Source: Alphaproteobacteria bacterium (GTDB lineage: Bacteria; Pseudomonadota; Alphaproteobacteria; MPNO01; UBA830). Taken from it: a stretch of DNA of 64,000 nt. The notes beneath the pieces are model-generated. The model worked only from the letters and a program-made list of their open reading frames with translations, had not been told where the DNA came from and made no database searches. The translations under genes and the position numbers were made by a program. Where the stretch lies: the NCBI GenBank assembly GCA_964291215.2, contig OZ219790.1, forward strand, positions 2,176,001-2,240,000. The letters run 5' to 3'. Each line of letters begins with the position of its first letter. Position 1 is the first letter of the stretch. Positions 1 through 64,000 of this stretch are shown here, one piece after another.

Positions 1-1979
1 CCGAAACGCTCGAACAGGCCCGCGATGCCGCCGAAGCGGTCGCGGTAGCATATGAACCGATAGCGCCGGTTATCGATGTCGACGAGGCCCTGACGCCGGG
101 AGCGGCCGCGGTGAGGGAGGAAAACCCCGGAAACGAGGCCTATACGCACACCCGAGGCGACGCCGCCGCGACCGATGCCGCGATACGCGGCGCCGCCCAT
201 CTCGTCCGTCACCGCGTCCGCGTGACCCGGGTCGCCGGCAATCCCATGGAGAACCGCGGCTGCATCGGCACGTACGACGCGTTCGAGGACCGTTACGAGC
301 TACGCGCGACAGTCCAGTCGGCGCACGGCATACGCCAGCAGATCGCGGAGGCGATCTTCCGCATGCCGCAGAACCGGCTGCGCGTGATCTGCGACCACAT
401 GGGCGGCGGCTTCGGGACGCGGGGCGGAAACCACCCCGAATACAGCTTGTCGCTGTGGGCCTCGGAAGTTGTAGGCAGGTCCGTCAAGTGGGTCGCCGAC
501 CGGGGCGAATGCCTGCTCACCGACGAACAGGCGCGGGGCGGCCTGGTCGACGCCGAGCTTGCGCTCGACGCGAACTACAGGTTCGTCGCGCTCCGCACCC
601 GCACGCGGGTTCCGATCGGCGCCTATTTCTCGACCGAGCGCAACCTGCGCTGCACCACTACCGGCCTTGGCGGCCTTGCCGGCGTCTATGACATTCCGGC
701 GATTCACGCCACCGTCACTGGCGCCTTCGCCAACATCGTTGGCAACGCCCAATATCGGGGCGGCGCCAAGCCGGAACCGGTCTATGTCATCGAGCGCATG
801 GTCGACATCGCGGCCGCGGAGCTTGGCATCGACCCCGCTGAACTGCGCCGCATCAACACGCTCGGCACCGCAGCGATGCCGTTTACCACCGCTCTCGACG
901 AGACCTACGATTGCGGCGACTTCCGGCAGAACTTCGAGGACTGCCTCGACGCCGGCGGCCATGCCGGCGCCGACGCGCGGCGCGTCGAGGCGCAGCGCCG
1001 CGGCCGGCTGCTCGGCATCGGCCTGTCCAATTCCGTGACCGCCGTCGCGAGTTCGAATTTCGAACATGTCGAGGTACGTTTCGACTCTTCGGGCGGCATC
1101 ACGCTGCTGTCCGGGGCGATGGACCACGGGCAGGGCCACGCGACCACCTTCAAGCAGGTGCTTGCGGATCGGCTCGGCATTTCGCCGGACGGAATCCGCT
1201 ACCGCTTCGGCGATTCCGACACCGTGACGACGGGCGTCGGCACCTTCAACGCCCGCTGCGCGGTCTTCGTCGGCTCGGCCGTCACCATCGCCGCTGACCG
1301 AATCATCGCCAAGGGCCGGCGCATTGCCGCCCACCTCCTCGAAGCCGCCGACGACGACATCGCGTATGCGGACGGGCACTTCTCGGTAGCGGGCACGGAC
1401 CGCGCGGTGACGCTCACCGAGGTCGCGCGGACGGCGTTCCAGAATCCGAAACTGCCGCCCGGCATCGAACCGGGATTCTACGAGCACGGCGAGTTCGGGA
1501 TGGGCGCCGGACAGGCGCCGACATTTCCCAACGGCTGCCATCTCTCGGAAGTGGAGATCGACCCCGAGACCGGCACAGTCGAGATGGTGCGCTACACCGC
1601 GGTCGACGACGCCGGCACGATCCTCAACCCTCTCCTTTTCGACGGCCAGATACATGGCGGCATCGCCCAGGGCGCAAGCCAAATCCTGTTCGAGCATGTC
1701 CGCCACGATTCGTCGACCGGACAGCCGCTAACCGGCTCGTTCATGGATTACTGCATGCCGCGGGCGGACGATTTCTGCAATTTCGACATCGCGGCGAATG
1801 AGGTGCCGACCGCCCGCAACCCGCTCGGCGTCAAGGGCGTCGGCGAGGCGGGCACGGTGGGCGCGCTGCCCGCGGTGATGAACGCCGTCAACGACGCGCT
1901 CGCGCAGGTGGGCGCCCCAGCGATCGAGATGCCGGCCACGCCGGAAAAGGTCTGGCGCGCGCTGCAGGCGGCGGCATAG
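1..1979 (+). CDS. Xanthine dehydrogenase family molybdopterin-binding large subunit (CoxL/CutL-like), 5'-truncated by window edge
   Basis: Frame open from base 3; motifs GGGFG, GQGHATT, GQIHGGIAQG, GVKGVGEAG; active-site loop QYRGGAK, not the AYxCSFR of true CO dehydrogenase. Confidence 0.9.
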   Translation, partial: ETLEQARDAAEAVAVAYEPIAPVIDVDEALTPGAAAVREENPGNEAYTHTRGDAAATDAAIRGAAHLVRHRVRVTRVAGNPMENRGCIGTYDAFEDRYELRATVQSAHGIRQQIAEAIFRMPQNRLRVICDHMGGGFGTRGGNHPEYSLSLWASEVVGRSVKWVADRGECLLTDEQARGGLVDAELALDANYRFVALRTRTRVPIGAYFSTERNLRCTTTGLGGLAGVYDIPAIHATVTGAFANIVGNAQYRGGAKPEPVYVIERMVDIAAAELGIDPAELRRINTLGTAAMPFTTALDETYDCGDFRQNFEDCLDAGGHAGADARRVEAQRRGRLLGIGLSNSVTAVASSNFEHVEVRFDSSGGITLLSGAMDHGQGHATTFKQVLADRLGISPDGIRYRFGDSDTVTTGVGTFNARCAVFVGSAVTIAADRIIAKGRRIAAHLLEAADDDIAYADGHFSVAGTDRAVTLTEVARTAFQNPKLPPGIEPGFYEHGEFGMGAGQAPTFPNGCHLSEVEIDPETGTVEMVRYTAVDDAGTILNPLLFDGQIHGGIAQGASQILFEHVRHDSSTGQPLTGSFMDYCMPRADDFCNFDIAANEVPTARNPLGVKGVGEAGTVGALPAVMNAVNDALAQVGAPAIEMPATPEKVWRALQAAA

Positions 1980-1989
1980 CCGCGAACGC

Positions 1990-2700
1990 TCAGGCGCCGC
2001 GCTCGTCCGCGCCGGGGCCGAACAGGATCTCGCGGCTCTTGGCGGTCATCGTGCGCGCACCGCGATGCTCGGCGAGCAGCTGCATCCCCGCCTGCACCCC
2101 GGCGCGCGCGGCCACGGCATCGAACCAGCGCTTCACGTTCGGGAATTCGGCCTTGTCGATGCCCTGGCGACGCGACGGCCGGACCCATGGCCAGGAGGCG
2201 ATGTCGGCGATCGAGTAGGCATCGCCGGCAAGATAGGCGCTGTAGTCGAGGCGGCGTTCCATAACTTCGTAGAGGCGGCGGACCTCCCGCGAATAGCGTG
2301 CGATCCCGTAAGGCACCTCGACCCCGCCCATCACCTGGCGGAAGTGGTGCGCCTGGCCGGCCATCGGGCCGAGCCCGCCGACCTGCCAGGCCAGCCATTC
2401 CAGGACCGACTTGCGGGCGCGCGGCTCGCCGGGCGGAGGCAGAAAACGCTCCACCTTCTCCGCAAGATAGATCAGGATGGCGCCGCTCTCGAACACCGTG
2501 AGCGGCGGCCCGCCATCGGCCGGCTCGCGGTCGACAATCGCCGGGATGCGGTTGTTGGGGCTCAGCGCGAGAAAGGCGGGATCGAACTGGTCGCCACGAT
2601 TGATGTCGACGACGGTCACCGTGTAGGCGAGGCCGCACTCCTCGAGCATGATCGAGACCTTCTGGCCGTTGGGCGTCGGCCACGCATGAAGCTCGATCAT
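1990..2700 (-). CDS. Glutathione S-transferase family protein (YfcG-like)
   Basis: MIELHAWPTPNGQK start, SPNNRIPAIVD, FESGAILIYLAEK, YSIADIA. Confidence 0.9.
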   Translation of the reverse strand: MIELHAWPTPNGQKVSIMLEECGLAYTVTVVDINRGDQFDPAFLALSPNNRIPAIVDREPADGGPPLTVFESGAILIYLAEKVERFLPPPGEPRARKSVLEWLAWQVGGLGPMAGQAHHFRQVMGGVEVPYGIARYSREVRRLYEVMERRLDYSAYLAGDAYSIADIASWPWVRPSRRQGIDKAEFPNVKRWFDAVAARAGVQAGMQLLAEHRGARTMTAKSREILFGPGADERGA

Positions 2701-2740
2701 CGCGTCGCCGGCGCTATGCCGCTCCCGCAACCGGCGGCGT

Positions 2741-4354
2741 TCATTCCCCATCCTCCTCGCGGAACGCCCGGTTCGGCGCGATATCGCTGCGGCGAAACTG
2801 CGCCGAGCGTTCGCCGTTGGCTATCCAGTCGCTCTCGGCCGCGCGCCCGGCGGCGCGCGCCCAGGTCTCGGACCAGTCGCCAAGTTCGTAGCCATGCCAC
2901 GGCGCCTCGGGCGCGAGCGGAGGCAGATCCAGCCTCTCCCAGATCTCTCGCGCACGCTCCATGTATTCGCGCGCCGGCAGCGCCACCGGCGCCATGGGTA
3001 CCTTGAGCGTCGCGTCGATGAGCAGGGCCGCGTCCTCGCTGGCGCCAGTCCTTGGCCCGTGCCCCAGCGGCTGGTGAGCCGCGCGCTCGCAATCCTCCGC
3101 GAGGTTGGCGCGATAGCTCAGGGCCCAGAACACGGCGTCGAGATTGTCCGGCTCGATATCCTCGTCGACCGCGATCAGATACTTGCCGACCGGCGCCTGG
3201 AACGCCATCGCGCCATGGAGCGCGCGCCAGATCTCGGTCCGCGGCGTGCCGCGGGCGAACTGCAGAACGACGACCTTGCGCAGGTTGGTCAGCGGTTCGT
3301 GCATCGCCACCCGGCGGACGCTCCGGATGCCGAGATGGCTGGTCAGGTGATCGAGGAACAGCGGTTCGTAAGCGACGCGCTTGATGACGCTCGATTCGGA
3401 CGGCGTGACCTGGCTGATGATGGAGGTAAAGACCGCGTTCCGGCGCCTCGTGATGGCGGTGACCCGGAAGATGAAATTGTACTCCTCGAGGTTGACATGG
3501 CCGTGGCTCTCGCCGAACGGCCCCTCGGGCTCGAAGCAGCCGGTGTCGACCAGCCCCTCGATGACGATCTCCGACTCGGCGGGCACCATGAGATCGACGC
3601 TGTGCGCCCGGGCGATCTCGATCGGCGCTCCGGCGATGCCCCCGGCGACGCCGATCTCGTCGACGCCGAGCGGCAGCTTCTGCGGGCCGACATAAGCCAC
3701 CGGCGGCGGACAGCCGACGACCATCGCCATCGGCATCGGCTCGCCGCGCGCGCGGTATTTCTCCCAGTGCGCCACCCCGCCCTGGCCGAGGTTCATGAAC
3801 AGCTTCAGGCCGATGCGGTCGGGAGCCTTGAGGCCGCCGCGATAGGTGCCGATGTTCTGGATTCCGGTATCGGGGTCCCTCGTGATGCAGGCCGTCGCCG
3901 TAAGGTACGGTGCCGAATCGTAACCCGGCGTGGAAACCGGAACAGGAAGGGCGTCAAGCCCGTCGCCAGCCGCGAGGGCGCCGCCTTCGAACGCCAGCTC
4001 CTGGCAGGCGGGACCGACAACCTCGACCGGCAGCACCGGTTCGGCGATCGCCTCGCGCCAGCACCGGCCTATGTCCGGCACCGGCCGGCCCATGCCGACC
4101 GAATAGATTTCCGCGCTGGCCGCAAGCGCACCGACCACGACCGGAATATCGTATCGCCGCCCCTTGCCGTCGACGACGTTGGTAAAGAGAAAAGCCTTGC
4201 GATCGGTCTCGGGGATGCCGCCGCGGAACTGCCAGCGCACGAGCGGACCGAGCTCCGAATCCTTGTTGATGGGCGCATCAATCGTGCGCAGAAGTCCGGC
4301 GCCGCCGAGGGCCGCCAGGTGATCGTGCAGGTTCCTGTATCCGCGCGCACTCAT
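2741..4354 (-). CDS. UbiD family prFMN-dependent decarboxylase
   Basis: NIGTYR, EIVIEG, EPEGPFGESHG motifs; start placed at MSARGYRNLHDHL downstream of GAAGGAG. Confidence 0.88.
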   Translation of the reverse strand: MSARGYRNLHDHLAALGGAGLLRTIDAPINKDSELGPLVRWQFRGGIPETDRKAFLFTNVVDGKGRRYDIPVVVGALAASAEIYSVGMGRPVPDIGRCWREAIAEPVLPVEVVGPACQELAFEGGALAAGDGLDALPVPVSTPGYDSAPYLTATACITRDPDTGIQNIGTYRGGLKAPDRIGLKLFMNLGQGGVAHWEKYRARGEPMPMAMVVGCPPPVAYVGPQKLPLGVDEIGVAGGIAGAPIEIARAHSVDLMVPAESEIVIEGLVDTGCFEPEGPFGESHGHVNLEEYNFIFRVTAITRRRNAVFTSIISQVTPSESSVIKRVAYEPLFLDHLTSHLGIRSVRRVAMHEPLTNLRKVVVLQFARGTPRTEIWRALHGAMAFQAPVGKYLIAVDEDIEPDNLDAVFWALSYRANLAEDCERAAHQPLGHGPRTGASEDAALLIDATLKVPMAPVALPAREYMERAREIWERLDLPPLAPEAPWHGYELGDWSETWARAAGRAAESDWIANGERSAQFRRSDIAPNRAFREEDGE

Positions 4355-4695
4355 GCCATCGTTCTCCTTCGGCGCATGATGCCGGGTTTGCCGCACGAAC
4401 GCGATAGCCGCCGGGGCGGAAGCACTCGGCCGCCCTGCGCTTCCCGCCTGCCCAGAGTCCGCCGCCCGGCCACGAGCGCGCCGCCGCGGGTTGCTGGCCG
4501 GGGTCCGGTAGTCTATGACGGGCCGGATCCGGACGGGACGCGACCGAAAAGCCGGCCGGCCCGTCGCGGCACGCGCCGAAATCTCGTCTCCCCGGCGGTA
4601 ACGCACGCCGCCACCGCCGGGCTGCTTGCGGCCTTCGACATCCGGCTCCGGCCGGACCAGGCCGCCCGGCTCGCCATCCGTGAAGGAAAACCGCA

Positions 4696-5602
4696 ATGAA
4701 ACTTCTGTACGTCGACGATTTCCGCCTTGGCGTTCTCGCCGACGACGCCGTAGTCGATTTAACCGACATCGTCTCCGACATCCCCCATATCGATCGACGC
4801 GACCTCATCAACGGGCTGATTGAGCGGTTCGACGACTACCGCGGCCGGCTCGAAGCGGCCGCTGCCGGCGGCGTGCCGCTGGCGGGCGTCCGCATCCGCC
4901 CGCCGGTTCCGAGGCCGACCACCATCGACTGCATGGCTGTCAACTACATGGAGGACGGGATGCGCCCGCGCCCATCAACGCGTTCCACAAGTCGCCGGGA
5001 GCGGTAATCGGCCACAACGACACCATGGTCCTGCCCGACGTGCCGGCCGCGGTGTTCGAGGGCGAAGCGGAACTCGCCGCGATCATCGGCAGGCGGGCCG
5101 ACAACGTCGGCGAGGCCGACGCGATGGATCACATCTTCGGCTGGACCTGCTTCATCGACGGCTCGGCGCGCGCATTGCCGCCGCCGGGCAACACCTTCTT
5201 CCAGGTCAAGTCGCGCAAGACCTTCGCGCCGATCGGCCCCTGGATTGTCACCAAGGACGAGGTCGCCGATCCGCAGAGCCTCCGGGTCAGGCTGTGGAAC
5301 AACGGCGAGTTGATGCAGGACTTCAACACCGACGACATGGCGCACGCGATACCGCGCTGCATCGCGTGGCTGTCGTCGATCCATCCGCTGGCGCCGGGCG
5401 ATATCGTGGCCACGGGCACCAACCATCGCGGCCTGCATCCGTTCCAGGACGGCGATCGTGTCGAACTCGAGATCGAGAGCGTCGGCCGGCTCGCCATCGA
5501 TGTTCGCGACGACCTCAAACGGGGCTGGGACCGGATGACGAGGCTGGAACACGCGGAGAAGGGGTTGGAAGGCCCGCACAGGTCTCGGGCAAGTACGCCT
5601 GA
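4696..5602 (+). pseudogene. Fumarylacetoacetate hydrolase family protein with two frameshifts
   Basis: ORF 4696-5007 (..CMAVNYMEDG) continues in another frame as PAPINAFHKSPGAVIGHNDTMVLPD..FEGEAEL..KSRKTFAPIGPW..GDIVATGT; natural end QVSGKYA* lies in a third frame; shifts near 4962 and 5576. Confidence 0.8.
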
Positions 5603-5677
5603 GGCCCCGCTTTCCGTCACGTCGGCCCACGCCGTGCGCGGCGGGACCCGCACCCGTCGAGAAAACGCTCCGGAAGC

Positions 5678-6221
5678 CTATTGCGCAAGAAGCGACGGCG
5701 ATCTGGCCGGAGCCTCGGCGCCGACCACGTTGGCCATCATCGCGGTCTTGCAGAAATGACCGACGACGCCGACAAGGTCGGCGAGACGGCGATAGCCGAT
5801 GGCGTCCCTGGCGGCCTCGAACCCGGCGTCGCCAAGCATGCCGGTCTCGAGGAGTTCTCGCGCCGCATCGTGAATGGCGGCGTCCTCGCGGATCGCGAAA
5901 TCCGGCCGCTGGCAGGCATTCACCTCATCGACGACCGAGCGTTCGAGGCCGTCCTCGAGCGCCACGCGCCGCCCGGGGATAGGCGGCATTCCAGTGGCGC
6001 GCGGCCAGCAGAGCGACCAGGCGTAGCTGGGACAAGGTCAACGAGCACCGGTTCTCGAAATAGTCGGACGCGGTTTTGTTGGTCTTCCACATCCCTGGCG
6101 CATAGACGTAACCGATCGCCGGCCCCCGGCCGACGCGCCCGGTCTGCGCCGCGGTGTCGTCATGAACCCTCCTCTGCTCCTCGTTCATCTCGGCGCGGAC
6201 AAGCGCGGGTATTCTTGTCAT
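5678..6221 (-). pseudogene. Carboxymuconolactone decarboxylase/AhpD-like protein, frameshifted
   Basis: ORF 5925-6221 (..LLAARHWNAAYP) and ORF 5678-5989 (RVALEDGL..DLVGVVGHF) are two halves of one CMD-like protein; shift near 5975. Confidence 0.7.
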
Positions 6222-6253
6222 CGCTTCGACCTCCTTTCCCGGCCCGGGCTGCG

Positions 6254-6637
6254 TCAGACCGGCCGGCCCGACGTGTGCGAGGACGTGATCTTGAGCCTCC
6301 AGCCGTCGGCAAACGGGATGGTGAACGAGTTGTGGATCGACCCCGAGGCGATCTCCGACGGGCCGAGCCCCATGTCGCGGCAGCGCACGTGCATCGCCGC
6401 GACATCGTCGACCATCAGGTCAATCGGCGCCATCCGGCCGGGCTCGGTGTTCCAGTCTCCGGCCCTGACGATCAGGTGGGTGCCGCCGCGCAGCTCCAGG
6501 ACCGCGAACGAGTTCCGTCTGCTCACGGGCCGAAGGCCCAGCCCTTCCAGCAGATCGCATGCCGGGTGAAGGTCGTTCACGTCCATCCGCACATGGCCGA
6601 CGGCAACCGGGAGCCCGGGGTCGCCGGATTTCGACAT
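6254..6637 (-). CDS. VOC/glyoxalase family protein
   Basis: VAVGHVRMDV, AVLELRGGTHL, DLMVDD, HNSF..ADGW. Confidence 0.75.
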   Translation of the reverse strand: MSKSGDPGLPVAVGHVRMDVNDLHPACDLLEGLGLRPVSRRNSFAVLELRGGTHLIVRAGDWNTEPGRMAPIDLMVDDVAAMHVRCRDMGLGPSEIASGSIHNSFTIPFADGWRLKITSSHTSGRPV

Positions 6638-6804
6638 GCAACTCTCTCCCATGGCACGATTTCGACGGGCCAGAGCGTGACTCGAAATCACGCAGTCCCG
6701 AGAATCCGGCAAGGACTCCGTGGTCAGGCCCGGAGATGCCGCCGCGGGCCGCGTCAGAAGCAATACGGTTTTCCGGGGCCGGGCCGATGCACTATACTCG
6801 CCGC

Positions 6805-7780
6805 ATGAAAGCCGTCGTCGTCGGAGAGAACGGGCCCGAGATCGCTGAAGTTCCCGAACCCGTCCCAGCCCCCAACGAAGTCAAGGTTCGGGTCCGCGCC
6901 TGCGGACTGAACCGGGCGGACACGGCCGTGGCCATGGGCGAGGCGCACCGGCGGGCCCGGAACCGTCGTCGGATTCGAGTTCGCGGGCGAAGTCGTCGAG
7001 ATCGGCTCCGAGGTGGCGGCCGAGGGCGGTACCCTCGCGATCGGCGACCGCGTCATGTGCTCGGGCGCCGGCGGCTGGGCGGAATTCGCTGTCGCCGACT
7101 GGGGCTGGGCGGTGCCGCTTCCGGGCATGAGCTGGACCCGGGCGGCGACCCTGCCCATCGCGCTCCAGACCATGCATAACGCGCTGGTGACAGCTGGCGG
7201 GCTTGTCCGCGGCGAGTCCGTGCTCATCCAGGGCGCGAGTTCCGGTGTCGGACTGATCGGCATGCAGATCGCGCGCCTCATGGGGGCGCGGCTCGTCATC
7301 GGCTCGTCGACCGACCCGGAACGGCGAGCCCGGCTTGCCGAGTTCGGCGCCGACCTGGCCGTCAATTCGCGGGATCCGGAATGGGTCGCCCGGGTGCTGG
7401 ACGCGACCGGCGGCGACGGCGTTGATCTCACCGTCGACCAGGTTTCGGGATACACAGTCAATGCCAACCTGGCGGCAACCCGGGTTCTCGGGCGCATCAT
7501 CAATGTCGGCCGTCTCGGCGGCCGCATCACCGAATTCGACTGCGACCTGCACGCGCTGCGCCGCATCCGCTATATCGGGGTAACGTTCCGCACGCGCTCT
7601 GTCGCGGAGGTGCGCGAGATCGTGCGCGCGATGAAGGACGACCTCTGGGACGCGGTGGCAGGCGATGATTTCTCGCTGCCGATAGATCGCGTCTATCCGC
7701 TCGACGAGGCGCCGGCCGCGGTTGCGCAGATGTGCGCCAACCGCCATTTCGACAAGATCGCGCTGACGCTGGATACCTGA
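6805..7780 (+). pseudogene. Zinc-binding dehydrogenase/quinone oxidoreductase (MDR family), frameshifted
   Basis: MKAVVV..RACGLNRAD in one frame, then GFEFAGEV..LIQGASSGVG in another; shift near 6948. Confidence 0.8.
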
Positions 7781-7785
7781 GCGGC

Positions 7786-8991
7786 ATGAACCGGGCCGAG
7801 CTCAGGCGACGCTTCCCGACCGCCCACGACCTGCGGGCACGGGCGCGTCACAGGTTGCCGAACTTCGCGTTCGAGTATGCCGACGGCGGCGCCGGCTCCG
7901 ACGGCAACATAGCGCGCAACTGGACCGCCCTCGACGCGATCGAGCTGATGCCACGCTACGGACGGGTTGTGGAACCGCCGCCGACCGGGACTGCGCTCTT
8001 CGGCCGCCCGGTCTCGGCACCGCTCGGCATCGCCCCGATCGGCAGTCCCGGCACCGCGTTCCCGGGCGCCGAAACCTACCTTGCGAAGGCCGCGCAGAAG
8101 GCCGGCGTCCCCTACGTGCTCGGATTGCTGTCGGGCATCACCATCGAGCGCGCGGCAGAACTCGCCCCCGACGTGCTGTGGCTGCAGCTCTACCGTTTCC
8201 CCGGCAACGGTCACCGGATCGGGCTCGAGTTCGTCGATCGTGCCGCAGCCGCCGGAATCCATGTGCTGGTCCTCACCATGGACACACCGATCCGGACGAC
8301 CCGGCCCCGCGAGGTCCGGAGCGGCATCGCGACGCCGCTCCGCCTGTCGATGCGGCTCCGCCTCGACGCGCTGTCCTCGCCATCATGGATGCGGGCGATG
8401 GGCCGCAACGGCATCCCGCGCTTCGCCTCGATGGCGCCTTACATGAAGCCGGGTGCCGGCCTCGTCGAGGCCGCGGAATTCGTGCGTCGCGAGAGCGGTG
8501 GCGCCTTCACGTGGGACGAGATCGCGCTCTACCGCGAGCGCTGGAAGAAACCGCTCGTGCTCAAGGGAATACTGCACCCCGAGGATGCCGCACGCGCCGC
8601 CGCCGTCGGCGTCGACGGCATTCTGGTCAGCAACCACGGCGGCCGCCAGATCGAGGCGCTGCCGTCCTCCATTGACGCGCTGCCGGAGATCGCGCGCGCC
8701 GTCGGCGGCAGGACGACGATACTGATGGACAGTGGCGTCCGCTCCGGCGTCGACGTTGCGCGCGCGGTGGCGCTCGGCGCCGATGCCGCCTTCGCCGGCA
8801 AGGCGTTCCTGTGGAGCCTCGGCGCGCTCGGAGCTGCCGGGCCCCGCCACCTGATCGACATCATGGCCGAGGATCTCGCCGCGACGCTGGGCCAGCTTGG
8901 CTGTCCGTCGGTCGCTGATCTGCGTTCGGTCCCGATCCGCCATCCAGGAGCCTGGCCGCCAGCCGATCCGGAGATCGCCCGCCCCCGATGA
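7786..8991 (+). CDS. FMN-dependent alpha-hydroxy acid oxidase/dehydrogenase (LldD-like)
   Basis: FEYADGGAG, WLQLY, LKGI, VSNHGGRQ, DSGVRSG. Confidence 0.92.
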   Translation: MNRAELRRRFPTAHDLRARARHRLPNFAFEYADGGAGSDGNIARNWTALDAIELMPRYGRVVEPPPTGTALFGRPVSAPLGIAPIGSPGTAFPGAETYLAKAAQKAGVPYVLGLLSGITIERAAELAPDVLWLQLYRFPGNGHRIGLEFVDRAAAAGIHVLVLTMDTPIRTTRPREVRSGIATPLRLSMRLRLDALSSPSWMRAMGRNGIPRFASMAPYMKPGAGLVEAAEFVRRESGGAFTWDEIALYRERWKKPLVLKGILHPEDAARAAAVGVDGILVSNHGGRQIEALPSSIDALPEIARAVGGRTTILMDSGVRSGVDVARAVALGADAAFAGKAFLWSLGALGAAGPRHLIDIMAEDLAATLGQLGCPSVADLRSVPIRHPGAWPPADPEIARPR

Positions 8992-9914
8992 TCCACCGCC
9001 TCTATGGCGCCGTCCCGGCACCGATCCGCGGTATCGCCTTCATGATGATCGCCGCCGTCGGCCTCGTCGGCATGAACGTCTCGGTCCGCCACATCGCGGA
9101 CGACGTCCATCCATTCGTCATCGGCTTCTTCCGCCATGTCATCGGCATCGGGTTGCTGGCGCCGTTCTTCCTGCGCACCGGCGCCAGCCCGCTGCGCACC
9201 CGGCGGCTGCCGCTGCACGGGCTTCGCGCTCTTCTCAACGTCACCGCCATGCTTGCCTATTTCGTGGCGCTGACGATGGAGCCGCTGGCCAAGGTGGTGG
9301 CGCTGACCTTCGCCGCGCCGCTGATTGCGACGCTGGCCGCGATCCTGATCCTTGGCGAGCAAGTCTCCTGGGCACGCGCCGGGGCACTGGTCGTCGGCCT
9401 CGGCGGCGCGCTGATCATCCTCCGCCCTTGGTCGGTCGAGATCAGCGCCGGCTCGGCGCTCCTCATCCTCTCGGCCGCGACCTGGGGGATGGCGCTGGTG
9501 GTGATCAAGGTCCTTGCCCGCACCGAATCGCCAGTGACGCTGACGCTCTATGCATCGATACTTCAGGTCCCGTTCACCTTCGCCGCAGCGATCTTCTACT
9601 GGCAGTGGCCGACGCCGCAGCAGTTCCTCGTGATGGTGCTGATCGCTGGCTTCGGCTCCTGGACCCAGCTTGCGCTGTCGCAGGCGTTCCGCGAGGCCGA
9701 CGCCACGGTCGTACTGCCTGCGGACTTCACCAAGCTGATCTTCGCGGGCCTGGCCGGGTGGCTGTTCTTCGCCGAGGTTCCCGAAATCCGCATCTGGGTC
9801 GGCGGCGCCGTGGTCTTTGGCGGCGTCATCCTGAACGCCTGGCTCGAGAAACGGGCGAAAGCGAGACCCGCGACAGTTGCACCACCCGGCGATACGTCGC
9901 AGAATCCGCCGTAG
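8988..9914 (+). CDS. DMT/EamA family transporter
   Basis: About ten hydrophobic helices, ILILGE motif; ATGA overlap with upstream gene. Confidence 0.85.
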   Translation: MIHRLYGAVPAPIRGIAFMMIAAVGLVGMNVSVRHIADDVHPFVIGFFRHVIGIGLLAPFFLRTGASPLRTRRLPLHGLRALLNVTAMLAYFVALTMEPLAKVVALTFAAPLIATLAAILILGEQVSWARAGALVVGLGGALIILRPWSVEISAGSALLILSAATWGMALVVIKVLARTESPVTLTLYASILQVPFTFAAAIFYWQWPTPQQFLVMVLIAGFGSWTQLALSQAFREADATVVLPADFTKLIFAGLAGWLFFAEVPEIRIWVGGAVVFGGVILNAWLEKRAKARPATVAPPGDTSQNPP

Positions 9915-9941
9915 CGATCCGACAACAGGGGGAACGGACCC

Positions 9942-10826
9942 ATGAGCAGCAAGGTCTGGCGCGACTACACTCAGGAGGAACTCGACGCCAACTACAACCA
10001 GGCGTCCCTGGTTCCCAATTCGGAGGAATATTCCGAGCGCAATCTCGCGCGAAGCGAGGAGGTGTGCGCCAGGGTCCCGCACGAGGCCGGAATCCCCTAC
10101 GGCCCGAGCCTCGGGGAACGCCTCGATGTCTTTTCGGCCGACAACCGCGGCGGCCCGGTCGCCGTCTACTGCCACGGCGGCGCCTGGGCCCGGACAAGCA
10201 AGGAGCACTATTCGTTCCTCGCCCCGGCCTTCACCGCCGCGGGCATACATTTCGTGGTGCTCGGCTTCAGCCTCGCGCCCGCGGTTTCCCTCGACGAGAT
10301 CGTGCGCCAGTGCCGCGCCGGCATCGCCTGGGTCCACCGCAATGGCGACGCGTATGGCTGGGACGGCGGCGATCTCCATGTCATCGGGCACTCCTCCGGC
10401 GGCCACATCTGCGGCATGATGCTTGTGACAGACTGGGAGGGCGAGTACGGCCTGCCCGCGGACCTCATCAAGAGCGGCGCGCCGATGAGCGGCATGTTCG
10501 ACCTTGAACCGGTGCGCCTCAGCCACCGCAATACCTATCTCGACCTGACGGAGAAGTCGGCGCTGCGCAACAGCTCGATCCACCACATCCCCGAACGCGC
10601 CTGCCCGATCGTCAATGCCTGGGGCACCGGCGAACTTGCCGAATTCCAGCGCCAGAACAGGGAATTCGCCCAAGCCTGGCGCGATGCCGGACACCAGGTC
10701 GAGGAGATCGTGCTCGAGGGGTACAACCATTTCGAGGTCTGTGCCGAGATCGCCAACGCGGGCGGCCGCATCCTGCCCGCAATCCTCTCCAACATCGGGA
10801 TCCCCCGCGCGGCGGCAGCGGAGTAG
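9942..10826 (+). CDS. Alpha/beta hydrolase (arylformamidase/esterase-like)
   Basis: HGGAW oxyanion motif, GHSSGG nucleophile elbow, C-terminal NHF. Confidence 0.85.
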   Translation: MSSKVWRDYTQEELDANYNQASLVPNSEEYSERNLARSEEVCARVPHEAGIPYGPSLGERLDVFSADNRGGPVAVYCHGGAWARTSKEHYSFLAPAFTAAGIHFVVLGFSLAPAVSLDEIVRQCRAGIAWVHRNGDAYGWDGGDLHVIGHSSGGHICGMMLVTDWEGEYGLPADLIKSGAPMSGMFDLEPVRLSHRNTYLDLTEKSALRNSSIHHIPERACPIVNAWGTGELAEFQRQNREFAQAWRDAGHQVEEIVLEGYNHFEVCAEIANAGGRILPAILSNIGIPRAAAAE

Positions 10827-10861
10827 CCGCGGCGGACGGGCCATCTGAGGACAGGATCCCG

Positions 10862-12130
10862 GTGACGTCGTTTCGCTTCTTCCACACCGCAGACATCCAC
10901 CTCGACAGCCCCCTCAAGGGTCTGGCCGGCCAGGAGGGCGCCGCCGCCGAACGCATTCGCGCCGCGCCGCGCGAAGCCTTCGAGCAGCTGATCGGCACCG
11001 CCATCGACGAAAAGATCGACCTCCTCGTCATCGCCGGAGACCTCTATGACGGCGACTGGCGCGACTACAATACCGGGCTGTTCTTCGTCAGCCAGATGGG
11101 TCGCCTCAACGAGGCCGGTATTCCGACCTGCGTCCTGCACGGCAACCATGACGCCGAGAGCCGAATCACTAGGTCGCTGACGCTGCCCGGCAACGTGCAT
11201 GTTCTCCCCGCGAGGAAACCTGCCACCGTCCGTCTCGACGAGCTCGGCGTCGCGCTGCACGGCCAGAGCTTCACGCAGCGCGCGGAGACCAGGAACCTCG
11301 CCCGGACCTACCCGGAACCCGTCGACGGCGCCTTCAACATCGGCGTGCTGCATACCGCGCTCGACGGGCGCGGCGGCCACGAGACCTACGCCCCCTGCGC
11401 CCTGGCCGACCTCATCGGCAGAGATTACGACTACTGGGCGCTCGGCCATGTGCACCGGGCGGAACTCGTTCACGAGCGGCCTCATGTCGTCTTTCCCGGC
11501 AATCTCCAGGGCCGACACGTCCGCGAGACCGGCCCCAAGGGAGCCGTGTCCGTAACCGTCACGAACAGCGAGGTGGCTGAACTCGAGTGGCGCTACTGCG
11601 ACGTCGTGCGCTGGACCGTGGTCCGGGTCGACGCCGACGGCTGCGACCGCTTCGTCGATGTCGTGGACCGCATGCGCGCGGCGATCGGCGATGCCGTCGC
11701 CGACGAGGCGGACGGACGCCTCCTCGCATGCCGGGTCGAACTCCGCGGCCGTGCACCGATTCACGAGCAGCTCCTCGCCTTGGAAACCAGACTCGCGGCC
11801 GAAGCCGAAGCGGCAGCGCTCGGCGACGGGACGGCGTGGATCGAGCAGGTGATCGTGGCGACCAAGCCCATGGCCGATCCCGAGACGCTCGCCCGGCGCG
11901 AGGACGCCGTCGGCGAATTGCGGCGCATGCTGCTTGACGCCGGAGACGATCCCGAGCTCATCCGCCGTCTCGATGACACGCTCGCGAGGCTGGCCGGCCA
12001 GCTCCCGGCCGGGGTGCGGGACAGTACCGAGGACAGCGCACTCAAGGCCGCAGCCGCGGGGAATTACGCGGCGCTGATCGCGGAGGTGGCGCCGTGGCTG
12101 TGCGGCCGCCTCGCCGGAGGCGGAGACTGA
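10862..12130 (+). CDS. Metallophosphoesterase nuclease, Mre11/SbcD/YhaO family
   Basis: HTADIHLDSP, AGDLYDG, GNHD, LHT, ALGHVH, PGNLQGR motifs. Confidence 0.9.
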   Translation: MTSFRFFHTADIHLDSPLKGLAGQEGAAAERIRAAPREAFEQLIGTAIDEKIDLLVIAGDLYDGDWRDYNTGLFFVSQMGRLNEAGIPTCVLHGNHDAESRITRSLTLPGNVHVLPARKPATVRLDELGVALHGQSFTQRAETRNLARTYPEPVDGAFNIGVLHTALDGRGGHETYAPCALADLIGRDYDYWALGHVHRAELVHERPHVVFPGNLQGRHVRETGPKGAVSVTVTNSEVAELEWRYCDVVRWTVVRVDADGCDRFVDVVDRMRAAIGDAVADEADGRLLACRVELRGRAPIHEQLLALETRLAAEAEAAALGDGTAWIEQVIVATKPMADPETLARREDAVGELRRMLLDAGDDPELIRRLDDTLARLAGQLPAGVRDSTEDSALKAAAAGNYAALIAEVAPWLCGRLAGGGD

Positions 12131-12132
12131 CG

Positions 12133-15100
12133 ATGCGCATCGCGAGGCTGGAGCTTGCCCGCTACGGCCATTTCACCGACCGCGTTCTGGAGTTTCCCGA
12201 AGGGGCGCAGGACTTCCATGTCGTGTTGGGCGCCAACGAAGCCGGCAAGTCGACGGTGCTTGCCGCGATAGAGGATCTGTTGTTCGGGATTCCGCAGCGC
12301 TCACCCTACAGGTTCCTTCACGACTACCGGGAAATGAGGATCGGCGCCACGATCGAGAATGCGGCCGGCGCGTTTTCCTTCTTTCGCAGAAAGGGCAGCA
12401 GCGACTCGCTTGTCGACGCCGCGGGCAATCCCGTCGCCGGTGGCGAACGCCGGCTCGGATCGCTGCTAGCCGGAACCGACCGCGCCTTCTTCGAACGCAT
12501 GTTCAGCCTCGACCACGGCCGACTCGAGGCCGGCGGCCGGGCCATACTCAATTCGAAAGACGACGCCGGGCAGGCGATCTTCGCGGCTGGCGCGGGCCTC
12601 GGCAGCCTGCGCGCCGCTCTTGACGAGATAACCGAGGAGGCCGACGGCCTGTGGGCCCCGAGACGGGCCCAGCACCGCGAACTCTACCAGGCTCTCGACA
12701 GGTGCAGGGAGACGGACAGGGCGCTTCGCGAAGTGACGTTGACGGCGGACAGCTGGCGAAGCCTGAAGCGCGCCCTTGACGGCGCGGCACAGACCCATGA
12801 CGGGATCGAGGAGGAGTTTCGCAGAACCTCGGCCGAACTTCGGCGCCTGTCGCGCATCCGGCGGGTTTATCCGGATCTCCGCCGCCGCGACGTGATCGAG
12901 GCGAAACTCGGGGAACCGGGCGCCCCGGCCCTTCTCCCCGAGGATGCAGGAGAGCTGTTCGACCGCGCGCAACGCCAGCTCTCCGAGGGGGGCGCCAGGA
13001 TGGAGACCCTGGCGGAACAGCTTGCCCAGATCCGTGGGGAGATCGACAGGCTTGTCTGGGACGAGAAGCTGATCGAGCATGAACCGCGTGTCGCGTATCT
13101 CCACCGACAGAGCATCGAGATCATGCCGGAAGTGACCGATCTTCCGAAACGGGAAGCCGAACTCGCAGTCCTTGAGGGCGAGGTACGGCGCTTCGCGGCC
13201 GAACTCGACTGGACGGACGCGGATGCGGAGGATGTGGCTGGCAGAATCCCGCCGCGCGCCGCGGTCCAGGACGCGCATACGCTGCTTCAGGCGCGGGCCG
13301 CCCTCCAGACGGACCTGGACAATCGGCGCGAGGCGCTCGCTTCGGCAGCAGCCAGGCAATCCGAACTGCAGCAGCGGCGCGGGGAAGGCGGCGCACCGGC
13401 GGACACGACAAACCTGGCAGCCGCCATAACCGCCGCGCGCAGGAAAGGCGATATCACAGCGCGGCTGCAGAACGCGGAAGAGGATGTGGCGCTCGCCGAA
13501 CGTCGAACGCGGGATATCCTCGCCACCCTCGTCCCTGCAGTTGCCGACGAGCGGCGGGCAGCGGAAATGCCAGCACCATCGGGATCCGCGATTCAGGCGC
13601 ACGGCCGCCGGAACGACGGGATCGAGAGGGAACGTCAGGAGCTGCAGCGAGAGCGGGCCGAAGCCGAACGGGAGATCGGGCGGCTGCGCGCGGACCAGGC
13701 GGTGCTGCAGAACGACGGGCAGACAATATCCGCCGCCAACCTCGAGAAAGCGCGCAGGCGCCGCGACGACCTCTGGGAGCTGGTCCGGCTGAACTATATC
13801 GACGGCGCGTCCGGGACGAAGCCCGTCATGCCCGTCGACGCGCCCACGGATCCCGCCGCCGCGATGGAAGAGGCCATGCGAACTGCCGACCGGCTTGCGG
13901 ACCAACGCTTCGACACGGCCGAAGCCTCTGCCCGGCTCTCCGAGATCGCGCAGGCAATCACGGTCCGCGAACAGGAGCTTGCGGACATGGAGGAGCGCGA
14001 AAAATCCCTCGACCAGCGGCAACGGACACTCGACCACCAATGGCAGGCCATGTGGGACGGCGCGCCATTCGACCCGTTGCCACCCGACGCGATGGAACAG
14101 TGGATCGAGAGGAGGGACGACCTCGCAGCCGCCGTCGCCCGCGCACAGGACGCGGACCGGGATCTCGCGGTCGCGCGCCGGGCTGCCGACGATGCGAGAG
14201 CGGCCATCGTCGGCGAACTGGCGGCGCTGGACGAAAACCCTCAGACGCTTGACGGAGTGCCGCTGAACCTGGTCGTCGAACGCGCGGACATGCTCAGGGA
14301 ACGGCTCGACTCGGAAGCACGCGAGATCACCGGGCTCGACCGGGGGCTTCGGGAGGTCGGCGCGGAGATCAACCGCCTGCAGGCGGAACTCGAGCGTGCC
14401 CGGGACGCGGTGGGGCGGTGGGAGAACGGGTGGGCGGAGCAGCTCGCAAAACTCGGCTTGCCGGCCGACATATCGCCCGACGACGTCACGGCCCGGATCG
14501 ACATCATCGACCGGATCCGGGATCGGATCGAGCCGATCCGGGAGCTTCGCGACCGCCGCATCGGCAAGATCCGGCGCGACATCGAGACCTTCGAGGCCGC
14601 CGTCAAGGCCACCGTCGCGGAGCTCGCAGACGATCTCGCGGAACGGCCCTGCGGAGACGCCATTCATGAACTGATGCGGCGCACGGATGAGGCCCGAACG
14701 AGATCCGAACAACGTCGCACGCAACTGTCGAAGGCGGAGGATGTCGCGAAACGAATCGCAGACCTCGAGCGCGACCTGGAACAGGCTCAGGCCGGAATCA
14801 GCCATCTCATGCGCCAGGCGGGAACCGACACTCCCGAGGGCCTCGGAGACGCCATCGCGCGGTCGGACCGGCGGCGCTTGCTCGAACGGGAACTCCGGGA
14901 TATCGACGACCGGCTTGTCCGGGCAGGCGACGGGCTTGCGCCTGACGAGCTCCGGGCCGAATGCGCCGGCATCGATCCGGACGGGGTCGCGGCGCTCGAG
15001 GAAAGCTGCGAAGCACAACTGAAGGAGGTCAACAACCGGAAGGCCGACGCCGCCGTCGTCCTGTCGGAAACGCGGAAGGAATTCGAAAAGGCCGGCGGCG

Positions 15101-15672
15101 GCGATGCCGCGGCGAGGGCCGAGGCTGGCCGCCAGCAAGCCCTCGCTGAAGCCGGCCGAATCGCCGGGCGTTACGTCCGGGCGGGCACCTCGGAAATACT
15201 GCTCAGATGGGCCATCGACCGCTACCGGCGCGAAAAACAGGGACCACTCCTCGCGCGTGCGGGGGAGCTGTTCCGGATCATGACCCGGGGATCGTTCGTC
15301 AGACTCCGGATCGAATACGACAACCGCGACAGGCCGGTGCTGGCCGGCGCAAGGGCGGACGAGCAGACGGTGGAGGTCGGCGGCATGAGCGACGGCACGG
15401 TTGACCAGCTCTATCTCGCCTTGCGCGTGGCCGCGCTCGAGGAATATCTCCGGCAGGCGGCCGCGCTGCCGTTCGTCGCCGACGACCTCTTCATCAATTT
15501 CGACGACGAAAGGGCGGCGGCCGGCCTCGAGGTGCTCGCGGGCCTGGCGGAGGAAACGCAGGTCCTGTTCTTCACGCACCACCGTCATCTCGTCGACCTC
15601 GTGCGGGAGATGTTCGGGCCCGAGATGTCGGTGGTGATGTGCGCGGCGCAGAATCGGACGGAGCCGGCGTGA
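12133..15672 (+). CDS. YhaN family SMC/Rad50-like ATPase with long coiled coil
   Basis: Walker A GANEAGKST, long coiled coil, signature MSDGTVDQLYLALR, ADDLFINFDDER, FTHH. Confidence 0.9.
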   Translation: MRIARLELARYGHFTDRVLEFPEGAQDFHVVLGANEAGKSTVLAAIEDLLFGIPQRSPYRFLHDYREMRIGATIENAAGAFSFFRRKGSSDSLVDAAGNPVAGGERRLGSLLAGTDRAFFERMFSLDHGRLEAGGRAILNSKDDAGQAIFAAGAGLGSLRAALDEITEEADGLWAPRRAQHRELYQALDRCRETDRALREVTLTADSWRSLKRALDGAAQTHDGIEEEFRRTSAELRRLSRIRRVYPDLRRRDVIEAKLGEPGAPALLPEDAGELFDRAQRQLSEGGARMETLAEQLAQIRGEIDRLVWDEKLIEHEPRVAYLHRQSIEIMPEVTDLPKREAELAVLEGEVRRFAAELDWTDADAEDVAGRIPPRAAVQDAHTLLQARAALQTDLDNRREALASAAARQSELQQRRGEGGAPADTTNLAAAITAARRKGDITARLQNAEEDVALAERRTRDILATLVPAVADERRAAEMPAPSGSAIQAHGRRNDGIERERQELQRERAEAEREIGRLRADQAVLQNDGQTISAANLEKARRRRDDLWELVRLNYIDGASGTKPVMPVDAPTDPAAAMEEAMRTADRLADQRFDTAEASARLSEIAQAITVREQELADMEEREKSLDQRQRTLDHQWQAMWDGAPFDPLPPDAMEQWIERRDDLAAAVARAQDADRDLAVARRAADDARAAIVGELAALDENPQTLDGVPLNLVVERADMLRERLDSEAREITGLDRGLREVGAEINRLQAELERARDAVGRWENGWAEQLAKLGLPADISPDDVTARIDIIDRIRDRIEPIRELRDRRIGKIRRDIETFEAAVKATVAELADDLAERPCGDAIHELMRRTDEARTRSEQRRTQLSKAEDVAKRIADLERDLEQAQAGISHLMRQAGTDTPEGLGDAIARSDRRRLLERELRDIDDRLVRAGDGLAPDELRAECAGIDPDGVAALEESCEAQLKEVNNRKADAAVVLSETRKEFEKAGGGDAAARAEAGRQQALAEAGRIAGRYVRAGTSEILLRWAIDRYRREKQGPLLARAGELFRIMTRGSFVRLRIEYDNRDRPVLAGARADEQTVEVGGMSDGTVDQLYLALRVAALEEYLRQAAALPFVADDLFINFDDERAAAGLEVLAGLAEETQVLFFTHHRHLVDLVREMFGPEMSVVMCAAQNRTEPA

Positions 15673-15884
15673 TCGCCGGCCCGGTGGCAGCCGGCCTTTC
15701 CCGATTCCGGCATTCGAGGCGCACCCTGGACAAGCCCGCGGCAGCGGACTGCGGAGCGGTCCATATTGTAACGAAAATCGATTTCGATCATAAATCATGA
15801 CGATCAACCGATCATGCTGGTCCATAACGGAAACACATGTTCAGACCCGCCACGGCCAAGAGGCGTCATTGCCACTGAAAACGG

Positions 15885-16382
15885 ATGACCGCGCAACGGA
15901 GCAGAACGACTGTCGTGGCGGCGGCAATTTTCGCCGCAGCAGCGCCGCTTGCCGGCTGCCTGCCGGTGAACGACCCGCTGCTTCCGATCCTGGCAGGGGA
16001 GAACCGGGCCGGGGACCCGAAATCCGGCAGACCACCAGCAGACGGACGACTCCGACTAAAGCCGCCGCCGTCCGGCACCCCGGTTGCCGAACATCGGCGC
16101 CCCCTCGTCGTCATTCGTTTCGTGAATGACGACATCGGCTTCGAAACGCCGCTCTATCGTGAAGTCAGCCGCGCACTCTCCCGGTATCCGGCCCTGCGCC
16201 TCGATCTGGTGGCGGTGACACCGAGCCAGGCCGACGCCGGGATATCCGGGCAGGCGGTAACGTATGGCGGGCGGGTCCTGCGTTCGCTGGCCGGGATGGG
16301 CTTCCCTTCCGAACGAATACGCATGTCAGCCATGGCCAGCAGCGCCGTAGCCGTGGCCGAAGTCCACCTCTACGTCAGATAG
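15885..16382 (+). CDS. Hypothetical lipoprotein
   Basis: Signal peptide with lipobox LAGC; C-terminal PLVVIRF..EVHLYVR domain. Confidence 0.65.
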   Translation: MTAQRSRTTVVAAAIFAAAAPLAGCLPVNDPLLPILAGENRAGDPKSGRPPADGRLRLKPPPSGTPVAEHRRPLVVIRFVNDDIGFETPLYREVSRALSRYPALRLDLVAVTPSQADAGISGQAVTYGGRVLRSLAGMGFPSERIRMSAMASSAVAVAEVHLYVR

Positions 16383-16617
16383 GCGGGTGCGGTTCCCGCG
16401 ACTGCACCGGATTCAACAACCAGCGAGGCAGTGCCTACTGCCTGGAAGCCGCCGGAAACCGCTCTTGCGCATCGCTGTGGCGCACCGGCTCGCAGCATCT
16501 CTCCGACCATGGCAGCGACGCACGGTTGAGCTGTCGACAACATTCTGAATTGTCAGGAAAGGCTGGAGACGGCCCTCTCGTATCGTTGACCGGAGCTCCA
16601 CGGCCTTCAGGGTGCGC

Positions 16618-17283
16618 TCAATTGCCTGCGGTCCCGGCGGGTTTGGCCTTGCGCCACACGCTGGCGAGCCAAGGTTGCTCGTGGCGCGGTTTTCCAGGCG
16701 GGCGGAAATAGTGATCGAGTTCAACGAAGCCCGCCCCGCTCACCTGAGCGCGCCAGGTTTCCAGATCGAGGAAACAGCCGAAGCGATTGCCGTTCCAACC
16801 CTCCCGGTTGTCGCCCCTCGGGTTCGAGCTGAACAGTATGCCGCGCGGCTTGAGGGTGGCATGCAGTTCGCGCAACACCCGAGGCAGTTCCTGGCGCGGC
16901 ACATGGAATAGCGAGGCGTTGGCGAAGATTCCGTCGAAACGCGCCGCAGGCAGGTCAAGCGCCAGAAAATCCTGGTGAAACACCTCGCAACCCGCCATGC
17001 GCCGGGCCATCGCGACAAATTCCGCCGCGCCGTCGAGGCCGATTGCGTCGTGGCCGGCCTCACGAAACGCCATCAGGTCGCGCCCCGGCCCACACCCGAA
17101 ATCGAGGATCGAATATGGCGGGTCACCGCCGATCGCGTCGATCAGAGCCGCCCGGTTCTGGCTCACGTCGTGATCCCGGGTGCCGGCCCAGAATTCGCGG
17201 GCCGCCCGATCATAATCTCCGAGGGTAGTGTCGGTGATCCGGCGCAACGCGTCCGCATCGTGGTGTATGGACGGTTTCGTCAT
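16618..17283 (-). CDS. Class I SAM-dependent methyltransferase
   Basis: ILDFGCGPGRD, FDGIFANASLFH. Confidence 0.88.
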   Translation of the reverse strand: MTKPSIHHDADALRRITDTTLGDYDRAAREFWAGTRDHDVSQNRAALIDAIGGDPPYSILDFGCGPGRDLMAFREAGHDAIGLDGAAEFVAMARRMAGCEVFHQDFLALDLPAARFDGIFANASLFHVPRQELPRVLRELHATLKPRGILFSSNPRGDNREGWNGNRFGCFLDLETWRAQVSGAGFVELDHYFRPPGKPRHEQPWLASVWRKAKPAGTAGN

Positions 17284-17393
17284 CGATCTCGCTGTTCCAT
17301 GGTGGTCAATTCCGAGGAGACGCAAGGAGGTTTGGGACTGGATCATCCAGCCAAGATGTATGGCATGCCGGGTGGCAAGCCGCCAGTCAATCC

Positions 17394-17960
17394 GATGACA
17401 TTGACGACCGATCACATCATGATCCGCATGGTACGACGCAAGGTGGTGGCGAGTTTCGATGCCAGCCGGGTGTCCTCGGAAGCGGCGCGGCTTCGGGGCG
17501 CGAACGAGATGTTCGATGTAACCGGACAGCTGGCGGCCTATTTTACGAACTATCGTGCCGAGGGCGTATCGAGCATCCGCGCCGAGCGCTGGTCGGGCAG
17601 CGTGTTTTCGGTCTGGCCTTGGGCTATGAGGATCTCACCGATCACGACCGGCTTCGCGACGACAGCGCCGTTGCGCTGGGCGCGAGAACGTGACGGGCGC
17701 AAGCACGACCGGGTCATCTCCTGGCGGATTCGAACACGCTCATGTAATCCGAATCGTCTGGAGTTGAGCGATCCGGATGAAACCGAGCGGCATCGCCGCA
17801 AGAAGATCGTGGCCGATCAAGAACATCTGGGCCGGTTGCTGGTGGATCTGTTTCTGGATTTCCATGAGGTGCCACCAGAAGAGATCGTTGTCGATCTCGA
17901 TGCAACGAATGACCTGCCGCACGGCAGCCAGGAGGGCCGTTTCTTTCATGGCTACTGGCG
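17394..17960 (+). mobile_element. IS1380 family transposase remnant
   Basis: Pieces across frames: VVASFDA, QRVFGLALGYEDL.DHD, NRLEL, DLDATND..HGSQEGRFFHGY; truncated. Confidence 0.8.
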
Positions 17961-18458
17961 TCGAGTTGCCCCGGGGACCCTGAGCTTTCGCCGGTTTTGA
18001 CGCCACTTAGGCCTGACGACGCGTTATCAGTGGTTCACTCGCGTTCAGCTCTGACTTGCTCACCTGACCGACTCTGATGGCCGGCCCTTTCCCAACGCGC
18101 TCGCCACCGTGCCTCTTGAGCACAGCAGCCGGGGGCAGTTTGAAGCCTCCGCCTGTACGGCGGCTCCGAAGGGCCCACCCTCATCTCTTGCACAGCATGA
18201 CTTCCAGTAGGCTACATCTTCACCTCCTGTTGTCTTCGTGGCACACCGGAGGTCGGCCCCTTGCGAACGCACGAGGCCTTGTTGTGTTTCAAGCTGTCGT
18301 TGGCCGCAAGAACATTTGACACAACTATCGGCCGTGGTTATTCGGTATCGACGCGGACATGTCGCATCATCGCGCGGTGGCCAGCAGCCCACGAGGAGGC
18401 CACTCCCGCAGGCGCAGTCTCGACGACGACGCCAGAGCGACCACGGGAGAATCGCATC

Positions 18459-20156
18459 ATGGCACTGGCACGGTGGGCGCTCATGGCGGTCGGAGTCTTG
18501 CTCCTTTCCGTCGCAGCGGCGGCGGAGCGCGGACGCGACGGCCACGCAAGGATCATCTACTGGCAGGCCCCGTCGATCCTCAATCCTTACCTTTCGGGAG
18601 GAACCAAGGACCTTGAAGCCGCGTCGATGATCCTGGAGCCGCTCGCCCGGTTCGACGAATCCGGGAACCTGTCTCCCTGGCTTGCCACCACGGTACCCAC
18701 GGTGGCCAACGGCGGGGTGTCAGCCGACCTCAAGACGGTGACATGGAAACTGCGCGAAGGCCTGCTCTGGTCTGATGGCAGCCCGCTGACGGCTGCCGAT
18801 GTCTCGTTTACCGCCGAGTACTGCCGGGATCCGGCAGGCGGGTGCTCCCAGCTCGCCAAGTTCGATGACGTGACGACGGTTGAGGTGCTCGACCATCTCA
18901 CCGTCAAGATTACCTTCGGCGTCCCCAAACCTTACCCCTACGGCCCGTTTACGGGGGCCGGTTCGCCGATATTGCAGAAGGCCCAGTTCGGCGATTGCAA
19001 GGGCGCGCGGGCTCCGGAATGCACTGAGGCCAATTTCAGGCCGGTCGGCACGGGACCATTCCGCGTGACCGAGTTTCGACCGAACGATGTGATCTTGCTG
19101 GAAGCGAATCCTCACTACCGCGATCCCGCAAAGCCTGCCTTTGCCACAGTCACGTTCAAGGGCGGCGGCGACGCAGCGGCGGCGGCGCGCGCCGTATTGG
19201 CGACCGGCGAATTCGATTACGCCTGGAACCTGCAGCTCGCGCCGGACGTGTTGAACGGCATGCGGGCAGCAGGCAAGGGAAACGTGATCTCGAGTTTCGG
19301 AACCCTGGTCGAGCGGCTGGTCGTGAATCTGACCGACCCTTCCCCCGTACGGGGCAAAGCGCGCTCCACTCGCTCGCATCCCCATCCATTCCTGACCGAG
19401 CACGCGGTTCGCAAGGCGCTGTCGATGGCCATCGACCGCGAACTTCTCGTCGAGATCGGCTATGGGCAAACCGGGCGCCCGGCCTGCAATGTGGTTCCCG
19501 CTCCGGCAATCTACGCTTCCAAAGCCAACGACGATTGTCTCCGGCAAGACATCGAAGGCGCCAGACGCCTGCTGGACGCGGCCGGGTGGCGGCCCGGGCC
19601 AGGCGGAATACGGCAGAAAGACGGCGTACGGCTCTCCATCCTGTTCCAGACCTCGACCAACGCGGTCCGGCAGGACTTTCAGGCCTTGATCAAGCAATGG
19701 TGGTCCGAAATCGGGGTCGAGACGGAACTTCGTAACATCGACGCTTCCGTGTTCTTCGGAGGCGACCCCGGCAGTCCGGACACCTTTCAAAAATTCTTCG
19801 CCGACATCGAGATGTACGCCAACAAGTTCGAGGGTACGGACCCGGAAACCTATCTCGCCTCATGGCGTTGCGGCAACGAACCCCGGCCGGCCTCGCAATG
19901 GCAGGGCTTGAACATGCCCCGCTATTGCAGCGAAGCCTACGACCGCCTTCTCGCGGAGATGGCCATGACCGGCGACATCTCCGAGAGGGCCCGGCTTGCG
20001 AGGGCGATGAACGACCTGTTGGTCCAGGACTACGTGCTGATCCCGCTGGTCCGCCGCGGGCGCGTGTCCGCGCATGCCCGCTCGCTTGCCGAGGTGCGGC
20101 TGAATACCTGGGACAGCGAGCTCTGGAACATCGCCGACTGGCACCGGGCACGGTGA
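18459..20156 (+). CDS. Peptide ABC transporter substrate-binding protein (family 5)
   Basis: Signal peptide, YWQAPSILNPYLSGGTKD, WSDGSPLTAADV, PVGTGPF. Confidence 0.92.
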   Translation: MALARWALMAVGVLLLSVAAAAERGRDGHARIIYWQAPSILNPYLSGGTKDLEAASMILEPLARFDESGNLSPWLATTVPTVANGGVSADLKTVTWKLREGLLWSDGSPLTAADVSFTAEYCRDPAGGCSQLAKFDDVTTVEVLDHLTVKITFGVPKPYPYGPFTGAGSPILQKAQFGDCKGARAPECTEANFRPVGTGPFRVTEFRPNDVILLEANPHYRDPAKPAFATVTFKGGGDAAAAARAVLATGEFDYAWNLQLAPDVLNGMRAAGKGNVISSFGTLVERLVVNLTDPSPVRGKARSTRSHPHPFLTEHAVRKALSMAIDRELLVEIGYGQTGRPACNVVPAPAIYASKANDDCLRQDIEGARRLLDAAGWRPGPGGIRQKDGVRLSILFQTSTNAVRQDFQALIKQWWSEIGVETELRNIDASVFFGGDPGSPDTFQKFFADIEMYANKFEGTDPETYLASWRCGNEPRPASQWQGLNMPRYCSEAYDRLLAEMAMTGDISERARLARAMNDLLVQDYVLIPLVRRGRVSAHARSLAEVRLNTWDSELWNIADWHRAR

Positions 20157-20251
20157 GGCACCGCCGCCGGGGCGCGTCCGCGGGTCGCATTCTCCGGGGA
20201 GCGCGACACACCGGAGCGCTCCTGACGGCAGTGGATTGAGGCACCCGGAAC

Positions 20252-21259
20252 ATGCCCGTCTATACCGTCCGGCGCGCGCTCGTCGCGGTTCCGACCCTTC
20301 TCCTGATCAGCCTGGTCCTGTTCCTGCTGCTCGATCTGGCGCCAGGTGATCCGACCGCGCAGCTGCCGCTGACAATTCCGCCCGAGGTGAAGGAGAAGAT
20401 TCGCCACTCGCTCGGGCTGGGCGAGCCGATATACGTCCGCTACCTGCTCTGGCTCCAGCAGTTCTTCGTCAACGAACCCCTTCACCTGTTGTCGCAGTTG
20501 ACGGGGCTGGACCTCGGCAGCGACCGGCACAGGGTGATTTCGTGGCAAACACGTTCTCCCGTAGTCGATCTCGTGATCGAGAGGCTGCCGCAAACGCTGT
20601 GGGTCGTCGGATTGTCCTATGTCGTCGGTATCGCCATCGGGCTCCCGGTCGGGATCATCTCGGCCCGGCACCAATACGGATGGTTCGATCAGCTCGGAAC
20701 CTTCGTCTCCATGGTCGGGTTCTCCGTGCCCACATTCTTCAGCAGCGTTTTGCTGATCGTCGTGTTCTCCGTCGAGCTCGGCTGGTTTCCGTCGATCTAC
20801 GACACCACCCACAGGGTCACCGGCTGGGACAGCCTGCTGTTTCAGCTCCGGCAGATGGCAATGCCGGTCACGGTGCTCGCGCTGTACAACGCAGCGCAGA
20901 TCAGCCGCTTCATGCGGTCATCCGCGCTCGACAATCTCAATCTGGATTATGTGCGCACCGCCCGGGCCAAGGGTATGTCGGAACGAAGGGTGATCTTCGT
21001 TCATGTCCTGCGAAACGCCGTCGGGCCGGTGGTGACGGTCGTGGCACTCGGCGTTCCGAGCATATTCGGCGGCGCGATCATCACCGAGCAGATCTTCAAG
21101 ATCAACGGGCTGGGACAGCTGCTGATCACGTCGATCCAGGCCAGCGACCTGCCGACGGTGCAAACCCTGACATTCATCTTCGCGGTGCTGATCGTCGCGT
21201 GCAACCTGCTGGCGGATCTCCTCCTCGGTATTCTCGATCCGCGAATCCGCTATGGCTGA
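20252..21259 (+). CDS. Peptide ABC transporter permease (OppB/DppB-like)
   Basis: LAPGDP, DYVRTARAKG, ITEQIF. Confidence 0.92.
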   Translation: MPVYTVRRALVAVPTLLLISLVLFLLLDLAPGDPTAQLPLTIPPEVKEKIRHSLGLGEPIYVRYLLWLQQFFVNEPLHLLSQLTGLDLGSDRHRVISWQTRSPVVDLVIERLPQTLWVVGLSYVVGIAIGLPVGIISARHQYGWFDQLGTFVSMVGFSVPTFFSSVLLIVVFSVELGWFPSIYDTTHRVTGWDSLLFQLRQMAMPVTVLALYNAAQISRFMRSSALDNLNLDYVRTARAKGMSERRVIFVHVLRNAVGPVVTVVALGVPSIFGGAIITEQIFKINGLGQLLITSIQASDLPTVQTLTFIFAVLIVACNLLADLLLGILDPRIRYG

Positions 21260-22142
21260 GGTCGCTTCCGGCCAGCGCTTCCGCGAGCGTCACGTGGTGC
21301 GTCAATTCATGCACCACAAGGGGGCGCTGCTCGGTTTCGCGTTCCTCGTCTTCATCCTGGTGTTCGTCGCGTTCGGCCCGCTGATCTGGACCGTCGATCC
21401 CCAGTTCATCGACATCCGGGCGCGGAATTCGGGAATGAGCCTTGCCCATCCGTTGGGCACCGATCAGCTCGGGCGGGACATGCTGGCGCGCCTGATGGCA
21501 GGGGGGCGTGCTTCGGTGGCCGTCGGCGGCGCCGCGGTGCTGCTCTCGCTCCTCATCGGCAGCCTCGTCGGTCTTCTTGCAGGCTTCGTGCGCTGGCTGG
21601 ATGGCCCTCTGATGCGCTTGACCGACCTGTTTCTGTCCCTTCCGCTCCTGCCCCTCTTGCTCGTTGTCATACTGTTGTTTCGCGACGCGCTGCGGGCCGC
21701 TTTCGGACCCGAGGCGGGGATTTTCATCCTCATGGTGGGCGTAATTGGCCTCACCGGCTGGATGCAGACCGCCCGCATCGTCCGTGGCGAGGTCCTCACC
21801 GTGAAGGAGCGCGAGTTCGTGGTCGCCGCGCGGGCGGTAGGGCTGCCGGAGCACCGGATCGCACGGTGCCATGTTCTGCCCAACGTTCTCTCGTCCATCA
21901 CGGTTTCGGCGACGCTGGGCATGGCCAACGCCATCATTACGGAATCGGCGCTCTCCTTTCTCGGGCTCGGGTTCCCGTCGGACTTCGCGACATGGGGGCG
22001 CCTGCTGTTCGACGCCATCGACTATCTGCAGCAATATCCAGGCCGGGTTCTGTGGCCCGGCCTGACAATTTCTCTCACGGTGCTGTCGGTAAACTACATG
22101 GGCGATGGCCTCCGCGACTCGCTCGATCCGCGGACGCGTTGA
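21252..22142 (+). CDS. Peptide ABC transporter permease (OppC/DppC-like)
   Basis: HPLGTDQLGRD, EFVVAARAVG, ESALSFLGLG, GDGLRDSLDP. Confidence 0.92.
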   Translation: MAEVASGQRFRERHVVRQFMHHKGALLGFAFLVFILVFVAFGPLIWTVDPQFIDIRARNSGMSLAHPLGTDQLGRDMLARLMAGGRASVAVGGAAVLLSLLIGSLVGLLAGFVRWLDGPLMRLTDLFLSLPLLPLLLVVILLFRDALRAAFGPEAGIFILMVGVIGLTGWMQTARIVRGEVLTVKEREFVVAARAVGLPEHRIARCHVLPNVLSSITVSATLGMANAIITESALSFLGLGFPSDFATWGRLLFDAIDYLQQYPGRVLWPGLTISLTVLSVNYMGDGLRDSLDPRTR

Positions 22143-22233
22143 CCGCCAAGGGCCTGGAACGGCATGAGAACGACCTGGATCACGATTCCCACCGGCCGGG
22201 GACAGTGCAACGCGCGACCGGAACGCAACGGCG

Positions 22234-22475
22234 ATGATTGCCATTCCACTGGTACCGCCCCGGCGGCGCAAGCCCGCTTTCGTTCTCCGATATCGAAGCC
22301 GGTCGCGAGCACAGCACGGGCCTCAGATATTGCGGCAACCGTCCCGGCGGACCCGAGCACCCAAGGGTACGCATACCGGGTTCTGGGCGGTCACGGTTCG
22401 CGCCAACTGGCGGGAGATCTTCCGCTTCGAGGGACGGCCATACCACCGATGTCGACTACCTGGACTACCACTACG
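22234..22475 (+). pseudogene. higB: HigB-like (RelE family) toxin relic
   Basis: GFWAVTVRANWREIFRFEG and DVDYLDYH in different frames. Confidence 0.7.
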
Positions 22476-22487
22476 GAGGTAACGCTC

Positions 22488-22776
22488 ATGCCCATGCACG
22501 ACCCGCTCCATCCCGGCGCATTCATCCGGCGCCAGTGCCTCCAATCTCTCGGACTGACGGTGACCGAGGCCGCGAAGGGGCTTTCGGTCTCGCGCAATAG
22601 GCTGTCGATGCCGCTCAACGATTGTCTCGCCATCTCCCCGAAGATGGCGATCCTGCTGTCCGAGGCCTTCGGCAGCAGCCTCCGAGAGCTGGTTGACGCA
22701 GCAGATGAAGTACGAGCTCCGGCGCGCGCAGCAGAACCGCGACCCGATCGAGATCCGCAAATTCGCGGCAGTCTGA
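22488..22776 (+). pseudogene. higA: HigA family antitoxin, frameshifted
   Basis: MHDPLHPG..LGLTVTEAAKGLSVSR..ISPKMA..AFGSS, then ESWLTQQMKYEL in a shifted frame. Confidence 0.8.
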
Positions 22777-22861
22777 CTGGCCTGAACCCATCCTTGTTCT
22801 TCCGCAACCGGAACGTCGCGGCGTGGACATGCGGCCGACATCCAGGCTACATCGTAGCCTA

Positions 22862-24493
22862 ATGGAGCATCGACACATGCGCACCGTCGTTCGGGCCCGT
22901 ATCGACGAAAAGACCAAGCAGGAAGCAGCCGCCGTAATCGACGCGATCGGCCTCACCGTGTCCGATGCCTTCCGCCTGATGATGGTGCGGATTGCGACCG
23001 AAAAACGCCTGCCGTTCGAGCCCCCGGTGCCGAACGCGGAGACCATTGCGGCCATGGAGGCCGCGCGGCGTGGCGACCTGGCCACGGTCGACGATGTCGA
23101 CGGCTTGATGGCCGACCTTCACGCGGACGATCAGAGGACCGCGGTCTTCGAACAGGATTACAGGCGCGAGAAGAAGGGCCGATGCGCCAGGACCGCCGAT
23201 GCCGAGCTCGCGCATGTCGTAGCCGAGCTGGCGGAGGACCGGCCGCTCCCGCCGCACCATCGCGACCGTGCGCTTGGCGGGCAGTGGAGGAACCACCGGG
23301 GCTGCCATGTTCGGCCCGCCACGGTCCTGATCTTCCGCAAGTCCGACGCCGAACATGTGGATCTCGTGTCTTGTCATTCATAAAATGTCGGATAAAGGCG
23401 TTTGAGTTTCACGCGGGCATCGTTGGTGGTGAACTGCCAATCCACCTTGGCCTGAATGCGGTCGCCTGCCAGGCGGCGACTTCCCGGCGTAACACCTCGA
23501 TGCAGTCGATGCGGCGGTTCAGGCGGATCATGACGTTGAGTTCCACCACGTTCAGCCAACTGCCGTGCTTGGGGGTGTAGACGAACTCGAAGCGGTCCCA
23601 CAGGGCCTCGTCCGGCGGGTAGGCCTCGTAGAGGGCGCCGGGGAGTGTTGAGATTGTCCATCACCAGGGTGATGGTGGTGGCATCTTGGTAGCGCCCGGC
23701 GATGTCGGCCAGGAACTGCGCGATCTTGCGCCCGGTTACCTTGGTCATGCGCTTGCCGGCCAGGGGTTCCGTGAAGACGTTGCAGGTACCGCAACGTCGA
23801 TACTCATAGTCGTTACGCCCGTCCCGGCGCCATGGCGATCGGTTGCCGTGTCTCGCCGGTCGGGGCGTTTCGTCCATGCAGACCACGGGGAAAGCGGCGG
23901 GGCGGCGATCGAGCACCTTCGCTGCGGCGAAGTCGGCGTTCCCTTGAGGAGGAATCACCCACCCGCTGCCATGGCTTGAGGCAGTTTTTTTAGAACACGC
24001 CGCACCGTCTCGTGTGACACGGTATCAACAAGCTCGACAACGCGGTCGGCCAGCAGCCGCAACGACCATTGCGCGTAACCCTCAGGCGGTTCACCACAAC
24101 TCAGGGCCACGCGCCTCGAAGGTGCCGTCGGCTTTTCGCATATAGGTAGGACGGCGCCGGCCACCCAATGCCGCCTCCAGCCCCTCGAAACGCTTCTTTA
24201 CTCGGTCTACTTTGCGCATGCTGATGCGCAGAATCTCGGCAATGACCTTCCCGGTCATCTGGCATTCATTGAACGCGCTCTCGTCGCAGTTAAGCAGGGC
24301 GTTGATTACCTTTTGCGACAGGTGCGAGCCCTTGATCTCCGAAAGTTCTGCCCGTTCGTCCAGGGTCACCACGCAGCGTTTCATACTCCGACCTCCATCC
24401 CGAATGGACGGACAGTCTAGCACCAAATGTACGACATATCATTGCTGACATAACACTAGTGCGTCTCGGCCCGCACGACAACTCGGCCTCTGA
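22862..24493 (+). pseudogene. DinJ/RelB antitoxin fused in frame to a YafQ toxin relic, interrupted by IS630
   Basis: VVRARID..GLTVSDAFR..PNAETIAAMEAARRG runs into DRALGGQW..GCHVRP..LIFRK; toxin end LVRLGPH resumes at 24456 after the IS. Confidence 0.8.
23367..24456 (-). mobile_element. IS630 family element, degraded
   Basis: WSLRLLA..SHETVRRVLKK, A-run slippery site, VCMDE, DYEYRRCG, MDNLNT, WQFTTNDARVKLKRLYP; imperfect TIR GTGT(C/T)(T/A)TGTCA; CTAG target at 24456-24459. Confidence 0.88.
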
Positions 24494-25043
24494 ACGGCCG
24501 CGCCCTCCGGACCCCCGCCGTCCAGTAGTAGGCTGACACTCCGGTCCACAACTGCGCACCTTCGCCAGAATCGCCGCATGACGGCCGCAGCCCGCCGCCT
24601 GCGCACCTTCTCCCGCGTTTCCGCGCCGTACCACACGTCTGCCCGTTTCCGGTGCCAAGCGCTGCGGCAGTCGGGGGAAGAGCGTAACAAGGATGTACCC
24701 ATTGTCCGGCGCGCGGCAACGATGGACGGCATGTTTTCGATGTCCTCGCTGATGGCGAGTTTCAAGCGCTCATTGGAGGGCACGATGGCGAGTTGGCAGC
24801 AAGCGAGAAGGAGTCAGCGCGGTCGTTCGGGCTGGCTCGTCGGCGGAGCACGGACCGGGAGTTTGCTATCGTATAGTCGGCGTCACCGATCGAGGTGTGA
24901 GCGCATGACCGCAGCGTTGCCATGACCTCTCTTCGTCATCTGAATCCGACCTTAGCAAATATAAAATATGTGAAAGTTGGAAACCTTGACGGCATGTGGC
25001 AAGATTCCTACTTTATAGATGATGATAATCGAGAAAGTAGGAA

Positions 25044-26843
25044 ATGCTGCATCTCGTTGGCGAGACTATCGACAAGCACCGCGCGCAATATGGCGTGGAG
25101 ACCGGCAGGCTCGTCCGGATCATGCGGGGCATTTACGTGGCAGCAGAGGATGACGCCGACGCCGTCCTGTTCGATCATGCGCTGCGAATCGCTGCCTATC
25201 TGTACCCGAACACCTATCTTTGCGGAGCCAGCGCCGAGCGGCTCGCGCCGACGCCGGACAGGCGTCTATTCCTGAGTGGCCGACGCATCGCGCGTACGCG
25301 GCTGCGCGATCTGGAAATCATACAGACGCTCGCCCCTGACGCTCCGGAAACAGAGACCGTTCAGACCGTCGACCCCTCGGGCGACCTGAGGGTCAGGCGC
25401 TCGGCGCTGCGCTTTCGCTATCTGGAATCCTTCCGGCGGCGCAGTGAAGCTGGCGCCGCCATGACGATCGAAATGCAGACCGACATCGCCGCCCGTCTCG
25501 TCGAAGCCGCTGGCGGTAAACAGGGGCCAATCATCGAGTGTCGGCGACTGGCTCAGGCCAACGGGTGGCAGGCGGAGGCTGGACGGGCCGAAGCATTTTT
25601 CACCACACCACTCCGAGAGGCGCCGCAGCGGGCGACGCCGCTTCATGTCGGATGGCACGGCGAGGAGATCGGCGTCCTGTTTCATGACGGATCGGCTTGG
25701 CGCTGGGAGCCGACCGCCGCCAAAGGCGCAACACCGGTTCGGACCGGTGCGCCGGGCCGGCTTCCGCCCTTCATCGAAAGCCTGCTGCCGGAAGGATGGC
25801 TCGAACACGTATTGAAGCCAAAGTCAGAGCGGGAGCGAATATCCACCGGCAAGCGCTACATGTCGAACATCGTCGTCTCGGAGAACCCGGACGATCTTCG
25901 GGCTCTCCCCGCGGACGTGCTGGAAGGACAGCTCGATACATATGCTGACGGGAGCGTGTTCGCCGGCAGCTACGCCGGACCCGCGCCTTCCTTCGACGAG
26001 ACGCTGGAAGACCGCATGGCCGCCTTGTACGGATCGACGGTGACGCCGCGCCTGTCGGGCGTTCAGATCAAGGCGCCCATGAACCTCTCGCATGACGGTG
26101 TGTTGCGGTCGGCCGGGGATCGGGCCTTCACGCACATCCTTAAGCCTTCTCCGGGTGCCGGTTTTGAGGATCTCCCTCTGGTTGAAGCGGCATGTCTGGC
26201 GGCCGCTCGAGCCTGTGGGCTCGAAACGGCAGCCCATGCGATCGTCTCGATGCCGGATGATCTCCCCGACGCGCTGCTGGTCGAGCGCTTCGATATCCGG
26301 CGAGATCGTAACGACGGTCGCAGGATGGCGATGGAAGACATGGCGTCCGTTCGCGGCGTCGCGCCTTCGGAGAAATACGACGGTTCCATCGAGCAGGTCG
26401 CACGGGCGCTCCGGGGCGTCTCGAGCGACGCCAACGTGGATCTCGCAGCGTTGCTTGGCCGCACCGTGTTCGCCTGGCTCATAGCCGATGGCGACTTTCA
26501 CCTGAAGAACATGGCCGTTCTGAGGGTGGCGCCCGATGGTGCGGAAAATTTTGCATCCGTCCGGTTCGCGCCGACCTACGATGCCGTGACAACGCGGGTC
26601 TTTCCGGGGCTTGAAGACGACGACCTAGCGCTCTCGCTGGCGGGCAAACGTAATCGACTGTCGTCCAGCGACTTTGTCCGGGCGGGCGTGACGATGGGCA
26701 TTAGTGCGGAGTGGGCTCGCAATATCGTCGAGTCTTTGTGTGCTCGCCTGAGCACCCACCTCAGCGACCTCGGCCCTGGGTCCGATCGCGTCGATCGAGC
26801 GATCGAGATCTGGAAGAAGCGAATCGAGATCACCACCGGCTGA
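25044..26843 (+). CDS. HipA family Ser/Thr kinase with ~190-aa N-terminal extension (AbiEi/HTH-like) and HipA N-terminal (HipS-like) domain
   Basis: LPPFIESLLPEGW, RLSGVQIK, HILKP, LLVERFD, DGDFHLKN, FAPTYD; N-terminus GRLVRIMRGIYV. Confidence 0.88.
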   Translation: MLHLVGETIDKHRAQYGVETGRLVRIMRGIYVAAEDDADAVLFDHALRIAAYLYPNTYLCGASAERLAPTPDRRLFLSGRRIARTRLRDLEIIQTLAPDAPETETVQTVDPSGDLRVRRSALRFRYLESFRRRSEAGAAMTIEMQTDIAARLVEAAGGKQGPIIECRRLAQANGWQAEAGRAEAFFTTPLREAPQRATPLHVGWHGEEIGVLFHDGSAWRWEPTAAKGATPVRTGAPGRLPPFIESLLPEGWLEHVLKPKSERERISTGKRYMSNIVVSENPDDLRALPADVLEGQLDTYADGSVFAGSYAGPAPSFDETLEDRMAALYGSTVTPRLSGVQIKAPMNLSHDGVLRSAGDRAFTHILKPSPGAGFEDLPLVEAACLAAARACGLETAAHAIVSMPDDLPDALLVERFDIRRDRNDGRRMAMEDMASVRGVAPSEKYDGSIEQVARALRGVSSDANVDLAALLGRTVFAWLIADGDFHLKNMAVLRVAPDGAENFASVRFAPTYDAVTTRVFPGLEDDDLALSLAGKRNRLSSSDFVRAGVTMGISAEWARNIVESLCARLSTHLSDLGPGSDRVDRAIEIWKKRIEITTG

Positions 26844-26879
26844 AGGCCGGATGCCGATGCTGGGATCGACCGAAGCCGG

Positions 26880-27170
26880 TTCGAGAGCCGCCGACCTCAC
26901 TCGTTCCTGGCGGCCGAACACGAAGGTGCCGGCGGCAGTGAGCGGCCTGACGACATCGTCCGCGGAAACGTGGTTGCAGAGCGCCGGCGTGCCCGCCGGC
27001 GTCGGCAGGTCGAGCGAGCCGATCGCGTCCTTCAGCCCGACCGGCGGCCCGTGAAGCGCTCCGGCCGGAGCTGCGGCGAGCGACCGATCCTCGTCGAGGG
27101 TGATGACGGCGTCGAAGCCGGCGGCGTTCCGGCGCCTGGTCCAGCAGTTGCGGCCCTCCGGTCACGCGGG
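26880..27170 (-). pseudogene. Amidase N-terminal fragment
   Basis: Minus-strand reading GALHGPPVGLKDAI..DLPTPAGTPAL..LTAAGTFVFG. Confidence 0.6.
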
Positions 27171-27208
27171 CGAACATGTCGGTCCTGGAACCTCCGGTGT
27201 CCCGGCTG

Positions 27209-27595
27209 TCACAGGGCGCGGGTGCGGCGCCGATACCGGGCCACCATTGGATCGGCGGTCAGGAGCATGAAACCCTTGAGCCGCGCCTGCGCGACCAGAA
27301 CGCGATCGAATGGATCTCCATAAAACGGCAGCAGCAACCCGATCTCTGCCGCGTGGACTCCGGTTGTCCGCAGTTCCGAATAGCCGTTGTCCAGCAGCCC
27401 CTGCCGCAGCAGGCGCGGATCCATTCGGAAGTCGGTGCGCCCGAGCGTGTCCTTGATGGCGACTTCCGAGATCGACACGGCGCTGAAAAACAGCTCCGTT
27501 GCCGGCGATTCGATGAGCCTGCGAACCTCCGCCGACAACCGGTCCGAGCGGACTGCCGACCAGAGCAGGAAATGCGTGTCGAGGCGAAGCTTCAC
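27209..27595 (-). CDS. vapC: VapC PIN-domain toxin
   Basis: LDTHFLLW, SAVSISEVAIK, DPFDRVLVAQA, LLTAD. Confidence 0.88.
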   Translation of the reverse strand: MKLRLDTHFLLWSAVRSDRLSAEVRRLIESPATELFFSAVSISEVAIKDTLGRTDFRMDPRLLRQGLLDNGYSELRTTGVHAAEIGLLLPFYGDPFDRVLVAQARLKGFMLLTADPMVARYRRRTRAL

Positions 27596-27831
27596 TTGCC
27601 GACCGAGAACACGGCCTGGATTTCCCGGGCGCCCATGCTGTCGAAGTCCGGCGGCACCAAGATCCGCCCGGCCAGGAATCCGATCCGGCTGTGGGAGTCC
27701 GGCGTATCAAGGGCAACAACCTGGACCACAGGCTTGCCCGCGCGCGCGATGACGAACGGTTCGCCTTCGGCCGCCATCTTGACGAGACGCAAGAAATCAG
27801 TCCTGGCTTCGTGCATGTTGACGATGCGCAT
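27592..27831 (-). CDS. Phd/YefM family antitoxin
   Basis: VNMHEART..GEPFVIARAGKPV; GTGA overlap with vapC. Confidence 0.88.
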   Translation of the reverse strand: MRIVNMHEARTDFLRLVKMAAEGEPFVIARAGKPVVQVVALDTPDSHSRIGFLAGRILVPPDFDSMGAREIQAVFSVGK

Positions 27832-28259
27832 GAGAATGTCTCCTTGCCAATTCGTCTGTTGGACTTTGCTAACTTCGTATGTCCTGACCTCGTGATTTGA
27901 ATTGATCCGCCCGGCTCCCATTTTTTCCAACACAACCAGCGATTTTCCCGGTTTTTTTGCTTGACAACGTAGCCGCGCGACGATACGATATACCATGATG
28001 CTTGGAATTGGATGGCCCCGGCCATGAACACGTTCGCGATGCACCCTCCTGAAGTCGTCCAGATCGGAACCTCAAAGAGATCTGCAGGCGGCGTGAGCCG
28101 CGCGACCGTGCAGCGGGCGGTGAAGAAGCTCCGGAACCGGCCTCCGCATGATCTACGAACTGCCAGACAACGCACGCAAACTCGACCCAGAAGCATCACC
28201 CTGATTGGAAGAAATCAAAGCCGAGGTCAGGATGTCTGAATTTGGGCAGGCGACGCAAG

Positions 28260-28411
28260 CGGGAAAACCGTATCTGCCAGCAGACGACGTTCAAGCCGAC
28301 GGCATCGCGCACGATGCCGTCCTGTCCCGCGAAATCCTATACGAGACACTGTCGGGAGACCGCAATCCCAGTCTGAACACGGTCCTCGGGGTCGTCGGCG
28401 CCCCAGCCTGA
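28260..28411 (+). pseudogene. Addiction-module antidote (HTH) fragment
   Basis: LSREILYETLSGDRNPSLNTVLGVV. Confidence 0.6.
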
Positions 28412-28414
28412 CAC

Positions 28415-28760
28415 TGCGCGCCGAAGCTGCGCCGGGCCCGGCGATGAACATGCGGAAGAGTTCCTGAAGAGCTTCGACAGCATCCTGCAAGCCGATGGCT
28501 GCGCCGGTCGCGGCCGACGCACCGGATCTGGCCGCAAGACGGTACGCCGCTGCGGCTTGCGCATGCGCCACCTCCGCGAAATCTGCAACGGCAGCAAGCC
28601 CGAGATCGACACCACCGAAGGCATGCGCGGGATTGTTGAGCTTTACGACATCAAAGCCGGTATCCACAGCAGCCGCCCGAGCTGCGTTTCGCCGAACGGC
28701 AGACAGGCGGCGCGTCCGCATCCTGCTCAGATCCCGGCTTGCAACACGGCCCCGGCGCCG
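28415..28760 (+). mobile_element. IS66 TnpC internal fragment
   Basis: APGP..EHAEEFLKSFDSILQADG..AHA..LREI..EGMRGIVELYDI across frames. Confidence 0.6.
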
Positions 28761-28803
28761 CGAAAGCCACCAGCGCGGCCTGCACCGTCCGGCACCTGCC
28801 CCG

Positions 28804-29868
28804 TTACCCCGAGGTCAGGGCGAACGCCGGCGCAACCTTCTCGCCGAACAGCCGCACGGAGATGGCGGCCTCCTCGTAGGACAGGTCGTGGAAATTCACC
28901 TGCATGGACGCGTGGTCGCAGCCGCCGACCGCGCGGTCAAGCTCGTGGAGCTGCTCGACGATGTCATCCGGCGTGCCCACGAAGGCGGCCGAACTCTTGA
29001 TCTGCGACTCGAGCGTCTGCTCGGCGATGCGCCGGCGCAGCACATCGTAGCCCCGATACGAATCGGACGCGGTCCCGTGGCGGTAGCCTTCCATCGCGTC
29101 GACGATCGACGCGAAATGTCCCTCGATACCGTGTTCCGCGATTCTCAGGGCATCGTCGCGGTTGTCGCGGCAGTACATGTAGACCGCCATCATTACCTGC
29201 GGCGCGCCGGGATGGCCCGCAGACCGGTAGGCTTCGCGATAGCTCCCCATCATCTCCATTGGATCCGAGCCAACCCCGGGAATGGCCATGATGTGATGGC
29301 CCATGCGGCCGGCACGCTCGAACGAGGCCGGCGTCCCGACTACCGCAACGAAGAACGGCGGGCGCGGCTTCTGAGTCGGGCGCGGCCATGAAGTGACGTT
29401 CTCGAAGCTATGGAACCGGCCGCGGCTGGTTACGGTCTCGTTCTCGAGCAGCAGCGCCACCTGCATCATCCCTTCCTCGAAGCGCGGAACACTCTCGTCG
29501 ATGTCGACCTCGAAGTGGGCGAACTCCTGGGGCAGGAACGCGCGCGCGAACCCGACATCAAGCCGCCCGCCCGAGATGCCGTCAAGCATCGCGATCTCGG
29601 CTGCCATCTTCAGGGGATGGTTGAAGGACGGGATCAGGGCGCCCGTCACCATCCGCGCTTTCCGGGTGCGCTGCGAGGCCGCAGACAGGAAGACGATCGG
29701 ACTCGGCGTGTAGCCTCCCCAGCGATGAAAATAGTGCTCGACAGTCCGCACATGCGAAAAACCGCAGCTGTCGCAGAGTTCCACGAGGCGCAGTGACTCG
29801 TCGTAGTACTGCTGCGCCGGCTTGCGGTCCGGTGTCATGTCCGGAAAGAACTGCATGCCGAATTTCAT
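28804..29868 (-). CDS. LLM class flavin-dependent oxidoreductase (luciferase-like)
   Basis: VEHYF, HPLKMAAEIAMLD.ISGGRLDVGFAR, PRPTQKPRPP, VGTPD. Confidence 0.92.
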   Translation of the reverse strand: MKFGMQFFPDMTPDRKPAQQYYDESLRLVELCDSCGFSHVRTVEHYFHRWGGYTPSPIVFLSAASQRTRKARMVTGALIPSFNHPLKMAAEIAMLDGISGGRLDVGFARAFLPQEFAHFEVDIDESVPRFEEGMMQVALLLENETVTSRGRFHSFENVTSWPRPTQKPRPPFFVAVVGTPASFERAGRMGHHIMAIPGVGSDPMEMMGSYREAYRSAGHPGAPQVMMAVYMYCRDNRDDALRIAEHGIEGHFASIVDAMEGYRHGTASDSYRGYDVLRRRIAEQTLESQIKSSAAFVGTPDDIVEQLHELDRAVGGCDHASMQVNFHDLSYEEAAISVRLFGEKVAPAFALTSG

Positions 29869-29903
29869 AGAGTTTCCTCCAGGCCGCCCGCCATCGGCGC
29901 GCC

Positions 29904-30935
29904 CTATTCGAACAGCCTGCCCTGGAGGCCGGGAGCGGGTTTCGTGCCACCGAGCACGCGCTGCGCGCTCCGGATATTCTCGACGAACCCTTCGTAGTCG
30001 TAGAGCGGCGGGCTGGAATTTCTCAGCTCGAGCATGGCGTAGCGGACTGCCTCGAGCCCCGATTCCGCGGGATTCTCGATCCAGTTCTGATAGTCGCTAT
30101 AGAGGTGCGACTGGCTCTCGGCGAGTTTCAGAAACGCCTCCAGGATGCCTGGCATACGGGTCTGGAAGCTGCGCATTACCTGCTCGGCGTAATACTGGGC
30201 GAGTCCTTCCTTGACCTCGTTGTCGGTGCCAATGAAATGGTTCGTGTTCCACGCGTTGCTGTTGAGATCAACGCCGCGGTGAGTGTAGGCATGGGCGAGC
30301 TCGTGGCAGAGCGTGATGACCGTAAGCACCGGGATCTGCAGGCCAAAGAGCGAGGCGAATATCGCTATCGGCATCCAGTAGATCTGGATTTTCGAGTCAT
30401 GCACCCAGTAGGCACCGAGAATGTCGTCCTCGATCGCCTCGAGGCGTTCGGCCAGAGTCCGTTCGACCGAATGGTCGATAATGCGTTCGACGAAGCGGCG
30501 GCTCGATTCCACCGAATCCATCTCGTCCGTGATGTCGCCGAGATGCCGGGCCAGCATGCCGCGCTCGTCGGCGATGACCCTGAGCCCCTCCCGCGCCGTT
30601 GCGAGCGCGGGACCATTGAGGATCAGCCACCATTGCCATGGCTCGATGTCGGCGGTTGCCTCGGCCAGGGGCTGCGGCATGCCGTCGACCACGGAAACCG
30701 GCACCGATGCGACCGCGCGGCCCGAATCGCCGGAAAGCTTGAGCGCTGTGGCGGCGCGCACCGCGTCCCGGAGGGCGACGTTCCAGCGTTTCACGGTCTC
30801 TGAAACCACAGATTGCGCGCCGGGCGCCAGAACATGCTGAAGCCGCTCCTCGGCCACCGTGACCGGCAGACGGCCCGGCGCCTTCTTCTCAAGATAGTAG
30901 GGTACGCTCCCGGGATCCTTCGCCATGCGTTCCAT
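29904..30935 (-). CDS. Hypothetical protein with HExxH zinc metallopeptidase motif
   Basis: ILGAY..IQIY..LCHELAHAYTH..EGLAQYY. Confidence 0.65.
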   Translation of the reverse strand: MERMAKDPGSVPYYLEKKAPGRLPVTVAEERLQHVLAPGAQSVVSETVKRWNVALRDAVRAATALKLSGDSGRAVASVPVSVVDGMPQPLAEATADIEPWQWWLILNGPALATAREGLRVIADERGMLARHLGDITDEMDSVESSRRFVERIIDHSVERTLAERLEAIEDDILGAYWVHDSKIQIYWMPIAIFASLFGLQIPVLTVITLCHELAHAYTHRGVDLNSNAWNTNHFIGTDNEVKEGLAQYYAEQVMRSFQTRMPGILEAFLKLAESQSHLYSDYQNWIENPAESGLEAVRYAMLELRNSSPPLYDYEGFVENIRSAQRVLGGTKPAPGLQGRLFE

Positions 30936-30973
30936 CCTCGTTTTCCCGCAGTCCCGGATCTAGCGATCGACCT

Positions 30974-31681
30974 TCAGGACCGAGCGTCGCCCGAATGGTT
31001 GCCGGACCGCTGCGTCCTGCCGCGCGCCCTGCCCTCGAGGCCGCGCCTGAACTTGTCGAGATGTGGGCCCTCGGGCGGCAGCTCGAAGACCGATTCCACC
31101 GATGTGTAGTCGAAATACCCCATCCGCGCGAGCGGCCGGCACTTCACGATGTCGATCCTGCCGTCCTCCGCGATCACTTCATCGCTGATGTGGACGCCGA
31201 TGACCTCGCCTACGACGACATAGGTCAAGTTGTCGAGACTGTTGCCAGGCAGCGTCAGGGTCGCGTGATAGCGGCACTCAAGATGCACCGGCGACGCCTT
31301 GACGCGCGGCGGCGCGACCAGCCGCGACGAAATCATCTCAAGCCCGGCCAATTCTGCCTCATCGACATGCGGCTCGACCATGCGTGCCGTCGTGTTGACG
31401 CAGTCGCGCAACTCCCATGTCGCCATGTTGCACACGAATTCGCCAGTCAGAAGCGCATTGCGCGCGCTGTCCTTGGGGCCGCCATCCGCAAAGTGCGACC
31501 CCGACGAGAACATGACGTAGGGCGGATCGTAACCGAGATTGTTGAACTGGCTGTAGGGCGCAAGGTTGATTATGCCGTCAGGATCGAGCGTGGTGATCCA
31601 CCCGATTGGCCGCGGCACGACGATCGACTTGTAGGGGTCACGAGGAAGTCCGTGATCGTTCGTTGCGGTCTCGTAGAACAT
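30974..31681 (-). CDS. Flavin reductase family protein (DIM6/NTAB-like)
   Basis: IVVPRPIGWITT, NLAPYSQFN, KDSARN, SPVHLEC, LARMGY. Confidence 0.9.
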   Translation of the reverse strand: MFYETATNDHGLPRDPYKSIVVPRPIGWITTLDPDGIINLAPYSQFNNLGYDPPYVMFSSGSHFADGGPKDSARNALLTGEFVCNMATWELRDCVNTTARMVEPHVDEAELAGLEMISSRLVAPPRVKASPVHLECRYHATLTLPGNSLDNLTYVVVGEVIGVHISDEVIAEDGRIDIVKCRPLARMGYFDYTSVESVFELPPEGPHLDKFRRGLEGRARGRTQRSGNHSGDARS

Positions 31682-31731
31682 GGCTACCTCCCAGTCTCGG
31701 ATGCGGAATGCGGCGGCGTAGCGCGACGATG

Positions 31732-32622
31732 TCAGCCGCCACCGGCGGCGATGTTGTCGATCAGGCGGGTCCTGCCCAACCATGCCGCAGCGAAGACCCT
31801 GAGTCCGGGACCGTGGCGCAACGCCGGGCGCAGCGTCGTCGCCTCGCGGACCTCAAGATAGTCGACGCGGTCGAAGCCCGCCACGCGCAGCGCCGCCCGG
31901 CCGCCGCCGCAGGCGGCAGCGATGTCCGAGCCCGGCGCAAGGTCTTGCGCTATCTTCTGGAGAGTCTCGTGAAGGACCGGGGCGATGCGGCGCTCGACCG
32001 GGGACAGATAGGCGTTTCGCGAAGACAGCGCCAGACCATCGGGTTCGCGGACGATCGGCATCCCAATCACCCGGACCGGGAACCCGAGATCGGCGACCAT
32101 CCGCTCTATGATGCGGAACTGCTGATAGTCCTTTTCCCCGAAATACGCGATGTCGGGACGACAGTGGCGAAGCAGGCGCGCAACGACGGTCACCACCCCG
32201 TCAAAGTGCCCCGGCCGCACCGCACCGCAGAGGCCGTCCGCGAGCTCCGGCGCCGCGGCGAGCGACGCCACCGGGCCGTCGGGATAGATATCGCCGACAC
32301 CGGGGGCGTAGACGATGTCGACGCCGTGCGCACCAAACAGTTCAAGGTCGCGCCTCTCATCGCGCGGATAGCGCTCGAAATCCTCGCCCGGTGCGAACTG
32401 AGTCGGGTTGACGAACAGGCTCGCGACCACGGCGCCACAGTCCGCCCGCGCCCGACGCACCAGCGAAAGGTGACCGTTATGGAGCGCGCCCATGGTCGGA
32501 ACCAAGGCGACCGTTGCGCCGCTCCGGCGATGGGGCGACAGCGCCTTGTCGATCTCAGGCGGGTCGCGTGCAACGGCCGGGAGGATGGCGTCCGGAACGG
32601 CGCTGTCGTGACGCTGCGTCAC
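31732..32622 (-). CDS. panC: Pantoate--beta-alanine ligase
   Basis: VPTMGALHNGH, FVNPTQF, RPGHFDGV, FGEKDYQQ, DGLALSSRN, RLIDN. Confidence 0.97.
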   Translation of the reverse strand: MTQRHDSAVPDAILPAVARDPPEIDKALSPHRRSGATVALVPTMGALHNGHLSLVRRARADCGAVVASLFVNPTQFAPGEDFERYPRDERRDLELFGAHGVDIVYAPGVGDIYPDGPVASLAAAPELADGLCGAVRPGHFDGVVTVVARLLRHCRPDIAYFGEKDYQQFRIIERMVADLGFPVRVIGMPIVREPDGLALSSRNAYLSPVERRIAPVLHETLQKIAQDLAPGSDIAAACGGGRAALRVAGFDRVDYLEVREATTLRPALRHGPGLRVFAAAWLGRTRLIDNIAAGGG

Positions 32623-32628
32623 GCGGCG

Positions 32629-33483
32629 TCAGGACTTGAGGTGGCGGACCTCGGCCCCATCGGCTCTCGGCGCCCCGAAACACTGTTCGGGCGCCGGAAA
32701 ACGCCGGGCGCGGACGTCATCGGCATAGGCCGCCGCCGCCACTCCAAGATCACGGCCGAACTCGGCGTAGCGGCGGACGAATTTCGGGGTGAACCCGTCG
32801 AACATGCCAACGAGATCCTCTGTCACCAGTACCTGACCGTCGCAGGCCGGCGAAGCGCCGATCCCGATCGTCGGCACCGGAACGACGGCGGTAATCTCGC
32901 GCGCAACCGGCTCCATCACCCCCTCGACGACCAGAGAGAAAGCGCCGGCATCGGCCACGGCGCGGGCGTCGTCGATAATCTGGCGGGCTGTCGCCATGTC
33001 CTTGCCCTGGATGCGGAAACCGCCATAGGCATGCACCGACTGCGGCATCAGCCCGACATGCCCCATGACCGGGATGCCACGCCGGGCGAGGAACTCTACG
33101 GTTCCGGCCATCGCCACACCGCCTTCAAGCTTGATGCCGTCGCAACCGGTCTCGCACATGATGCGCGCAGCATTGCGATAGGCGAGCTCCGGCGACTCCT
33201 GATAGGATGCGAACGGCATGTCGACGACGACGCAAGCATGCTGCGCGCCACGAACCACGGCAGCGCCATGGTTAATCATCATGTCGACAGAGACGGCAAG
33301 CGTGGTCTCAAGCCCATAGACCACCATGCCGAGGGAATCCCCGACAAGGAGGCAATCGACGTGGCTGTCGAGTATCCGCGCCGTCGGCGCCGTGTAAGCG
33401 GTCAGCACGACTATCGGGTCCCCGCCCTTGCGTGCTGCCAGTTCCGGTGCTGAAATTCGCTTGATCCGGCTAGGGGAACTCAT
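32629..33483 (-). CDS. panB: 3-methyl-2-oxobutanoate hydroxymethyltransferase
   Basis: [39 protein letters not shown]. Confidence 0.97.
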
Positions 33484-33677
33484 CGTTTTCCTCCGCTGTC
33501 CGACACCAATAGCCGCCAGACGCCGCGTCGCCGAAGAGTGCGGACGGAACCTACCAGCCCTGTCCGTATAGTCAATCGCCACCGCATTGCCAGGGATCGA
33601 AGGTCGCACGTGTTGACAACCGATATCCGCGCAACAGCAACGCGCCGCGCCCGACCGCCGCGGCCGGACGCCTGTCG

Positions 33678-34535
33678 ATGAACGCCGCCGCCAGGGGCGC
33701 GCTGTGGATGATCGGTGCGGCGGCGGCGCTGACCGCGATGGCCGTCTGCATCCGCTACCTGCCCGCCTATTCCGTTCTCCTGCTGATCTTCCTGCGCAAC
33801 GTCATCAACCTCGGGCTGCTGGCGCCATCGCTGCTGCGCCACGGCAGCGGCATCTTCCGGACGCAGCGGTTCGGGACCCATGCGCTCCGCAACGCTTTCC
33901 TCTACGGCGGCAACGTGGCATGGTTCTACGGCGTGACCATGGTCTCGCTCGCCGATGTCGCCGCGCTCCAGTTCACCTCGCCGCTGTTCACCGCCCTGAT
34001 CGCTGCCATGTTCCTCGGCGAACGCCTCGACAGCCATCGCGCGCTCGCCATCATCGCTGGCTTCGCCGGCGCGGTCGCAATCATCCGCCCCGGGCTCATC
34101 CCGATGAATTCGGGAACCCTCCTCGTGTTGCTGGCGGCCTTCCTCTATTCCTGCGCCCATGTCGTGACCAAACGCCTGTCCGACACAGAATCGGGGAGCA
34201 CCGTGGTTTTCTTCATGAGCGTCACCATTCTCGCCTATTCGGCAATACCCGCCGCCATGGTCTGGGAGGTGCCGGCGGCCGCGGAGCTTCCGGCGATCAT
34301 CGGGCTCGGCATCACCGGTTACGCCACCCATTACTGCCTCACGCGTTCACTGGCCGAGGCGGACGCGACGTTCGTGATCGCCTTCGACTTCTTCCGCCTG
34401 CCGTTTTCGGTCGCACTCGGCTGGCTGCTGTTCACCGAGATCCTGGACGCATGGACCGGTTTCGGTGCGCTGGTGATATTCGCGGCAGGCTACTACAGCA
34501 CCGTGTGCGAGGGCAAGCAGCGCGGTCCGGAGTAG
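33678..34535 (+). CDS. DMT/EamA family transporter
   Basis: Multi-helix hydrophobic protein, FTSPLF..FLGE. Confidence 0.85.
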
Positions 34536-34595
34536 ACCGGACGATCAGCCAAAGCAGCAAGCCGCCGGCAACCGGCGATATGGTATGATGCCATC

Positions 34596-35816
34596 ATGAA
34601 CGATTCTTCCCCGTCCGGGGATCCGCCCCACCGAGCTCATCCGGCAATCAGGATTCGTCCCAGGCACAGTCGGCGCGTGCGCACCGGCCATCCATGGATC
34701 TATTCCAACGAGCTTGAGGCATCACCGGAAACGCAGGCGCTCGCCCCCGGCGCGGTGGTGACGGTCGTCGATTCCGGCGGCGAGCGGATCGGCACCGCAA
34801 CCTTCAATCCAGGCCACCTGATCGCGGCGCGGATGCTCACGCGCGATGCCGACACCGTGATCGATGCCGCTTGGCTCGCAGGCCGGCTCCAACGCGCCTG
34901 CGCGCTGCGCGACCGTATGCTGGACGCGCCGTATTACCGGCTCGTCCATGGCGAGGCCGACGGCCTGCCCGGCCTTGTTGTCGACCGTTACGGCAAGGTC
35001 TGCGTGGCGCAGCTCAATTCGGCTGGCATGGAGCAGCTTGACGGGGTGCTCGGCGAAGCCCTGTTCGGAACGCTTCCGATCGAGGGCGTTGTGGTTCGGC
35101 GCGACGGGAGCGGCCGCCGCTTCGAAGGCCTCGACAGCGCCCCGCCGATTTCGTTGGGCAAGACCGAAACGCCGATCCGGGTCGTAGAGAACGGCTGCGG
35201 GTTCCTTGTCGACCCTCTCGAAGGGCAGAAGACCGGCTGGTTCTTCGACCACCGCGAGAATCGCGCCCGGGCCGCGACGCTGGCGGCGGGCTGCAGCGTC
35301 CTCGACCTCTATTGTTATCTCGGCGGTTTCGGCATGCAGGCCGCCGCCAGCGGCGCGGCCTCGGTACTCGGCGTCGACCGTTCCGCACCCGCCCTCGATC
35401 TGGCCCGGCGGACGGCAGCGGAAAACGGACTCGCCGACCGCTGCCGGTTCCTGCGTGGCGAGGTATTCGAAGCACTTGGGGAGTTTGCGGCGGAAGGCCG
35501 GACCTTCGATGTCGTGATCGCCGATCCGCCAGCGTTCGTGAAGGTCCGCAAGGACCTCAAGCCCGGTCTCAGGGGGTACCGCAAGCTCGTCCGCCTGGCC
35601 GCTGCCGCGACTGCCCCGGGCGGCATCCTGTGCGTGGCATCGTGTTCGTTCCATGTCGACGCTCCGATGCTCGGCGAGCAGATCCGGCGCGGCCTCGCCG
35701 ACGCCCGGCGTTCCGCCCGCATACTTCATCTCGGGGGCGCCGGACCGGACCATCCCGTGCATCCGCATCTTGCGGAGAGCGCCTATCTGAAGTGTTTTTT
35801 TCTTCAACTGGATTGA
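34596..35816 (+). CDS. rlmI: RlmI-like SAM-dependent rRNA methyltransferase
   Basis: GHPWIYSNE PUA domain, EADGLPGLVVDRY, GQKTGWFFDHRENR, DPPAF, DHPV..YLK. Confidence 0.88.
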   Translation: MNDSSPSGDPPHRAHPAIRIRPRHSRRVRTGHPWIYSNELEASPETQALAPGAVVTVVDSGGERIGTATFNPGHLIAARMLTRDADTVIDAAWLAGRLQRACALRDRMLDAPYYRLVHGEADGLPGLVVDRYGKVCVAQLNSAGMEQLDGVLGEALFGTLPIEGVVVRRDGSGRRFEGLDSAPPISLGKTETPIRVVENGCGFLVDPLEGQKTGWFFDHRENRARAATLAAGCSVLDLYCYLGGFGMQAAASGAASVLGVDRSAPALDLARRTAAENGLADRCRFLRGEVFEALGEFAAEGRTFDVVIADPPAFVKVRKDLKPGLRGYRKLVRLAAAATAPGGILCVASCSFHVDAPMLGEQIRRGLADARRSARILHLGGAGPDHPVHPHLAESAYLKCFFLQLD

Positions 35817-35889
35817 GCGGCGGCGCGATCCGCGCTATCGACTGAGCACTGACGGCCGAACCGGCAATGTTCCTGCAGGGAGACCCGAA

Positions 35890-36516
35890 ATGCTGAAGAT
35901 TCTGGGGCGCGCGACCTCGTCCAACGTGCAAAAGGTTGTCTGGCTATGCAACGAGACCGGGCTGCCGTTCGAGCGCACGGACATAGGCGGCCCCTTCGGC
36001 GGCAATGATCAGCCGGATTACTTGGCGCTCAACCCCAACGGCGTCATCCCGACCATCGATGACGACGGTTTCGTGCTGTGGGAATCAAATTCGATAGTCC
36101 GCTACCTCGCCGAGAAGCACGCTGCCGGCACCGGGCTCTGGCCTGACGACCTGCAGGCGCGCGCCAGCGCGGGACGATGGATGGACTGGTCGACATCGAC
36201 GCTCGCCAGCCGTCACGTGCCGGTTTATCAGGGACTGATCAGGACGCCGGAAGAAAAGCGCGACCATGACCGCATCGCGGCATCGCGCATGCATTGGAGC
36301 AATGCGAACGCCATCCTGAACTCTTGGCTGTCGTCGCACGCCTACCTTTCGGGCGACGAGTTCGGAATCGGAGACATTCCCGCCGCGCCCTTCACCCATC
36401 GCTGGTTCAGCCTAGACATCGAGCGCGAGGACTATCCCAACCTGAGACGCTGGTATGACGCGATCTGCGAACGCGACGCGTTCCGCAGGAGCGTCATCGA
36501 CATCGGGCTTCACTGA
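35890..36516 (+). CDS. Glutathione S-transferase (GstB-like)
   Basis: GRATSSNVQKV, LNPNG, LWESNSIVRYL. Confidence 0.9.
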   Translation: MLKILGRATSSNVQKVVWLCNETGLPFERTDIGGPFGGNDQPDYLALNPNGVIPTIDDDGFVLWESNSIVRYLAEKHAAGTGLWPDDLQARASAGRWMDWSTSTLASRHVPVYQGLIRTPEEKRDHDRIAASRMHWSNANAILNSWLSSHAYLSGDEFGIGDIPAAPFTHRWFSLDIEREDYPNLRRWYDAICERDAFRRSVIDIGLH

Positions 36517-36649
36517 ATCTCCACCACCGCAGGCCGTTCAGGACCCGGATCCGGAACAGCGCCTTGTCATGCGCGCGGCCGTACCGGCGCGGGCTCGACC
36601 GGCAAGCGGCGGCGTCTGCAAGGACCGCACGAGGCAGATTGGCGACGGA

Positions 36650-36976
36650 TCACCTCCAGAACCGCCGCGGGCGGCGGCGGCTCGAGGCGATCCACAGCAG
36701 GACAAGCCCGGGTACGCCGAAAACGGCCCACGCCGGAAATTCCAGGATGGTCTGCACGACCGCTTCCCACAGCCATGCCCAAACATAGCGCTGGACAACC
36801 GCTTGCGAGATATTCAGTGACGCCGTCCCTAGAATCTGGTCTAGGCGGAACCAGATCTCGCCGAACGGAACCAGCCGGTACCCGTCGCTGCCGACCGCCA
36901 GAGAGACCTCGAATCCTGCAGCGAGAACGGCAAGCACCAGCAGAATCCAGCCGATCAGGCGCAACACCATGTTCAT
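36650..36976 (-). CDS. Small hypothetical membrane protein
   Basis: Two hydrophobic segments, SLNISQAVVQRY, basic tail. Confidence 0.6.
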   Translation of the reverse strand: MNMVLRLIGWILLVLAVLAAGFEVSLAVGSDGYRLVPFGEIWFRLDQILGTASLNISQAVVQRYVWAWLWEAVVQTILEFPAWAVFGVPGLVLLWIASSRRRPRRFWR

Positions 36977-37193
36977 CCTTCCGCATGCGTGACGGGCAGC
37001 GATGGCTATCGTCCCGCACCCCGCTGCCGCAGGCGCCTCCAAACACGGTTTTTCATATGTTATGAGGGATGAGCGAGTTGGTCAAAGCGCCGGAAAATCC
37101 GGCCGCCGCAGAACACTGTAGTCGGAATCGGCGGCGCCACCGCGTTTCGGAGATATTGTCGATCACCGCGGCATCGTGCATATTCCGCATCGT

Positions 37194-37284
37194 GGAGGGA
37201 TGGCCGAGCGGCTTAAGGCGCACGCTTGGAAAGCGTGTATACGGTGACCCCGTATCGTGGGTTCGAATCCCACTCCCTCCGCCA
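37194..37284 (+). tRNA. tRNA-Ser(GGA)
   Basis: GGAGGGA/TCCCTCC acceptor stem, anticodon arm CACGC-TTGGAAA-GCGTG, long variable arm, GTTCGAATC, encoded CCA. Confidence 0.98.
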
Positions 37285-37619
37285 CCCCGCACTTTCTAAG
37301 TCGTAAAGCCCATAATTTGCCATCTGTTCTCACCATGGGTGCGCACAGGAGGAAAGCTAATGCCCGAACATTAGCTGTTAACGCGAAAAAGGGCGCCGAT
37401 GGTCGCCAGCGCCCTCGATTGTATAGAGAGTTTCGGTCGGTCAGCCCGACAGGACAAAAAAAGACACCCAAAGAAGCTCGCCAAGTGCATGGTGAGAATT
37501 TACGGGTGTCCCATGCCCTGTCAACAGGTAGCGGCCGCTAACGACTCTCTCAGCAGAATTTTTTTCGGGCCGGTTCGCCCGCCATGGACACCAGAGAACG
37601 TCCCCCTCTCGATCCGCCA

Positions 37620-38040
37620 CCGGATCCGGGCTGCGCTCGCCTCGCCCGAACGTGATCAGATCGATCCCCTCCGCCCCGGCAAACCGCTCGAGCGCCGCGA
37701 CACAGGCCCGCGTCATCGGCGCCATCAGGGCCGAAAACGGCACCGGCATGCCGCGAACATTCCGCAACAAGTAGGCCACGCCACCCGGCGCCTGAAGCAT
37801 CGGCACGTAGCCGTTGAGATACAGCCTGTCGAGGCATTCAAGCTCCAGCGTGACGTGCTCGCGAAGAACCTCACCGGCGCTCCGTGCCATAGTCATCGTC
37901 AGGACTCCGTTCAATGGGGTCACCACATGGCACATTGCCACCAACGCCCAACCGCGACCATCAGGCGGATCACTCCGCAGAGCGGAACAGCGAACCGAGT
38001 CCGCAGACCTCTCGTCGGTCTGAGGCGAAACCTCGCTGGG
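37620..38040 (-). mobile_element. 5' fragment and leader of an uncharacterised mobile-element-associated gene
   Basis: MARSAGEVLREHVTLELECLDRLYLNGYVPMLQ..FGRGER, then truncated; recognised from memory as the start of a widespread ~500-aa family. Confidence 0.5.
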
Positions 38041-38283
38041 CTTTGCTGTCTTCTGCTGTCCGGAGGTTTCACGGTGTGCCGGATTTTCTGGCTTCGGGGC
38101 CGTCCGCGGTCGTCGCCGGCACGTGGGCGGGTTGTTTTCGGGATGTGGGCGGGTTGTGGGCGGCGTCCGGGAATCGGCCGGACACCATTGGCGCTCAGGG
38201 CTGCGACGGCTTCCCGGCGGTCGAGCCGCCGCCGTGTTTCGGCGAGGCTCTCGCGTCGGTTGGCGAAGATCGCCGCGAGCGCG
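38041..38283 (-). mobile_element. ISAs1 family 3' remnant
   Basis: Inverted near-copy of 45487-45727. Confidence 0.75.
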
Positions 38284-38565
38284 GGGGCCGATATTCTCTA
38301 CGGCAGCGACCGCAAAGACTGGCTCCGTGGTGAGGCGGGGGACGACATCCTCTACGGCAATACCGGCTACCTCTACGGCAATACCGGCTACGACATGCTC
38401 TACGGCGGCAACGACGGAGACCGCACGGCCACGAAGGCGACGAACTCCTCTATGGCGGCATCGGCGACGACATCCTCAATGGCGAGGCCGGCGACGACAG
38501 ACTCCACGGCGACGAAGGTGACGACATCCTCAAGGGTAGCGACGGCAGTGATCGGTTTATCTTTA

Positions 38566-40157
38566 GTAACTGCTCACCCCCTGGTTCCGGCTTGATGTCG
38601 GGGTAGAGTAACGAACGGGTTTTCGTGGAGATTTGACACTGCAGGCCGATTCGTTTAGTGGTGGTTATCGAGAACGACGAGGACCGCCAGTGGGCTACTT
38701 TGGATCGAAGGCGACGAGCAGGCTGTGCCAGCTGCTTCCGGGGCTCCAGCCTCCGCATGATCTGTATGTGGAAACGCATCCGGGAGACGGCGCGCTGATG
38801 AAGCGCAAGGCGGAGTACCGGAAGATGCCGCCGGGTGAGCGCCAGGCGATGCTCGCAACGATCATGACCGTCGAGGCCGGGTGATGGCGACGGTCAACGC
38901 GGCGCGCGAGGAGTTCGAAGCGGCCAAGACCGCGGCGCTGCCGGCAAGGTGGCGGAAGAGGCCGTGATCCGCGTCCTCGTCATCCTGCTCGACATCCTCA
39001 TCGTCGTCCTTCTGGAGAAGACTACGCACGAGCCGGAACTCCGGTCTGCCGCCGTCACAGACGGACGAGAGCGTGCCGGAAGCAACGGCAAGGGCCCGAA
39101 GCCGAACCGGCAGATGGGCGACAACCTGCGCAAGACCATCGTCGAGGAGACGGTCGCGGCCTGCGACGCCTGCGGCGCCGACATCGACGGCCCCGTCGAT
39201 CGGGAGCGCCGCACGACATCGTGTTCGAGGTCGTCGAGCGCCGCGCCGAGATCAAGGAATGCCCGAAGTGCAAGGCCCGGGGCCGGTTCCCCGACAACAT
39301 CCCGTGCAGTACGGCATCGGCATCCAGGCCCTCGTCATCAACCTGCTGGTCGCCCAGATGCTATCCCTGCGCCGTCGCGTTCGTGCAGGCGATCTCCGGC
39401 ATCAAGCTCTCCGAGGCCTCGGCTATGCTTTCACGATGCGTCATGGGAGGAGGCCGCCGTGGCGCACCTCCTGCAACGCCCGATGTCGACGATTTCGGAT
39501 CAACAGTAAGTGGCTCCATGTCGTGGGACCCTGACGTGCAAGTTCCCGCACCGCAAGCGCGGGCAAGAGATCGGCCCGTGCTACAAGGGCGTCCTGGTCC
39601 ACGACTGCTGGGCCTCGTACATGGGCTATGACCAATGTAGCCACCAGCTGTGCGGCAGCCACCTGCTGCGCGAACTGACCTTTGTCGTCGAGGCTACCGC
39701 GCGACTGATGAAGAGCCTGCTCCGCGAGGTCTGCCACAAGGTCAACAAGAGCGCATCCAAAACCCTGAACGACGCCGGGCGCGAGCGCTACCGCACCATC
39801 AGGGCGCCAGGGAACTGCCCGACATCCCGCCGAAAGGAAAACGTGGACGCAAGTCCGACGCGCACAACCTGCACGAACGTCTCGTGAAACACGAAAACCT
39901 GCGCTTCACAGACGACCCCAACGTCAGCTTCACCAACAATGCCGGAGAACAGAAAATCAGGATGGCAAAGGTCAAGGTGTCCGGATGCTTCCGCTCCACG
40001 CAAAAGCATGGTGCCGGGGCTCAAGCTACCTCACCTCCATGGCCGCACTCGGCTACAACCCACTCGTCGCCACCCAGATCGCCCTCGACGGAAAAGCCGC
40101 AGACATCATCAACGAGCACTATGGCCAATCAGAACCCAACAAGGGGTGAGTAGATAC
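38566..40157 (+). mobile_element. IS66 family (single-ORF, ISBst12-like) element with methyltransferase passenger, degraded
   Basis: TIR GTAACTGCTCACCCC / GGGGTGAGTAGATAC; 8-bp TSD TATCTTTA at 38558-38565 and 40158-40165; LVHDCWASY, HQLCGSHLLREL, FTNNAGEQKIRMAK. Confidence 0.92.
38690..38884 (+). pseudogene. DNA adenine methyltransferase relic (internally deleted)
   Basis: GYFGSKA..PPHDLYVETHPGDGALM resembles Dam-family motif X/I (Y.G.K..PPH..Y.E.F.G.G); stop overlaps the transposase ATG (TGATG at 38882-38886). Confidence 0.65.
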
Positions 40158-40670
40158 TATCTTTATTGATTACCGGGACAACGGTAGCGACACGATCGTC
40201 GATTTTCAGGACAGCCGGGACGTCATCAACATCAGGGATGTGCAGGTGCAGACCCGTATTTCGTATGACGGTGGCCTCACCTGGGTCGGAGAAAATGTCG
40301 GAAGCGGGAGCTTCGACGATCTCACCATTGTCCAAATCGGGCGACGACACGGTCATCACCTACGATGGCGGGTCAATCATGTTGGAGGGGATCCAGGCGT
40401 CGCAAATCACCGAGGCCGATTTCGACTTCATTGGCTGAGGCGGCAATACGTCATGTCGCCCGAGGTGTGCGATGCGGGCGCACCTGCGGTGCAAGGTGAT
40501 CTCATGCTTGTTGATGTGATGTGATCGGAGTTCTGATGGGTGCAGTTCTCGCATGGCGAATGCAAGTCATTGATTTAACGCGGTTGTGTGGTCGCGAGGC
40601 AGCGGCAAAAACGGGTTTTCGTGACAATCGCCCGTTTCAGGACAGGATTTTGTCACGGGCCGAGCGGTGG

Positions 40671-42036
40671 AGGTGGGAACGCTCTGCACCGGAAGATGCG
40701 ATATGATATTGAAGATAATCCACAGCATCAGGAGCCCTCCCATGTCAGTTTCGCAGCCTTCCGCGTCGATCGATATTTCCGGCTTGCCGCCTCGGGTTGT
40801 CGAGGCGGTCACGCAGATAACCGCAGTTTGTCATCGGCAACTCGGTTCGCAGCGCTCTGCCGAGGCCTTTGAGGAAACGGAGCGGCGGGTGCGTGAGAGC
40901 GTGTACGCGCTGCGAGATCCTGGGCGCCGAGGCCCGGGACGATGGTGCGCCCCGGATCGAGCGGGACGGGCAGAGATGGTTCCGTGTGGCGCCGAAGACG
41001 ATGATGACCTCGCCCGGTGACCTTTTGGCGTGCGCGCTACCGCACCGGCGCACGCTGACGGTCGCTGATGCCGGTGGACGAAAGCCTCGTCGACGACTAC
41101 CTGACACGACCGGCGGCTTGGGCTGATGATGATGGGCGGCAGCGGAGGCGTTGTTCGGCAAGCTCGGTGCCATGACGCCAGCACCTTGCAGCACCTGACC
41201 ATGCAGGAGCGCCGGGAAAGTCTCGGCCCCGACATCCGTGAAGCGGAGGACATCCCGCAGGACGCGGTCACCGCCTCGCTGGACGGCGTCATGGTGGCGG
41301 GCCAGCGGGGACGGCCGTTCCGAGGCCTGCTGGCGCGAGGCGGCCTGTGGCACGGTCTCCTTCCACGACGGTGAGCGCCTGAAGACCGTCTGTCTCGGCC
41401 GCATGCCCGAGGGCCGAAAGTGCACACTGAAGGCGCAGCTCGCAAGCGAAGTCGCTCATATCAGGCGGAAACGTCCCGAGATCAGCGCCATCGCCGACAA
41501 CTGGACCTTCCTCGGGGGTCTCGAGCCCGAAACCGAGGTGATCGACTTCTGGCATGCCTGCGAGCATCTGCGCGTGGCGGCCGACCATGCAGCGGCGCCC
41601 TACTGGTTCGAGAAGTACCGCGAGATCCTGCGTCACGCCCCCCGCGGCATCGACAGGGTGATCCGGGCGCTGCGCCACCTTCGCGACACCGCGACGCCAA
41701 CATCAACAGGGAACTGTCCTTCTTCCGCAAGCATCGCCACCGCATGCGCTACCACGCGCTGAAGCAACCGGCTCGGGAATTGTCGAGGCGGCAAACAAGA
41801 CCCTCGTCACACAGCGCATGAAACGCTCCGGCATGCGCTGGCGCATCGTCGGCGGACAATCACCTTCCGCGCCCTGCTTGAAGCCAGCCGCTTCGAGAGC
41901 GCGTGGACGGCCATGATCGGTGCAGACGACGCACCAGCCAACGACAACATCAGCCCAAATCACACCCCGGCACTGGCCGCATGAGATGAACAAGTGGTAC
42001 TGAGCCTGCAACTGTGCCATACGAAACTCCCACCCC
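40671..42036 (+). mobile_element. ISKra4-like transposase element, degraded
   Basis: SLDGVMV, WREAACGTVS, IDFWHACEHL, GSGIVEAANKTLVTQRMKRSGMRW in shifting frames. Confidence 0.8.
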
Positions 42037-42697
42037 TAAAAAAAGAAATCAAGCCGTAGCTGAAGCAGTACTGGTGCATTCCACCGCACCGGAGCGCACA
42101 GTTCGTGGCGGCGGACGTGCTTGACATTTATCAGCGGGACTTTGCCAGGGACGAGGTGCTGGTGTGCATGGATGAAACCAGCCGGCAGCAGACGAAGGAA
42201 CCCCCCCGGTCAGCCGGAGGTGGTCGACTATGAATATGAGCGCAACGGCACGGCCAACCTCTTCCTGGCCTTTGCGCCCAACGAGAACTGGCGCACGGTG
42301 AAAGTCACCGACCGCCGCGGGACTGGACGCACTTCATCCGGGAGCTTGCCGACGACCATTTCCCCGACAAGAAGATCGTGCTGGACAATCTGAACACGCA
42401 CAGTCACTGTATGAAGCCTTCGAGCCCGAGGAGGCGGGTGCGAAAGCGGTTCGAGTTTCGCTACACGCCGAAGCACGGAAGCTGGCTCAACATGGCCGAA
42501 ATCGAGATCGGTGCGCTATCGCGGCAGTGCCTTCGGCGACGCATTCCCGACCGCGACACCATGCTGCGGGAGACGGCGGCGTGGGTGGAACGGCGCAATG
42601 CGGCCGATGTCACTGTCGACTGGCGTTTCACGACGAAGGATGCCCGGACGAAACTGAAGTCTCTATATCCATCATTACAATAATGTCATACTGCTAG
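42037..42697 (+). mobile_element. IS630 family element, 3' half, degraded (copy A)
   Basis: A-run, YWCIPP, VCMDE, DYEYERNGTANLF, LDNLNTH, YTPKHGSWLNMAEIE; ends at CTAG 42694-42697. Confidence 0.9.
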
Positions 42698-42842
42698 GGC
42701 GAGTGAAGGCCAGGTACTCGATGTCAGCGGGATCGCCGACATCAGGCCAAAACCGCACTTCCAGATCCGGCAGTTCGGCACTGATCGCCGCGCGCCAATC
42801 CGCGCCCGTTCCCATCAGGAGGTTGCAAATCAGAAGCGCCAT
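42694..42842 (-). pseudogene. 2-hydroxyacid dehydrogenase (GhrA-like) N-terminal fragment cut by IS630
   Basis: MALLICNLLMGTGADWRAAISAELPDLEVRFWPDVGDPADIEYL ends at the IS630 CTAG. Confidence 0.65.
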
Positions 42843-43109
42843 GGTCCGGCCGCCCCGAGCGCGTACCGTGCGGCGACGTATCGATATCGTCAGTCACGGC
42901 TTCCTCGAGCCCCGGGACCGTCGAAGAGAGGCATACCGAAGACGCAGATCGCGGCGATCATCCGCCAGACACAACCGGCTGGTCGCGATCGACGGAAACG
43001 CGCGTGACGCCGGATGCATCGCACGCCCCCGGCGCGGCAGACACCGGCAGCAGAGGGCCGCGGTCGCCGCCGGGAAGCGCGGCAACAGCTCGGTCTCCCG
43101 CAGCGGCGG

Positions 43110-43883
43110 TCAGAGGAAGCGGCGCACCGGCCGGGTGTTCAGAGGCTGGACCGGCCGGGCGTTCGACGGATAGATCCGGCCGAAGGCATCGATCTGGCTG
43201 CGCGAGACGGCGATCGGATCCATCATCACGACCCAGCTCACGATCTCGCTACAGGGCGGCGTGGTCAGCGAACCCTCATAGCGGAAATACGCCCGCCGCT
43301 CGGGAAGCAGTCCCGCCGGATCGACGAGGCTGGTGCCCGTCCGCCGGCCGCCCGGTGCCGGGAGATCCTCCCAGAGCGCGGCGACGACCGAGTTCGCGGC
43401 GCCCTCCGAGAGGAACGCGCCGACGACGCCAAGATCCCCCTCCGCCGCACGGTGCACGAAATGCACCTCCATCGCATGGCGGGATCCGCCGACGGTATGC
43501 TCGGCGGGATGATGGAAGTGGAACTGCGTGAGCTCGAACCGGCGGCCCTCGAGAACCATCGAACTGCCCGGCGCCGCGTTTGCCTGAATGGTGTGGCCGG
43601 TATTCACCACCTCAAGCGGGAAGGCTCGCCACGAGAGGTCCATCCTGCCCGGCACCATCGCCGCGCCCGGCGCTAGGTCGATGGGCGACTGCCGTTTTCC
43701 CGTCCCGCACGCCGCGAAGGACTGATCGAGCCGCTCCCAACGCCCAGGGCCCGTATCTCCCTCGTATGACCAGTCCACATCCGTCTCGGCGGCGGCAGAC
43801 GCTACCGCCGCGCAAGCCGGACACTCCATCAACCCGTTTGCCGCAAGAGCCTTCAACATCCACCACCTGTCGCTGAACACCAT
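43110..43883 (-). CDS. Alpha-class carbonic anhydrase
   Basis: WSYEG, QSPIDL, QFHFHHPAEH, EVHFVH, YEGSLTTPPCSE, NARPVQPLN. Confidence 0.95.
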   Translation of the reverse strand: MVFSDRWWMLKALAANGLMECPACAAVASAAAETDVDWSYEGDTGPGRWERLDQSFAACGTGKRQSPIDLAPGAAMVPGRMDLSWRAFPLEVVNTGHTIQANAAPGSSMVLEGRRFELTQFHFHHPAEHTVGGSRHAMEVHFVHRAAEGDLGVVGAFLSEGAANSVVAALWEDLPAPGGRRTGTSLVDPAGLLPERRAYFRYEGSLTTPPCSEIVSWVVMMDPIAVSRSQIDAFGRIYPSNARPVQPLNTRPVRRFL

Positions 43884-44181
43884 GGTTGCACCACTGTCAT
43901 CGTTTCCTCCAGATCATCCCCGAATTTGCCGTCGACGGCCAGTCAATGCAACCGCCCGCGTACAACTCCGCAAGGTATTCCCGCGCTAAATTCTGTTTGA
44001 TTTTTCGTAACTGCCCAGGTCTGATTTCGGCAAGTGCTCACAGGCGGTGGATTGATGGTTCCGGTGTGGCGGCGCCGAGGAGGGATTTCACAAGCGCAGT
44101 TTCGGGATCAGCTGGATGGAGTCGGGGTGGGCCAGCGTTTCGAGGACATTCAAGCCCCTTTCAAACAGTCATGCTTTACTC

Positions 44182-44513
44182 GTGCCTGCCCAAAAATGCA
44201 CGACCGCGCGATTCTATTGGCGAAATCGTGATATAGAGGGGACGAAGAATCCCGCTTTGGGGCGGGAATTGACCAATCAGACTAGGAATCCGCCGGATTT
44301 TCGGAAAACTTCGCAAGAATTGCCACGCGAAACGTTATCCGCCCGCAGCTGGAATTGGGCTAGGTTGCGCCGGATTCTCGGTTGGAAGGGCCCTGTGCCG
44401 CTAAGAATCGGCAGGAATCCCCCTGGAAACGGAGCACCCGGAGGCTCCGGGAGTGGATCAAACCCGAAATTTCGCCGGAGGGTCAGCCAAAACGGTCATT
44501 TCCACGCAGGCAC
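44182..44513. mobile_element. Non-coding MITE-like IS derivative
   Basis: Imperfect TIR GTGCCTGCCCAAAAATG / CATTTCCACGCAGGCAC; right end coincides with the truncation of the recombinase gene. Confidence 0.55.
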
Positions 44514-45200
44514 TAACTCTCCGAAGCCGCGACGCGTACCTTGCTAAGCCGCGCTCTGGCCGAGGTCCGAATCAATGACCACAATGCGATCGTCCGGCCA
44601 GCCCGGTTCGCGGGCACGGTCCGCCAGCCGGTATTGACGCTCGCGAGATTCCCGGTTCTTCAGGACCTGGTTCTGCGTCGACTGACGTACATGGACCGCA
44701 GCCGAGCGCTCAAGGTGCCGGTTCGTGATCCGCGATGACCGGCTCATCGGACCTCCCCCCTCCGCTTCGCTTGTCCGACCATCAGCTCCGCCAGCTCCCG
44801 CACCAGCGCCTCCCGATCCGGTGGCGGAACCCGGAGCGATTTCTCCACACGTTCCTCCCACTCCAGAAGCGCCAGCAGCGACAGTTCCTGATCCCTGTCA
44901 ATCCGTCGCCTCCAGACGCCGCTCCAACTCATCGAGCAGAGTACGCAGCCTGATAAAGTCCGACAACTCGCCGAGCAGTTCCGGCCCAACCGAACTCCGC
45001 GCCTCAAGGCTCGTCCACATCGCAGGAATCCACATGCGGGTGCCGTCCGGCAGTTCAACATGCAGGTTCAGCCGGTGATGACTGCCGCCGCCCGCCGTCG
45101 CGCGATCACCTTGACCTCCTGGTCGTCGAACGGATGCCGGAAACGGCGCATGAACACCGGCCCAAAAGGCCGGGGATGCTGAAGTGGTGCAGTAGGAAGG
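44514..45200 (-). mobile_element. Relic of a large serine recombinase element (small DUF5372/Y4bD-like ORF, small ORF, recombinase 5' end)
   Basis: ITNRHLERSAAVHVRQSTQNQV..ESRERQY..VIDSDLGQS..GFGELV (44514-44747, internal stop); upstream LPDGTRMWIPAMWT. Confidence 0.7.
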
Positions 45201-45206
45201 CTCGTT

Positions 45207-45754
45207 TGAAAACATGAACCACCGCCAGAGAGATTGCGTCTTCGGCGAGGACGCCTGCCTGACCCGCCCCGCAAACTGCGCCAGCCTCGACAACATCGCG
45301 CTCGCGGCAGGACTTTCCCACGCTGCATTCGATCTTGCCGCCTGTTGATGGAGAGAGGTTGCACAGGCCTAACCTGGCCGCGAGGTCGTCCACGGGTCGC
45401 CGCAACTGGAAATCCGGCAATACGCGGAAACTTGTGCCCCGCTCAGCGGTCATTCGAAACGTCAACCACAGCGTGGGAAAGTCCTGCGCTCGCGGTGATC
45501 TTCGCCAACCGACGCGAGAGCCTCGCCGAAACACGGCGGCGGCTCGACCGCCGGGAAGCCGTCGCAGCCCTGAGCGCCAATGGTGTCCGGCCGATTCCCG
45601 GACGCCGTCCACATCCCGAAAACAACCCTCCCACGCGCCGGCAACGCCGCCGGCGACGACCGCGGACGGCCCCGAAGCCAGAAAACCCGGCACGCTGTGA
45701 AACCTCCGGACAGCAGAAGACAGCAAAATTGAATGCAGCGTGGGTAAGGCCCTG
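45207..45754 (+). mobile_element. ISAs1 family transposase 3' remnant with right end
   Basis: ENMNHRQRDCVFGEDACLTR..NCASLDNIALAVIF; end CAGCGTGGGTAAGGCCCTG. Confidence 0.75.
45308..45486. mobile_element. 179-bp MITE with ISAs1-type ends
   Basis: Perfect 18-bp TIR CAGGACTTTCCCACGCTG; 9-bp TSD CGCTCGCGG at 45299-45307 and 45487-45495. Confidence 0.9.
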
Positions 45755-45879
45755 CAGCGGGGATTCCAGGCGGTTGCAGCGACCGCGGGATAGCGGGCAC
45801 AACGATAACAATGACTTGCAAAGCGCAACCGCGGCCCCCGCGATCGCACCCCATGGTCCGCACCGAAAACGAACACAAA

Positions 45880-46150
45880 TTTCTCTCCACAGGTTTAACC
45901 CTTTACCGTCCTGTCAAGCAGTTTTTTTGACCGACAACGAAAAAAATCTCCGAAAATTACGCTCTGGGCCGCTTGTTTCGGGCCGCGGGCACGGTTACAG
46001 TTTGCTACATACTCACCTACGGTCAATCAAATTCAATAAGGAGCCAAAAAGGCCATGTCAAAACAAATATAATGGAGGGTAAAATTTTTGCTATCAAGCA
46101 ATGATTCATATCAATATACAAGATGACGATGAGATGAAGAGACATTCCCA
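45880..46150 (+). promoter_or_regulatory. AT-rich upstream region of the rhodanese-dnaA unit
   Basis: Marked AT enrichment against a GC-rich background; no perfect DnaA box seen. Confidence 0.4.
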
Positions 46151-46615
46151 ATGAACGCCACAAGCCAGCCAAATCAGACCAACCCTGCCAGCCGCACCGC
46201 GGGTTACGCTGGCGAGATCAGTGTTGGCGAGTTGTGGGACGCTCTCGGATCGGCGCCGGACGCGACGCTTGTCGATGTGCGTACGCGGGCCGAATGGAAC
46301 TTCGTTGGCGTTCCCGAACTGTCGGAGCTCAACAAGGCGCCGGTCTTCGTCGAATGGCAGACCTATCCGGCAATGGACATCAACCCCGCCTTCGTCGAGA
46401 CGGTGGAGGCGGCAGTCACCGACCGCAACGCTCCCATCTTCCTGCTGTGCCGGTCAGGGGCGCGTTCGCGGGCAGCAGCGATCGCCCTTACCGAGGCCGG
46501 CTACAGCAACTGCTACAACGTGACCGAAGGTTTCGAGGGGCCGCCGGATGCGGAGAGGCACCGCGGCGGGACGACCGGATGGAAGGCGCAAGGCCTTCCC
46601 TGGGCACAGGCCTAG
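46151..46615 (+). CDS. Rhodanese-like domain protein
   Basis: LVDVRTRAEWNFVG, LCRSGARS, GFEG, GWK. Confidence 0.9.
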   Translation: MNATSQPNQTNPASRTAGYAGEISVGELWDALGSAPDATLVDVRTRAEWNFVGVPELSELNKAPVFVEWQTYPAMDINPAFVETVEAAVTDRNAPIFLLCRSGARSRAAAIALTEAGYSNCYNVTEGFEGPPDAERHRGGTTGWKAQGLPWAQA

Positions 46616-46619
46616 TCGA

Positions 46620-48035
46620 ATGGCCGGACCGCGAACCGACGGCGATATTCACGCGAATTGGACCTCCGTTCGCGGCGTTCTGCGTTCAGAGCTTGGAGAG
46701 CCGAGCTACAACGCATGGATCAAGCCGCTGGTGCTGCTCGGCTGCGCGGGCGGTACCGTCAAGCTGGCGCTGCCGACGCGCTTCATGCGCAACTGGGTCA
46801 TCAGCCACTACGGCGAGCGCCTGCAGGAGCTTTGGACGGAAAACGGCCGCGGGGTCGCCGCGGTCGAGATCGTGGTCGTCGCCCAGTCGGTCAGCGCCGC
46901 CGGCACGGAGACGCGCGCCCTGCAGCCGGCCGGACCGCAGGCAAGAACGACCGACCGCGCCATCCGGGAAGAACCGTCCATGGAGACCCAGGGTGGCGAT
47001 GTAGGCAACTCGCCGCTGGACCAGAACTACACCTTCGAGAACTTCGTGGTCGGAGACTCGAACCGACTGGCGCACGCCGCCGCCTCGCGAGTGGCGGACT
47101 CGCCGACGCTGCTCACGAACTACAACCCGCTCTACCTCTACGGAAGCGTCGGCCTCGGCAAAACCCACCTGATGCATGGCATCGCATGGCGGATACGCAG
47201 GAACCAGCCGGACCGCAAGGTCGTCTATCTGTCGGCCGAACGCTTCATGAACACCTTTGTGCGAGCGCTTCAGGAACGCCGCATCATGGGATTCAAGGAC
47301 CGCTACCGGTCCATCGATGTCCTGATGATCGACGATTTCCAGTTCATCTGCGGCAAGGGGCGGACGGAAGAGGAGTTCTTTCACACGCTCGACGAGCTGA
47401 TGAACAGGAACCGTCAGATCGTCATTTCCGCCGACACCGCGCCGTCCGCGCTCCCCGATATCGGCGAGCGCCTCCGCTCGAGACTGGGATCCGGCCTCGT
47501 GGCGGACATTGGCGCGACCACGTACGAGCTCCGGCTCGATATCTTGCGCAGCGTCGACCGGACCCACGCTACCAAGGCACCCGAAACGGTTCTTGAGTTC
47601 CTCGCGCAGCGCATCGCCTCCAACGGGCGCACGATCAAGGGTGCGCTCAACCGCCTGGTCGCGCACGCCGAGTTGCTTGGCGGAGACATCACGATCGAGC
47701 GCAGCCAGGAGGTGCTGCACGACCTGATGAAGACCGGTGACCGCCGGATAACCATCGAGGAGATCCAGCGGCGAGTTGCAGAGCATTTCAACGTCACCAT
47801 CGCCGACCTGCATTCGGTGCGCCGGGCGCGCGTCGTCGTCAGGCCCCGGCAGATCGCGATGTATCTCGCGCGCCAGCTCACCGAGCGGTCGATGCCCGAA
47901 ATCGGGCGCCAGTTCGGCGGGCGCGACCACACCACCGTTCTGCACGCGGTCAGGAAGGTCGAGGAGCTGAAATCCAGGGAGTCCTCCGTCGCCACGGATG
48001 TCGACACCCTCCGCCATGTCCTGGAGAACCGATGA
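46620..48035 (+). CDS. dnaA: Chromosomal replication initiator DnaA
   Basis: YTFENFVVG, NPLYLYGSVGLGKTHL, IDDFQF, RPRQIAMYL, GGRDHTTVLHA. Confidence 0.98.
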   Translation: MAGPRTDGDIHANWTSVRGVLRSELGEPSYNAWIKPLVLLGCAGGTVKLALPTRFMRNWVISHYGERLQELWTENGRGVAAVEIVVVAQSVSAAGTETRALQPAGPQARTTDRAIREEPSMETQGGDVGNSPLDQNYTFENFVVGDSNRLAHAAASRVADSPTLLTNYNPLYLYGSVGLGKTHLMHGIAWRIRRNQPDRKVVYLSAERFMNTFVRALQERRIMGFKDRYRSIDVLMIDDFQFICGKGRTEEEFFHTLDELMNRNRQIVISADTAPSALPDIGERLRSRLGSGLVADIGATTYELRLDILRSVDRTHATKAPETVLEFLAQRIASNGRTIKGALNRLVAHAELLGGDITIERSQEVLHDLMKTGDRRITIEEIQRRVAEHFNVTIADLHSVRRARVVVRPRQIAMYLARQLTERSMPEIGRQFGGRDHTTVLHAVRKVEELKSRESSVATDVDTLRHVLENR

Positions 48036-48441
48036 ACGCGTCATGACCAGCCGGCGCTACGGGGCGCGAGGCGACCGATTCGGCCGCCCGCAACGCAGGA
48101 CGGCGCTGGCGTATCGGGTCTGTGACCGACAGCGGTAATCCGGTTTCGCGGTTTTCGTCTCCACTTGACCGCCATCTGCTTTCAGCATTGAAAATCAACA
48201 TGTTAGGGTACGCCAATGATGTCTTCGCTGCCATGGGCTGCGGGCAGGGCGGTGGTCGGGAGGCACCATGGCCGCTGGCACCGAAGCGCCGACAGCCGTG
48301 AACCTTGACTGAAAACGCATTCTGCACGACAATTCTGCAAACGTCGTGCCTGCATCCGGTGGCCCAACGAAGCGCCGGGTGCGCCGTCGCGCCGAGGCGT
48401 CGGCAGGGCCCTAAATTTTCCGCAAGAACCGGTCCGGATAC

Positions 48442-49560
48442 ATGCAACTCAACATCGAACGCGGCACCATCCTGAGAGCGTTGTCCCATACGCAGGGTGT
48501 CATTGAGCAGCGCAACACGATCCCCATCCTGTCGAACGTCCTGCTGCAAGCGACCGACGGCTCACTTCGCCTCACTGCTACCAGCATGGATCTGACCGTC
48601 GTCGAGGTCATCGAGGCGAATGTCGTCCAAGAGGGCGCAGTCACCGTGTCGGCGCAGATGCTGCATGATGTCGTCCGCAAGCTGCCCGAAGGATCGGAGG
48701 TCCACATCCAGTCGGACATCGAGACCGGCCGGCTCGCCATCAATTCCGGCCGCTCCAGGCTCCAGCTGACCACTCTGCCCGACTCGGACTTCCCTGCCGT
48801 CCAGGAAGACGACCTTCCCCACAGCTTCACGATTTCGGCGGATACGCTCCTGCGCCTGATCAACCGGACGCACTTCGCCATGTCGAACGAGGAGACGCGC
48901 TACTATCTCAACGGGCTGTATCTGCACGCCACGCCGTCCGAGGGTGCCGATGTACTGCGCGTCGTGGCCACCGACGGACACCGGCTCGCCCGGTTCGAGG
49001 TGCCGATTCCCGACGGCGCCGCCGGGATGCCGGGCGTCATCGTGCCGCGCAAGACCGTCACGCAGATCCGGAGACTGCTCGACGAGACGTCCGAGGATGT
49101 CGGGGTCGCGCTATCGGATACCAAGATCCGCTTCAGGTTCGAGAATATCGAACTCGTCTCCAAACTCATCGACGGCACCTTTCCCGACTACAACCGCGTC
49201 ATCCCGGTCAACAACGACAAGAGCCTCGAAGTCAGCAGGAAGGATTTCGTCAAGGCGGTGGATCTCGTCTCCACGATCTCGAACGAACAGAGCCGCGCCG
49301 TCAAGTTCGCCGTTGATTCCGGCATCCTGATGCTGACGGCGAACAACCCGGACAGCGGCAGCGGGCAGGAAGAACTCGATGTGCAGTATCAGCACGACCC
49401 CATCGAGATCGGCTTCAACTCGCGTTACCTCCTCGACATCACGCAACAGATGGATGGTGACGACACGAGGTTCCTGATCTCCGACGAGGCATCACCCACG
49501 ATCGTGCAGGATGTCAGCGATTCGAGCGCGCTCTACGTGCTGATGCCAATGCGCGTCTGA
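48442..49560 (+). CDS. dnaN: DNA polymerase III beta clamp
   Basis: TIPILSNVLL, EETRYYLNG, VATDGHRL, LIDGTFPDY, VLMPMRV. Confidence 0.98.
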   Translation: MQLNIERGTILRALSHTQGVIEQRNTIPILSNVLLQATDGSLRLTATSMDLTVVEVIEANVVQEGAVTVSAQMLHDVVRKLPEGSEVHIQSDIETGRLAINSGRSRLQLTTLPDSDFPAVQEDDLPHSFTISADTLLRLINRTHFAMSNEETRYYLNGLYLHATPSEGADVLRVVATDGHRLARFEVPIPDGAAGMPGVIVPRKTVTQIRRLLDETSEDVGVALSDTKIRFRFENIELVSKLIDGTFPDYNRVIPVNNDKSLEVSRKDFVKAVDLVSTISNEQSRAVKFAVDSGILMLTANNPDSGSGQEELDVQYQHDPIEIGFNSRYLLDITQQMDGDDTRFLISDEASPTIVQDVSDSSALYVLMPMRV

Positions 49561-49570
49561 GGATCGGGCC

Positions 49571-53217
<3,647 letters not shown>

Positions 53218-53252
53218 ACCGAAACCAAGAGCGCCTGTCCGGGAAAAAAGGC

Positions 53253-54480
53253 GGTACTGTAACTTGATGTCTGGAAATTTGTCTGAGGTTTGCGCTTTGA
53301 GGCGTTTCACTGGGGGGCTAGCCCCCCCCAGTGAAACGCGGCGCCATCGTACTATCCCATGGAGTTGGAAAACCTTCATGGAGGAAGCGAATGGACCTGC
53401 GACACACTACGACGATCGGGACTGTTTTGGAACATCTGATCGCAAACGGAGCAACGGATCTGGGGCGGGTCTTTGGCCAGCTCTTCGAGCTTGCGATGCA
53501 AATCGAGCGCGAGCAGTACTTGAAAGCGGGCCACCGGACACCGGAGCGACAGGGCCAACGGCTACAAGCGGATCGACACCCCCACTGTTACCGTTCAGGT
53601 GCCAAACGGTCACGGGGACGACCCGTCCCCAGTCGCTTGAACGCGGCCAGCGATCTTCTCGCGCCGTAGCCGAGATGTACATCAAGGGTGTTTCCACGCG
53701 GCAAGATGTAATGCGCGAGTTCGGGAGCCTGTCCTCTTCTCAGGTCAGCCGGACCACCAAGTTGCTCGATGAAGAACTCGCCGCGCAACCGGCCCCTGAT
53801 GAACTACCTGATCCTGGATGCGCGCTACGAAAAAGCCCGCCATGACGGCGTTGTGCGCGATGTTGCAGTGCTCTCGGCCATCGGAATAGGGGCTGCAGGC
53901 ACGTTCTGGGGCTCTCTGTGGCGCTCTCCGAGGCCGAGGTCCATTGGAGAGCCTTCCTGGAAAGCTTGCTAGCCCTGCATGGTACGACCTTCATCGTCTC
54001 GGATGCCGGGCTGAAAGCAGCACGACGCGCGGTGCTGGGCGCGGCGACGTGGCAGCGCTGCCAGTTCCACCTGGCGCAAAACGCCGTGCACCGAACAATG
54101 ACATCAGGAAACGTATTGGAAAACAGCTCGGAGCCATGCGTCCTCACTCCAAACCGCCGAGGCTGAACTGGGCGCCCTCGTGGCCAGCGACAAGCATCCA
54201 GGCTTCCTGGCTGGAAAAGAATGCGGGGCTCGCTGTCTTCACCTTGCCCGATGCTCACCGCAAACGTATGCGAACCTCGAACGGTATCGAGCGACCGATC
54301 CAGCAAGAGCTCAAGCGGCGCACCTCCAAAGTCAGGGTCTTTCCGAACCTCGCCTCGTTGGAGCGCCTCTCAACCGCGGTCCTCATCGACGAAAAATGGG
54401 AAACCGAAACCAAGATCAAATGGGAACAGCTCGATGACTGAGAGTTTCACGAAAATTTCCAGACATCAGGTTGCGTAATC
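53253..54480 (+). mobile_element. IS256 family element, heavily microdeleted
   Basis: TIR GGTACTGTAACTTGATGTCTGGAAATTT / AAATTTCCAGACATCAGGTTGCGTAATC; EMYIKGVSTR, YLILDARYEK, WQRCQFH, RTSNGIER..ELKRRT in shifting frames (53391-54441). Confidence 0.93.
53302..53339. repeat. Near-perfect palindrome in the IS256 left end
   Basis: GCGTTTCACTGGGGGG-CTAG-CCCCCCCAGTGAAACGC-type hairpin centred on CTAG. Confidence 0.9.
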
Positions 54481-55744
54481 GGTCGGGCCGGCGGTACCAC
54501 CACGACTACACCGAAGCCGACCATGTCGAACTCCTTGAACTGGGTCTGCCGTGTCAGGTAATGGTCTCGGGCCGCCCCTCGGCGTTGTACGACGACCTGC
54601 TGCGGGACTGGGCCGCATCGCCGAGCTGCTGGAACGCCCGGCGCTGCATGTCGACGAAACCGGCTTCCGGGTCGACGGCAGGACCCGATCGCTCCATGTC
54701 GTCACCGACGGGACGTGCAAGTTCCTGCATCGCAAGCGCGGCAGGCAGGCGATCGAGGAGATCGGCATCAGCTACACCGGCACGCTGGACTGCCGGGCCG
54801 CATAGCTGGTCTGCGATCAATGCACCCACCAGCTGTGCGGGTCCCACCTGCTCAGGGAACTGACCTTCATCGTCGGCGCCAGTGGCTACCGCCGGGCACG
54901 CGTGATGAAGAAACTGCTGCCTGCCACAGGGTTGACAAGAGTGCATCCAGGACTCTGAACGAGGCCGACCGCCGCAGCGTCATCAAGCGCTACCGGACCA
55001 TCCTGACCCGGGGGCGAAGGAACTGCCTGAAATCCCGCCCCGACAGAAAGGAAAACGCGGACGGATTGCGAACGCGCACAACCTCCAGGAGCGTCTCGCA
55101 AGACATGAAGAGTTCGTCCTGCGCTTCATGAGCGACCCGGACGTCAGCTTCACCAACAACACCGGCGAGCAGAAAATCCGGATGGCAAAGGTCAAGGTGT
55201 CCGGATGCTTCCGAACCCGGCTCCACGCCGAGGCCTGGTGCCGAAGCTCAAGCTATCTCACCTCCATGGCCGCACTCGGCTACAGCCCGCTCGTCGCCAT
55301 CCGGGTCGCACTCGCCGGAAACGCCGCCGACATGATCAAGATGCACAACGCCAAACCCGCCTCTGCGGAGGGGCGAGGAGATACCCCGACGCCAGGAAAG
55401 ATCCGGCGTGCCGGGCGCGGTGCCTGACCGCAATGAGCCGCGTCGGGATTCTCGTGACCTCCCGGAAACCGCGCTCCGAGCGGGTCCCGCTTCCGGACGG
55501 TACGACGCATGGTGTGCCGGCACAGCGCGAGAAGGAAACAGACCTTCGGATTGGTCTCGACATGGTGCGAATCGCGCGCAACGGCGCTCTCGATGTGGCC
55601 GTGACATTCAGCCAGAATCAGGATTTGGCGGAGGCCGCCCAGGAAGTTCACACTAACCGAATCGATCTGCAGTGTCAGATCTCCACGAAAACCCGTTCGT
55701 TGCCTACCCCGACATCAAGCCGGAACCAGGGGGTGAGCAGTTAC
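54481..55744 (+). mobile_element. IS66 family element, 3' part, with NYN-domain fragment before its right end
   Basis: LHVDETGFRV, HQLCGSHLLREL, FTNNTGEQKIRMAK; end GGGGGTGAGCAGTTAC; 55651-55744 is an inverted near-copy of 38566-38660. Confidence 0.85.
55380..55650 (+). pseudogene. NYN/LabA (PIN-like) domain fragment
   Basis: REKETDLRIGLDMV..DVAVTFSQNQDLAE resembles the EKGxD..D..SxDxD motifs. Confidence 0.6.
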
Positions 55745-57097
55745 TCTCCATGAATGTTTACAACTCCATGGGATAGTACGATGGCGCCGCGTTTCACTGG
55801 GGGGGCTAGTAGTCTAACATTATTGGATTGATGAATATAGTGACTTCAGTTTCGTCCGGGCATCCTTCGTCGTGAAACGCCAGTCGACAGTGACATCGGC
55901 CGCATTGCGGCGCTCAACCCACGCCACGGTCTCCCGCAGCATGGTGTCGCGGTCGGAAATGCGTCGCCGAAGGCACTGCCGCGACAGCGCGCCGATCTCG
56001 ATTTCGGCCATGTTGAGCCAGCTTCCGTGCTTCGGCGTGTAGCGAAACTCGAACCGCTTTCGTACCCGCCTCTTCGGGCTCGAAGGCTTCATACAGTGAC
56101 TGTGCGTGTTCAGATTGTCCAGCACGATCTTCCTGTCGGGGAAATGGTCGTCGGCAAGCTCCCGGATGAAGTGCGCCCAGTCCCGCGGCGGTCGGTGACT
56201 TTCACCGTGCGCCAGTTCTCGTTGGGCGCAAAGGCCAGGAAGAGGTTGGCCGTGCCGTTGCGCTCATATTCATAGTCGACCACCTCCGGCTGACCGGGGG
56301 ATGCGGGTTTCCTGCTGCCGGCTGGTCTCCAGCACCTCGTCCCTGGCAAAGTCCCGCTGATAAATGTCAAGCACATCCGCCGCCACGAACTGTGCGCTCC
56401 GGTGCGGTGGAATGCACCAGTACTGCTTCAGCCACGGCTTGATCTCTTTTTTTTAGCGTCTTCCTGACCGTCTCTTCTGAAATGCGCTCGACAATCTCCA
56501 TCTCCACCAGACGGCCGGCAAGCAGCTTCAGCGTCCACAGCCCTCGGGCGGGGACGAACAGTGCGACCAGCTTCGCCTCCATCGCCCCCGTTTTGGCCGG
56601 CGGTTCACCTGCTCCTTGCGGCTGAGGGCGGCCCCTCCAGAACGCAGCGCTTGCGCAAACGCTCGACCGTCGCCGTGCCCAGCCCTTGCGCAATGTCGGC
56701 ATCGACAAGCCGAGCGCCCCCTCAACATCAGGATTTGTGCCCGGCGCCAGGCAGCCCCGGTGCCGTCGACAATTGCCTTCAGATCCTGGCGCTCCTGCGC
56801 TGAAAGGGTCACGCGGTAGAGCTTCCTGCCCCGAGAGTTGGCCATATGCGCCGCTTCTGTCATTGCGCCGAAGACCTGCGGGCATGCCCGTTGTCCGGAC
56901 CTGCGCATGGGGCTGCCTGCCTGTTCGGCATCTGCCCGTGTGGATATCGGTACTGTCCAGATTCCAACGAACGCCGACACGGAAATACTACCCACAAAAA
57001 AACCATCAATACAATGCCGGTGGACTACTAGCCCCCCCAGTGAAACGCCTCAAAGCGCAAACCTCAGACAAATTTCCAGACATCAAGTTACAGTACC
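55745..57097 (-). mobile_element. Second IS256 left end (inverted), split by IS630
   Basis: 55745-55809 plus 57028-57097 together are the reverse complement of about 53253-53383. Confidence 0.9.
55810..57027 (-). mobile_element. IS630 family element, full span, degraded (copy B)
   Basis: CTAG on both sides (55806-55809, 57028-57031); TIR core TAGTAGTC; YRVTLSAQER, WTLKLLA, A-run slippery site, DDE-region motifs. Confidence 0.92.
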
Positions 57098-57130
57098 AAG
57101 TGGGAAGTGGACCAAGTGGGACCAAGTGGG
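57095..57130. repeat. Short tandem ACCAAGTGGG repeats
   Basis: ACCAAGTGGG-AAGTGG-ACCAAGTGGG-ACCAAGTGGG. Confidence 0.8.
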
Positions 57131-57225
57131 GGCGCATGATAGACACCACGAGAGCAGTAAACCGACATCGGTTTGCTGCCCTCGCACGCCTATCACCTAC
57201 GCCTCATCGCCAAGCGTAGCGTAAG

Positions 57226-57633
57226 CTACGCGATGTCGCCCCGCGCTGAGCCTAGGCGCCCTGTCCCCTCGATCTCCACCAGCATTTCCGGTTTCGCGAG
57301 CGCAGAGACCTCGACAAGGGAACAGGCCGGAAAATCACCCTCGAAGAACTCCCTCCGCGCCCGCCAGACAGCCTCGCGAAACGATATGTCGGTCACGAAA
57401 ATTGTCAGCTTCAACACGTCGTTCATGGATCCGCCAGCCGCATCCATATAATGCTTCATCTTGTCGAATATGAGCCTCGCCTGCTCATACGGATCGGCCC
57501 CCTCGATCGTGTCCCCGTCAAGTGCGCGGGACGTTAGGCCAGCGACGAAGAATAGGTCGCCGCTGACGAGAAAGTTGGACCAAGTCTGTGGCGGGGGTTC
57601 GGCCACGTGTTCGCTGTATATGCGTTTGCGCAT
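57226..57633 (-). CDS. RidA/YjgF family protein
   Basis: FVAGLT, VLKLTIFVTD, PACSLVEVSALAKPEMLVEIEG. Confidence 0.9.
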   Translation of the reverse strand: MRKRIYSEHVAEPPPQTWSNFLVSGDLFFVAGLTSRALDGDTIEGADPYEQARLIFDKMKHYMDAAGGSMNDVLKLTIFVTDISFREAVWRARREFFEGDFPACSLVEVSALAKPEMLVEIEGTGRLGSARGDIA

Positions 57634-58129
57634 GGCGCCTTTCTCCTTCTGTTTGTCCCGAGCGGCCCGAATCGACCGGCGCGCACCACAGCCGCCTGTA
57701 GTCGTCTACCGTAACCGGGCGCAAAGTCCGGGGCGAGGACAGCATCACGGAATTGACCCCGCGCCGCTCCCCGCCCGTCGATCATCAGGGGCCCGATGCC
57801 ACGGACGCGATCTTCTACGCCGCCGCGTCCGAACTCGCAACACGCCGCGCGATGGCGACAGCAACGGTCGCAGCCTCCGGCACGGTCCGAGTGACGAATA
57901 AACGCTCGTCCGGGCCGGCCGCGCGCCTACACCGGGCGCAGGCAACTCGCGTCCAAAACCGCGTGCGTTCGAGGCGCGGGTTCGGATAGGGTGCAGCCCC
58001 CGAACCGGCACCCTCCGGGGGCGCCGGCCGCCCGATCCCGCACGAAATGTCACCCATGCCCGTTGACGCCGCCCCCGACCGTTCCCGCCCCCACTTGACA
58101 CCGAACCCCCGGCCGGGAGGCCGCCTGAG

Positions 58130-61100
58130 ATGGTAGCCGCACTCGGCAGGCCGGGCCGGAGCGAGTATTATCTCGACAGTCAGCAAACGCTCCACGGCCC
58201 GCTTGACGGCGCCAGGGGGCGGCGCGAGGCCGCGGGGCGGTGGTGGAACCCGGCTGGCCTGTTCGGCCTCGCCGACCGAGATCCGGTCGAGGACGCCGCG
58301 TTCGCCAACCTCCATCGCGGCGTCTCCCCAGACGGGCGCACAGCGCTGGTGCGGAACGCTGGCGGACGCCGACGCAGCGGCATCGATCTTGTGTTCCCCG
58401 CCGACAAGTCGGTCTCCGCGCTGTGGGCGATTGCCGATCCGGAGACCGGCCGGCTGATCGAGGAAGCGCATGATGACGCCGTCCGTCTCGCGCTCATCGA
58501 GATCGTCGCGAAACACGCGATGTCGGGCGTGAGGATCCATATCGGCACCTGGGTGGAGTTCGTTCCCGCAGACGTCATGGGAGCCACGTTCCGGCACGGG
58601 TCGAGCCACGCCCACGACCCCCATCTTCACACCCATTGCGTGATCTTCAACCTTGCGCGGCTTCGCGACAGCAATCGTTGGTTCGCCACAACCAAAAACG
58701 CTCTCCATTGCTGGCTGAGGGCCGCGGGAGCGGCCTACCGGCACGCACTGGCCTGGAACCTCCGCGAGCGCATCGGCGTCCGCTGCGAACCCTACGGCCG
58801 CAACGACGCCCTCATGCGCATCGCGGGCATGCCTCGCGGGCTGATCCGCGAGTGGTCGAAGCGCAAGCAGATGATGGAAAACGCATTGGAGTTGGCCGGG
58901 GTGCAGGCGCGCAGCGCAACAGGCGCACAGACCACGATGATCGCCAAAGCCACACGCGACGGAGGAGACCGGCACCCGGACCTCAAGGAACTCCGCCCCG
59001 TATGGGCGCGTGAACGGAAGTCCTGGGTCTCCGACCCGGCCCGCCTCATGGCCTCGCTGTCGAAGCCCGACGAGCGGTTCCCGTCACCGAGCCGCTACGA
59101 GATCCTCCGTAAGCTGAAACGTGTACCCGACGATCTCGCGGCGCGGCACTCCCCATTCTCCCATCCCGACCTGGTCGAGAGCGTCTGCAGCGTCTCCGCC
59201 GGTTACATCGACTGGCGCGACGCAAGCGGGTGGATCGCGGAGGCAATCCGCCGCTCTGATGTCGTCCGAGTCGACAATCCTGAGCGGTCGCCCGCGGCCC
59301 GCGCCGACCAGATGCATTCGCGGCTTTATGCCCTCGAAAACACCGCCGAATCCGGGAACGCGCTCAGGGAGGCGGCGCGCAAGTTATCCCGGGACGCACG
59401 CTTCGCCGTACCGCAAGCCAGGGTCGAGGAGCGCATCCGGAGCCTCGACGCGGCCGGCTACCCGCTCTCGGCCGACGACATCGCGGCGATCCGCTACGTC
59501 ACATCGGGGCGCCGCATCGCAGTCATCGAGCTCGCGCCCGCGCTCGACCGCAGCCTCGCCCTGCGCCCGGCCGCCGACCTTCACCGCAACGAGGGCTACC
59601 GGGTGATCGGGGCGGCGGCCACGCTCCGCGCGGCGGCCGAGCTCCAGAATGAGACCGGCATCGCGTCGATGCAGATCAACCGGCTCCTGAAGATGAACGA
59701 CAAGCGCGCGCTCGACGACAACCGGGCCTGGGTATTCGTGATCGCCGATGCCGGCATCCTGCTTGAACGCCAGTTCCGAACGCTGTTTGCGCTCGCCGGA
59801 CGCTACTCGGCGAAGTTCATCCTGGTCGCGGAAGCGGGCCAGCGTCCGTCGCTTGTGGCGGCTCCCGGTCTCGGCCTCGTTACCGACGTCACCGGCTGCC
59901 TGCGTTCCTACTACCGACGGCTGCCCGGCGATGTTGTGTCCGAGGCCTTTTCCAATAATCGCGTTCGGCTCAGCAACGGGCTCAGGGAGACACTGGAGCG
60001 CACGGCCGGGGACTGGGACCAACATAGGAGGACCTTTCCCCGAGATTCGGTCGCGGTCGTCGCCCGCACCCGCAAGGAAGAGAAGGTTCTGACCCATATG
60101 CTTCGCACGCGCCTGCTCGGCCCCGCCGCCGAAGGTGCACACGCCTGCATTGAGGTCCACCAGCACACCAAACTCACAGCGTACGGAAAATCCGCGCCGA
60201 TGGAAATCCGGGCCGGCGACCGACTGAGAATCGGCGCCACCCTGTGGGAGGCGCGCCTGTTCCGGGGCTCCGTGGTCACCGTCGAGGACATCGTCCCCAT
60301 CGCGTCAGTCACCGAAGAGACGCGTTTCCTCATCCGCGTAGCGACGCGCGAAGGCCGGCAGGTCGAGTTTTACCACGACGATGTCCGCGACGGGCATGGC
60401 GGCGTCCGCCTCGCGCACGGATACGCCTGCACGGTCGACGAACTGGTCGGCAGGTTCGATCGCATTTTCGCGTTGGCCGACGACGGGTGGCGGCGACACC
60501 AGCTCGAACGCATCGCGGCCTGCTGCCGTGTCCGGCCCCGAATCCATGTCAACCGCGAACAGCTGGCGGCCGCGTTCGGGGCACCGGCCGATGACGATAC
60601 GCTTCTCAACCGCCTGCGCCAGAGCTGGTCACTTACTGCCAGGAGCGGACAACCCTGCAGGGACCAGAAACTCCATCCCGACCGTCACGCCCATGCGGAA
60701 GGATGGCTTATAGCCAATGACGGCGGCGACGGAACGCTGCGGCAACTCGGACAGGACATCGCCCAGGCAAATCTCGACCTCCGTCACGGCGACACGGTCG
60801 CCGCCTTCGCCGCCGGCAGGGCCGCAGTGCTCGAGGAATGGGCGGCATGCCGCGAGCGCATCTCCGTCGACGGAGATGCAGCGTTGCTCGCGCCGTCGGT
60901 CGCCAGAACACTGCGCCGGCACAGGGCGCTGATCGACTCTCTCGAGACCCTGCCGCGGCGGTGGACACCTCTGGTGCAGCGGATGTTCGCGGCACGCGGC
61001 GACCTGGCACCAAACGACATTCGGAAGTTCGCCGCGCTCTACCGACGGCTGCGCGATCAACGGAGGATCGCAGCGGCGCGTCAGCTCCGGAACGAGACCG

Positions 61101-61504
61101 CCGGCGCAGACACCGCTTCCGTCGATGCGTGGCTCGCCGAAGTCGCGCGCCAGCGGCGGTTCCGCACCTTCGTGCTCAATGCCGTGGAGCACAACGCCGG
61201 GCGCGCATGCGAGATCCCGTCATGGCGGAACAGCGTGGCAGACGCCGAGCGGTTGATCGCCCGCGGCCGCGCCATCCTCGCCGCAAGCAGTCTGCCGCAA
61301 ACAGGCGATGCGGGACGCAGCGCGGTGCAAGCCGCCGTGGCGGTGCTCGAAGCGGAGCAGAGAGAAGACCTGTCGGTCCCCGGCCGCAGGCTCGAGCCCG
61401 CCCCCGACGCGGCGCCGCGCCAAGGTCTCGCTGCAGCGTTGGCGCAGGCGCACCGGCAACCCGAGAATCATCGCCTGGCCCGTGAAAGCTCTATCGCCTT
61501 CTGA
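58130..61504 (+). CDS. MobF (TrwC/TraA-like) relaxase with degenerate helicase region
   Basis: N-terminal EYY, DLVFPADKSVSALWA, H..DPHLHTHCVIFN, WSKR; helicase motifs altered (IELAPALDRS, ADAGIL, HGYACTV). Confidence 0.88.
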   Translation: MVAALGRPGRSEYYLDSQQTLHGPLDGARGRREAAGRWWNPAGLFGLADRDPVEDAAFANLHRGVSPDGRTALVRNAGGRRRSGIDLVFPADKSVSALWAIADPETGRLIEEAHDDAVRLALIEIVAKHAMSGVRIHIGTWVEFVPADVMGATFRHGSSHAHDPHLHTHCVIFNLARLRDSNRWFATTKNALHCWLRAAGAAYRHALAWNLRERIGVRCEPYGRNDALMRIAGMPRGLIREWSKRKQMMENALELAGVQARSATGAQTTMIAKATRDGGDRHPDLKELRPVWARERKSWVSDPARLMASLSKPDERFPSPSRYEILRKLKRVPDDLAARHSPFSHPDLVESVCSVSAGYIDWRDASGWIAEAIRRSDVVRVDNPERSPAARADQMHSRLYALENTAESGNALREAARKLSRDARFAVPQARVEERIRSLDAAGYPLSADDIAAIRYVTSGRRIAVIELAPALDRSLALRPAADLHRNEGYRVIGAAATLRAAAELQNETGIASMQINRLLKMNDKRALDDNRAWVFVIADAGILLERQFRTLFALAGRYSAKFILVAEAGQRPSLVAAPGLGLVTDVTGCLRSYYRRLPGDVVSEAFSNNRVRLSNGLRETLERTAGDWDQHRRTFPRDSVAVVARTRKEEKVLTHMLRTRLLGPAAEGAHACIEVHQHTKLTAYGKSAPMEIRAGDRLRIGATLWEARLFRGSVVTVEDIVPIASVTEETRFLIRVATREGRQVEFYHDDVRDGHGGVRLAHGYACTVDELVGRFDRIFALADDGWRRHQLERIAACCRVRPRIHVNREQLAAAFGAPADDDTLLNRLRQSWSLTARSGQPCRDQKLHPDRHAHAEGWLIANDGGDGTLRQLGQDIAQANLDLRHGDTVAAFAAGRAAVLEEWAACRERISVDGDAALLAPSVARTLRRHRALIDSLETLPRRWTPLVQRMFAARGDLAPNDIRKFAALYRRLRDQRRIAAARQLRNETAGADTASVDAWLAEVARQRRFRTFVLNAVEHNAGRACEIPSWRNSVADAERLIARGRAILAASSLPQTGDAGRSAVQAAVAVLEAEQREDLSVPGRRLEPAPDAAPRQGLAAALAQAHRQPENHRLARESSIAF

Positions 61505-61587
61505 TGCCCGAACCCCCGCGAACCGACACACGGGGAAACGCTGCCTCTGGGCTTTCACGACCCAGCTGCCACAGCCGAGAAGCCGGG

Positions 61588-63534
61588 TCAGGAAGGGCGG
61601 TTTTGCCGGTTCTCCACCAGATCGTCCACCACCGCCGGCTCGGCCAGCGTCGTGGTATCACCAAGCTGGTCGTGCTCGTTACTGGCGATCTTGCGCAATA
61701 TGCGGCGCATGATCTTGCCGGAACGGGTCTTGGGCAGGCCCGGCGCCCACTGAATCAGGTCGGGCGTCGCGATCGGACCAATCTCGCGGCGCACCCACCG
61801 CGCCAGCTCGTCGCGCAACGCATCTGACGGCTCTTCGCCCTCCATCAGGGTGACATAGGCATAGATGCCCTGCCCCTTCACGTCATGCGGATATCCGACC
61901 ACCGCAGATTCAGCGACCTTGGCATGGCCGACGAGCGCGCTCTCCACTTCGGCCGTTCCGATCCGGTGTCCCGAGACATTGATCACGTCATCGACCCGCC
62001 CGGTGATCCAGTAGTAGCCGTCCTCGTCGCGACGACAGCCGTCGCCGGTGAAATAGTATCCCCTGTAGGTCGCGAAATAGGTCTCCCGGAAGCGGTCATG
62101 ATCGCGGAAGACCGTGCGCATCTGTCCCGGCCATGAGTCCGTCAGAACGAGGTTCCCCGAGACGGCGCCCTCGAGGACATTGCCGTCGGCGTCGACGATG
62201 GCCGGCTGGACGCCGAAGAACGGGCGCGTCGCCGAACCGGGCTTGAGCGCGGTCGCGCCGGGGAGCGGCGTGATCAGGATGCCGCCGGTCTCGGTCTGCC
62301 ACCACGTGTCGACGATAGGACAGCGGCCATCGCCGACCACATCGCGGTACCAGAGCCAGGCCTCCGGATTTATCGGCTCGCCGACGGTCCCGAGCAGCCG
62401 CAACGAACCGCGGTCCGCGGCGTGCACCGGCTCGTTTCCGGCGCGCATCAGCGCCCGGATCGCAGTCGGCGCGGTGTAGAAGACGGTGACCCCGTGCTTG
62501 TCGCAGACCTGCCAGAAGCGCGAGAAGTCGGGATAGGTCGGCACCCCCTCGAAGATCAGCGTGGTTGCCCCGTTGGCGAGCGGGCCGTAGACGATGTAGG
62601 AATGCCCCGTGATCCAACCGACATCCGCCGTGCACCAGTAGATGTCGTCCTCGCGGATATCGAACACGTACTCATGGGTCATCGACGCGTAGACCAAGTA
62701 CCCGCCGGTGGTGTGGAGCACGCCCTTCGGCTTGCCTGTGGAGCCCGACGTGTAGAGGATGAAGAGCGGATCCTCGGCGTCCATCTCCTCGGGCGGGCAG
62801 TCGGCCGCGACCTTGGCCATCGCTTCGTGGTACCAGACATCGCGGCCATCGGTCCAGCCGACATCGGCGCCAGTGCGGCGAACGACGACGCTGCCACGCA
62901 CCGACGGGCATTTTTCCAAGGCCTCGTCGACATAGGCCTTGAGCGGGATCTTGCGGCCGCCGCGAACCCCCTCGTCCGCAGTCACCACCAGGCAGGAATC
63001 GGAATCATGGATTCGCCCGGCGATGGATTCCGGCGAGAAGCCGCCAAACACCACCGAATGGACAGCGCCGATGCGCGCACAGGCGAGCACGGCGACCGCG
63101 ATTTCGGGGATCATCGGCAGATAGATCGTGACCCGGTCGCCCCTGCCGACGCCGTTCGCCTTGAGAACGTTCGCAAAGCGGCAGACCTCGCCATGAAGCT
63201 CGCGGTAGGTCAGGGTCCGCGATTCGGCCGGGTCGTCACCCTCCCAGATGATCGCGGCCTTGTCGCCGCGGGTCTCGAGATGCCGGTCGAGGCAATTTGC
63301 CGACGCGTTGAGCGTACCGTCATGGAACCAGCGCACATGGACATCGTCATAGGCGTAGGAGACATCCTTGACCTCGGTGTAGGGCTGCATCCAGCCGATG
63401 CGGCGGCCGTGCTCGTTCCAGAATCCCTCGGAGTCTTCGATCGAACGCCGGTACATCTCCTGATACCGCGCATCGTCGACATGGGCCGTGCCCGCCCATT
63501 CCCTGGGAACCGCGAAGACCTCGTTTTCCGACAT
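61588..63534 (-). CDS. acs: Acetyl-CoA synthetase
   Basis: [51 protein letters not shown]. Confidence 0.98.
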
Positions 63535-63791
63535 TGCCCCATCCTTTCGTGCCGTCCCGAAAACTCCCGCGCCGGATTATCCGTCCAAATCCGCGCCGGG
63601 GCAAGACGCCAGCGCCGCCGTTCACGCGGATCCCACGCTGCTAATCCGGCGACGACTGACGAGATTTTCTCAGTTTGTGTCGCGCTGCAATCGTGCCGCC
63701 AAGGCTCGATGGGGCCTTCTCGGCACGAAAATTGCGATCAAGGAGGCGATCTGTGATGAGCCCCAACGCATTCGGATTTCGCGTCTCCGAA

Positions 63792-64000
63792 TTAGCATGG
63801 GATCGTCGTGGCCGCCGTTTCCGGCGGCAGGCCGGTCAGATAGACCTTGCCGCCTCTCACCGCCACGGGTACTGCGTTCAGCGCTTGGCCCGGACATGGC
63901 CCTTCGACGCAGAGCCCGCTGGCGATATCGAAGAGCGCACCGTGCATCGAACAGAGGATCAGCCGGCGATCGCGCGTGAGGAAGGCGTCCGGCTTCCAGT
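63792..64000 (-). CDS. Rieske (2Fe-2S) ferredoxin-like protein, C-terminal part
   Basis: Minus-strand WKPDAFLTRDRRLILCSMHGALFDIASGLCVEGPCPG..*. Confidence 0.85.
   Translation of the reverse strand, partial: WKPDAFLTRDRRLILCSMHGALFDIASGLCVEGPCPGQALNAVPVAVRGGKVYLTGLPPETAATTIPC

Follow-up and report, generated by a model that had tools for sequence, protein, structure and literature searches.

An Upf31-like methyltransferase-fold gene within IS66 elements: a candidate self-repressor of the transposase, lost from an abundant lineage

Some insertion sequences of the IS66 family carry, when intact, a small gene for a methyltransferase-fold protein within their terminal inverted repeats (TIRs) and ahead of the transposase gene, and we propose, with a probability of roughly 0.6, that its product is a portable self-repressor that throttles the transposase by binding to a palindrome within the gene's promoter. 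This proposal rests on sequence comparison and on analogy with the plasmid protein Upf31, and it starts from the anatomy of the element, the fold of the protein, the conserved palindrome, the kinship with Upf31, the swapping of the cassette and the loss of both gene and site from one lineage. As we picture it, one promoter inside the left end would yield a presumably bicistronic transcript of the small gene and the transposase; a dimer of the protein would bind the palindrome between the −35 and −10 boxes through its basic C-terminal helices, block RNA polymerase and shut down both genes together. Entry into a naive cell would then be expected to allow a burst of transposase followed by shut-off, with repression, exerted in trans, tightening as copy number rises. 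Dedicated repressors are, to our knowledge, uncommon in simple insertion sequences.

The window analysed here, a stretch of 64,000 nt from an alphaproteobacterial genome (contig OZ219790.1), carries a dead, non-autonomous copy of such an element at 38566..40157. IS66 elements have GTAA-starting TIRs and are flanked by an 8-bp target-site duplication (TSD); the window copy presents a GTAA-type left TIR (38566..38583) and a right TIR on the minus strand (40140..40157) that match at 15 of 18 positions, enclosed by exact 8-bp TSDs, TATCTTTA, at 38558..38565 and 40158..40165. The right junction shows no differences in contigs from two sequencing runs (X1 and X2, which belong to the same study and possibly represent the source samples). 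Inside the left end, on the plus strand like the other features of this copy described below, are the −35 hexamer of the predicted cassette promoter, TTGACA (38633..38638), a decayed operator-like palindrome, GCAG-N10-TTAG (38641..38658; RTAG-N10-CTAY in the family), a poor −10, TAGTGG (38656..38661), which the palindrome overlaps, and a GAGGA (38679..38683) that may serve as a ribosome-binding site; a sigma-70 scan found no promoter here.

The open frame at 38690..38884 is a 64-codon relic of an Upf31-like methyltransferase-fold gene, as seen by alignment to two sister copies, P0001 and P0002. It is an in-frame fusion of residues 1-41 to the last 23, read from the sequence as GYFGSKA...PPHDLYVETHPGDG followed by the C-terminal helix, and it lacks 155 of 219 codons, DPPY among them. 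The junction (38801..38811) coincides with an 11-bp direct repeat of which the intact gene has two copies, and the relic evidently arose by a 465-nt deletion at this repeat that removed DPPY as well. The TGA of the relic overlaps the ATG of the transposase (38884) in a TGATG at 38882..38886. The transposase itself (38884..40149), of the single-transposase type, is a pseudogene with its stop codon inside the right TIR; fragments of it match PF03050 (DDE_Tnp_IS66; E 4e-7 and 3e-4), it shows 31 short deletion sites of 5-7 nt against longer sister copies, and tblastn matches to the intact transposase of locus L034 are spread over three reading frames. The copy is dead because its transposase is broken in this way, with DPPY deleted besides. 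TIRs, TSD, a methyltransferase relic with a retained C-terminus and the TGATG overlap had all been proposed in a sequence-only reading of the window, and each is present where that reading placed it. The insertion target was a gene remnant with RTX calcium-binding repeats (38266..38565, resuming at 40166..40438; PF00353, E 1.8e-8, 27-nt repeats), of which the 3′ part (40166..40438) has no Pfam match. Other decayed repeats and transposase fragments are nested round the insertion at 37441..38250 and 40540..42700, and a tRNA-like sequence at about 37190..37285 adjoins this nest. Another left end from the element's own family, cut down to about 95 bp that include the promoter, runs leftward from 55744 on the minus strand and abuts the right end of a different element.

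The source genome (6.15 Mb, two contigs) is rich in repeats, 479 of 1231 tiles having a second match, and the window lineage, at about 190 copies, is the most abundant repeat found in it, the next family having about 100. Genome-wide matches to the element ends number 222 left and 184 right, 156 of them paired; the ends lie beyond chance since 106 of the 156 pairs are flanked by an exact 8-bp TSD, for which the chance expectation is about 1 in 65,000. The middle of the small gene has been lost from 171 of the 184 left ends that have its start and kept in 13; a 42-codon stub is found in 94 of 222 left ends and the 64-codon fusion of the window type in 12, while the TGATG overlap is kept in 167 of the 189 copies that have the 5′ end of the gene. 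Two copies, P0001 and P0002, preserve the whole 219-aa frame including DPPY, both with interrupted transposases, and no full-length transposase of the lineage was found in the genome (150 of 339 candidates scored). The same genome holds at G000:C1:574248-574491 a 22-mer that occurs 96 times at a spacing of about 73-75 bp, a likely CRISPR repeat.

Relatives of P0001 number 2,730 at 90% clustering. In a survey of a genome collection, the best 78 of 565 loci came from 17 genomes, titled mostly Alphaproteobacteria but also Dehalococcoidia, Tectimicrobiota and Binatia. The search for intact copies was successful, in that both IS ends were present in the fetched DNA around methyltransferase-fold homologues with DPPY at 73 of these best 78 loci, with an exact 8-bp duplication at 54. 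The gene overlaps the next open reading frame by 1, 4 or 8 nt at 75 of the 78, in 19 cases as TGATG, and the downstream proteins of 76 form one BLAST cluster; those of five intact relatives were scanned and all five have a full DDE_Tnp_IS66 domain (PF03050). The closest intact elements, of 2260-2328 bp, are filled by a 219-aa gene and a 486-aa transposase without tnpA or tnpB, an organization which we take to be that of the ISBst12-like group of IS66. With that group they share the GTAA-type TIRs, the 8-bp TSD, the PF03050 DDE transposase and the lack of tnpA/tnpB in the 2.3-kb relatives; they are set apart by an additional gene upstream, which codes for the methyltransferase-fold protein and has a promoter palindrome of its own, and by the occurrence of the cassette on a TnpC-type element too, where tnpB is encoded on the other strand. 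In that element (L308:975-3974, genome G436) the cassette lies ahead of a canonical TnpC, and a likely tnpA accompanies tnpB.

Among 80 metagenome loci a downstream open reading frame was called in 66, and 56 of these belong to the same IS66 transposase BLAST cluster; the remaining downstream genes encode a DDE_Tnp_1 transposase, an Ogg-HhH glycosylase and an AAA ATPase. In these 56 loci and one more (n=57) the genes overlap in just two, whereas 49 have a gap of 2-30 nt. Presence within IS66 ends is thus general and the TGATG overlap lineage-specific; as a family-wide feature the overlap, whose conservation the sequence-only reading had put up for checking, is ruled out. Nor does its picture of a single transporter-IS subfamily hold, the cassette being associated with some non-IS genes and with IS66 transposases from at least five clades. 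The gene is patchily distributed, with matches in 14 of 401 genomes of the phylum, mostly weak ones, and in 6 of 41 near relatives. At L311:1888-3335 (G337), L105 (G127) and L274 the unit of promoter, palindrome and gene is coupled to an Ogg-HhH glycosylase gene, and this pair faces an operon of QueC and a PfkB/nucleoside-deoxyribosyltransferase in a defence-like arrangement.

The predicted structure of the intact protein (pLDDT 78.8) has its best fold matches in Escherichia coli Dam and DpnM (E 3.7e-7, TM 0.50-0.55), at 13-15% identity. Every one of the 85 unique rows, drawn from loci that were gathered with patterns including these motifs, has E28, G32, G34 and DPPY; in pattern-free searches DPPY is present in 120 of 120 phmmer hits and 142 of 147 distant representatives, and the catalytic motif missing from the relic is accordingly conserved among its homologues. 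Sequence similarity to the D12 class is confined to weak profile matches below the Pfam cut-off: the Pfam D12 profile (PF02086) has no match in the genome or in P0001, and a sequence search of solved structures gave spurious TPR matches only, while related atlas clusters are named DNA adenine methylase. Enzymes of the Dam/D12 class have a helical target recognition domain placed between motifs III and IV. The intact protein has in common with these N6-adenine methyltransferases (EcoDam, DpnM; PF02086) the fold and a motif I that precedes DPPY, but only 39 residues lie between its D50 and D90, and alignment of a homologue to a related profile pairs profile positions 9-65 with residues 2-58 and 177-251 with 84-153, so that about 26 residues stand against about 112 profile positions. 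On the strength of these 39 residues and of the profile gap of about 86 positions, the Dam-type helical recognition domain appears to be absent, and two basic helices at the C-terminus are extra relative to the Dam/D12 class. The order of motif I before DPPY fits a Dam-like catalytic domain without its insert. It is the order seen in these sequences, although the accessible text of the paper on Upf31 puts that protein in methylase group beta (PMC11997246).

Over 222 aa the intact protein is 45% identical to Upf31.0 of plasmid pB3 (E 4e-67), C-terminal domain included. According to the accessible text of Elg et al. (2025; PMC11997246), Upf31 (upf31.0) of IncP-1beta plasmids represses its own promoter, from 4.76 to 0.09 XylE units, this repression needs the C-terminal domain and is lost in the mutants Y180A, F185A and W198A, and no methylation was seen by restriction digest or SMRT sequencing; the same text makes no mention of insertion sequences, transposases or phages. 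Full-length homologues of the relic are methyltransferases in fold and DPPY; methylation itself was not detected in the sole tested relative, Upf31. The equivalent of W198 is invariant (85 of 85 unique rows) and that of F185 is F, H or Y in 77 of 85, but in the two intact proteins of this genome, P0001 and P0002, the residue equivalent to Y180 is H and that equivalent to F185 is H or R. Besides identity over the full length, the IS-borne proteins and Upf31 have in common a two-part build, W198 and the geometry of a −35, an 18-bp palindrome and a −10. They differ in that the IS-borne gene leads a transposase and in the palindrome arms, RTAG here and ATCG in upf31; Upf31 has plasmid-wide clusters of sites and a predicted KorB partner, the IS element one site and no KorB, and in a quick tree Upf31 forms a clade separate from the IS-borne proteins.

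Upstream of the gene an exact TTGAC(A/C/T) is found in 140 of the 154 loci with enough upstream DNA, and 75 of the 82 unique promoters contain, at a fixed position between −35 and −10, the palindrome TAG-N10-CTA. Its left arm, which contains no promoter element, is conserved to 98-99% and its spacer positions to 50% at most; since the right arm overlaps the −10, the symmetry is partly a promoter constraint, which speaks against reading it wholly as an operator, and the left arm alone is free of this constraint. The outer pair covaries (A-T 55, G-C 8, mixed 12; Fisher p 3e-4, the kin compared not being independent), and each arm has an adenine that hardly varies. This geometry recurs in the pB3 upf31 promoter, where the arms are ATCG-N10-CGAT and a C replaces the invariant adenine of the IS arms. 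In 74 phage upstream regions the frame occurs at spacing 10 in 32 versus 0-7 at other spacings, and in 0 of 74 inside the gene, counted with a pattern that had been widened after inspection of these phage sequences. Five of six intact elements checked have a single site, at the promoter, and the sixth has none; operator-like sites were not found at the right end in any of the six. A CATCG-type palindrome near the ribosome site, spotted by eye, was dropped as it is not conserved. In homologues on viral contigs (L136-L215), DPPY is present in 79 of 80 and clusters of related 18-bp palindromes lie upstream, as in the IncP-1beta repeats.

The self-repressor reading draws support from this kinship with Upf31, the invariant W198 equivalent and the palindrome at a fixed place in the promoter, from the single promoter site per element and the same geometry in the upf31 promoter and in phage regions, and from a cassette that leads non-transposase genes too (Ogg-HhH glycosylase, AAA ATPase, DDE_Tnp_1). 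Of the three functions that the sequence-only reading had offered, control of the element's own transposition is the best supported, as a prediction from the promoter palindrome and Upf31 kinship; restriction evasion and a change of the host methylome received no result in their favour. The predicted KorB partner of Upf31, for which the IS has no counterpart, argues against the self-repressor. So do the retained SAM-binding and catalytic residues, not obviously needed by a pure repressor, and these raise the possibility, to which we give considerably less credence and which is compatible with repression by binding, that the protein is an active methyltransferase of very high site specificity and that the switch is the methyl mark it places on the adenines of its promoter palindrome. 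Such an enzyme would account for the invariance of E28, G32, G34 and DPPY, the latter also in pattern-free searches, and for the near-invariant adenine in both arms, and a long bipartite site, which would be rare in E. coli, could have escaped SMRT motif calling; methylation-dependent promoter control is known for AhdI, according to the accessible text of PMC12707154. Yet methylation went undetected for Upf31 in the accessible account (PMC11997246), the upf31 site has a C in place of the adenine in question, and the protein appears to lack a Dam-type recognition domain. The autorepressing methyltransferases of restriction-modification systems (M.Ecl18kI, M.SsoII, M.EcoRII) and AhdI-type control, described in the accessible part of PMC12707154, offer a functional parallel in which a methyltransferase controls its own promoter, but they have a fused repressor domain and a partner nuclease, and no nuclease is present here.

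Homologues are found on 193 plasmids, 134 of them predicted to be conjugative, and on at least 331 viral stretches, which would suit a cargo methylase of low specificity or with an anti-restriction role that shields the element, or the vehicle it travels on, during transfer, the more so as low specificity would agree with a missing recognition domain and as orphan, degenerate methyltransferases of mobile elements are known (PMC12707154, accessible text). We regard such cargo as improbable: a non-specific enzyme should have shown itself in the SMRT test of Upf31, a cargo role would explain neither the dedicated palindrome nor why the gene stands first, ahead of unrelated genes, and 171 of 184 copies in this genome spread or persisted without the gene core. 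Transporter IS as defined in the accessible text of PMC9330008 resemble these elements in having an extra gene inside the TIRs that moves with the element; here that gene lies ahead of the transposase under a shared promoter, and the element itself is its predicted beneficiary. The sequence-only idea of a transporter IS is weakened in that the shared promoter, the lead position and the operator-like site argue against a passenger, and the gene behaves more like a regulatory component that brings its promoter and operator-like site along.

Comparison among elements suggests that the cassette is both exchanged and selected. Between groups, identity is 60-74% for the small proteins and 20-36% for the proteins encoded downstream. 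For 15 elements a single clade for the genes of A-type transposases was rejected (AU p 1.2e-4), as was the joining of those transposases that the gene tree joins (AU p 1.5e-5); these AU tests used quick trees, and the second grouping was picked after the gene tree had been seen. The incongruent trees together with the identity contrast show a cassette that has moved between transposase lineages. Over eight pairs the dN/dS of the small gene is 0.16-0.43, below that of the transposase in seven. A neutral hitch-hiker, retained while the transposase needs just the promoter and ribosome-loading site, would be in keeping with the window lineage, where promoter, 5′ stub and mostly the overlap persist although the core is lost from all but 13 of 184 copies and the 42-codon stub is all that remains in 94 of 222; given the low dN/dS and the retention of the gene across at least five transposase clades with repeated swapping, we think it very unlikely. 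Both this hitch-hiking and the anti-restriction cargo fit less well than a self-repressor or a methyl mark on the operator.

A sister family in the same genome, family C, allows the cassette to be compared within one host. It has 13 left ends (one of them at L118, G000:C1:333835-334485), 11 with exact TSD, a perfect palindrome and 10 intact genes. Its 11 full copies differ by 1-11 bases from one reference, and all have a transposase with a frameshifted 5′ half and an open DDE half; four unrelated TnpC-type open frames are present in the host genome. All ten short deletions shared in family C hit the transposase and leave the gene core untouched (p about 0.03), while one 9-nt difference falls in the variable tail of the small gene. 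The decaying genes of the window lineage have 15 short-deletion sites in 13 copies, which shows such DNA to be mutable, and the spared core adds to the low dN/dS and the swapping in favour of the self-repressor. Against this, nine of the ten deletions lie in the first 600 nt of the transposase and the DDE half, hit by one in ten, is nearly spared as well, so that uneven hot spots could suffice as the cause of the clean gene core.

Beside this family, the window lineage has a decayed site (both consensus arms in 0 of 189 copies), altered aromatic residues, a gene core that is mostly lost and about 190 copies eroded by 5-7-nt deletions. The loss of the site and the altered residues in the window lineage belong to one clade and hence count as one event. 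The roughly 190 copies without the cassette versus 13 with it fit a release from repression, in a single comparison. Copy number alone is no proof that a brake was lost, since another family here reaches about 100 copies and the cassette-bearing element of G436 has 22 full-length copies of the small gene. Elements of the window clade in other genomes, with one to three of four symmetric pairs, a non-aromatic residue 181 and intact genes, show no runaway, and these less symmetric sites count against the self-repressor. A more ambitious version, which we advance as speculation, has a methyltransferase without a recognition domain acting as a portable governor that would both bind and methylate its own operator and so count copies, this genome being a natural knockout in which the loss of operator and gene let one lineage burst to about 190 copies while its governed sister stayed at 13. 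That the unit of promoter, palindrome and gene would be traded in this governing capacity among IS66 clades, plasmids, phages and defence-like operons is an equally speculative part of it.

The short deletions are a feature of the whole genome. Gaps of 5, 6 and 7 nt between repeat copies number 3362, 6227 and 3572, those of 4 and 8 nt 592 and 632. In 198 kb of single-copy DNA compared with a congener (G401), 6-nt losses number 25 versus 2 and losses of 5 or 7 nt 10 versus 6, an excess of 6 nt as expected if frameshifts are removed by selection. The 5-7-nt deletions are also seen in run contigs (three runs, one study), and this together with the in-frame bias in single-copy DNA makes an assembler artefact unlikely. 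Across 111 copies, deletion sites are recurrent and agree poorly with the SNP tree (retention index 0.19 versus 0.47). GAC/GTC is found in 17 of 39 deleted pieces versus 7.9 expected, as one of six motif sets tried; TCGA and ATC are not enriched (1 and 4 of 39), hairpin tips as deletion sites were rejected (p 0.51) and microhomology is weak (at least 3 nt in 15% versus 7%). Four other genomes lack the excess in most of their copy pairs, Ku was not found in five genomes searched, and the MutS and MutL frames are open. A 7-nt deletion through DPPY, seen in 11 of 13 decaying copies, was dropped as a sign of selection against catalysis, a neighbouring hot spot being hit in 12 of 13.

A literature search at title and abstract level, with ISfinder and the main IS reviews outside its scope, found no paper on an IS66-borne methylase. 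What is new in this genome is that its most abundant repeat is a lineage without site and gene, next to a sister family of 13 copies in which both are kept. The dead window copy thereby has its value as a member of a natural loss-of-function series. If the self-repressor reading is true, the conserved 18-bp site would be a direct target for asking whether the Upf31 fold methylates anything, thousands of annotations as 'DNA adenine methylase' (2,730 clusters) would denote regulators, and the copy number of IS66 elements would be under a testable built-in control.

Follow-up and report, generated by a model that had tools for sequence, protein, structure and literature searches.

How do two diverged copies of one insertion sequence come to carry the same short lesions? 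The question is posed by a window of 64,000 nucleotides from the genome of an uncultured, sponge-associated alphaproteobacterium (G000; its congeners are G001 to G004), in which two IS630 copies lie on either side of the core genes dnaA-dnaN-recF-gyrB (46548..53217, + strand). The earlier note on this DNA had answered it with a sequence-directed deletion process at micro-repeats, through biased repair or an anti-transposon mechanism akin to fungal RIP, and had named gene conversion and an assembly artefact as alternatives.

Copy A (42037..42697, + strand) consists of the 3' half alone and starts at the A-run frameshift site; the remnant of another element takes the place of its 5' half upstream of 42037. 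Copy B (55806..57031, - strand) is a full element with inverted terminal words, the same 9-nt word standing at its two ends. Sequence features place both in the IS630 family, i.e., Pfam matches to DDE_3 (42378-42683 within copy A) and to HTH_32 (an N-terminal HTH), the frameshift A-run, and the terminal inverted repeats, and long-allele frames of the family are 48–52% identical to an intact homologue in G004. The codon differences between A and B (11 synonymous, 7 replacement, and 1 nonsense) come close to the earlier hand count, and alignment recovered in both copies all five lesions that they had been said to have in common: FVAA^DVLD (42107..42115 in A, + strand, and 56376-56384 in B; 6 nt, microhomology 1), TDRR^DW (42313..42326, +, and 56177-56190; ca. 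7 nt as inferred from the G004 homologue), KIV^LDNL (42374..42388, +, and 56115-56129; 6 nt, microhomology 3), NTH^SLY (42399..42409, +, and 56094-56104; 7 nt, microhomology 3), and EEA^RVRK (42431..42439, +, and 56064-56072; 5 nt, tandem repeat). These lesions are deletions because at four of them the frame is restored by longer alleles that other copies in the genome carry, and the intact G004 homologue retains the residues missing at the lesions, TDRR^DW included.

Real as they are, the five lesions are not specific to this pair but constitute majority alleles of the whole family, present in 64–100% of copies: the short form was found in 36, 53, 47, and 47 of 56 copies for FVAA^DVLD, KIV^LDNL, NTH^SLY, and EEA^RVRK, respectively, and in 68 of the 68 copies examined for TDRR^DW. 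Likewise, the 12-bp loss at VCMDE, thought to be private to B, seems to combine two nested events of 6 nt, of which the first is seen in 49 of 56 copies, with A among the few that keep this segment. Compared with the long alleles of the family, B has 16 deletions of 5–14 nt, and the 55 near-full copies in the genome carry 6–24 short deletions apiece, about 14 per copy. Four 7-nt deletions in IS630 looked SNP-centred by eye. The surrounding mobile DNA is in a similar state: the multi-copy remnants upstream of A (40500..42036) are eroded like IS630, with unitig alleles longer by 5–6 nt at 40908, 41083, 41085, 41274, 41296, 41365, and 41479 (a Pfam search with two of the ORFs in this stretch gave no match), and between gyrB and copy B (53253..55805) there are Mutator/IS256-family and IS66-like remnants with fragmented reading frames.

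Is this a general property of the genome? Across 3829 alignments of G000 repeats, gaps of 1 to 9 nt were counted 2689, 921, 534, 189, 3083, 6078, 3575, 593, and 247 times, respectively, and after de-duplication those of 4 to 8 nt still numbered 41, 324, 728, 401, and 126. The overall spectrum has a sharp peak at 5–7 nt, a dip at 3–4, and a collapse at 8, and it does not follow a power law. By polarity, the 5–7-nt events are deletions. Their short alleles are in the majority at 57–69% of sites, and singletons are rare among them (30 of 819 sites, whereas 1-nt gaps give 57 of 136). As the earlier note had supposed, the deletions concentrate in multi-copy DNA: 5–7-nt gaps per substitution climb from 0.07 in families of 2–10 copies to 0.27 above 80 copies with no such rise for 1-nt gaps, a trend that is confounded because low- and single-copy DNA is under selection. 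The deletional bias of bacterial pseudogenes, as covered in the part of Danneels et al. 2018 (PMC6054270) used here, has power-law sizes and an excess of multiples of three (3, 6, 9, 12). It likewise erodes neutral DNA by small deletions and favours 6 nt, but in our data the prevailing lengths are 5, 6, and 7 nt, with few gaps of 3 or 9; one edge is anchored by a motif, the same sites are hit again, and G002 has more deletions than substitutions. We therefore discarded ordinary deletional bias as an explanation, given the 5–7-nt peak and the dip at 3–4.

The same signature is present in G002 (gap lengths of 4, 5, 6, and 7 nt in 0, 56, 44, and 7 cases) and absent from G001, G003, and G004, one of which is 93% identical. 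Two G002 copies, L215 and L220, differ by 84 gap bases and 0 substitutions. By contrast, the IS630 copies of G003 and G004, both single contigs, are gap-free at 2–4% divergence; they were used for G003 since its 400-kb sample gave just 2 repeat pairs, and the repeats of G004 have an ordinary gap-length shape. Hardly any repeats of G001 itself made it into the assembly (4 segments with homology, 0 lacking 5–7 nt), and single-copy gaps are the main ground for calling this genome negative. Between G000 and 400 kb of G002, no shared IS family exceeded 68% identity.

An artefact of sequencing, assembly, or polishing would fit a signal that is strongest in repeats, where unitigs did not phase copy haplotypes with unique flanks. 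We nevertheless reject this reading as extremely improbable because both alleles occur in unitigs from three runs (one run being from another strain), the short allele predominating, and because young, identical IS copies are clean (12 near-identical IS66 copies without 5–7-nt gaps). Further points against it are the gap-free IS630 copies of the single-contig congeners G003 and G004 and a single-copy spacer adjoining copy A (42846..43025) with three deletions (7, 7, and 5 nt) relative to G001, which unitigs of two runs match without gaps. Moreover, an assembler is not expected to yield an edge motif or recurrence across subfamilies.

If the deletions are real, did each arise once and spread? 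Deletions might have originated singly by slippage or alternative end joining and then spread by descent, with mobilisation in trans, and by deletion-biased conversion, without any site-directed recurrence. Several observations are in line with this: short alleles are frequent and singletons few, eroded copies can be duplicated intact (L215/L216 in G002), and the copies are conversion mosaics. Among repeat copies, deletion–SNP r2 at less than 15 bp is 0.07 compared to 0.35 between SNPs, and linkage is gone by 40 bp. Because the copies are such fine-scale mosaics, gene conversion is real and probably contributes, which makes it more than a mere alternative; for the same reason, the A/B pair by itself cannot demonstrate the parallel origin that it was first taken to show. 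Conversion among dead IS copies was reportedly published by Cordaux in 2009. Yet short deletions do arise repeatedly at sequence-directed places, as initially proposed. In G000, 26 of 60 sites are deleted at homologous positions across subfamilies where 8.8 were expected, and in G002 the corresponding counts are 7/15, 11/23, and 7/28 against 1.4–3.1 (2.4–3.1 for 11/23), often with different letters deleted, although the overlap was weak or non-significant in three of the six G002 subfamily pairs that were informative (4/15, p 0.08–0.13; 2/15; 5/23, p 0.04). Subfamilies in these tests are 75–89% identical, and homologous-site recurrence at 75–80% identity with different letters deleted largely refutes a single origin for G002. 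The substitution tree gave no signal; its support is poor, with 9 of 53 nodes reaching 0.9, and it was built from common SNPs, so that tree-based control of homoplasy is circular. Since single origins would also leave the 5–7-nt peak and the zero gaps in equally diverged G003/G004 IS630 unexplained and do not account for an AT anchor or length variants with one edge in common, we regard them as improbable.

This anchor is most evident in G002, where AT stands at one edge of 69% of 96 events (13% in the null), the edge motif reads AT-H-N-R-R, and there is an excess of T as the second deleted letter. In G000 the motif score is 4.42 vs. 3.74 in the null (1023 events), and the anchored edge is a purine–pyrimidine step in both genomes, AT in G002 and a looser R-Y in G000. 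Length variants sharing one edge were observed, in a small sample: G000 has 14 such pairs, 7 of them in C- or G-runs, with RY at the common edge in 8/14 vs. 5/28, and G002 has 1 pair. A symmetric, transposase-target-like motif at both edges had seemed possible in G000, but was set aside as the G002 anchor is one-sided and codon structure can mimic symmetry. Microhomology of at least 3 nt is enriched about 5-fold in G000, but 47–56% of its 5–7-nt events have 0–1 nt, and in G002 microhomology is near chance (0–1 nt in 82/107 events). Sites are thus determined by sequence, as claimed, whereas the appeal to micro-repeats is right only in part, since microhomology is optional and these are not the main determinant; the constant features are the 5–7-nt length and the anchored edge. 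For the same reason, slippage or alternative end joining with microhomology at most junctions was dismissed. Hairpins and tandem junctions were dropped as rules because they added nothing to imperfect microhomology and folding did not differ.

Single-copy DNA bears on whether repeats are needed at all. Core genes had been called unaffected; the dnaA-dnaN-recF-gyrB block, our internal control, is intact, but core genes are not entirely spared: 305 intact orthologues contain 15 in-frame deletions of 6 nt and 5 of 3 nt in G000 (1 and 3 in G001). Likewise, 112 of 504 single-copy gaps are 5–7 nt long in G000 vs. 12 of 274 in G001, polarised to G000, which means that repeats are not required for such deletions. 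One could accordingly picture a genome-wide deletion mutator with one rate everywhere, e.g., a polymerase skipping at a modified base or a nick closed across a gap, for which IS elements are simply the main neutral DNA. This single-copy excess, the surplus of 6-nt over 3-nt losses in intact genes, and the clustering of the 40 noncoding single-copy events in spacers (7 inter-event gaps under 140 bp) all suit this scenario, as does the early erosion of young low-copy G002 families: one with 6 close copies (among 40 of 119 candidates scored) is already heavily deleted, which counts against coupling to copy number. Nonetheless, we consider it rather unlikely. Single-copy DNA gains 5–7-nt deletions at lower density than repeats, with 0–2 per broken single-copy gene vs. 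about 14 per IS630 copy, and its events are rich in microhomology (at least 3 nt in 32/68) without an edge motif (3.86 vs. 3.76 in the null, n=36). The copy-number gradient also argues against one rate, as does the absence of leading/lagging strand bias (40 vs. 42 and 17 vs. 18 in G002, none in G000), which copy inversion could blur.

Among 19 gene families inventoried across G000–G004, none cleanly explains the distribution over G000 and G002, a point against our preferred explanation. MutS, MutL, RNase HII, XseA, TopA, PolA, RNase HI, RuvC, RecA, RecJ, DnaQ, and UvrC have open frames in all five genomes, and reverse transcriptases, present in G000, G001, and G002, mismatch the trait. Ku and ATP-dependent ligase were not found in G000–G004, which led us to discard Ku-LigD end joining. 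Okazaki or lagging-strand primer loss was dropped for lack of strand bias and with PolA and RNase HI intact, and Argonaute attack on multicopy DNA because 0/5 genomes have a PIWI-domain gene, though short Argonautes with divergent PIWI could escape such a search. Mismatch-centred cutting by EndoMS/NucS was excluded since NucS was not found in G000 (two weak matches in G002) and deletion centres have no polymorphism excess genome-wide. The topoisomerase 1 signature ID4/TOP1-TAM comprises repeat-assisted deletions of 2–5 nt and needs a type IB topoisomerase, RNase H2 deficiency, and embedded ribonucleotides. It resembles our case in sized deletions with one sequence-defined edge, single-strand origin, and closure across the gap, but we ruled it out because TopIB was not found in G000, RNase HII is intact, and lengths are 5–7 nt.

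The sole family loosely tracking the trait is DarT, with an intact DarT-DarG pair in G000, a stop codon in G001, a match in G002, and none in G003/G004. A leaky DarT2 could ADP-ribosylate thymines in single-stranded DNA at forks or recombination intermediates, with the blocked polymerase bypassed or the adduct excised at a loss of 5–7 nt. The section of PMC13368585 cited here describes DarT2 adducts in bacteria as blocks to extension and as drivers of homologous recombination, and the T at the second deleted position in G002 would suit such a lesion. However, the G002 match is limited to the C-terminal half, joined to a different fragment and with no DarG seen in the locus, deletions in both genomes lack enrichment of the known words TNTC, TCT, and TTT, and the outcomes given in that section, templated repair or substitutions with few indels, fit poorly. 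A single match among 19 families tested in 5 related genomes carries little weight, and we think this idea most probably wrong.

We are evenly divided about a reading in which repeats lose 5–7-nt pieces repeatedly at sequence-defined spots, likely by a single-strand cut-or-skip during short, frequent exchanges between copies that would also spread the short alleles. One strand would be nicked, or a polymerase stalled, at the anchored edge; 5–7 nt would be removed or skipped and the strand closed without fill-in, assisted by 0–4 nt of pairing. The loop on the opposite strand may escape MutS, which binds loops of up to 4 nt (PMC8235422, in the portion consulted), and this could set the sharp lower limit at 5. 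RecA-dependent exchange among copies would supply the substrate and lift short alleles to high frequency, a putative enzyme would set edge choice and the upper length limit, and whole IS families would be irreversibly inactivated by frameshift. Against this explanation, the motif is not equally strict in G000 and G002, it is as strong in repeats of 4–6 copies as in those of >60, and the frequency of an allele shows no dependence on motif score (rho 0.05, n=599).

More tentatively, and with some doubt, one may think of a bacterial repeat-induced deletion system in which paired repeats are the target of a putative enzyme, of host or mobile origin, that cuts at the AT/R-Y step and removes 5–7 nt, just past mismatch-repair range, frameshifting IS and group II intron families faster than point mutation; such a deletion-based RIP counterpart would have come into action separately in two sponge symbionts whose 6.1-Mb genomes are swollen with IS elements. 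In fungal RIP, a methyltransferase-like protein introduces C-to-T changes during the sexual stage. Since the deletions concentrate in multi-copy DNA, the analogy drawn earlier is fair in effect, in that the inactivation is irreversible, falls preferentially on repeats, and has a local sequence preference. Here, however, it is a bacterium that loses 5–7 nt at a time, single-copy and core DNA is among the targets, and a strict dependence on homology is putative.

The literature searched held no comparable sized, site-recurrent deletion process. Alternative end joining in E. coli and Ku-LigD NHEJ also give microhomology-assisted deletions, and 43% of small deletions in host-associated bacteria lacking Ku-LigD have microhomology, but the part of PMC6054270 used here reports no fixed length, and half of our G000 events have 0–1 nt with G002 near chance. 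In Wolbachia, most IS copies are non-functional after bursts and degrade by substitutions and deletions over time (PMC3205602); young intact families beside old eroded ones are a likeness, but a sized or site-recurrent deletion class was not seen in the portion of that paper cited.

The recurrent 5–7-nt deletions in repeats of G000 and G002 thus likely stem from an undescribed cut-or-skip process, which, if true, would inactivate transposons much as fungal repeat-induced mutation does. Deletional bias is the standard explanation of compact bacterial genomes, yet little is known of what causes it at the molecular level, and it passes for a slow, power-law process, whereas this sized, motif-anchored, lineage-specific class runs at or above substitution speed in repeats. 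Its presence in two genomes and absence from three congeners offers a natural contrast for gene finding, and the gap-length spectrum among repeat copies is a simple screen for any long-read genome. If repeat-dependent, the process would be a bacterial mode of genome defence absent from current lists; if genome-wide, a new mutational signature invisible to intact MutS/L. Either way, common indels are unsafe as phylogenetic markers in such genomes.

Repeated DNA in the genome under study (G000, two contigs and 6.15 Mb in total), where 20-mers seen at least three times cover ca. 28% of the sequence, carries an excess of gaps of 5 to 7 nt. In 3829 alignments, made with 400 of the 2005 repeat pieces, gaps of 1 to 9 nt numbered 2689, 921, 534, 189, 3083, 6078, 3575, 593, and 247, respectively, with a second bump at 12 nt. 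The shape of this spectrum is unchanged after de-duplication, and just 42 of 1429 de-duplicated events are tandem duplications, i.e., possible insertions. A 400-kb sample of the congener G002 has the same peak (5 nt, 56; 6 nt, 51; 7 nt, 11), while an equal sample of the congener G004 has none (1 nt, 87; 2 nt, 20; 3 nt, 22; 5 nt, 4; 6 nt, 5; 7 nt, 4). By contrast, deletions in bacterial pseudogenes follow a power law of sizes with an excess of multiples of three, according to a published account (PMC6054270). Full-text searching, which covered few subscription papers and no supplements, found no bacterial class of site-recurrent deletions of 5 to 7 nt. We regard the phenomenon itself as well supported and very probably real. 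As to its setting, the window spans C1:2176001–2240000 of G000, and its GyrB protein has its best matches among Alphaproteobacteria at ca. 65–69% identity. Close to the replication genes lies an open reading frame for a TrwC relaxase-helicase of 1124 aa (58130–61504), and RelB/YafQ and HipA toxin-antitoxin genes are found at 22164–26843.

Two IS630 copies, the 3′ half A (42037–42697, + strand) and the full copy B (55806–57031, − strand), can be aligned across the 3′ half of the element. The hand count of codon changes in the earlier note was nearly reproduced, with 11 synonymous, 7 replacement, and 1 nonsense. BLAST matches to IS630 in G000, half copies counted, number 78 at a minimum of 400 bp and 79% identity. 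Against a master assembled from the longest alleles among the copies, the 55 near-full copies average 14.6 deletions of at least 4 nt (range 6–24, a few events having been split in alignment) and 33 substitutions. With the long, i.e., undeleted, alleles both reading frames are open again, save at the lesion TDRR^DW, where all 68 copies examined have the short form and where the missing residues are present in an intact G004 homologue. For the remaining four lesions, 36/56, 53/56, 47/56, and 47/56 copies have the deletion; A and B thus have lesions in common because most IS630 copies have them.

Several further features of the family stand apart. About ten other copies are broken where A is (42037–42050), at an A-run frameshift site with the 5′ and 3′ halves apart, and this site seems to be a preferred target of insertion by other elements. 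Successive deletions in some copies made C-runs that later grew to 10–18 C (master ca. 730–760, window near 42200). The last 190 bp (window ca. 42500–42690) form a cold zone with dense synonymous polymorphism and zero deletions of at least 4 nt in 68 copies. B is flanked on both sides by the same terminal stretch of another element, inverted (55757–55805, 57004–57097, 53253–53371), which suggests an IS-bounded inversion or a nested insertion. The remnant upstream of A and the G002 families discussed below are, to judge from protein motifs, probably of ISKra4 type.

An assembly artefact, which the earlier note had kept as an alternative, is rejected. G000 DNA was found in three sequencing runs from one host organism and, with small word shares, in sponge and marine metagenomes, one sponge metagenome containing a ca. 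90%-identical relative. Unitigs of reads from three runs contain both alleles, the long one being rarer: at 42112 its summed unitig depth is 848/7644, 457/3772, and 1518/19199 (crude depths, with single copies unphased). A young IS66 family of G000 has zero gaps of 5–7 nt among 12 near-identical copies, and IS630 pairs in G004 (3) and in the congener G003 (5) are gap-free at 19–51 substitutions apart. These IS66-type copies (C2:1664918–1666306 and 11 further, 99.2–100% identical) are intact beside older eroded families, while their 84%-identical relatives do have such gaps, a possible clock for erosion. Within a young G002 family, two copies aligned over 1632 columns show 84 gap bases and 0 substitutions.

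IS630 copies are mosaics. The r2 between SNPs falls from 0.35 at <15 bp to 0.05 at 40–100 bp, and between deletions and SNPs it is only 0.07 even at <15 bp. A weak substitution tree requires, for 10 of 13 deletions, roughly the number of changes seen with shuffled labels; the remaining 3 carry some signal. Since gene conversion could explain this result, subfamilies too diverged for easy exchange were compared. In G002, deletion sites overlap at 7/15 (86% identity), 11/23 (78%), and 7/28 (78%), with 1.4–2.4 expected at random and 2.1–3.1 under an AT-anchored null. The overlap was 4/15, 2/15, and 5/23 in three further pairs and zero in four pairs that involve a 3-site family. The letters deleted at overlapping sites frequently differ between G002 subfamilies. 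Six G000 pairs at 80–89% identity overlap at 26/60 sites versus 8.8 expected, though some of them could still be exchanging sequence.

The proposal that micro-repeats determine the sites held in part: microhomology of at least 3 nt is enriched in G000 (ca. 26–31% versus 6–9%), but about half of the events have 0–1 nt, as do 82 of 107 in G002. The events also have an edge motif. On one strand, 69% of 96 G002 events start with AT versus 13% by chance, and deleted AT sites, compared with undeleted ones, avoid G at +2 and favour purines at +4 and +5. G000 has a looser edge (purine-T in 48% versus 31%; motif score 4.42 versus 3.74) in every copy-number class. Variants of 5, 6, and 7 nt with the anchored edge in common occur; both strands are used, with no replichore bias.

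A nick, or a stalled polymerase, at the anchored step may start these events on a single strand, after which 5–7 nt would be lost and the strand closed without fill-in. The loops bound by MutS are at most four nucleotides long (PMC8235422), and MutS/L are intact in G000, which together would account for the step from 4 to 5 nt; the steep drop beyond 7 nt would call for a ruler. None of 19 gene families searched in G000–G004 explains the trait. The closest, DarT, is an unlikely cause: the G002 copy is a fragment, and known DarT motifs (PMC13368585) are not enriched at deletions. The DarT-DarG pair of G000 is intact, directly after a type I restriction specificity subunit (L329, C2:100914–104528), while the DarT gene of G001 contains a stop codon and that of G002 is reduced to a fused fragment (L330; L331). 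Reverse-transcriptase elements, probably group II introns, are multi-copy in G000 (19 matches, many broken) and also occur in G001 and G002, with none found in G003 or G004. A single open frame of G003 (C1:4049618–4050616) has a tandem pair of RNase HI domains, and two weak NucS_C-domain matches (L208, L209), each adjoining an IS copy, are confined to G002.

The deletions extend into single-copy DNA. G001 core genes are 93% identical to those of G000, and a non-repeat comparison (983 kb fetched of ca. 5 Mb; 690,753 aligned columns) put the 5–7-nt share of gaps at 112/504 in G000 versus 12/274 in G001 (p = 3.5e-12). Core genes, previously thought unaffected, have 15 six-nt and 5 three-nt deletions in G000 versus 1 and 3 in G001 across 305 intact orthologues. 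Single-copy events often have microhomology (at least 3 nt in 32/68) and show no edge motif (score 3.86 versus 3.76 under the null, n = 36), with 0–2 short deletions per broken gene. A cytochrome P450 gene adjoining rnhA (G000 C2:1968995–1970367), intact in G001, is disrupted there by a stop and deletions of 5, 8, and 1 nt in the G000 copy. Among 900 sampled tiles, 841 with matches, the ratio of 5–7-nt gaps to substitutions goes from 0.07 up to 0.27 as copy number grows while 1-nt gaps stay flat, a comparison confounded by selection on low-copy DNA. A uniform mutator whose pattern is filtered by selection is a reading we consider rather unlikely. At sites with at least 20 copies, 5–7-nt short alleles are mostly common (30/819 singletons), while 1-nt gaps have a neutral U-shape (57/136 singletons); the common short alleles fit hot-site saturation, biased spread via conversion, or both. 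We favour, with confidence evenly balanced, a process in which deletion would be coupled to recombination between copies.

Follow-up and report, generated by a model that had tools for sequence, protein, structure and literature searches.

A MobF-derived relaxase with a dead helicase, probably domesticated in the chromosome of an alphaproteobacterium

The gene between ridA and acs in the window, a stretch of 64,000 nucleotides from an Alphaproteobacteria bacterium (contig OZ219790.1), encoded a whole MobF-type relaxase, P0001, whose only helicase was dead. Judged from sequence comparisons, P0001 descended from ICE relaxase-helicases on elements with pil, dot/icm-like and virD4 genes, was inherited vertically at the ridA-acs site and was under purifying selection in all of its domains. 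It has probably been domesticated in the chromosome. As to its role, we favored, with a probability of roughly 0.4, the reading that P0001 serves as an ATP-independent pilot that would nick single-stranded DNA (ssDNA) and be fed by a co-retained VirD4 into a co-retained type IVB machine. Below, G000 is the genome of the window, G001 the sister species, G004 the outgroup and X3 a conspecific contig.

Results

The gene and its surroundings

58130..61504, + strand: helicase-dead MobF-derived relaxase of 1124 aa (P0001, the A paralogue), from the ORF call, HMM and structure model
57226..57633, - strand: ridA-family gene, the left flank, which directly abuts acs in outgroup G004
61588..63534, - strand: acs, the right flank, from the gene call and comparison with G004

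The reading frame contained no stops, as the preliminary description had stated, and that description was also right that the window held no coupling protein, T4SS, integrase or rep gene (whole-window gene calls and HMM scans of selected ORFs). Its term "stand-alone" was correct for the window but not for the genome, where a type IVB machine lay about 112 kb and about 335 kb away and one paralogue sat directly behind the virD4 gene. It had also called every other mobile gene shredded; this was true of the IS pieces scanned, all fragments (IS256, IS66, IS630), but the toxin-antitoxin genes were whole. The intactness of P0001 was weak evidence when taken alone, since 71 of the 90 sister-genome genes tested were also intact in G000 (2 of the 71 matched via paralogues). 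An ICE or IME would be expected to have an integrase or replicon and a variable insertion site; neither gene type was called in the window, and the site was the same in G001. Scans for repeats, promoters and terminators around the gene found none above chance.

A conserved nicking site

58130..59029, + strand: TrwC/MobF HUH relaxase domain, residues 1-300 (Pfam TrwC at 31-296)
58166..58171, + strand: first tyrosine pair, Y13/Y14, invariant in 13/13 core-clade sequences
58595..58636, + strand: metal-binding histidines H156, H167 and H169 (H..DPHLHTH), invariant in 13/13

P0001 matched Pfam TrwC (PF08751) at 168.2 bits (cut-off 25) and NCBIfam MobF (NF041492) at 147.4 bits (curated cut-off 100), and its N-terminal TrwC/MobF domain placed it in MOBF. 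The AlphaFold2 model had a mean pLDDT of 72.7, and its top Foldseek matches were TraI (5n8o, E 1.8e-20) and RecD2 (3gp8, E 4e-15). In this model the relaxase domain superposed on TrwC (1osb) with a TM-score of 0.75, normalised by target. The HUH motif and one N-terminal tyrosine pair were indeed kept, as first noted (Y13/Y14, H156 and D163-PHLHTH169), and Y13/Y14 was likely the equivalent of TrwC Y18/Y19. The first tyrosines, the aspartate and the three histidines (Y13, Y14, D86, H156, H167, H169) were invariant in all 13 members of the core clade described below. The second tyrosine pair, equivalent to TrwC Y26/Y27, was absent from all 13; in the wider alignment it was present in 1/17 helicase-dead rows versus 37/44 rows with an intact helicase.

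A dead helicase with a conserved 2B-like block and tail

59528..59554, + strand: former Walker A, ELAPALDRS (residues 467-475), by alignment
59744..59755, + strand: former Walker B, ADAG (539-542), fixed in 13/13
60200..60424, + strand: 2B-like, beta-rich subdomain, about 691-765, boundaries approximated from the model
60500..60529, + strand: former motif VI region, QLERIAACCR in place of ETIYPAATRHR, by alignment
61472..61501, + strand: C-terminal tail RLARESSIAF, of the family type ending S/A-x-x-aromatic, from the core-clade alignment

Alignment with intact relatives upheld the reported loss of both Walker motifs (GAAGSGKTT to LAPALDRSL and VDEAG to IADAG), and the damage went further: GDTQQQ had become AEAGQR, SAQG had become ELVG, YPAATRHR had become ERIAACCR, and about 55 residues including the RRQ motif were deleted. 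The SF1 fold was kept and Walker A/B and motifs III-VI were lost. In the former Walker A, E467, D473 and R474 were now fixed throughout the core clade. The 2B-like subdomain was the best-kept block between dead and intact relatives (cross identity 0.49; the relaxase domain reached 0.43 and the RecA-like cores 0.28-0.35). A tail of the family type ended all 12 unfused core-clade proteins, and the region before it was the least conserved (14% invariant); this tail is a putative coupling-protein signal. A comparison of residues 830-1124 with the ESM Atlas gave a best score of 0.81, which is a lead only. One family protein, P0007, was fused to galU.

Inheritance and selection at the ridA-acs site

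The sister species had an orthologue of P0001 at the same site, with flanks 93% identical, and in G004 the site was empty. Between G000 and G001, dN/dS was 0.33 by NG86 (bootstrap 0.27-0.41) and 0.18 by YN00; it was 0.38 in the dead helicase and well below 1 in every domain. Against the conspecific contig, nonsynonymous changes numbered 25 and synonymous ones 28, for a pN/pS of 0.32 that departed from neutrality (p = 6e-5). The preliminary description had proposed a domesticated gene under selection. The same-site orthologue, the empty outgroup site, dN/dS below 1 and the loss of a putative oriT and accessory gene all supported this; its picture of a lone gene lacking a partner did not hold, as a cognate coupling protein and type IVB machine were kept elsewhere.

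The relaxase dN/dS exceeded that of core genes (0.05-0.22). Its dS of 0.29 equalled the highest value of the flanks (0.10-0.29), and in G001 the A and B paralogues were patchily closer to each other than A was to A between the species; together these hinted at gene conversion. The B paralogue was shredded in G000, and in X3 a 2-nt insertion after 58329 broke the P0001 gene, so single relaxase copies were dispensable.

Upstream region

57932..57996, + strand: 65-nt upstream block, common to the A and B paralogues only, by sequence comparison

The only other copy of this block in G000 was at the broken B site. We considered it as a structured RNA or an ancestral oriT and rejected both, since its 4 copies held no covariation or compensatory pairs; it is likely a promoter or operator. 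A different motif, shared by the family, lay upstream of 7/11 element-borne relaxases (at most 1 mismatch) and of 0/5 solo dead ones. From its position and its presumed resemblance to MOBF nic sites, we infer that this motif is the oriT of the family. Neither the putative oriT motif nor the accessory gene that an ICE or IME would carry beside its relaxase was found next to P0001, or anywhere in G000 or G003 with the family queries.

The helicase-dead clade and its relatives

The core helicase-dead clade was tight and comprised 13 sequences, at most 3 per genome. It had full support (split-based values) and was nested among intact relaxase-helicases of conjugative elements; these elements carried a VirD4-type coupling protein, type IV pili and a machine of type IVB (Dot/Icm-like). 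In a search of 1.84 billion proteins it formed a single 50% cluster, and full-length intact helicase-dead copies occurred in 12 protein clusters at 50-83% identity; among plasmid proteins the best match was 27%. A metagenome scan with the clade alignment found no core-clade locus among the best 80 of 567 hits (best identity 34%), and a scan of genome contigs returned only the two G001 loci. We found no description of a helicase-dead MobF clade of this kind in the main texts of the open-access literature.

The tree placed at least three separate helicase losses within the family. An origin of P0001 from a truncated TraI was rejected by alignment and tree, its helicase deriving directly from single-helicase relatives. 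A helicase-only tree that united all dead relaxases was set aside as likely long-branch attraction.

The helicase-dead paralogues were 49-76% identical and occupied sites common to the species. The B paralogue of G001 was at a second chromosomal site, HD-galU, and a 64%-identical protein of another assembly also adjoined galU. G003 held its own helicase-dead solo relaxase, which grouped with those of G000 and G001 (SH-aLRT 97). In G002, two helicase-degenerate relaxases still had both the oriT motif and the accessory gene; they lay in ICE-like elements, and the T4SS blocks of these were 99.3% identical over 10.8 kb. The preliminary description had named close homologues with the same motif changes on mobile elements as a finding that would count against a new role; such homologues existed in part, because the G002 relatives were on oriT-bearing ICE-like elements but had different motif changes. 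These relatives mean that a dead helicase alone is not proof of a new role.

The co-retained type IVB machine

Pfam CagE_TrbE_VirB had no match in 5/5 genomes of the genus, and the machine proved to be type IVB. In G000 its secretion and pilus genes were intact and divided between two blocks of the chromosome, both under purifying selection; in both G000 and G001 the blocks lay among housekeeping genes and were about 92% identical. Over 28 gene or gene-piece rows, dS between the two species was 0.12-0.27, like that of core genes, and dN/dS was 0.04-0.42. The P-loops of its ATPases agreed with the ones in the intact ICE. G000 and G001 had a single virD4 of this type apiece, at sites that differed. 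DotA was found in 9/78 genomes of the order, and all 9 held this MobF relaxase family. The repC, parA and parB genes of the related element were broken or missing in G000, where decayed remains at rplU were the only such element.

In trees of DotA, IcmB and VirD4, G003 grouped with G000 and G001 (>=0.99). Since the rpoB tree joined G004, not G003, to G000 (bootstrap 100), the lineage of dead relaxase plus machine may have moved horizontally after helicase death.

Discussion

We propose that an ICE relaxase-helicase became fixed in the chromosome and was stripped of its helicase motifs and second tyrosine pair, along with the putative oriT and the accessory gene. Like TrwC of R388, P0001 has the HUH fold, the first tyrosine, the DxxF aspartate and the three-histidine site, followed by one SF1B helicase-fold domain. 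Unlike TrwC, it lacks the helicase motifs and second tyrosine pair, resembling a natural K502T + Y26F double mutant, has no oriT in cis and no accessory or coupling gene, and is chromosomal and vertically inherited. In the portion of PMC3264647 drawn on here, TrwC K502T was defective for conjugation but competent for recombination, and Y26F was tolerated in recombination but not in integration. By analogy with this genetics, P0001 would be incapable of rolling-circle transfer or integration by itself, and its first tyrosine and HUH site would remain able to cut ssDNA and join it.

The vestigial helicase of F/R1 TraI is likewise an ATPase-motif-free helicase fold behind a transesterase with a conserved 2B; F/R1 TraI also has a second, active helicase, whereas the only helicase of P0001 is dead. 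In the section of PMC5422253 that covers it, this 2B is an ssDNA clamp and translocation signal, and TraI translocation signals are 2B subdomains. The conservation in our clade suggests that the dead helicase of P0001 may have been kept in the same two roles. The kept tail and 2B-like block, the virD4-linked paralogue and the matching trees indirectly point to P0001 as a candidate type IVB substrate, which the co-retained VirD4 would feed into the machine for export. Selection on the machine is not in itself a sign that P0001 is its substrate.

The intact ICE family (G004, G002 element a, G043, G047, G053 and G065) had relaxases 34-40% identical to P0001 that shared its C-terminal helical region and tail, and carried the same pil, dot/icm-like and virD4 machine. 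They differed from P0001 in that Walker A/B and, usually, the second tyrosines were still present, as were the TCACACCTNTGCAC motif and an accessory gene of 100-120 aa that was divergent; the G004 and G001 elements also had a serine recombinase and repC/parAB.

Agrobacterium VirD2/VirD4 offers a parallel to the preferred reading, as a helicase-free, single-tyrosine pilot relaxase that serves a repurposed T4SS. VirD2 is of the MOBP type, plasmid-borne, and works with a VirB machine and border sequences that are known, features not seen for P0001. Chromosome-stranded conjugation machines without an adjoining relaxase, as in G000, are also represented by MOBless chromosomal T4SSs, which PMC3158045 covers along with solo relaxases, and by Bartonella vbh remnants (PMC5675462). 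In Bartonella, relaxase parts were reused as secretion signals, and the chromosomal vbh loci were described as deteriorating, without Dtr genes and coupling protein (PMC5675462). In G000, by contrast, purifying selection acts on the machine and the coupling protein as well as on whole relaxases whose nicking sites are intact.

Alternatively, though this is unlikely, P0001 could be a conjugation relaxase that gives the nicking and pilot half in trans, with a visiting intact relaxase-helicase or a host helicase unwinding, so that the tamed machine moves co-resident elements or pieces of the chromosome. Such a division of labor is consistent with two TraI molecules flanking nic, one acting as transesterase, the other as helicase (in the text used from PMC5422253 and bioRxiv 10.64898/2026.02.20.706640), and with solo chromosomal relaxases being common, at 402 in 1,207 chromosomes (the count given in PMC3158045). 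In G002, degenerate and intact relaxases occur together, all with the oriT motif. In G001, A and B coexist with an intact element that has repC, a recombinase, the oriT motif and a relaxase, and no T4SS was seen in the 35 kb read. However, G000 and G003 (99% complete) yielded no oriT motif, accessory gene or intact-helicase family member with these queries, and transfer is described, in the lines cited from PMC12857230, as needing the MOBF helicase.

It is improbable that P0001 instead guards the cell from within, binding or nicking the oriT of incoming relatives and, for want of unwinding or termination, poisoning their establishment or onward transfer. Free TrwC bound to a recipient oriT lowered the integration of incoming TrwC-DNA, by the authors' explanation in the passage cited from PMC3264647, and neither G000 nor G003 had a live family element. 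Yet in G001 two intact dead copies coexist with an apparently intact family element, and such a role leaves the kept tail, the virD4-linked paralogue and the matching machine and relaxase trees unexplained.

We gave a similarly low probability to P0001 being a relic under weak or fading selection, whose constraint dates mostly from an era of mobile helicase-free elements and whose stranded copies are now being lost. The shredded B of G000, the frameshifted A of X3 and the discordance between relaxase and host trees fit such a history, as do the degenerate relaxases on ICE-like elements, whose helicase region had a dN/dS of about 0.7 over few sites. On the other hand, dN/dS was below 1 in comparisons that postdate stranding, namely those of same-site orthologues and of conspecific strains; the window's own branch had 8 nonsynonymous versus 15 synonymous changes; and full-length copies persist in the 12 protein clusters.

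IS91-like HUH transposons are expected to have conserved element ends and recent copies. That P0001 is a self-moving single-gene element, copying itself to new sites by HUH-transposase-like strand transfer, is very improbable. In its favor, several paralogues occupy unrelated sites, A and B have nothing in common beyond the ORF and 65-nt block, and TrwC integration can do without the helicase (PMC3264647, in part). Against it, TrwC integration needs the second tyrosine, which P0001 has lost, and we found no near-identical copies, no common 3' end and the upstream block at A and B only.

Returning to the pilot reading, we can extend it, as a rather unlikely possibility, to a whole conjugation system that was dismantled and tamed, with machine and pili in two blocks, one virD4, and a helicase-dead, single-tyrosine MobF family as cargo that would nick chromosomal or foreign ssDNA and pilot it into neighbouring cells, or enter them as nicking effectors. 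If true, a MobF helicase and a Dot/Icm-like machine would have given rise, independently, to a VirD2-like system, and these bacteria would have an extant intermediate linking conjugation to effector secretion. Conjugation machines are known to have become secretion systems, but in the described cases of such a transition the relaxase was lost or only its signal was kept; here whole relaxases, with nicking site kept and motor dead, appear to have been retained, duplicated and selected together with the machine. The relaxases of this clade may be natural separation-of-function proteins for probing MobF activity in the absence of helicase and second tyrosine. As intact ancestral elements persist in the same genus, they would provide a testable series from ICE to tamed system.

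A chromosomal relaxase with a degenerate helicase

The window spans G000:C1:2176001-2240000. The 6.15-Mb, IS-rich genome to which it belongs (G000) carried relaxase A about 5 kb beyond dnaA-dnaN-recF-gyrB:

Window 58130-61504, + strand: relaxase A, open over 1124 codons, flanked by ridA and acs

Its product passed both the MobF and TrwC profile cut-offs, and its AlphaFold2 model (pLDDT 72.7, pTM 0.57) structurally matched TraI, RecD2 and TrwC. The uninterrupted reading frame, the retained HUH site and the dead Walker A and B motifs reported in the preliminary description were all recovered. The relaxase site was whole, the second tyrosine pair was absent, and alignment with intact relatives (the relaxase-helicases of integrative conjugative elements, ICEs) revealed that Walker A, Walker B and every later helicase motif, numbered by the usual scheme, had been replaced and that about 55 residues of the helicase region were missing. 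Since A had a MobF domain and was neither a relaxase-helicase nor part of a mobile element, we classed it as MobF-derived.

A protein search with A returned 12 clusters of 50-100% identity with identical motif losses; beyond these, identity fell to 30-38% and the motifs were intact. Together with paralogue C of G000 they formed a clade of 13 sequences nested within intact relaxase-helicases (FastTree support 1.0, 62 rows; SH-aLRT 100, 6 representatives among 28 rows). The best plasmid match was 27% identical. When 1.84 billion representatives were searched by HMM, a single full-length one came up for the clade. The replacement residues (E467, D473, R474, ADAG) and the site residues (Y13, Y14, D86, H156, H167, H169) were fixed in 13/13 members, which alone would be modest evidence because 36% of relaxase-domain columns were invariant. 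Several copies occurred per genome: besides A, G000 had an intact C at 49% identity and a B in shreds, and the sister species G001 had A and B, both intact. Three clusters shared one longest contig of 5,250,787 bases.

P0060 and P0084 were additional full-length helicase-dead family members, the latter representing another independent helicase loss in the tree. In other assemblies a B-type relaxase ran into galU (P0007 and P0190, 1473 and 1478 aa); these fusions show that strains further removed also have the B site, and may reflect a frameshift or assembly error.

Other features were observed in the window:

53245-57100 (gyrB-ridA gap): IS256, IS66 and IS630 debris, the final 100 nt being an IS end found in well over 100 places in G000; G001 has TetR, an anthrone-oxygenase-like gene and one more gene there
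25044-26843: whole-looking toxin-antitoxin gene, 599-aa HipA-like
27209-27831: whole-looking PIN/Phd pair
22877-23383: whole-looking 168-aa ORF matching DinJ antitoxin and YafQ toxin, an apparent fusion
10862-15672: metallophosphoesterase paired with a 1179-aa AAA_27 protein, presumably SbcCD/YhaN-like

Inheritance and selection

Synteny and dN/dS, proposed earlier as checks, both supported maintenance of A. In G001 it occupied the identical ridA-acs site; in G004, from the same order, acs adjoined ridA directly with nothing in between. Between the two A copies dN was 0.095 and dS 0.29, giving dN/dS of 0.33 by NG86 (0.27-0.41 over 100 bootstraps; 0.33, 0.38 and 0.31 by domain) and 0.18 by YN00, not near 1. 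NG86 values were 0.05-0.22 for 13 flanking orthologues, and intact-helicase pairs (n=2) gave 0.10-0.41. The dS of A was high for the region, and A and B of G001 appeared patchily converted. A conspecific contig (run X3) showed 25 nonsynonymous and 28 synonymous differences from A, a pN/pS of 0.32 (p = 6e-5), and had a 2-nt insertion after 58329 that broke the frame (one contig, depth 69). We considered A domesticated in the plain sense, that is, fixed, selected and not self-mobile, with a probability of about 0.8.

Ancestral elements

The elements of intact relatives carried a divergent 100-120-aa accessory gene, often a serine recombinase, and repC/parAB. Their transfer genes were of type IVB (DotA/TraY above cut-off; IcmL, IcmE, TraQ, DotB, DotD and IcmT weaker), accompanied by type IV pili genes and a VirD4/TraG-type coupling protein. 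Of 78 genomes from the order, 9 had DotA, and each of these was among the 17 matching the clade profile. Upstream of their relaxases the elements had the motif TCACACCTNTGCAC, often with an inverted repeat after it; the motif was present within one mismatch at 7 of 11 element-borne relaxases versus 0 of 5 solo dead ones (helicase-dead, with no element around). We read it as a putative oriT from its position and its likeness to MOBF nic sites. The placement was as in pVbh-like plasmids, according to passages of PMC5675462. The oriT sought upstream of A did not materialize: motif and accessory gene were searched for in G000 and G003, a further genome of the order, and found in neither. Replication and recombination genes of a related element were broken or absent in G000.

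Decayed pieces of such an element (repC-parB-like, recombinase) lay by rplU (L231:4792-19998; G000:C1 ~2384800-2400000), and the whole element of G004 likewise ended beside rplU.

A tamed type IVB machine

A was described as standing alone with no coupling protein or T4SS nearby; this held for its neighborhood, but a machine with virD4 was kept elsewhere in G000, among housekeeping genes:

G000:C1:2349626-2360011: type IVB block 1 (L170, L171)
About G000:C1:2569400-2587500: type IVB block 2 (L180, L181)

Both blocks were syntenic in G001 at ~92% identity, with dS of 0.12-0.27 and dN/dS of 0.04-0.42 (28 gene or gene-piece rows, leaving out one 363-aa ORF with no partner row at 70% identity), and the IcmB, DotB and VirD4 P-loops matched those in the intact ICE. 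Judging from these sequences, the split system with pili is intact, under purifying selection in both genomes, and tamed. G001 kept virD4 after dotA; G000 lost that copy and retained an 80%-identical virD4, behind which came a 195-aa gene of ICE type and then relaxase C. G003 paralleled G000, with one machine ending in virD4 and a solo relaxase:

L032:7755-11477 (G003): helicase-dead relaxase P0063, alone beside purL

Its DotA, IcmB and VirD4 clustered with those of G000/G001 (0.991, 0.996, 0.998), and P0063 joined the core clade (SH-aLRT 97; mixture model, long branches). The rpoB tree grouped G000 with G004 rather than with G003 (bootstrap 100; G001 without rpoB match); therefore, either an old tamed system was replaced in G004 or a helicase-free element had still been mobile.

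Directly upstream of icmL, a 606-aa protein carrying a pair of RNA polymerase alpha-CTD domains (L171:4404-6224; G000:C1 ~2360400-2362200) held the same position in G000 and G001 alike (dN/dS 0.24); it may regulate the machine or be one of its cargoes. A separate, unrelated F-type cluster with an intact relaxase (L228/L229, G000:C1 ~845000-869000: TraI/TrwC-like, TraD, TraG, TraH, TraU, TraC, TraB) looked complete.

Possible roles

MOBF helicase is described as needed for transfer (in part of PMC12857230), and in passages of PMC3264647 a TrwC Walker A mutant was conjugation-deficient and recombination-proficient, Y18 made the first nick, and Y26F was tolerated in recombination but not in integration. 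A alone would thus be unlikely to drive transfer or integration; it could still nick and join ssDNA. The beta-rich 2B-like block (~691-765) was best kept between dead and intact proteins (identity 0.49; relaxase domain 0.43, RecA-like cores 0.28-0.35), and a family-type C-terminal tail ended 12/12 unfused clade proteins. In TraI, 2B subdomains act as ssDNA clamp and translocation signals (PMC5422253, in part). Taken with the paralogue linked to virD4 and the agreement of the machine and relaxase trees, these features tentatively suggest that A serves the tamed machine as pilot or cargo.

Helping DNA transfer in trans, to which the retained relaxase site and machine could contribute, was a less probable role, the motif and accessory gene having been found in neither G000 nor G003. 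Blocking the oriT of incoming related elements seemed unlikely, as did, to a similar degree, a fading relic: B is shredded in G000 and A broken in X3, against dN/dS below 1. That A is a self-moving gene was very improbable.

Two further relaxases came from G002, of the same order:

L030:7521-12266 (G002): degenerate relaxase, second tyrosines lost
L031:9694-14460 (G002): near-identical to the former, second tyrosines lost

Their helicases had separately degenerated, and both kept the oriT motif and accessory gene on ICE-like elements (T4SS blocks 99.3% identical over 10.8 kb), alongside a third element whose helicase was intact. Helicase loss thus recurs in the family and need not signal a new role; of the proposed selection for one, the low dN/dS and fixed site stood, and these relatives on oriT-motif elements weakened the rest.

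Chromosomal solo relaxases and MOBless T4SSs are common (PMC3158045, in part), and vestigial helicase domains were already known in TraI. In the main texts of the open-access literature we found no selected, multi-copy MobF clade with a dead sole helicase kept along with a split type IVB machine. As a tamed secretion system, the split type IVB system with type IV pili merits study in its own right.
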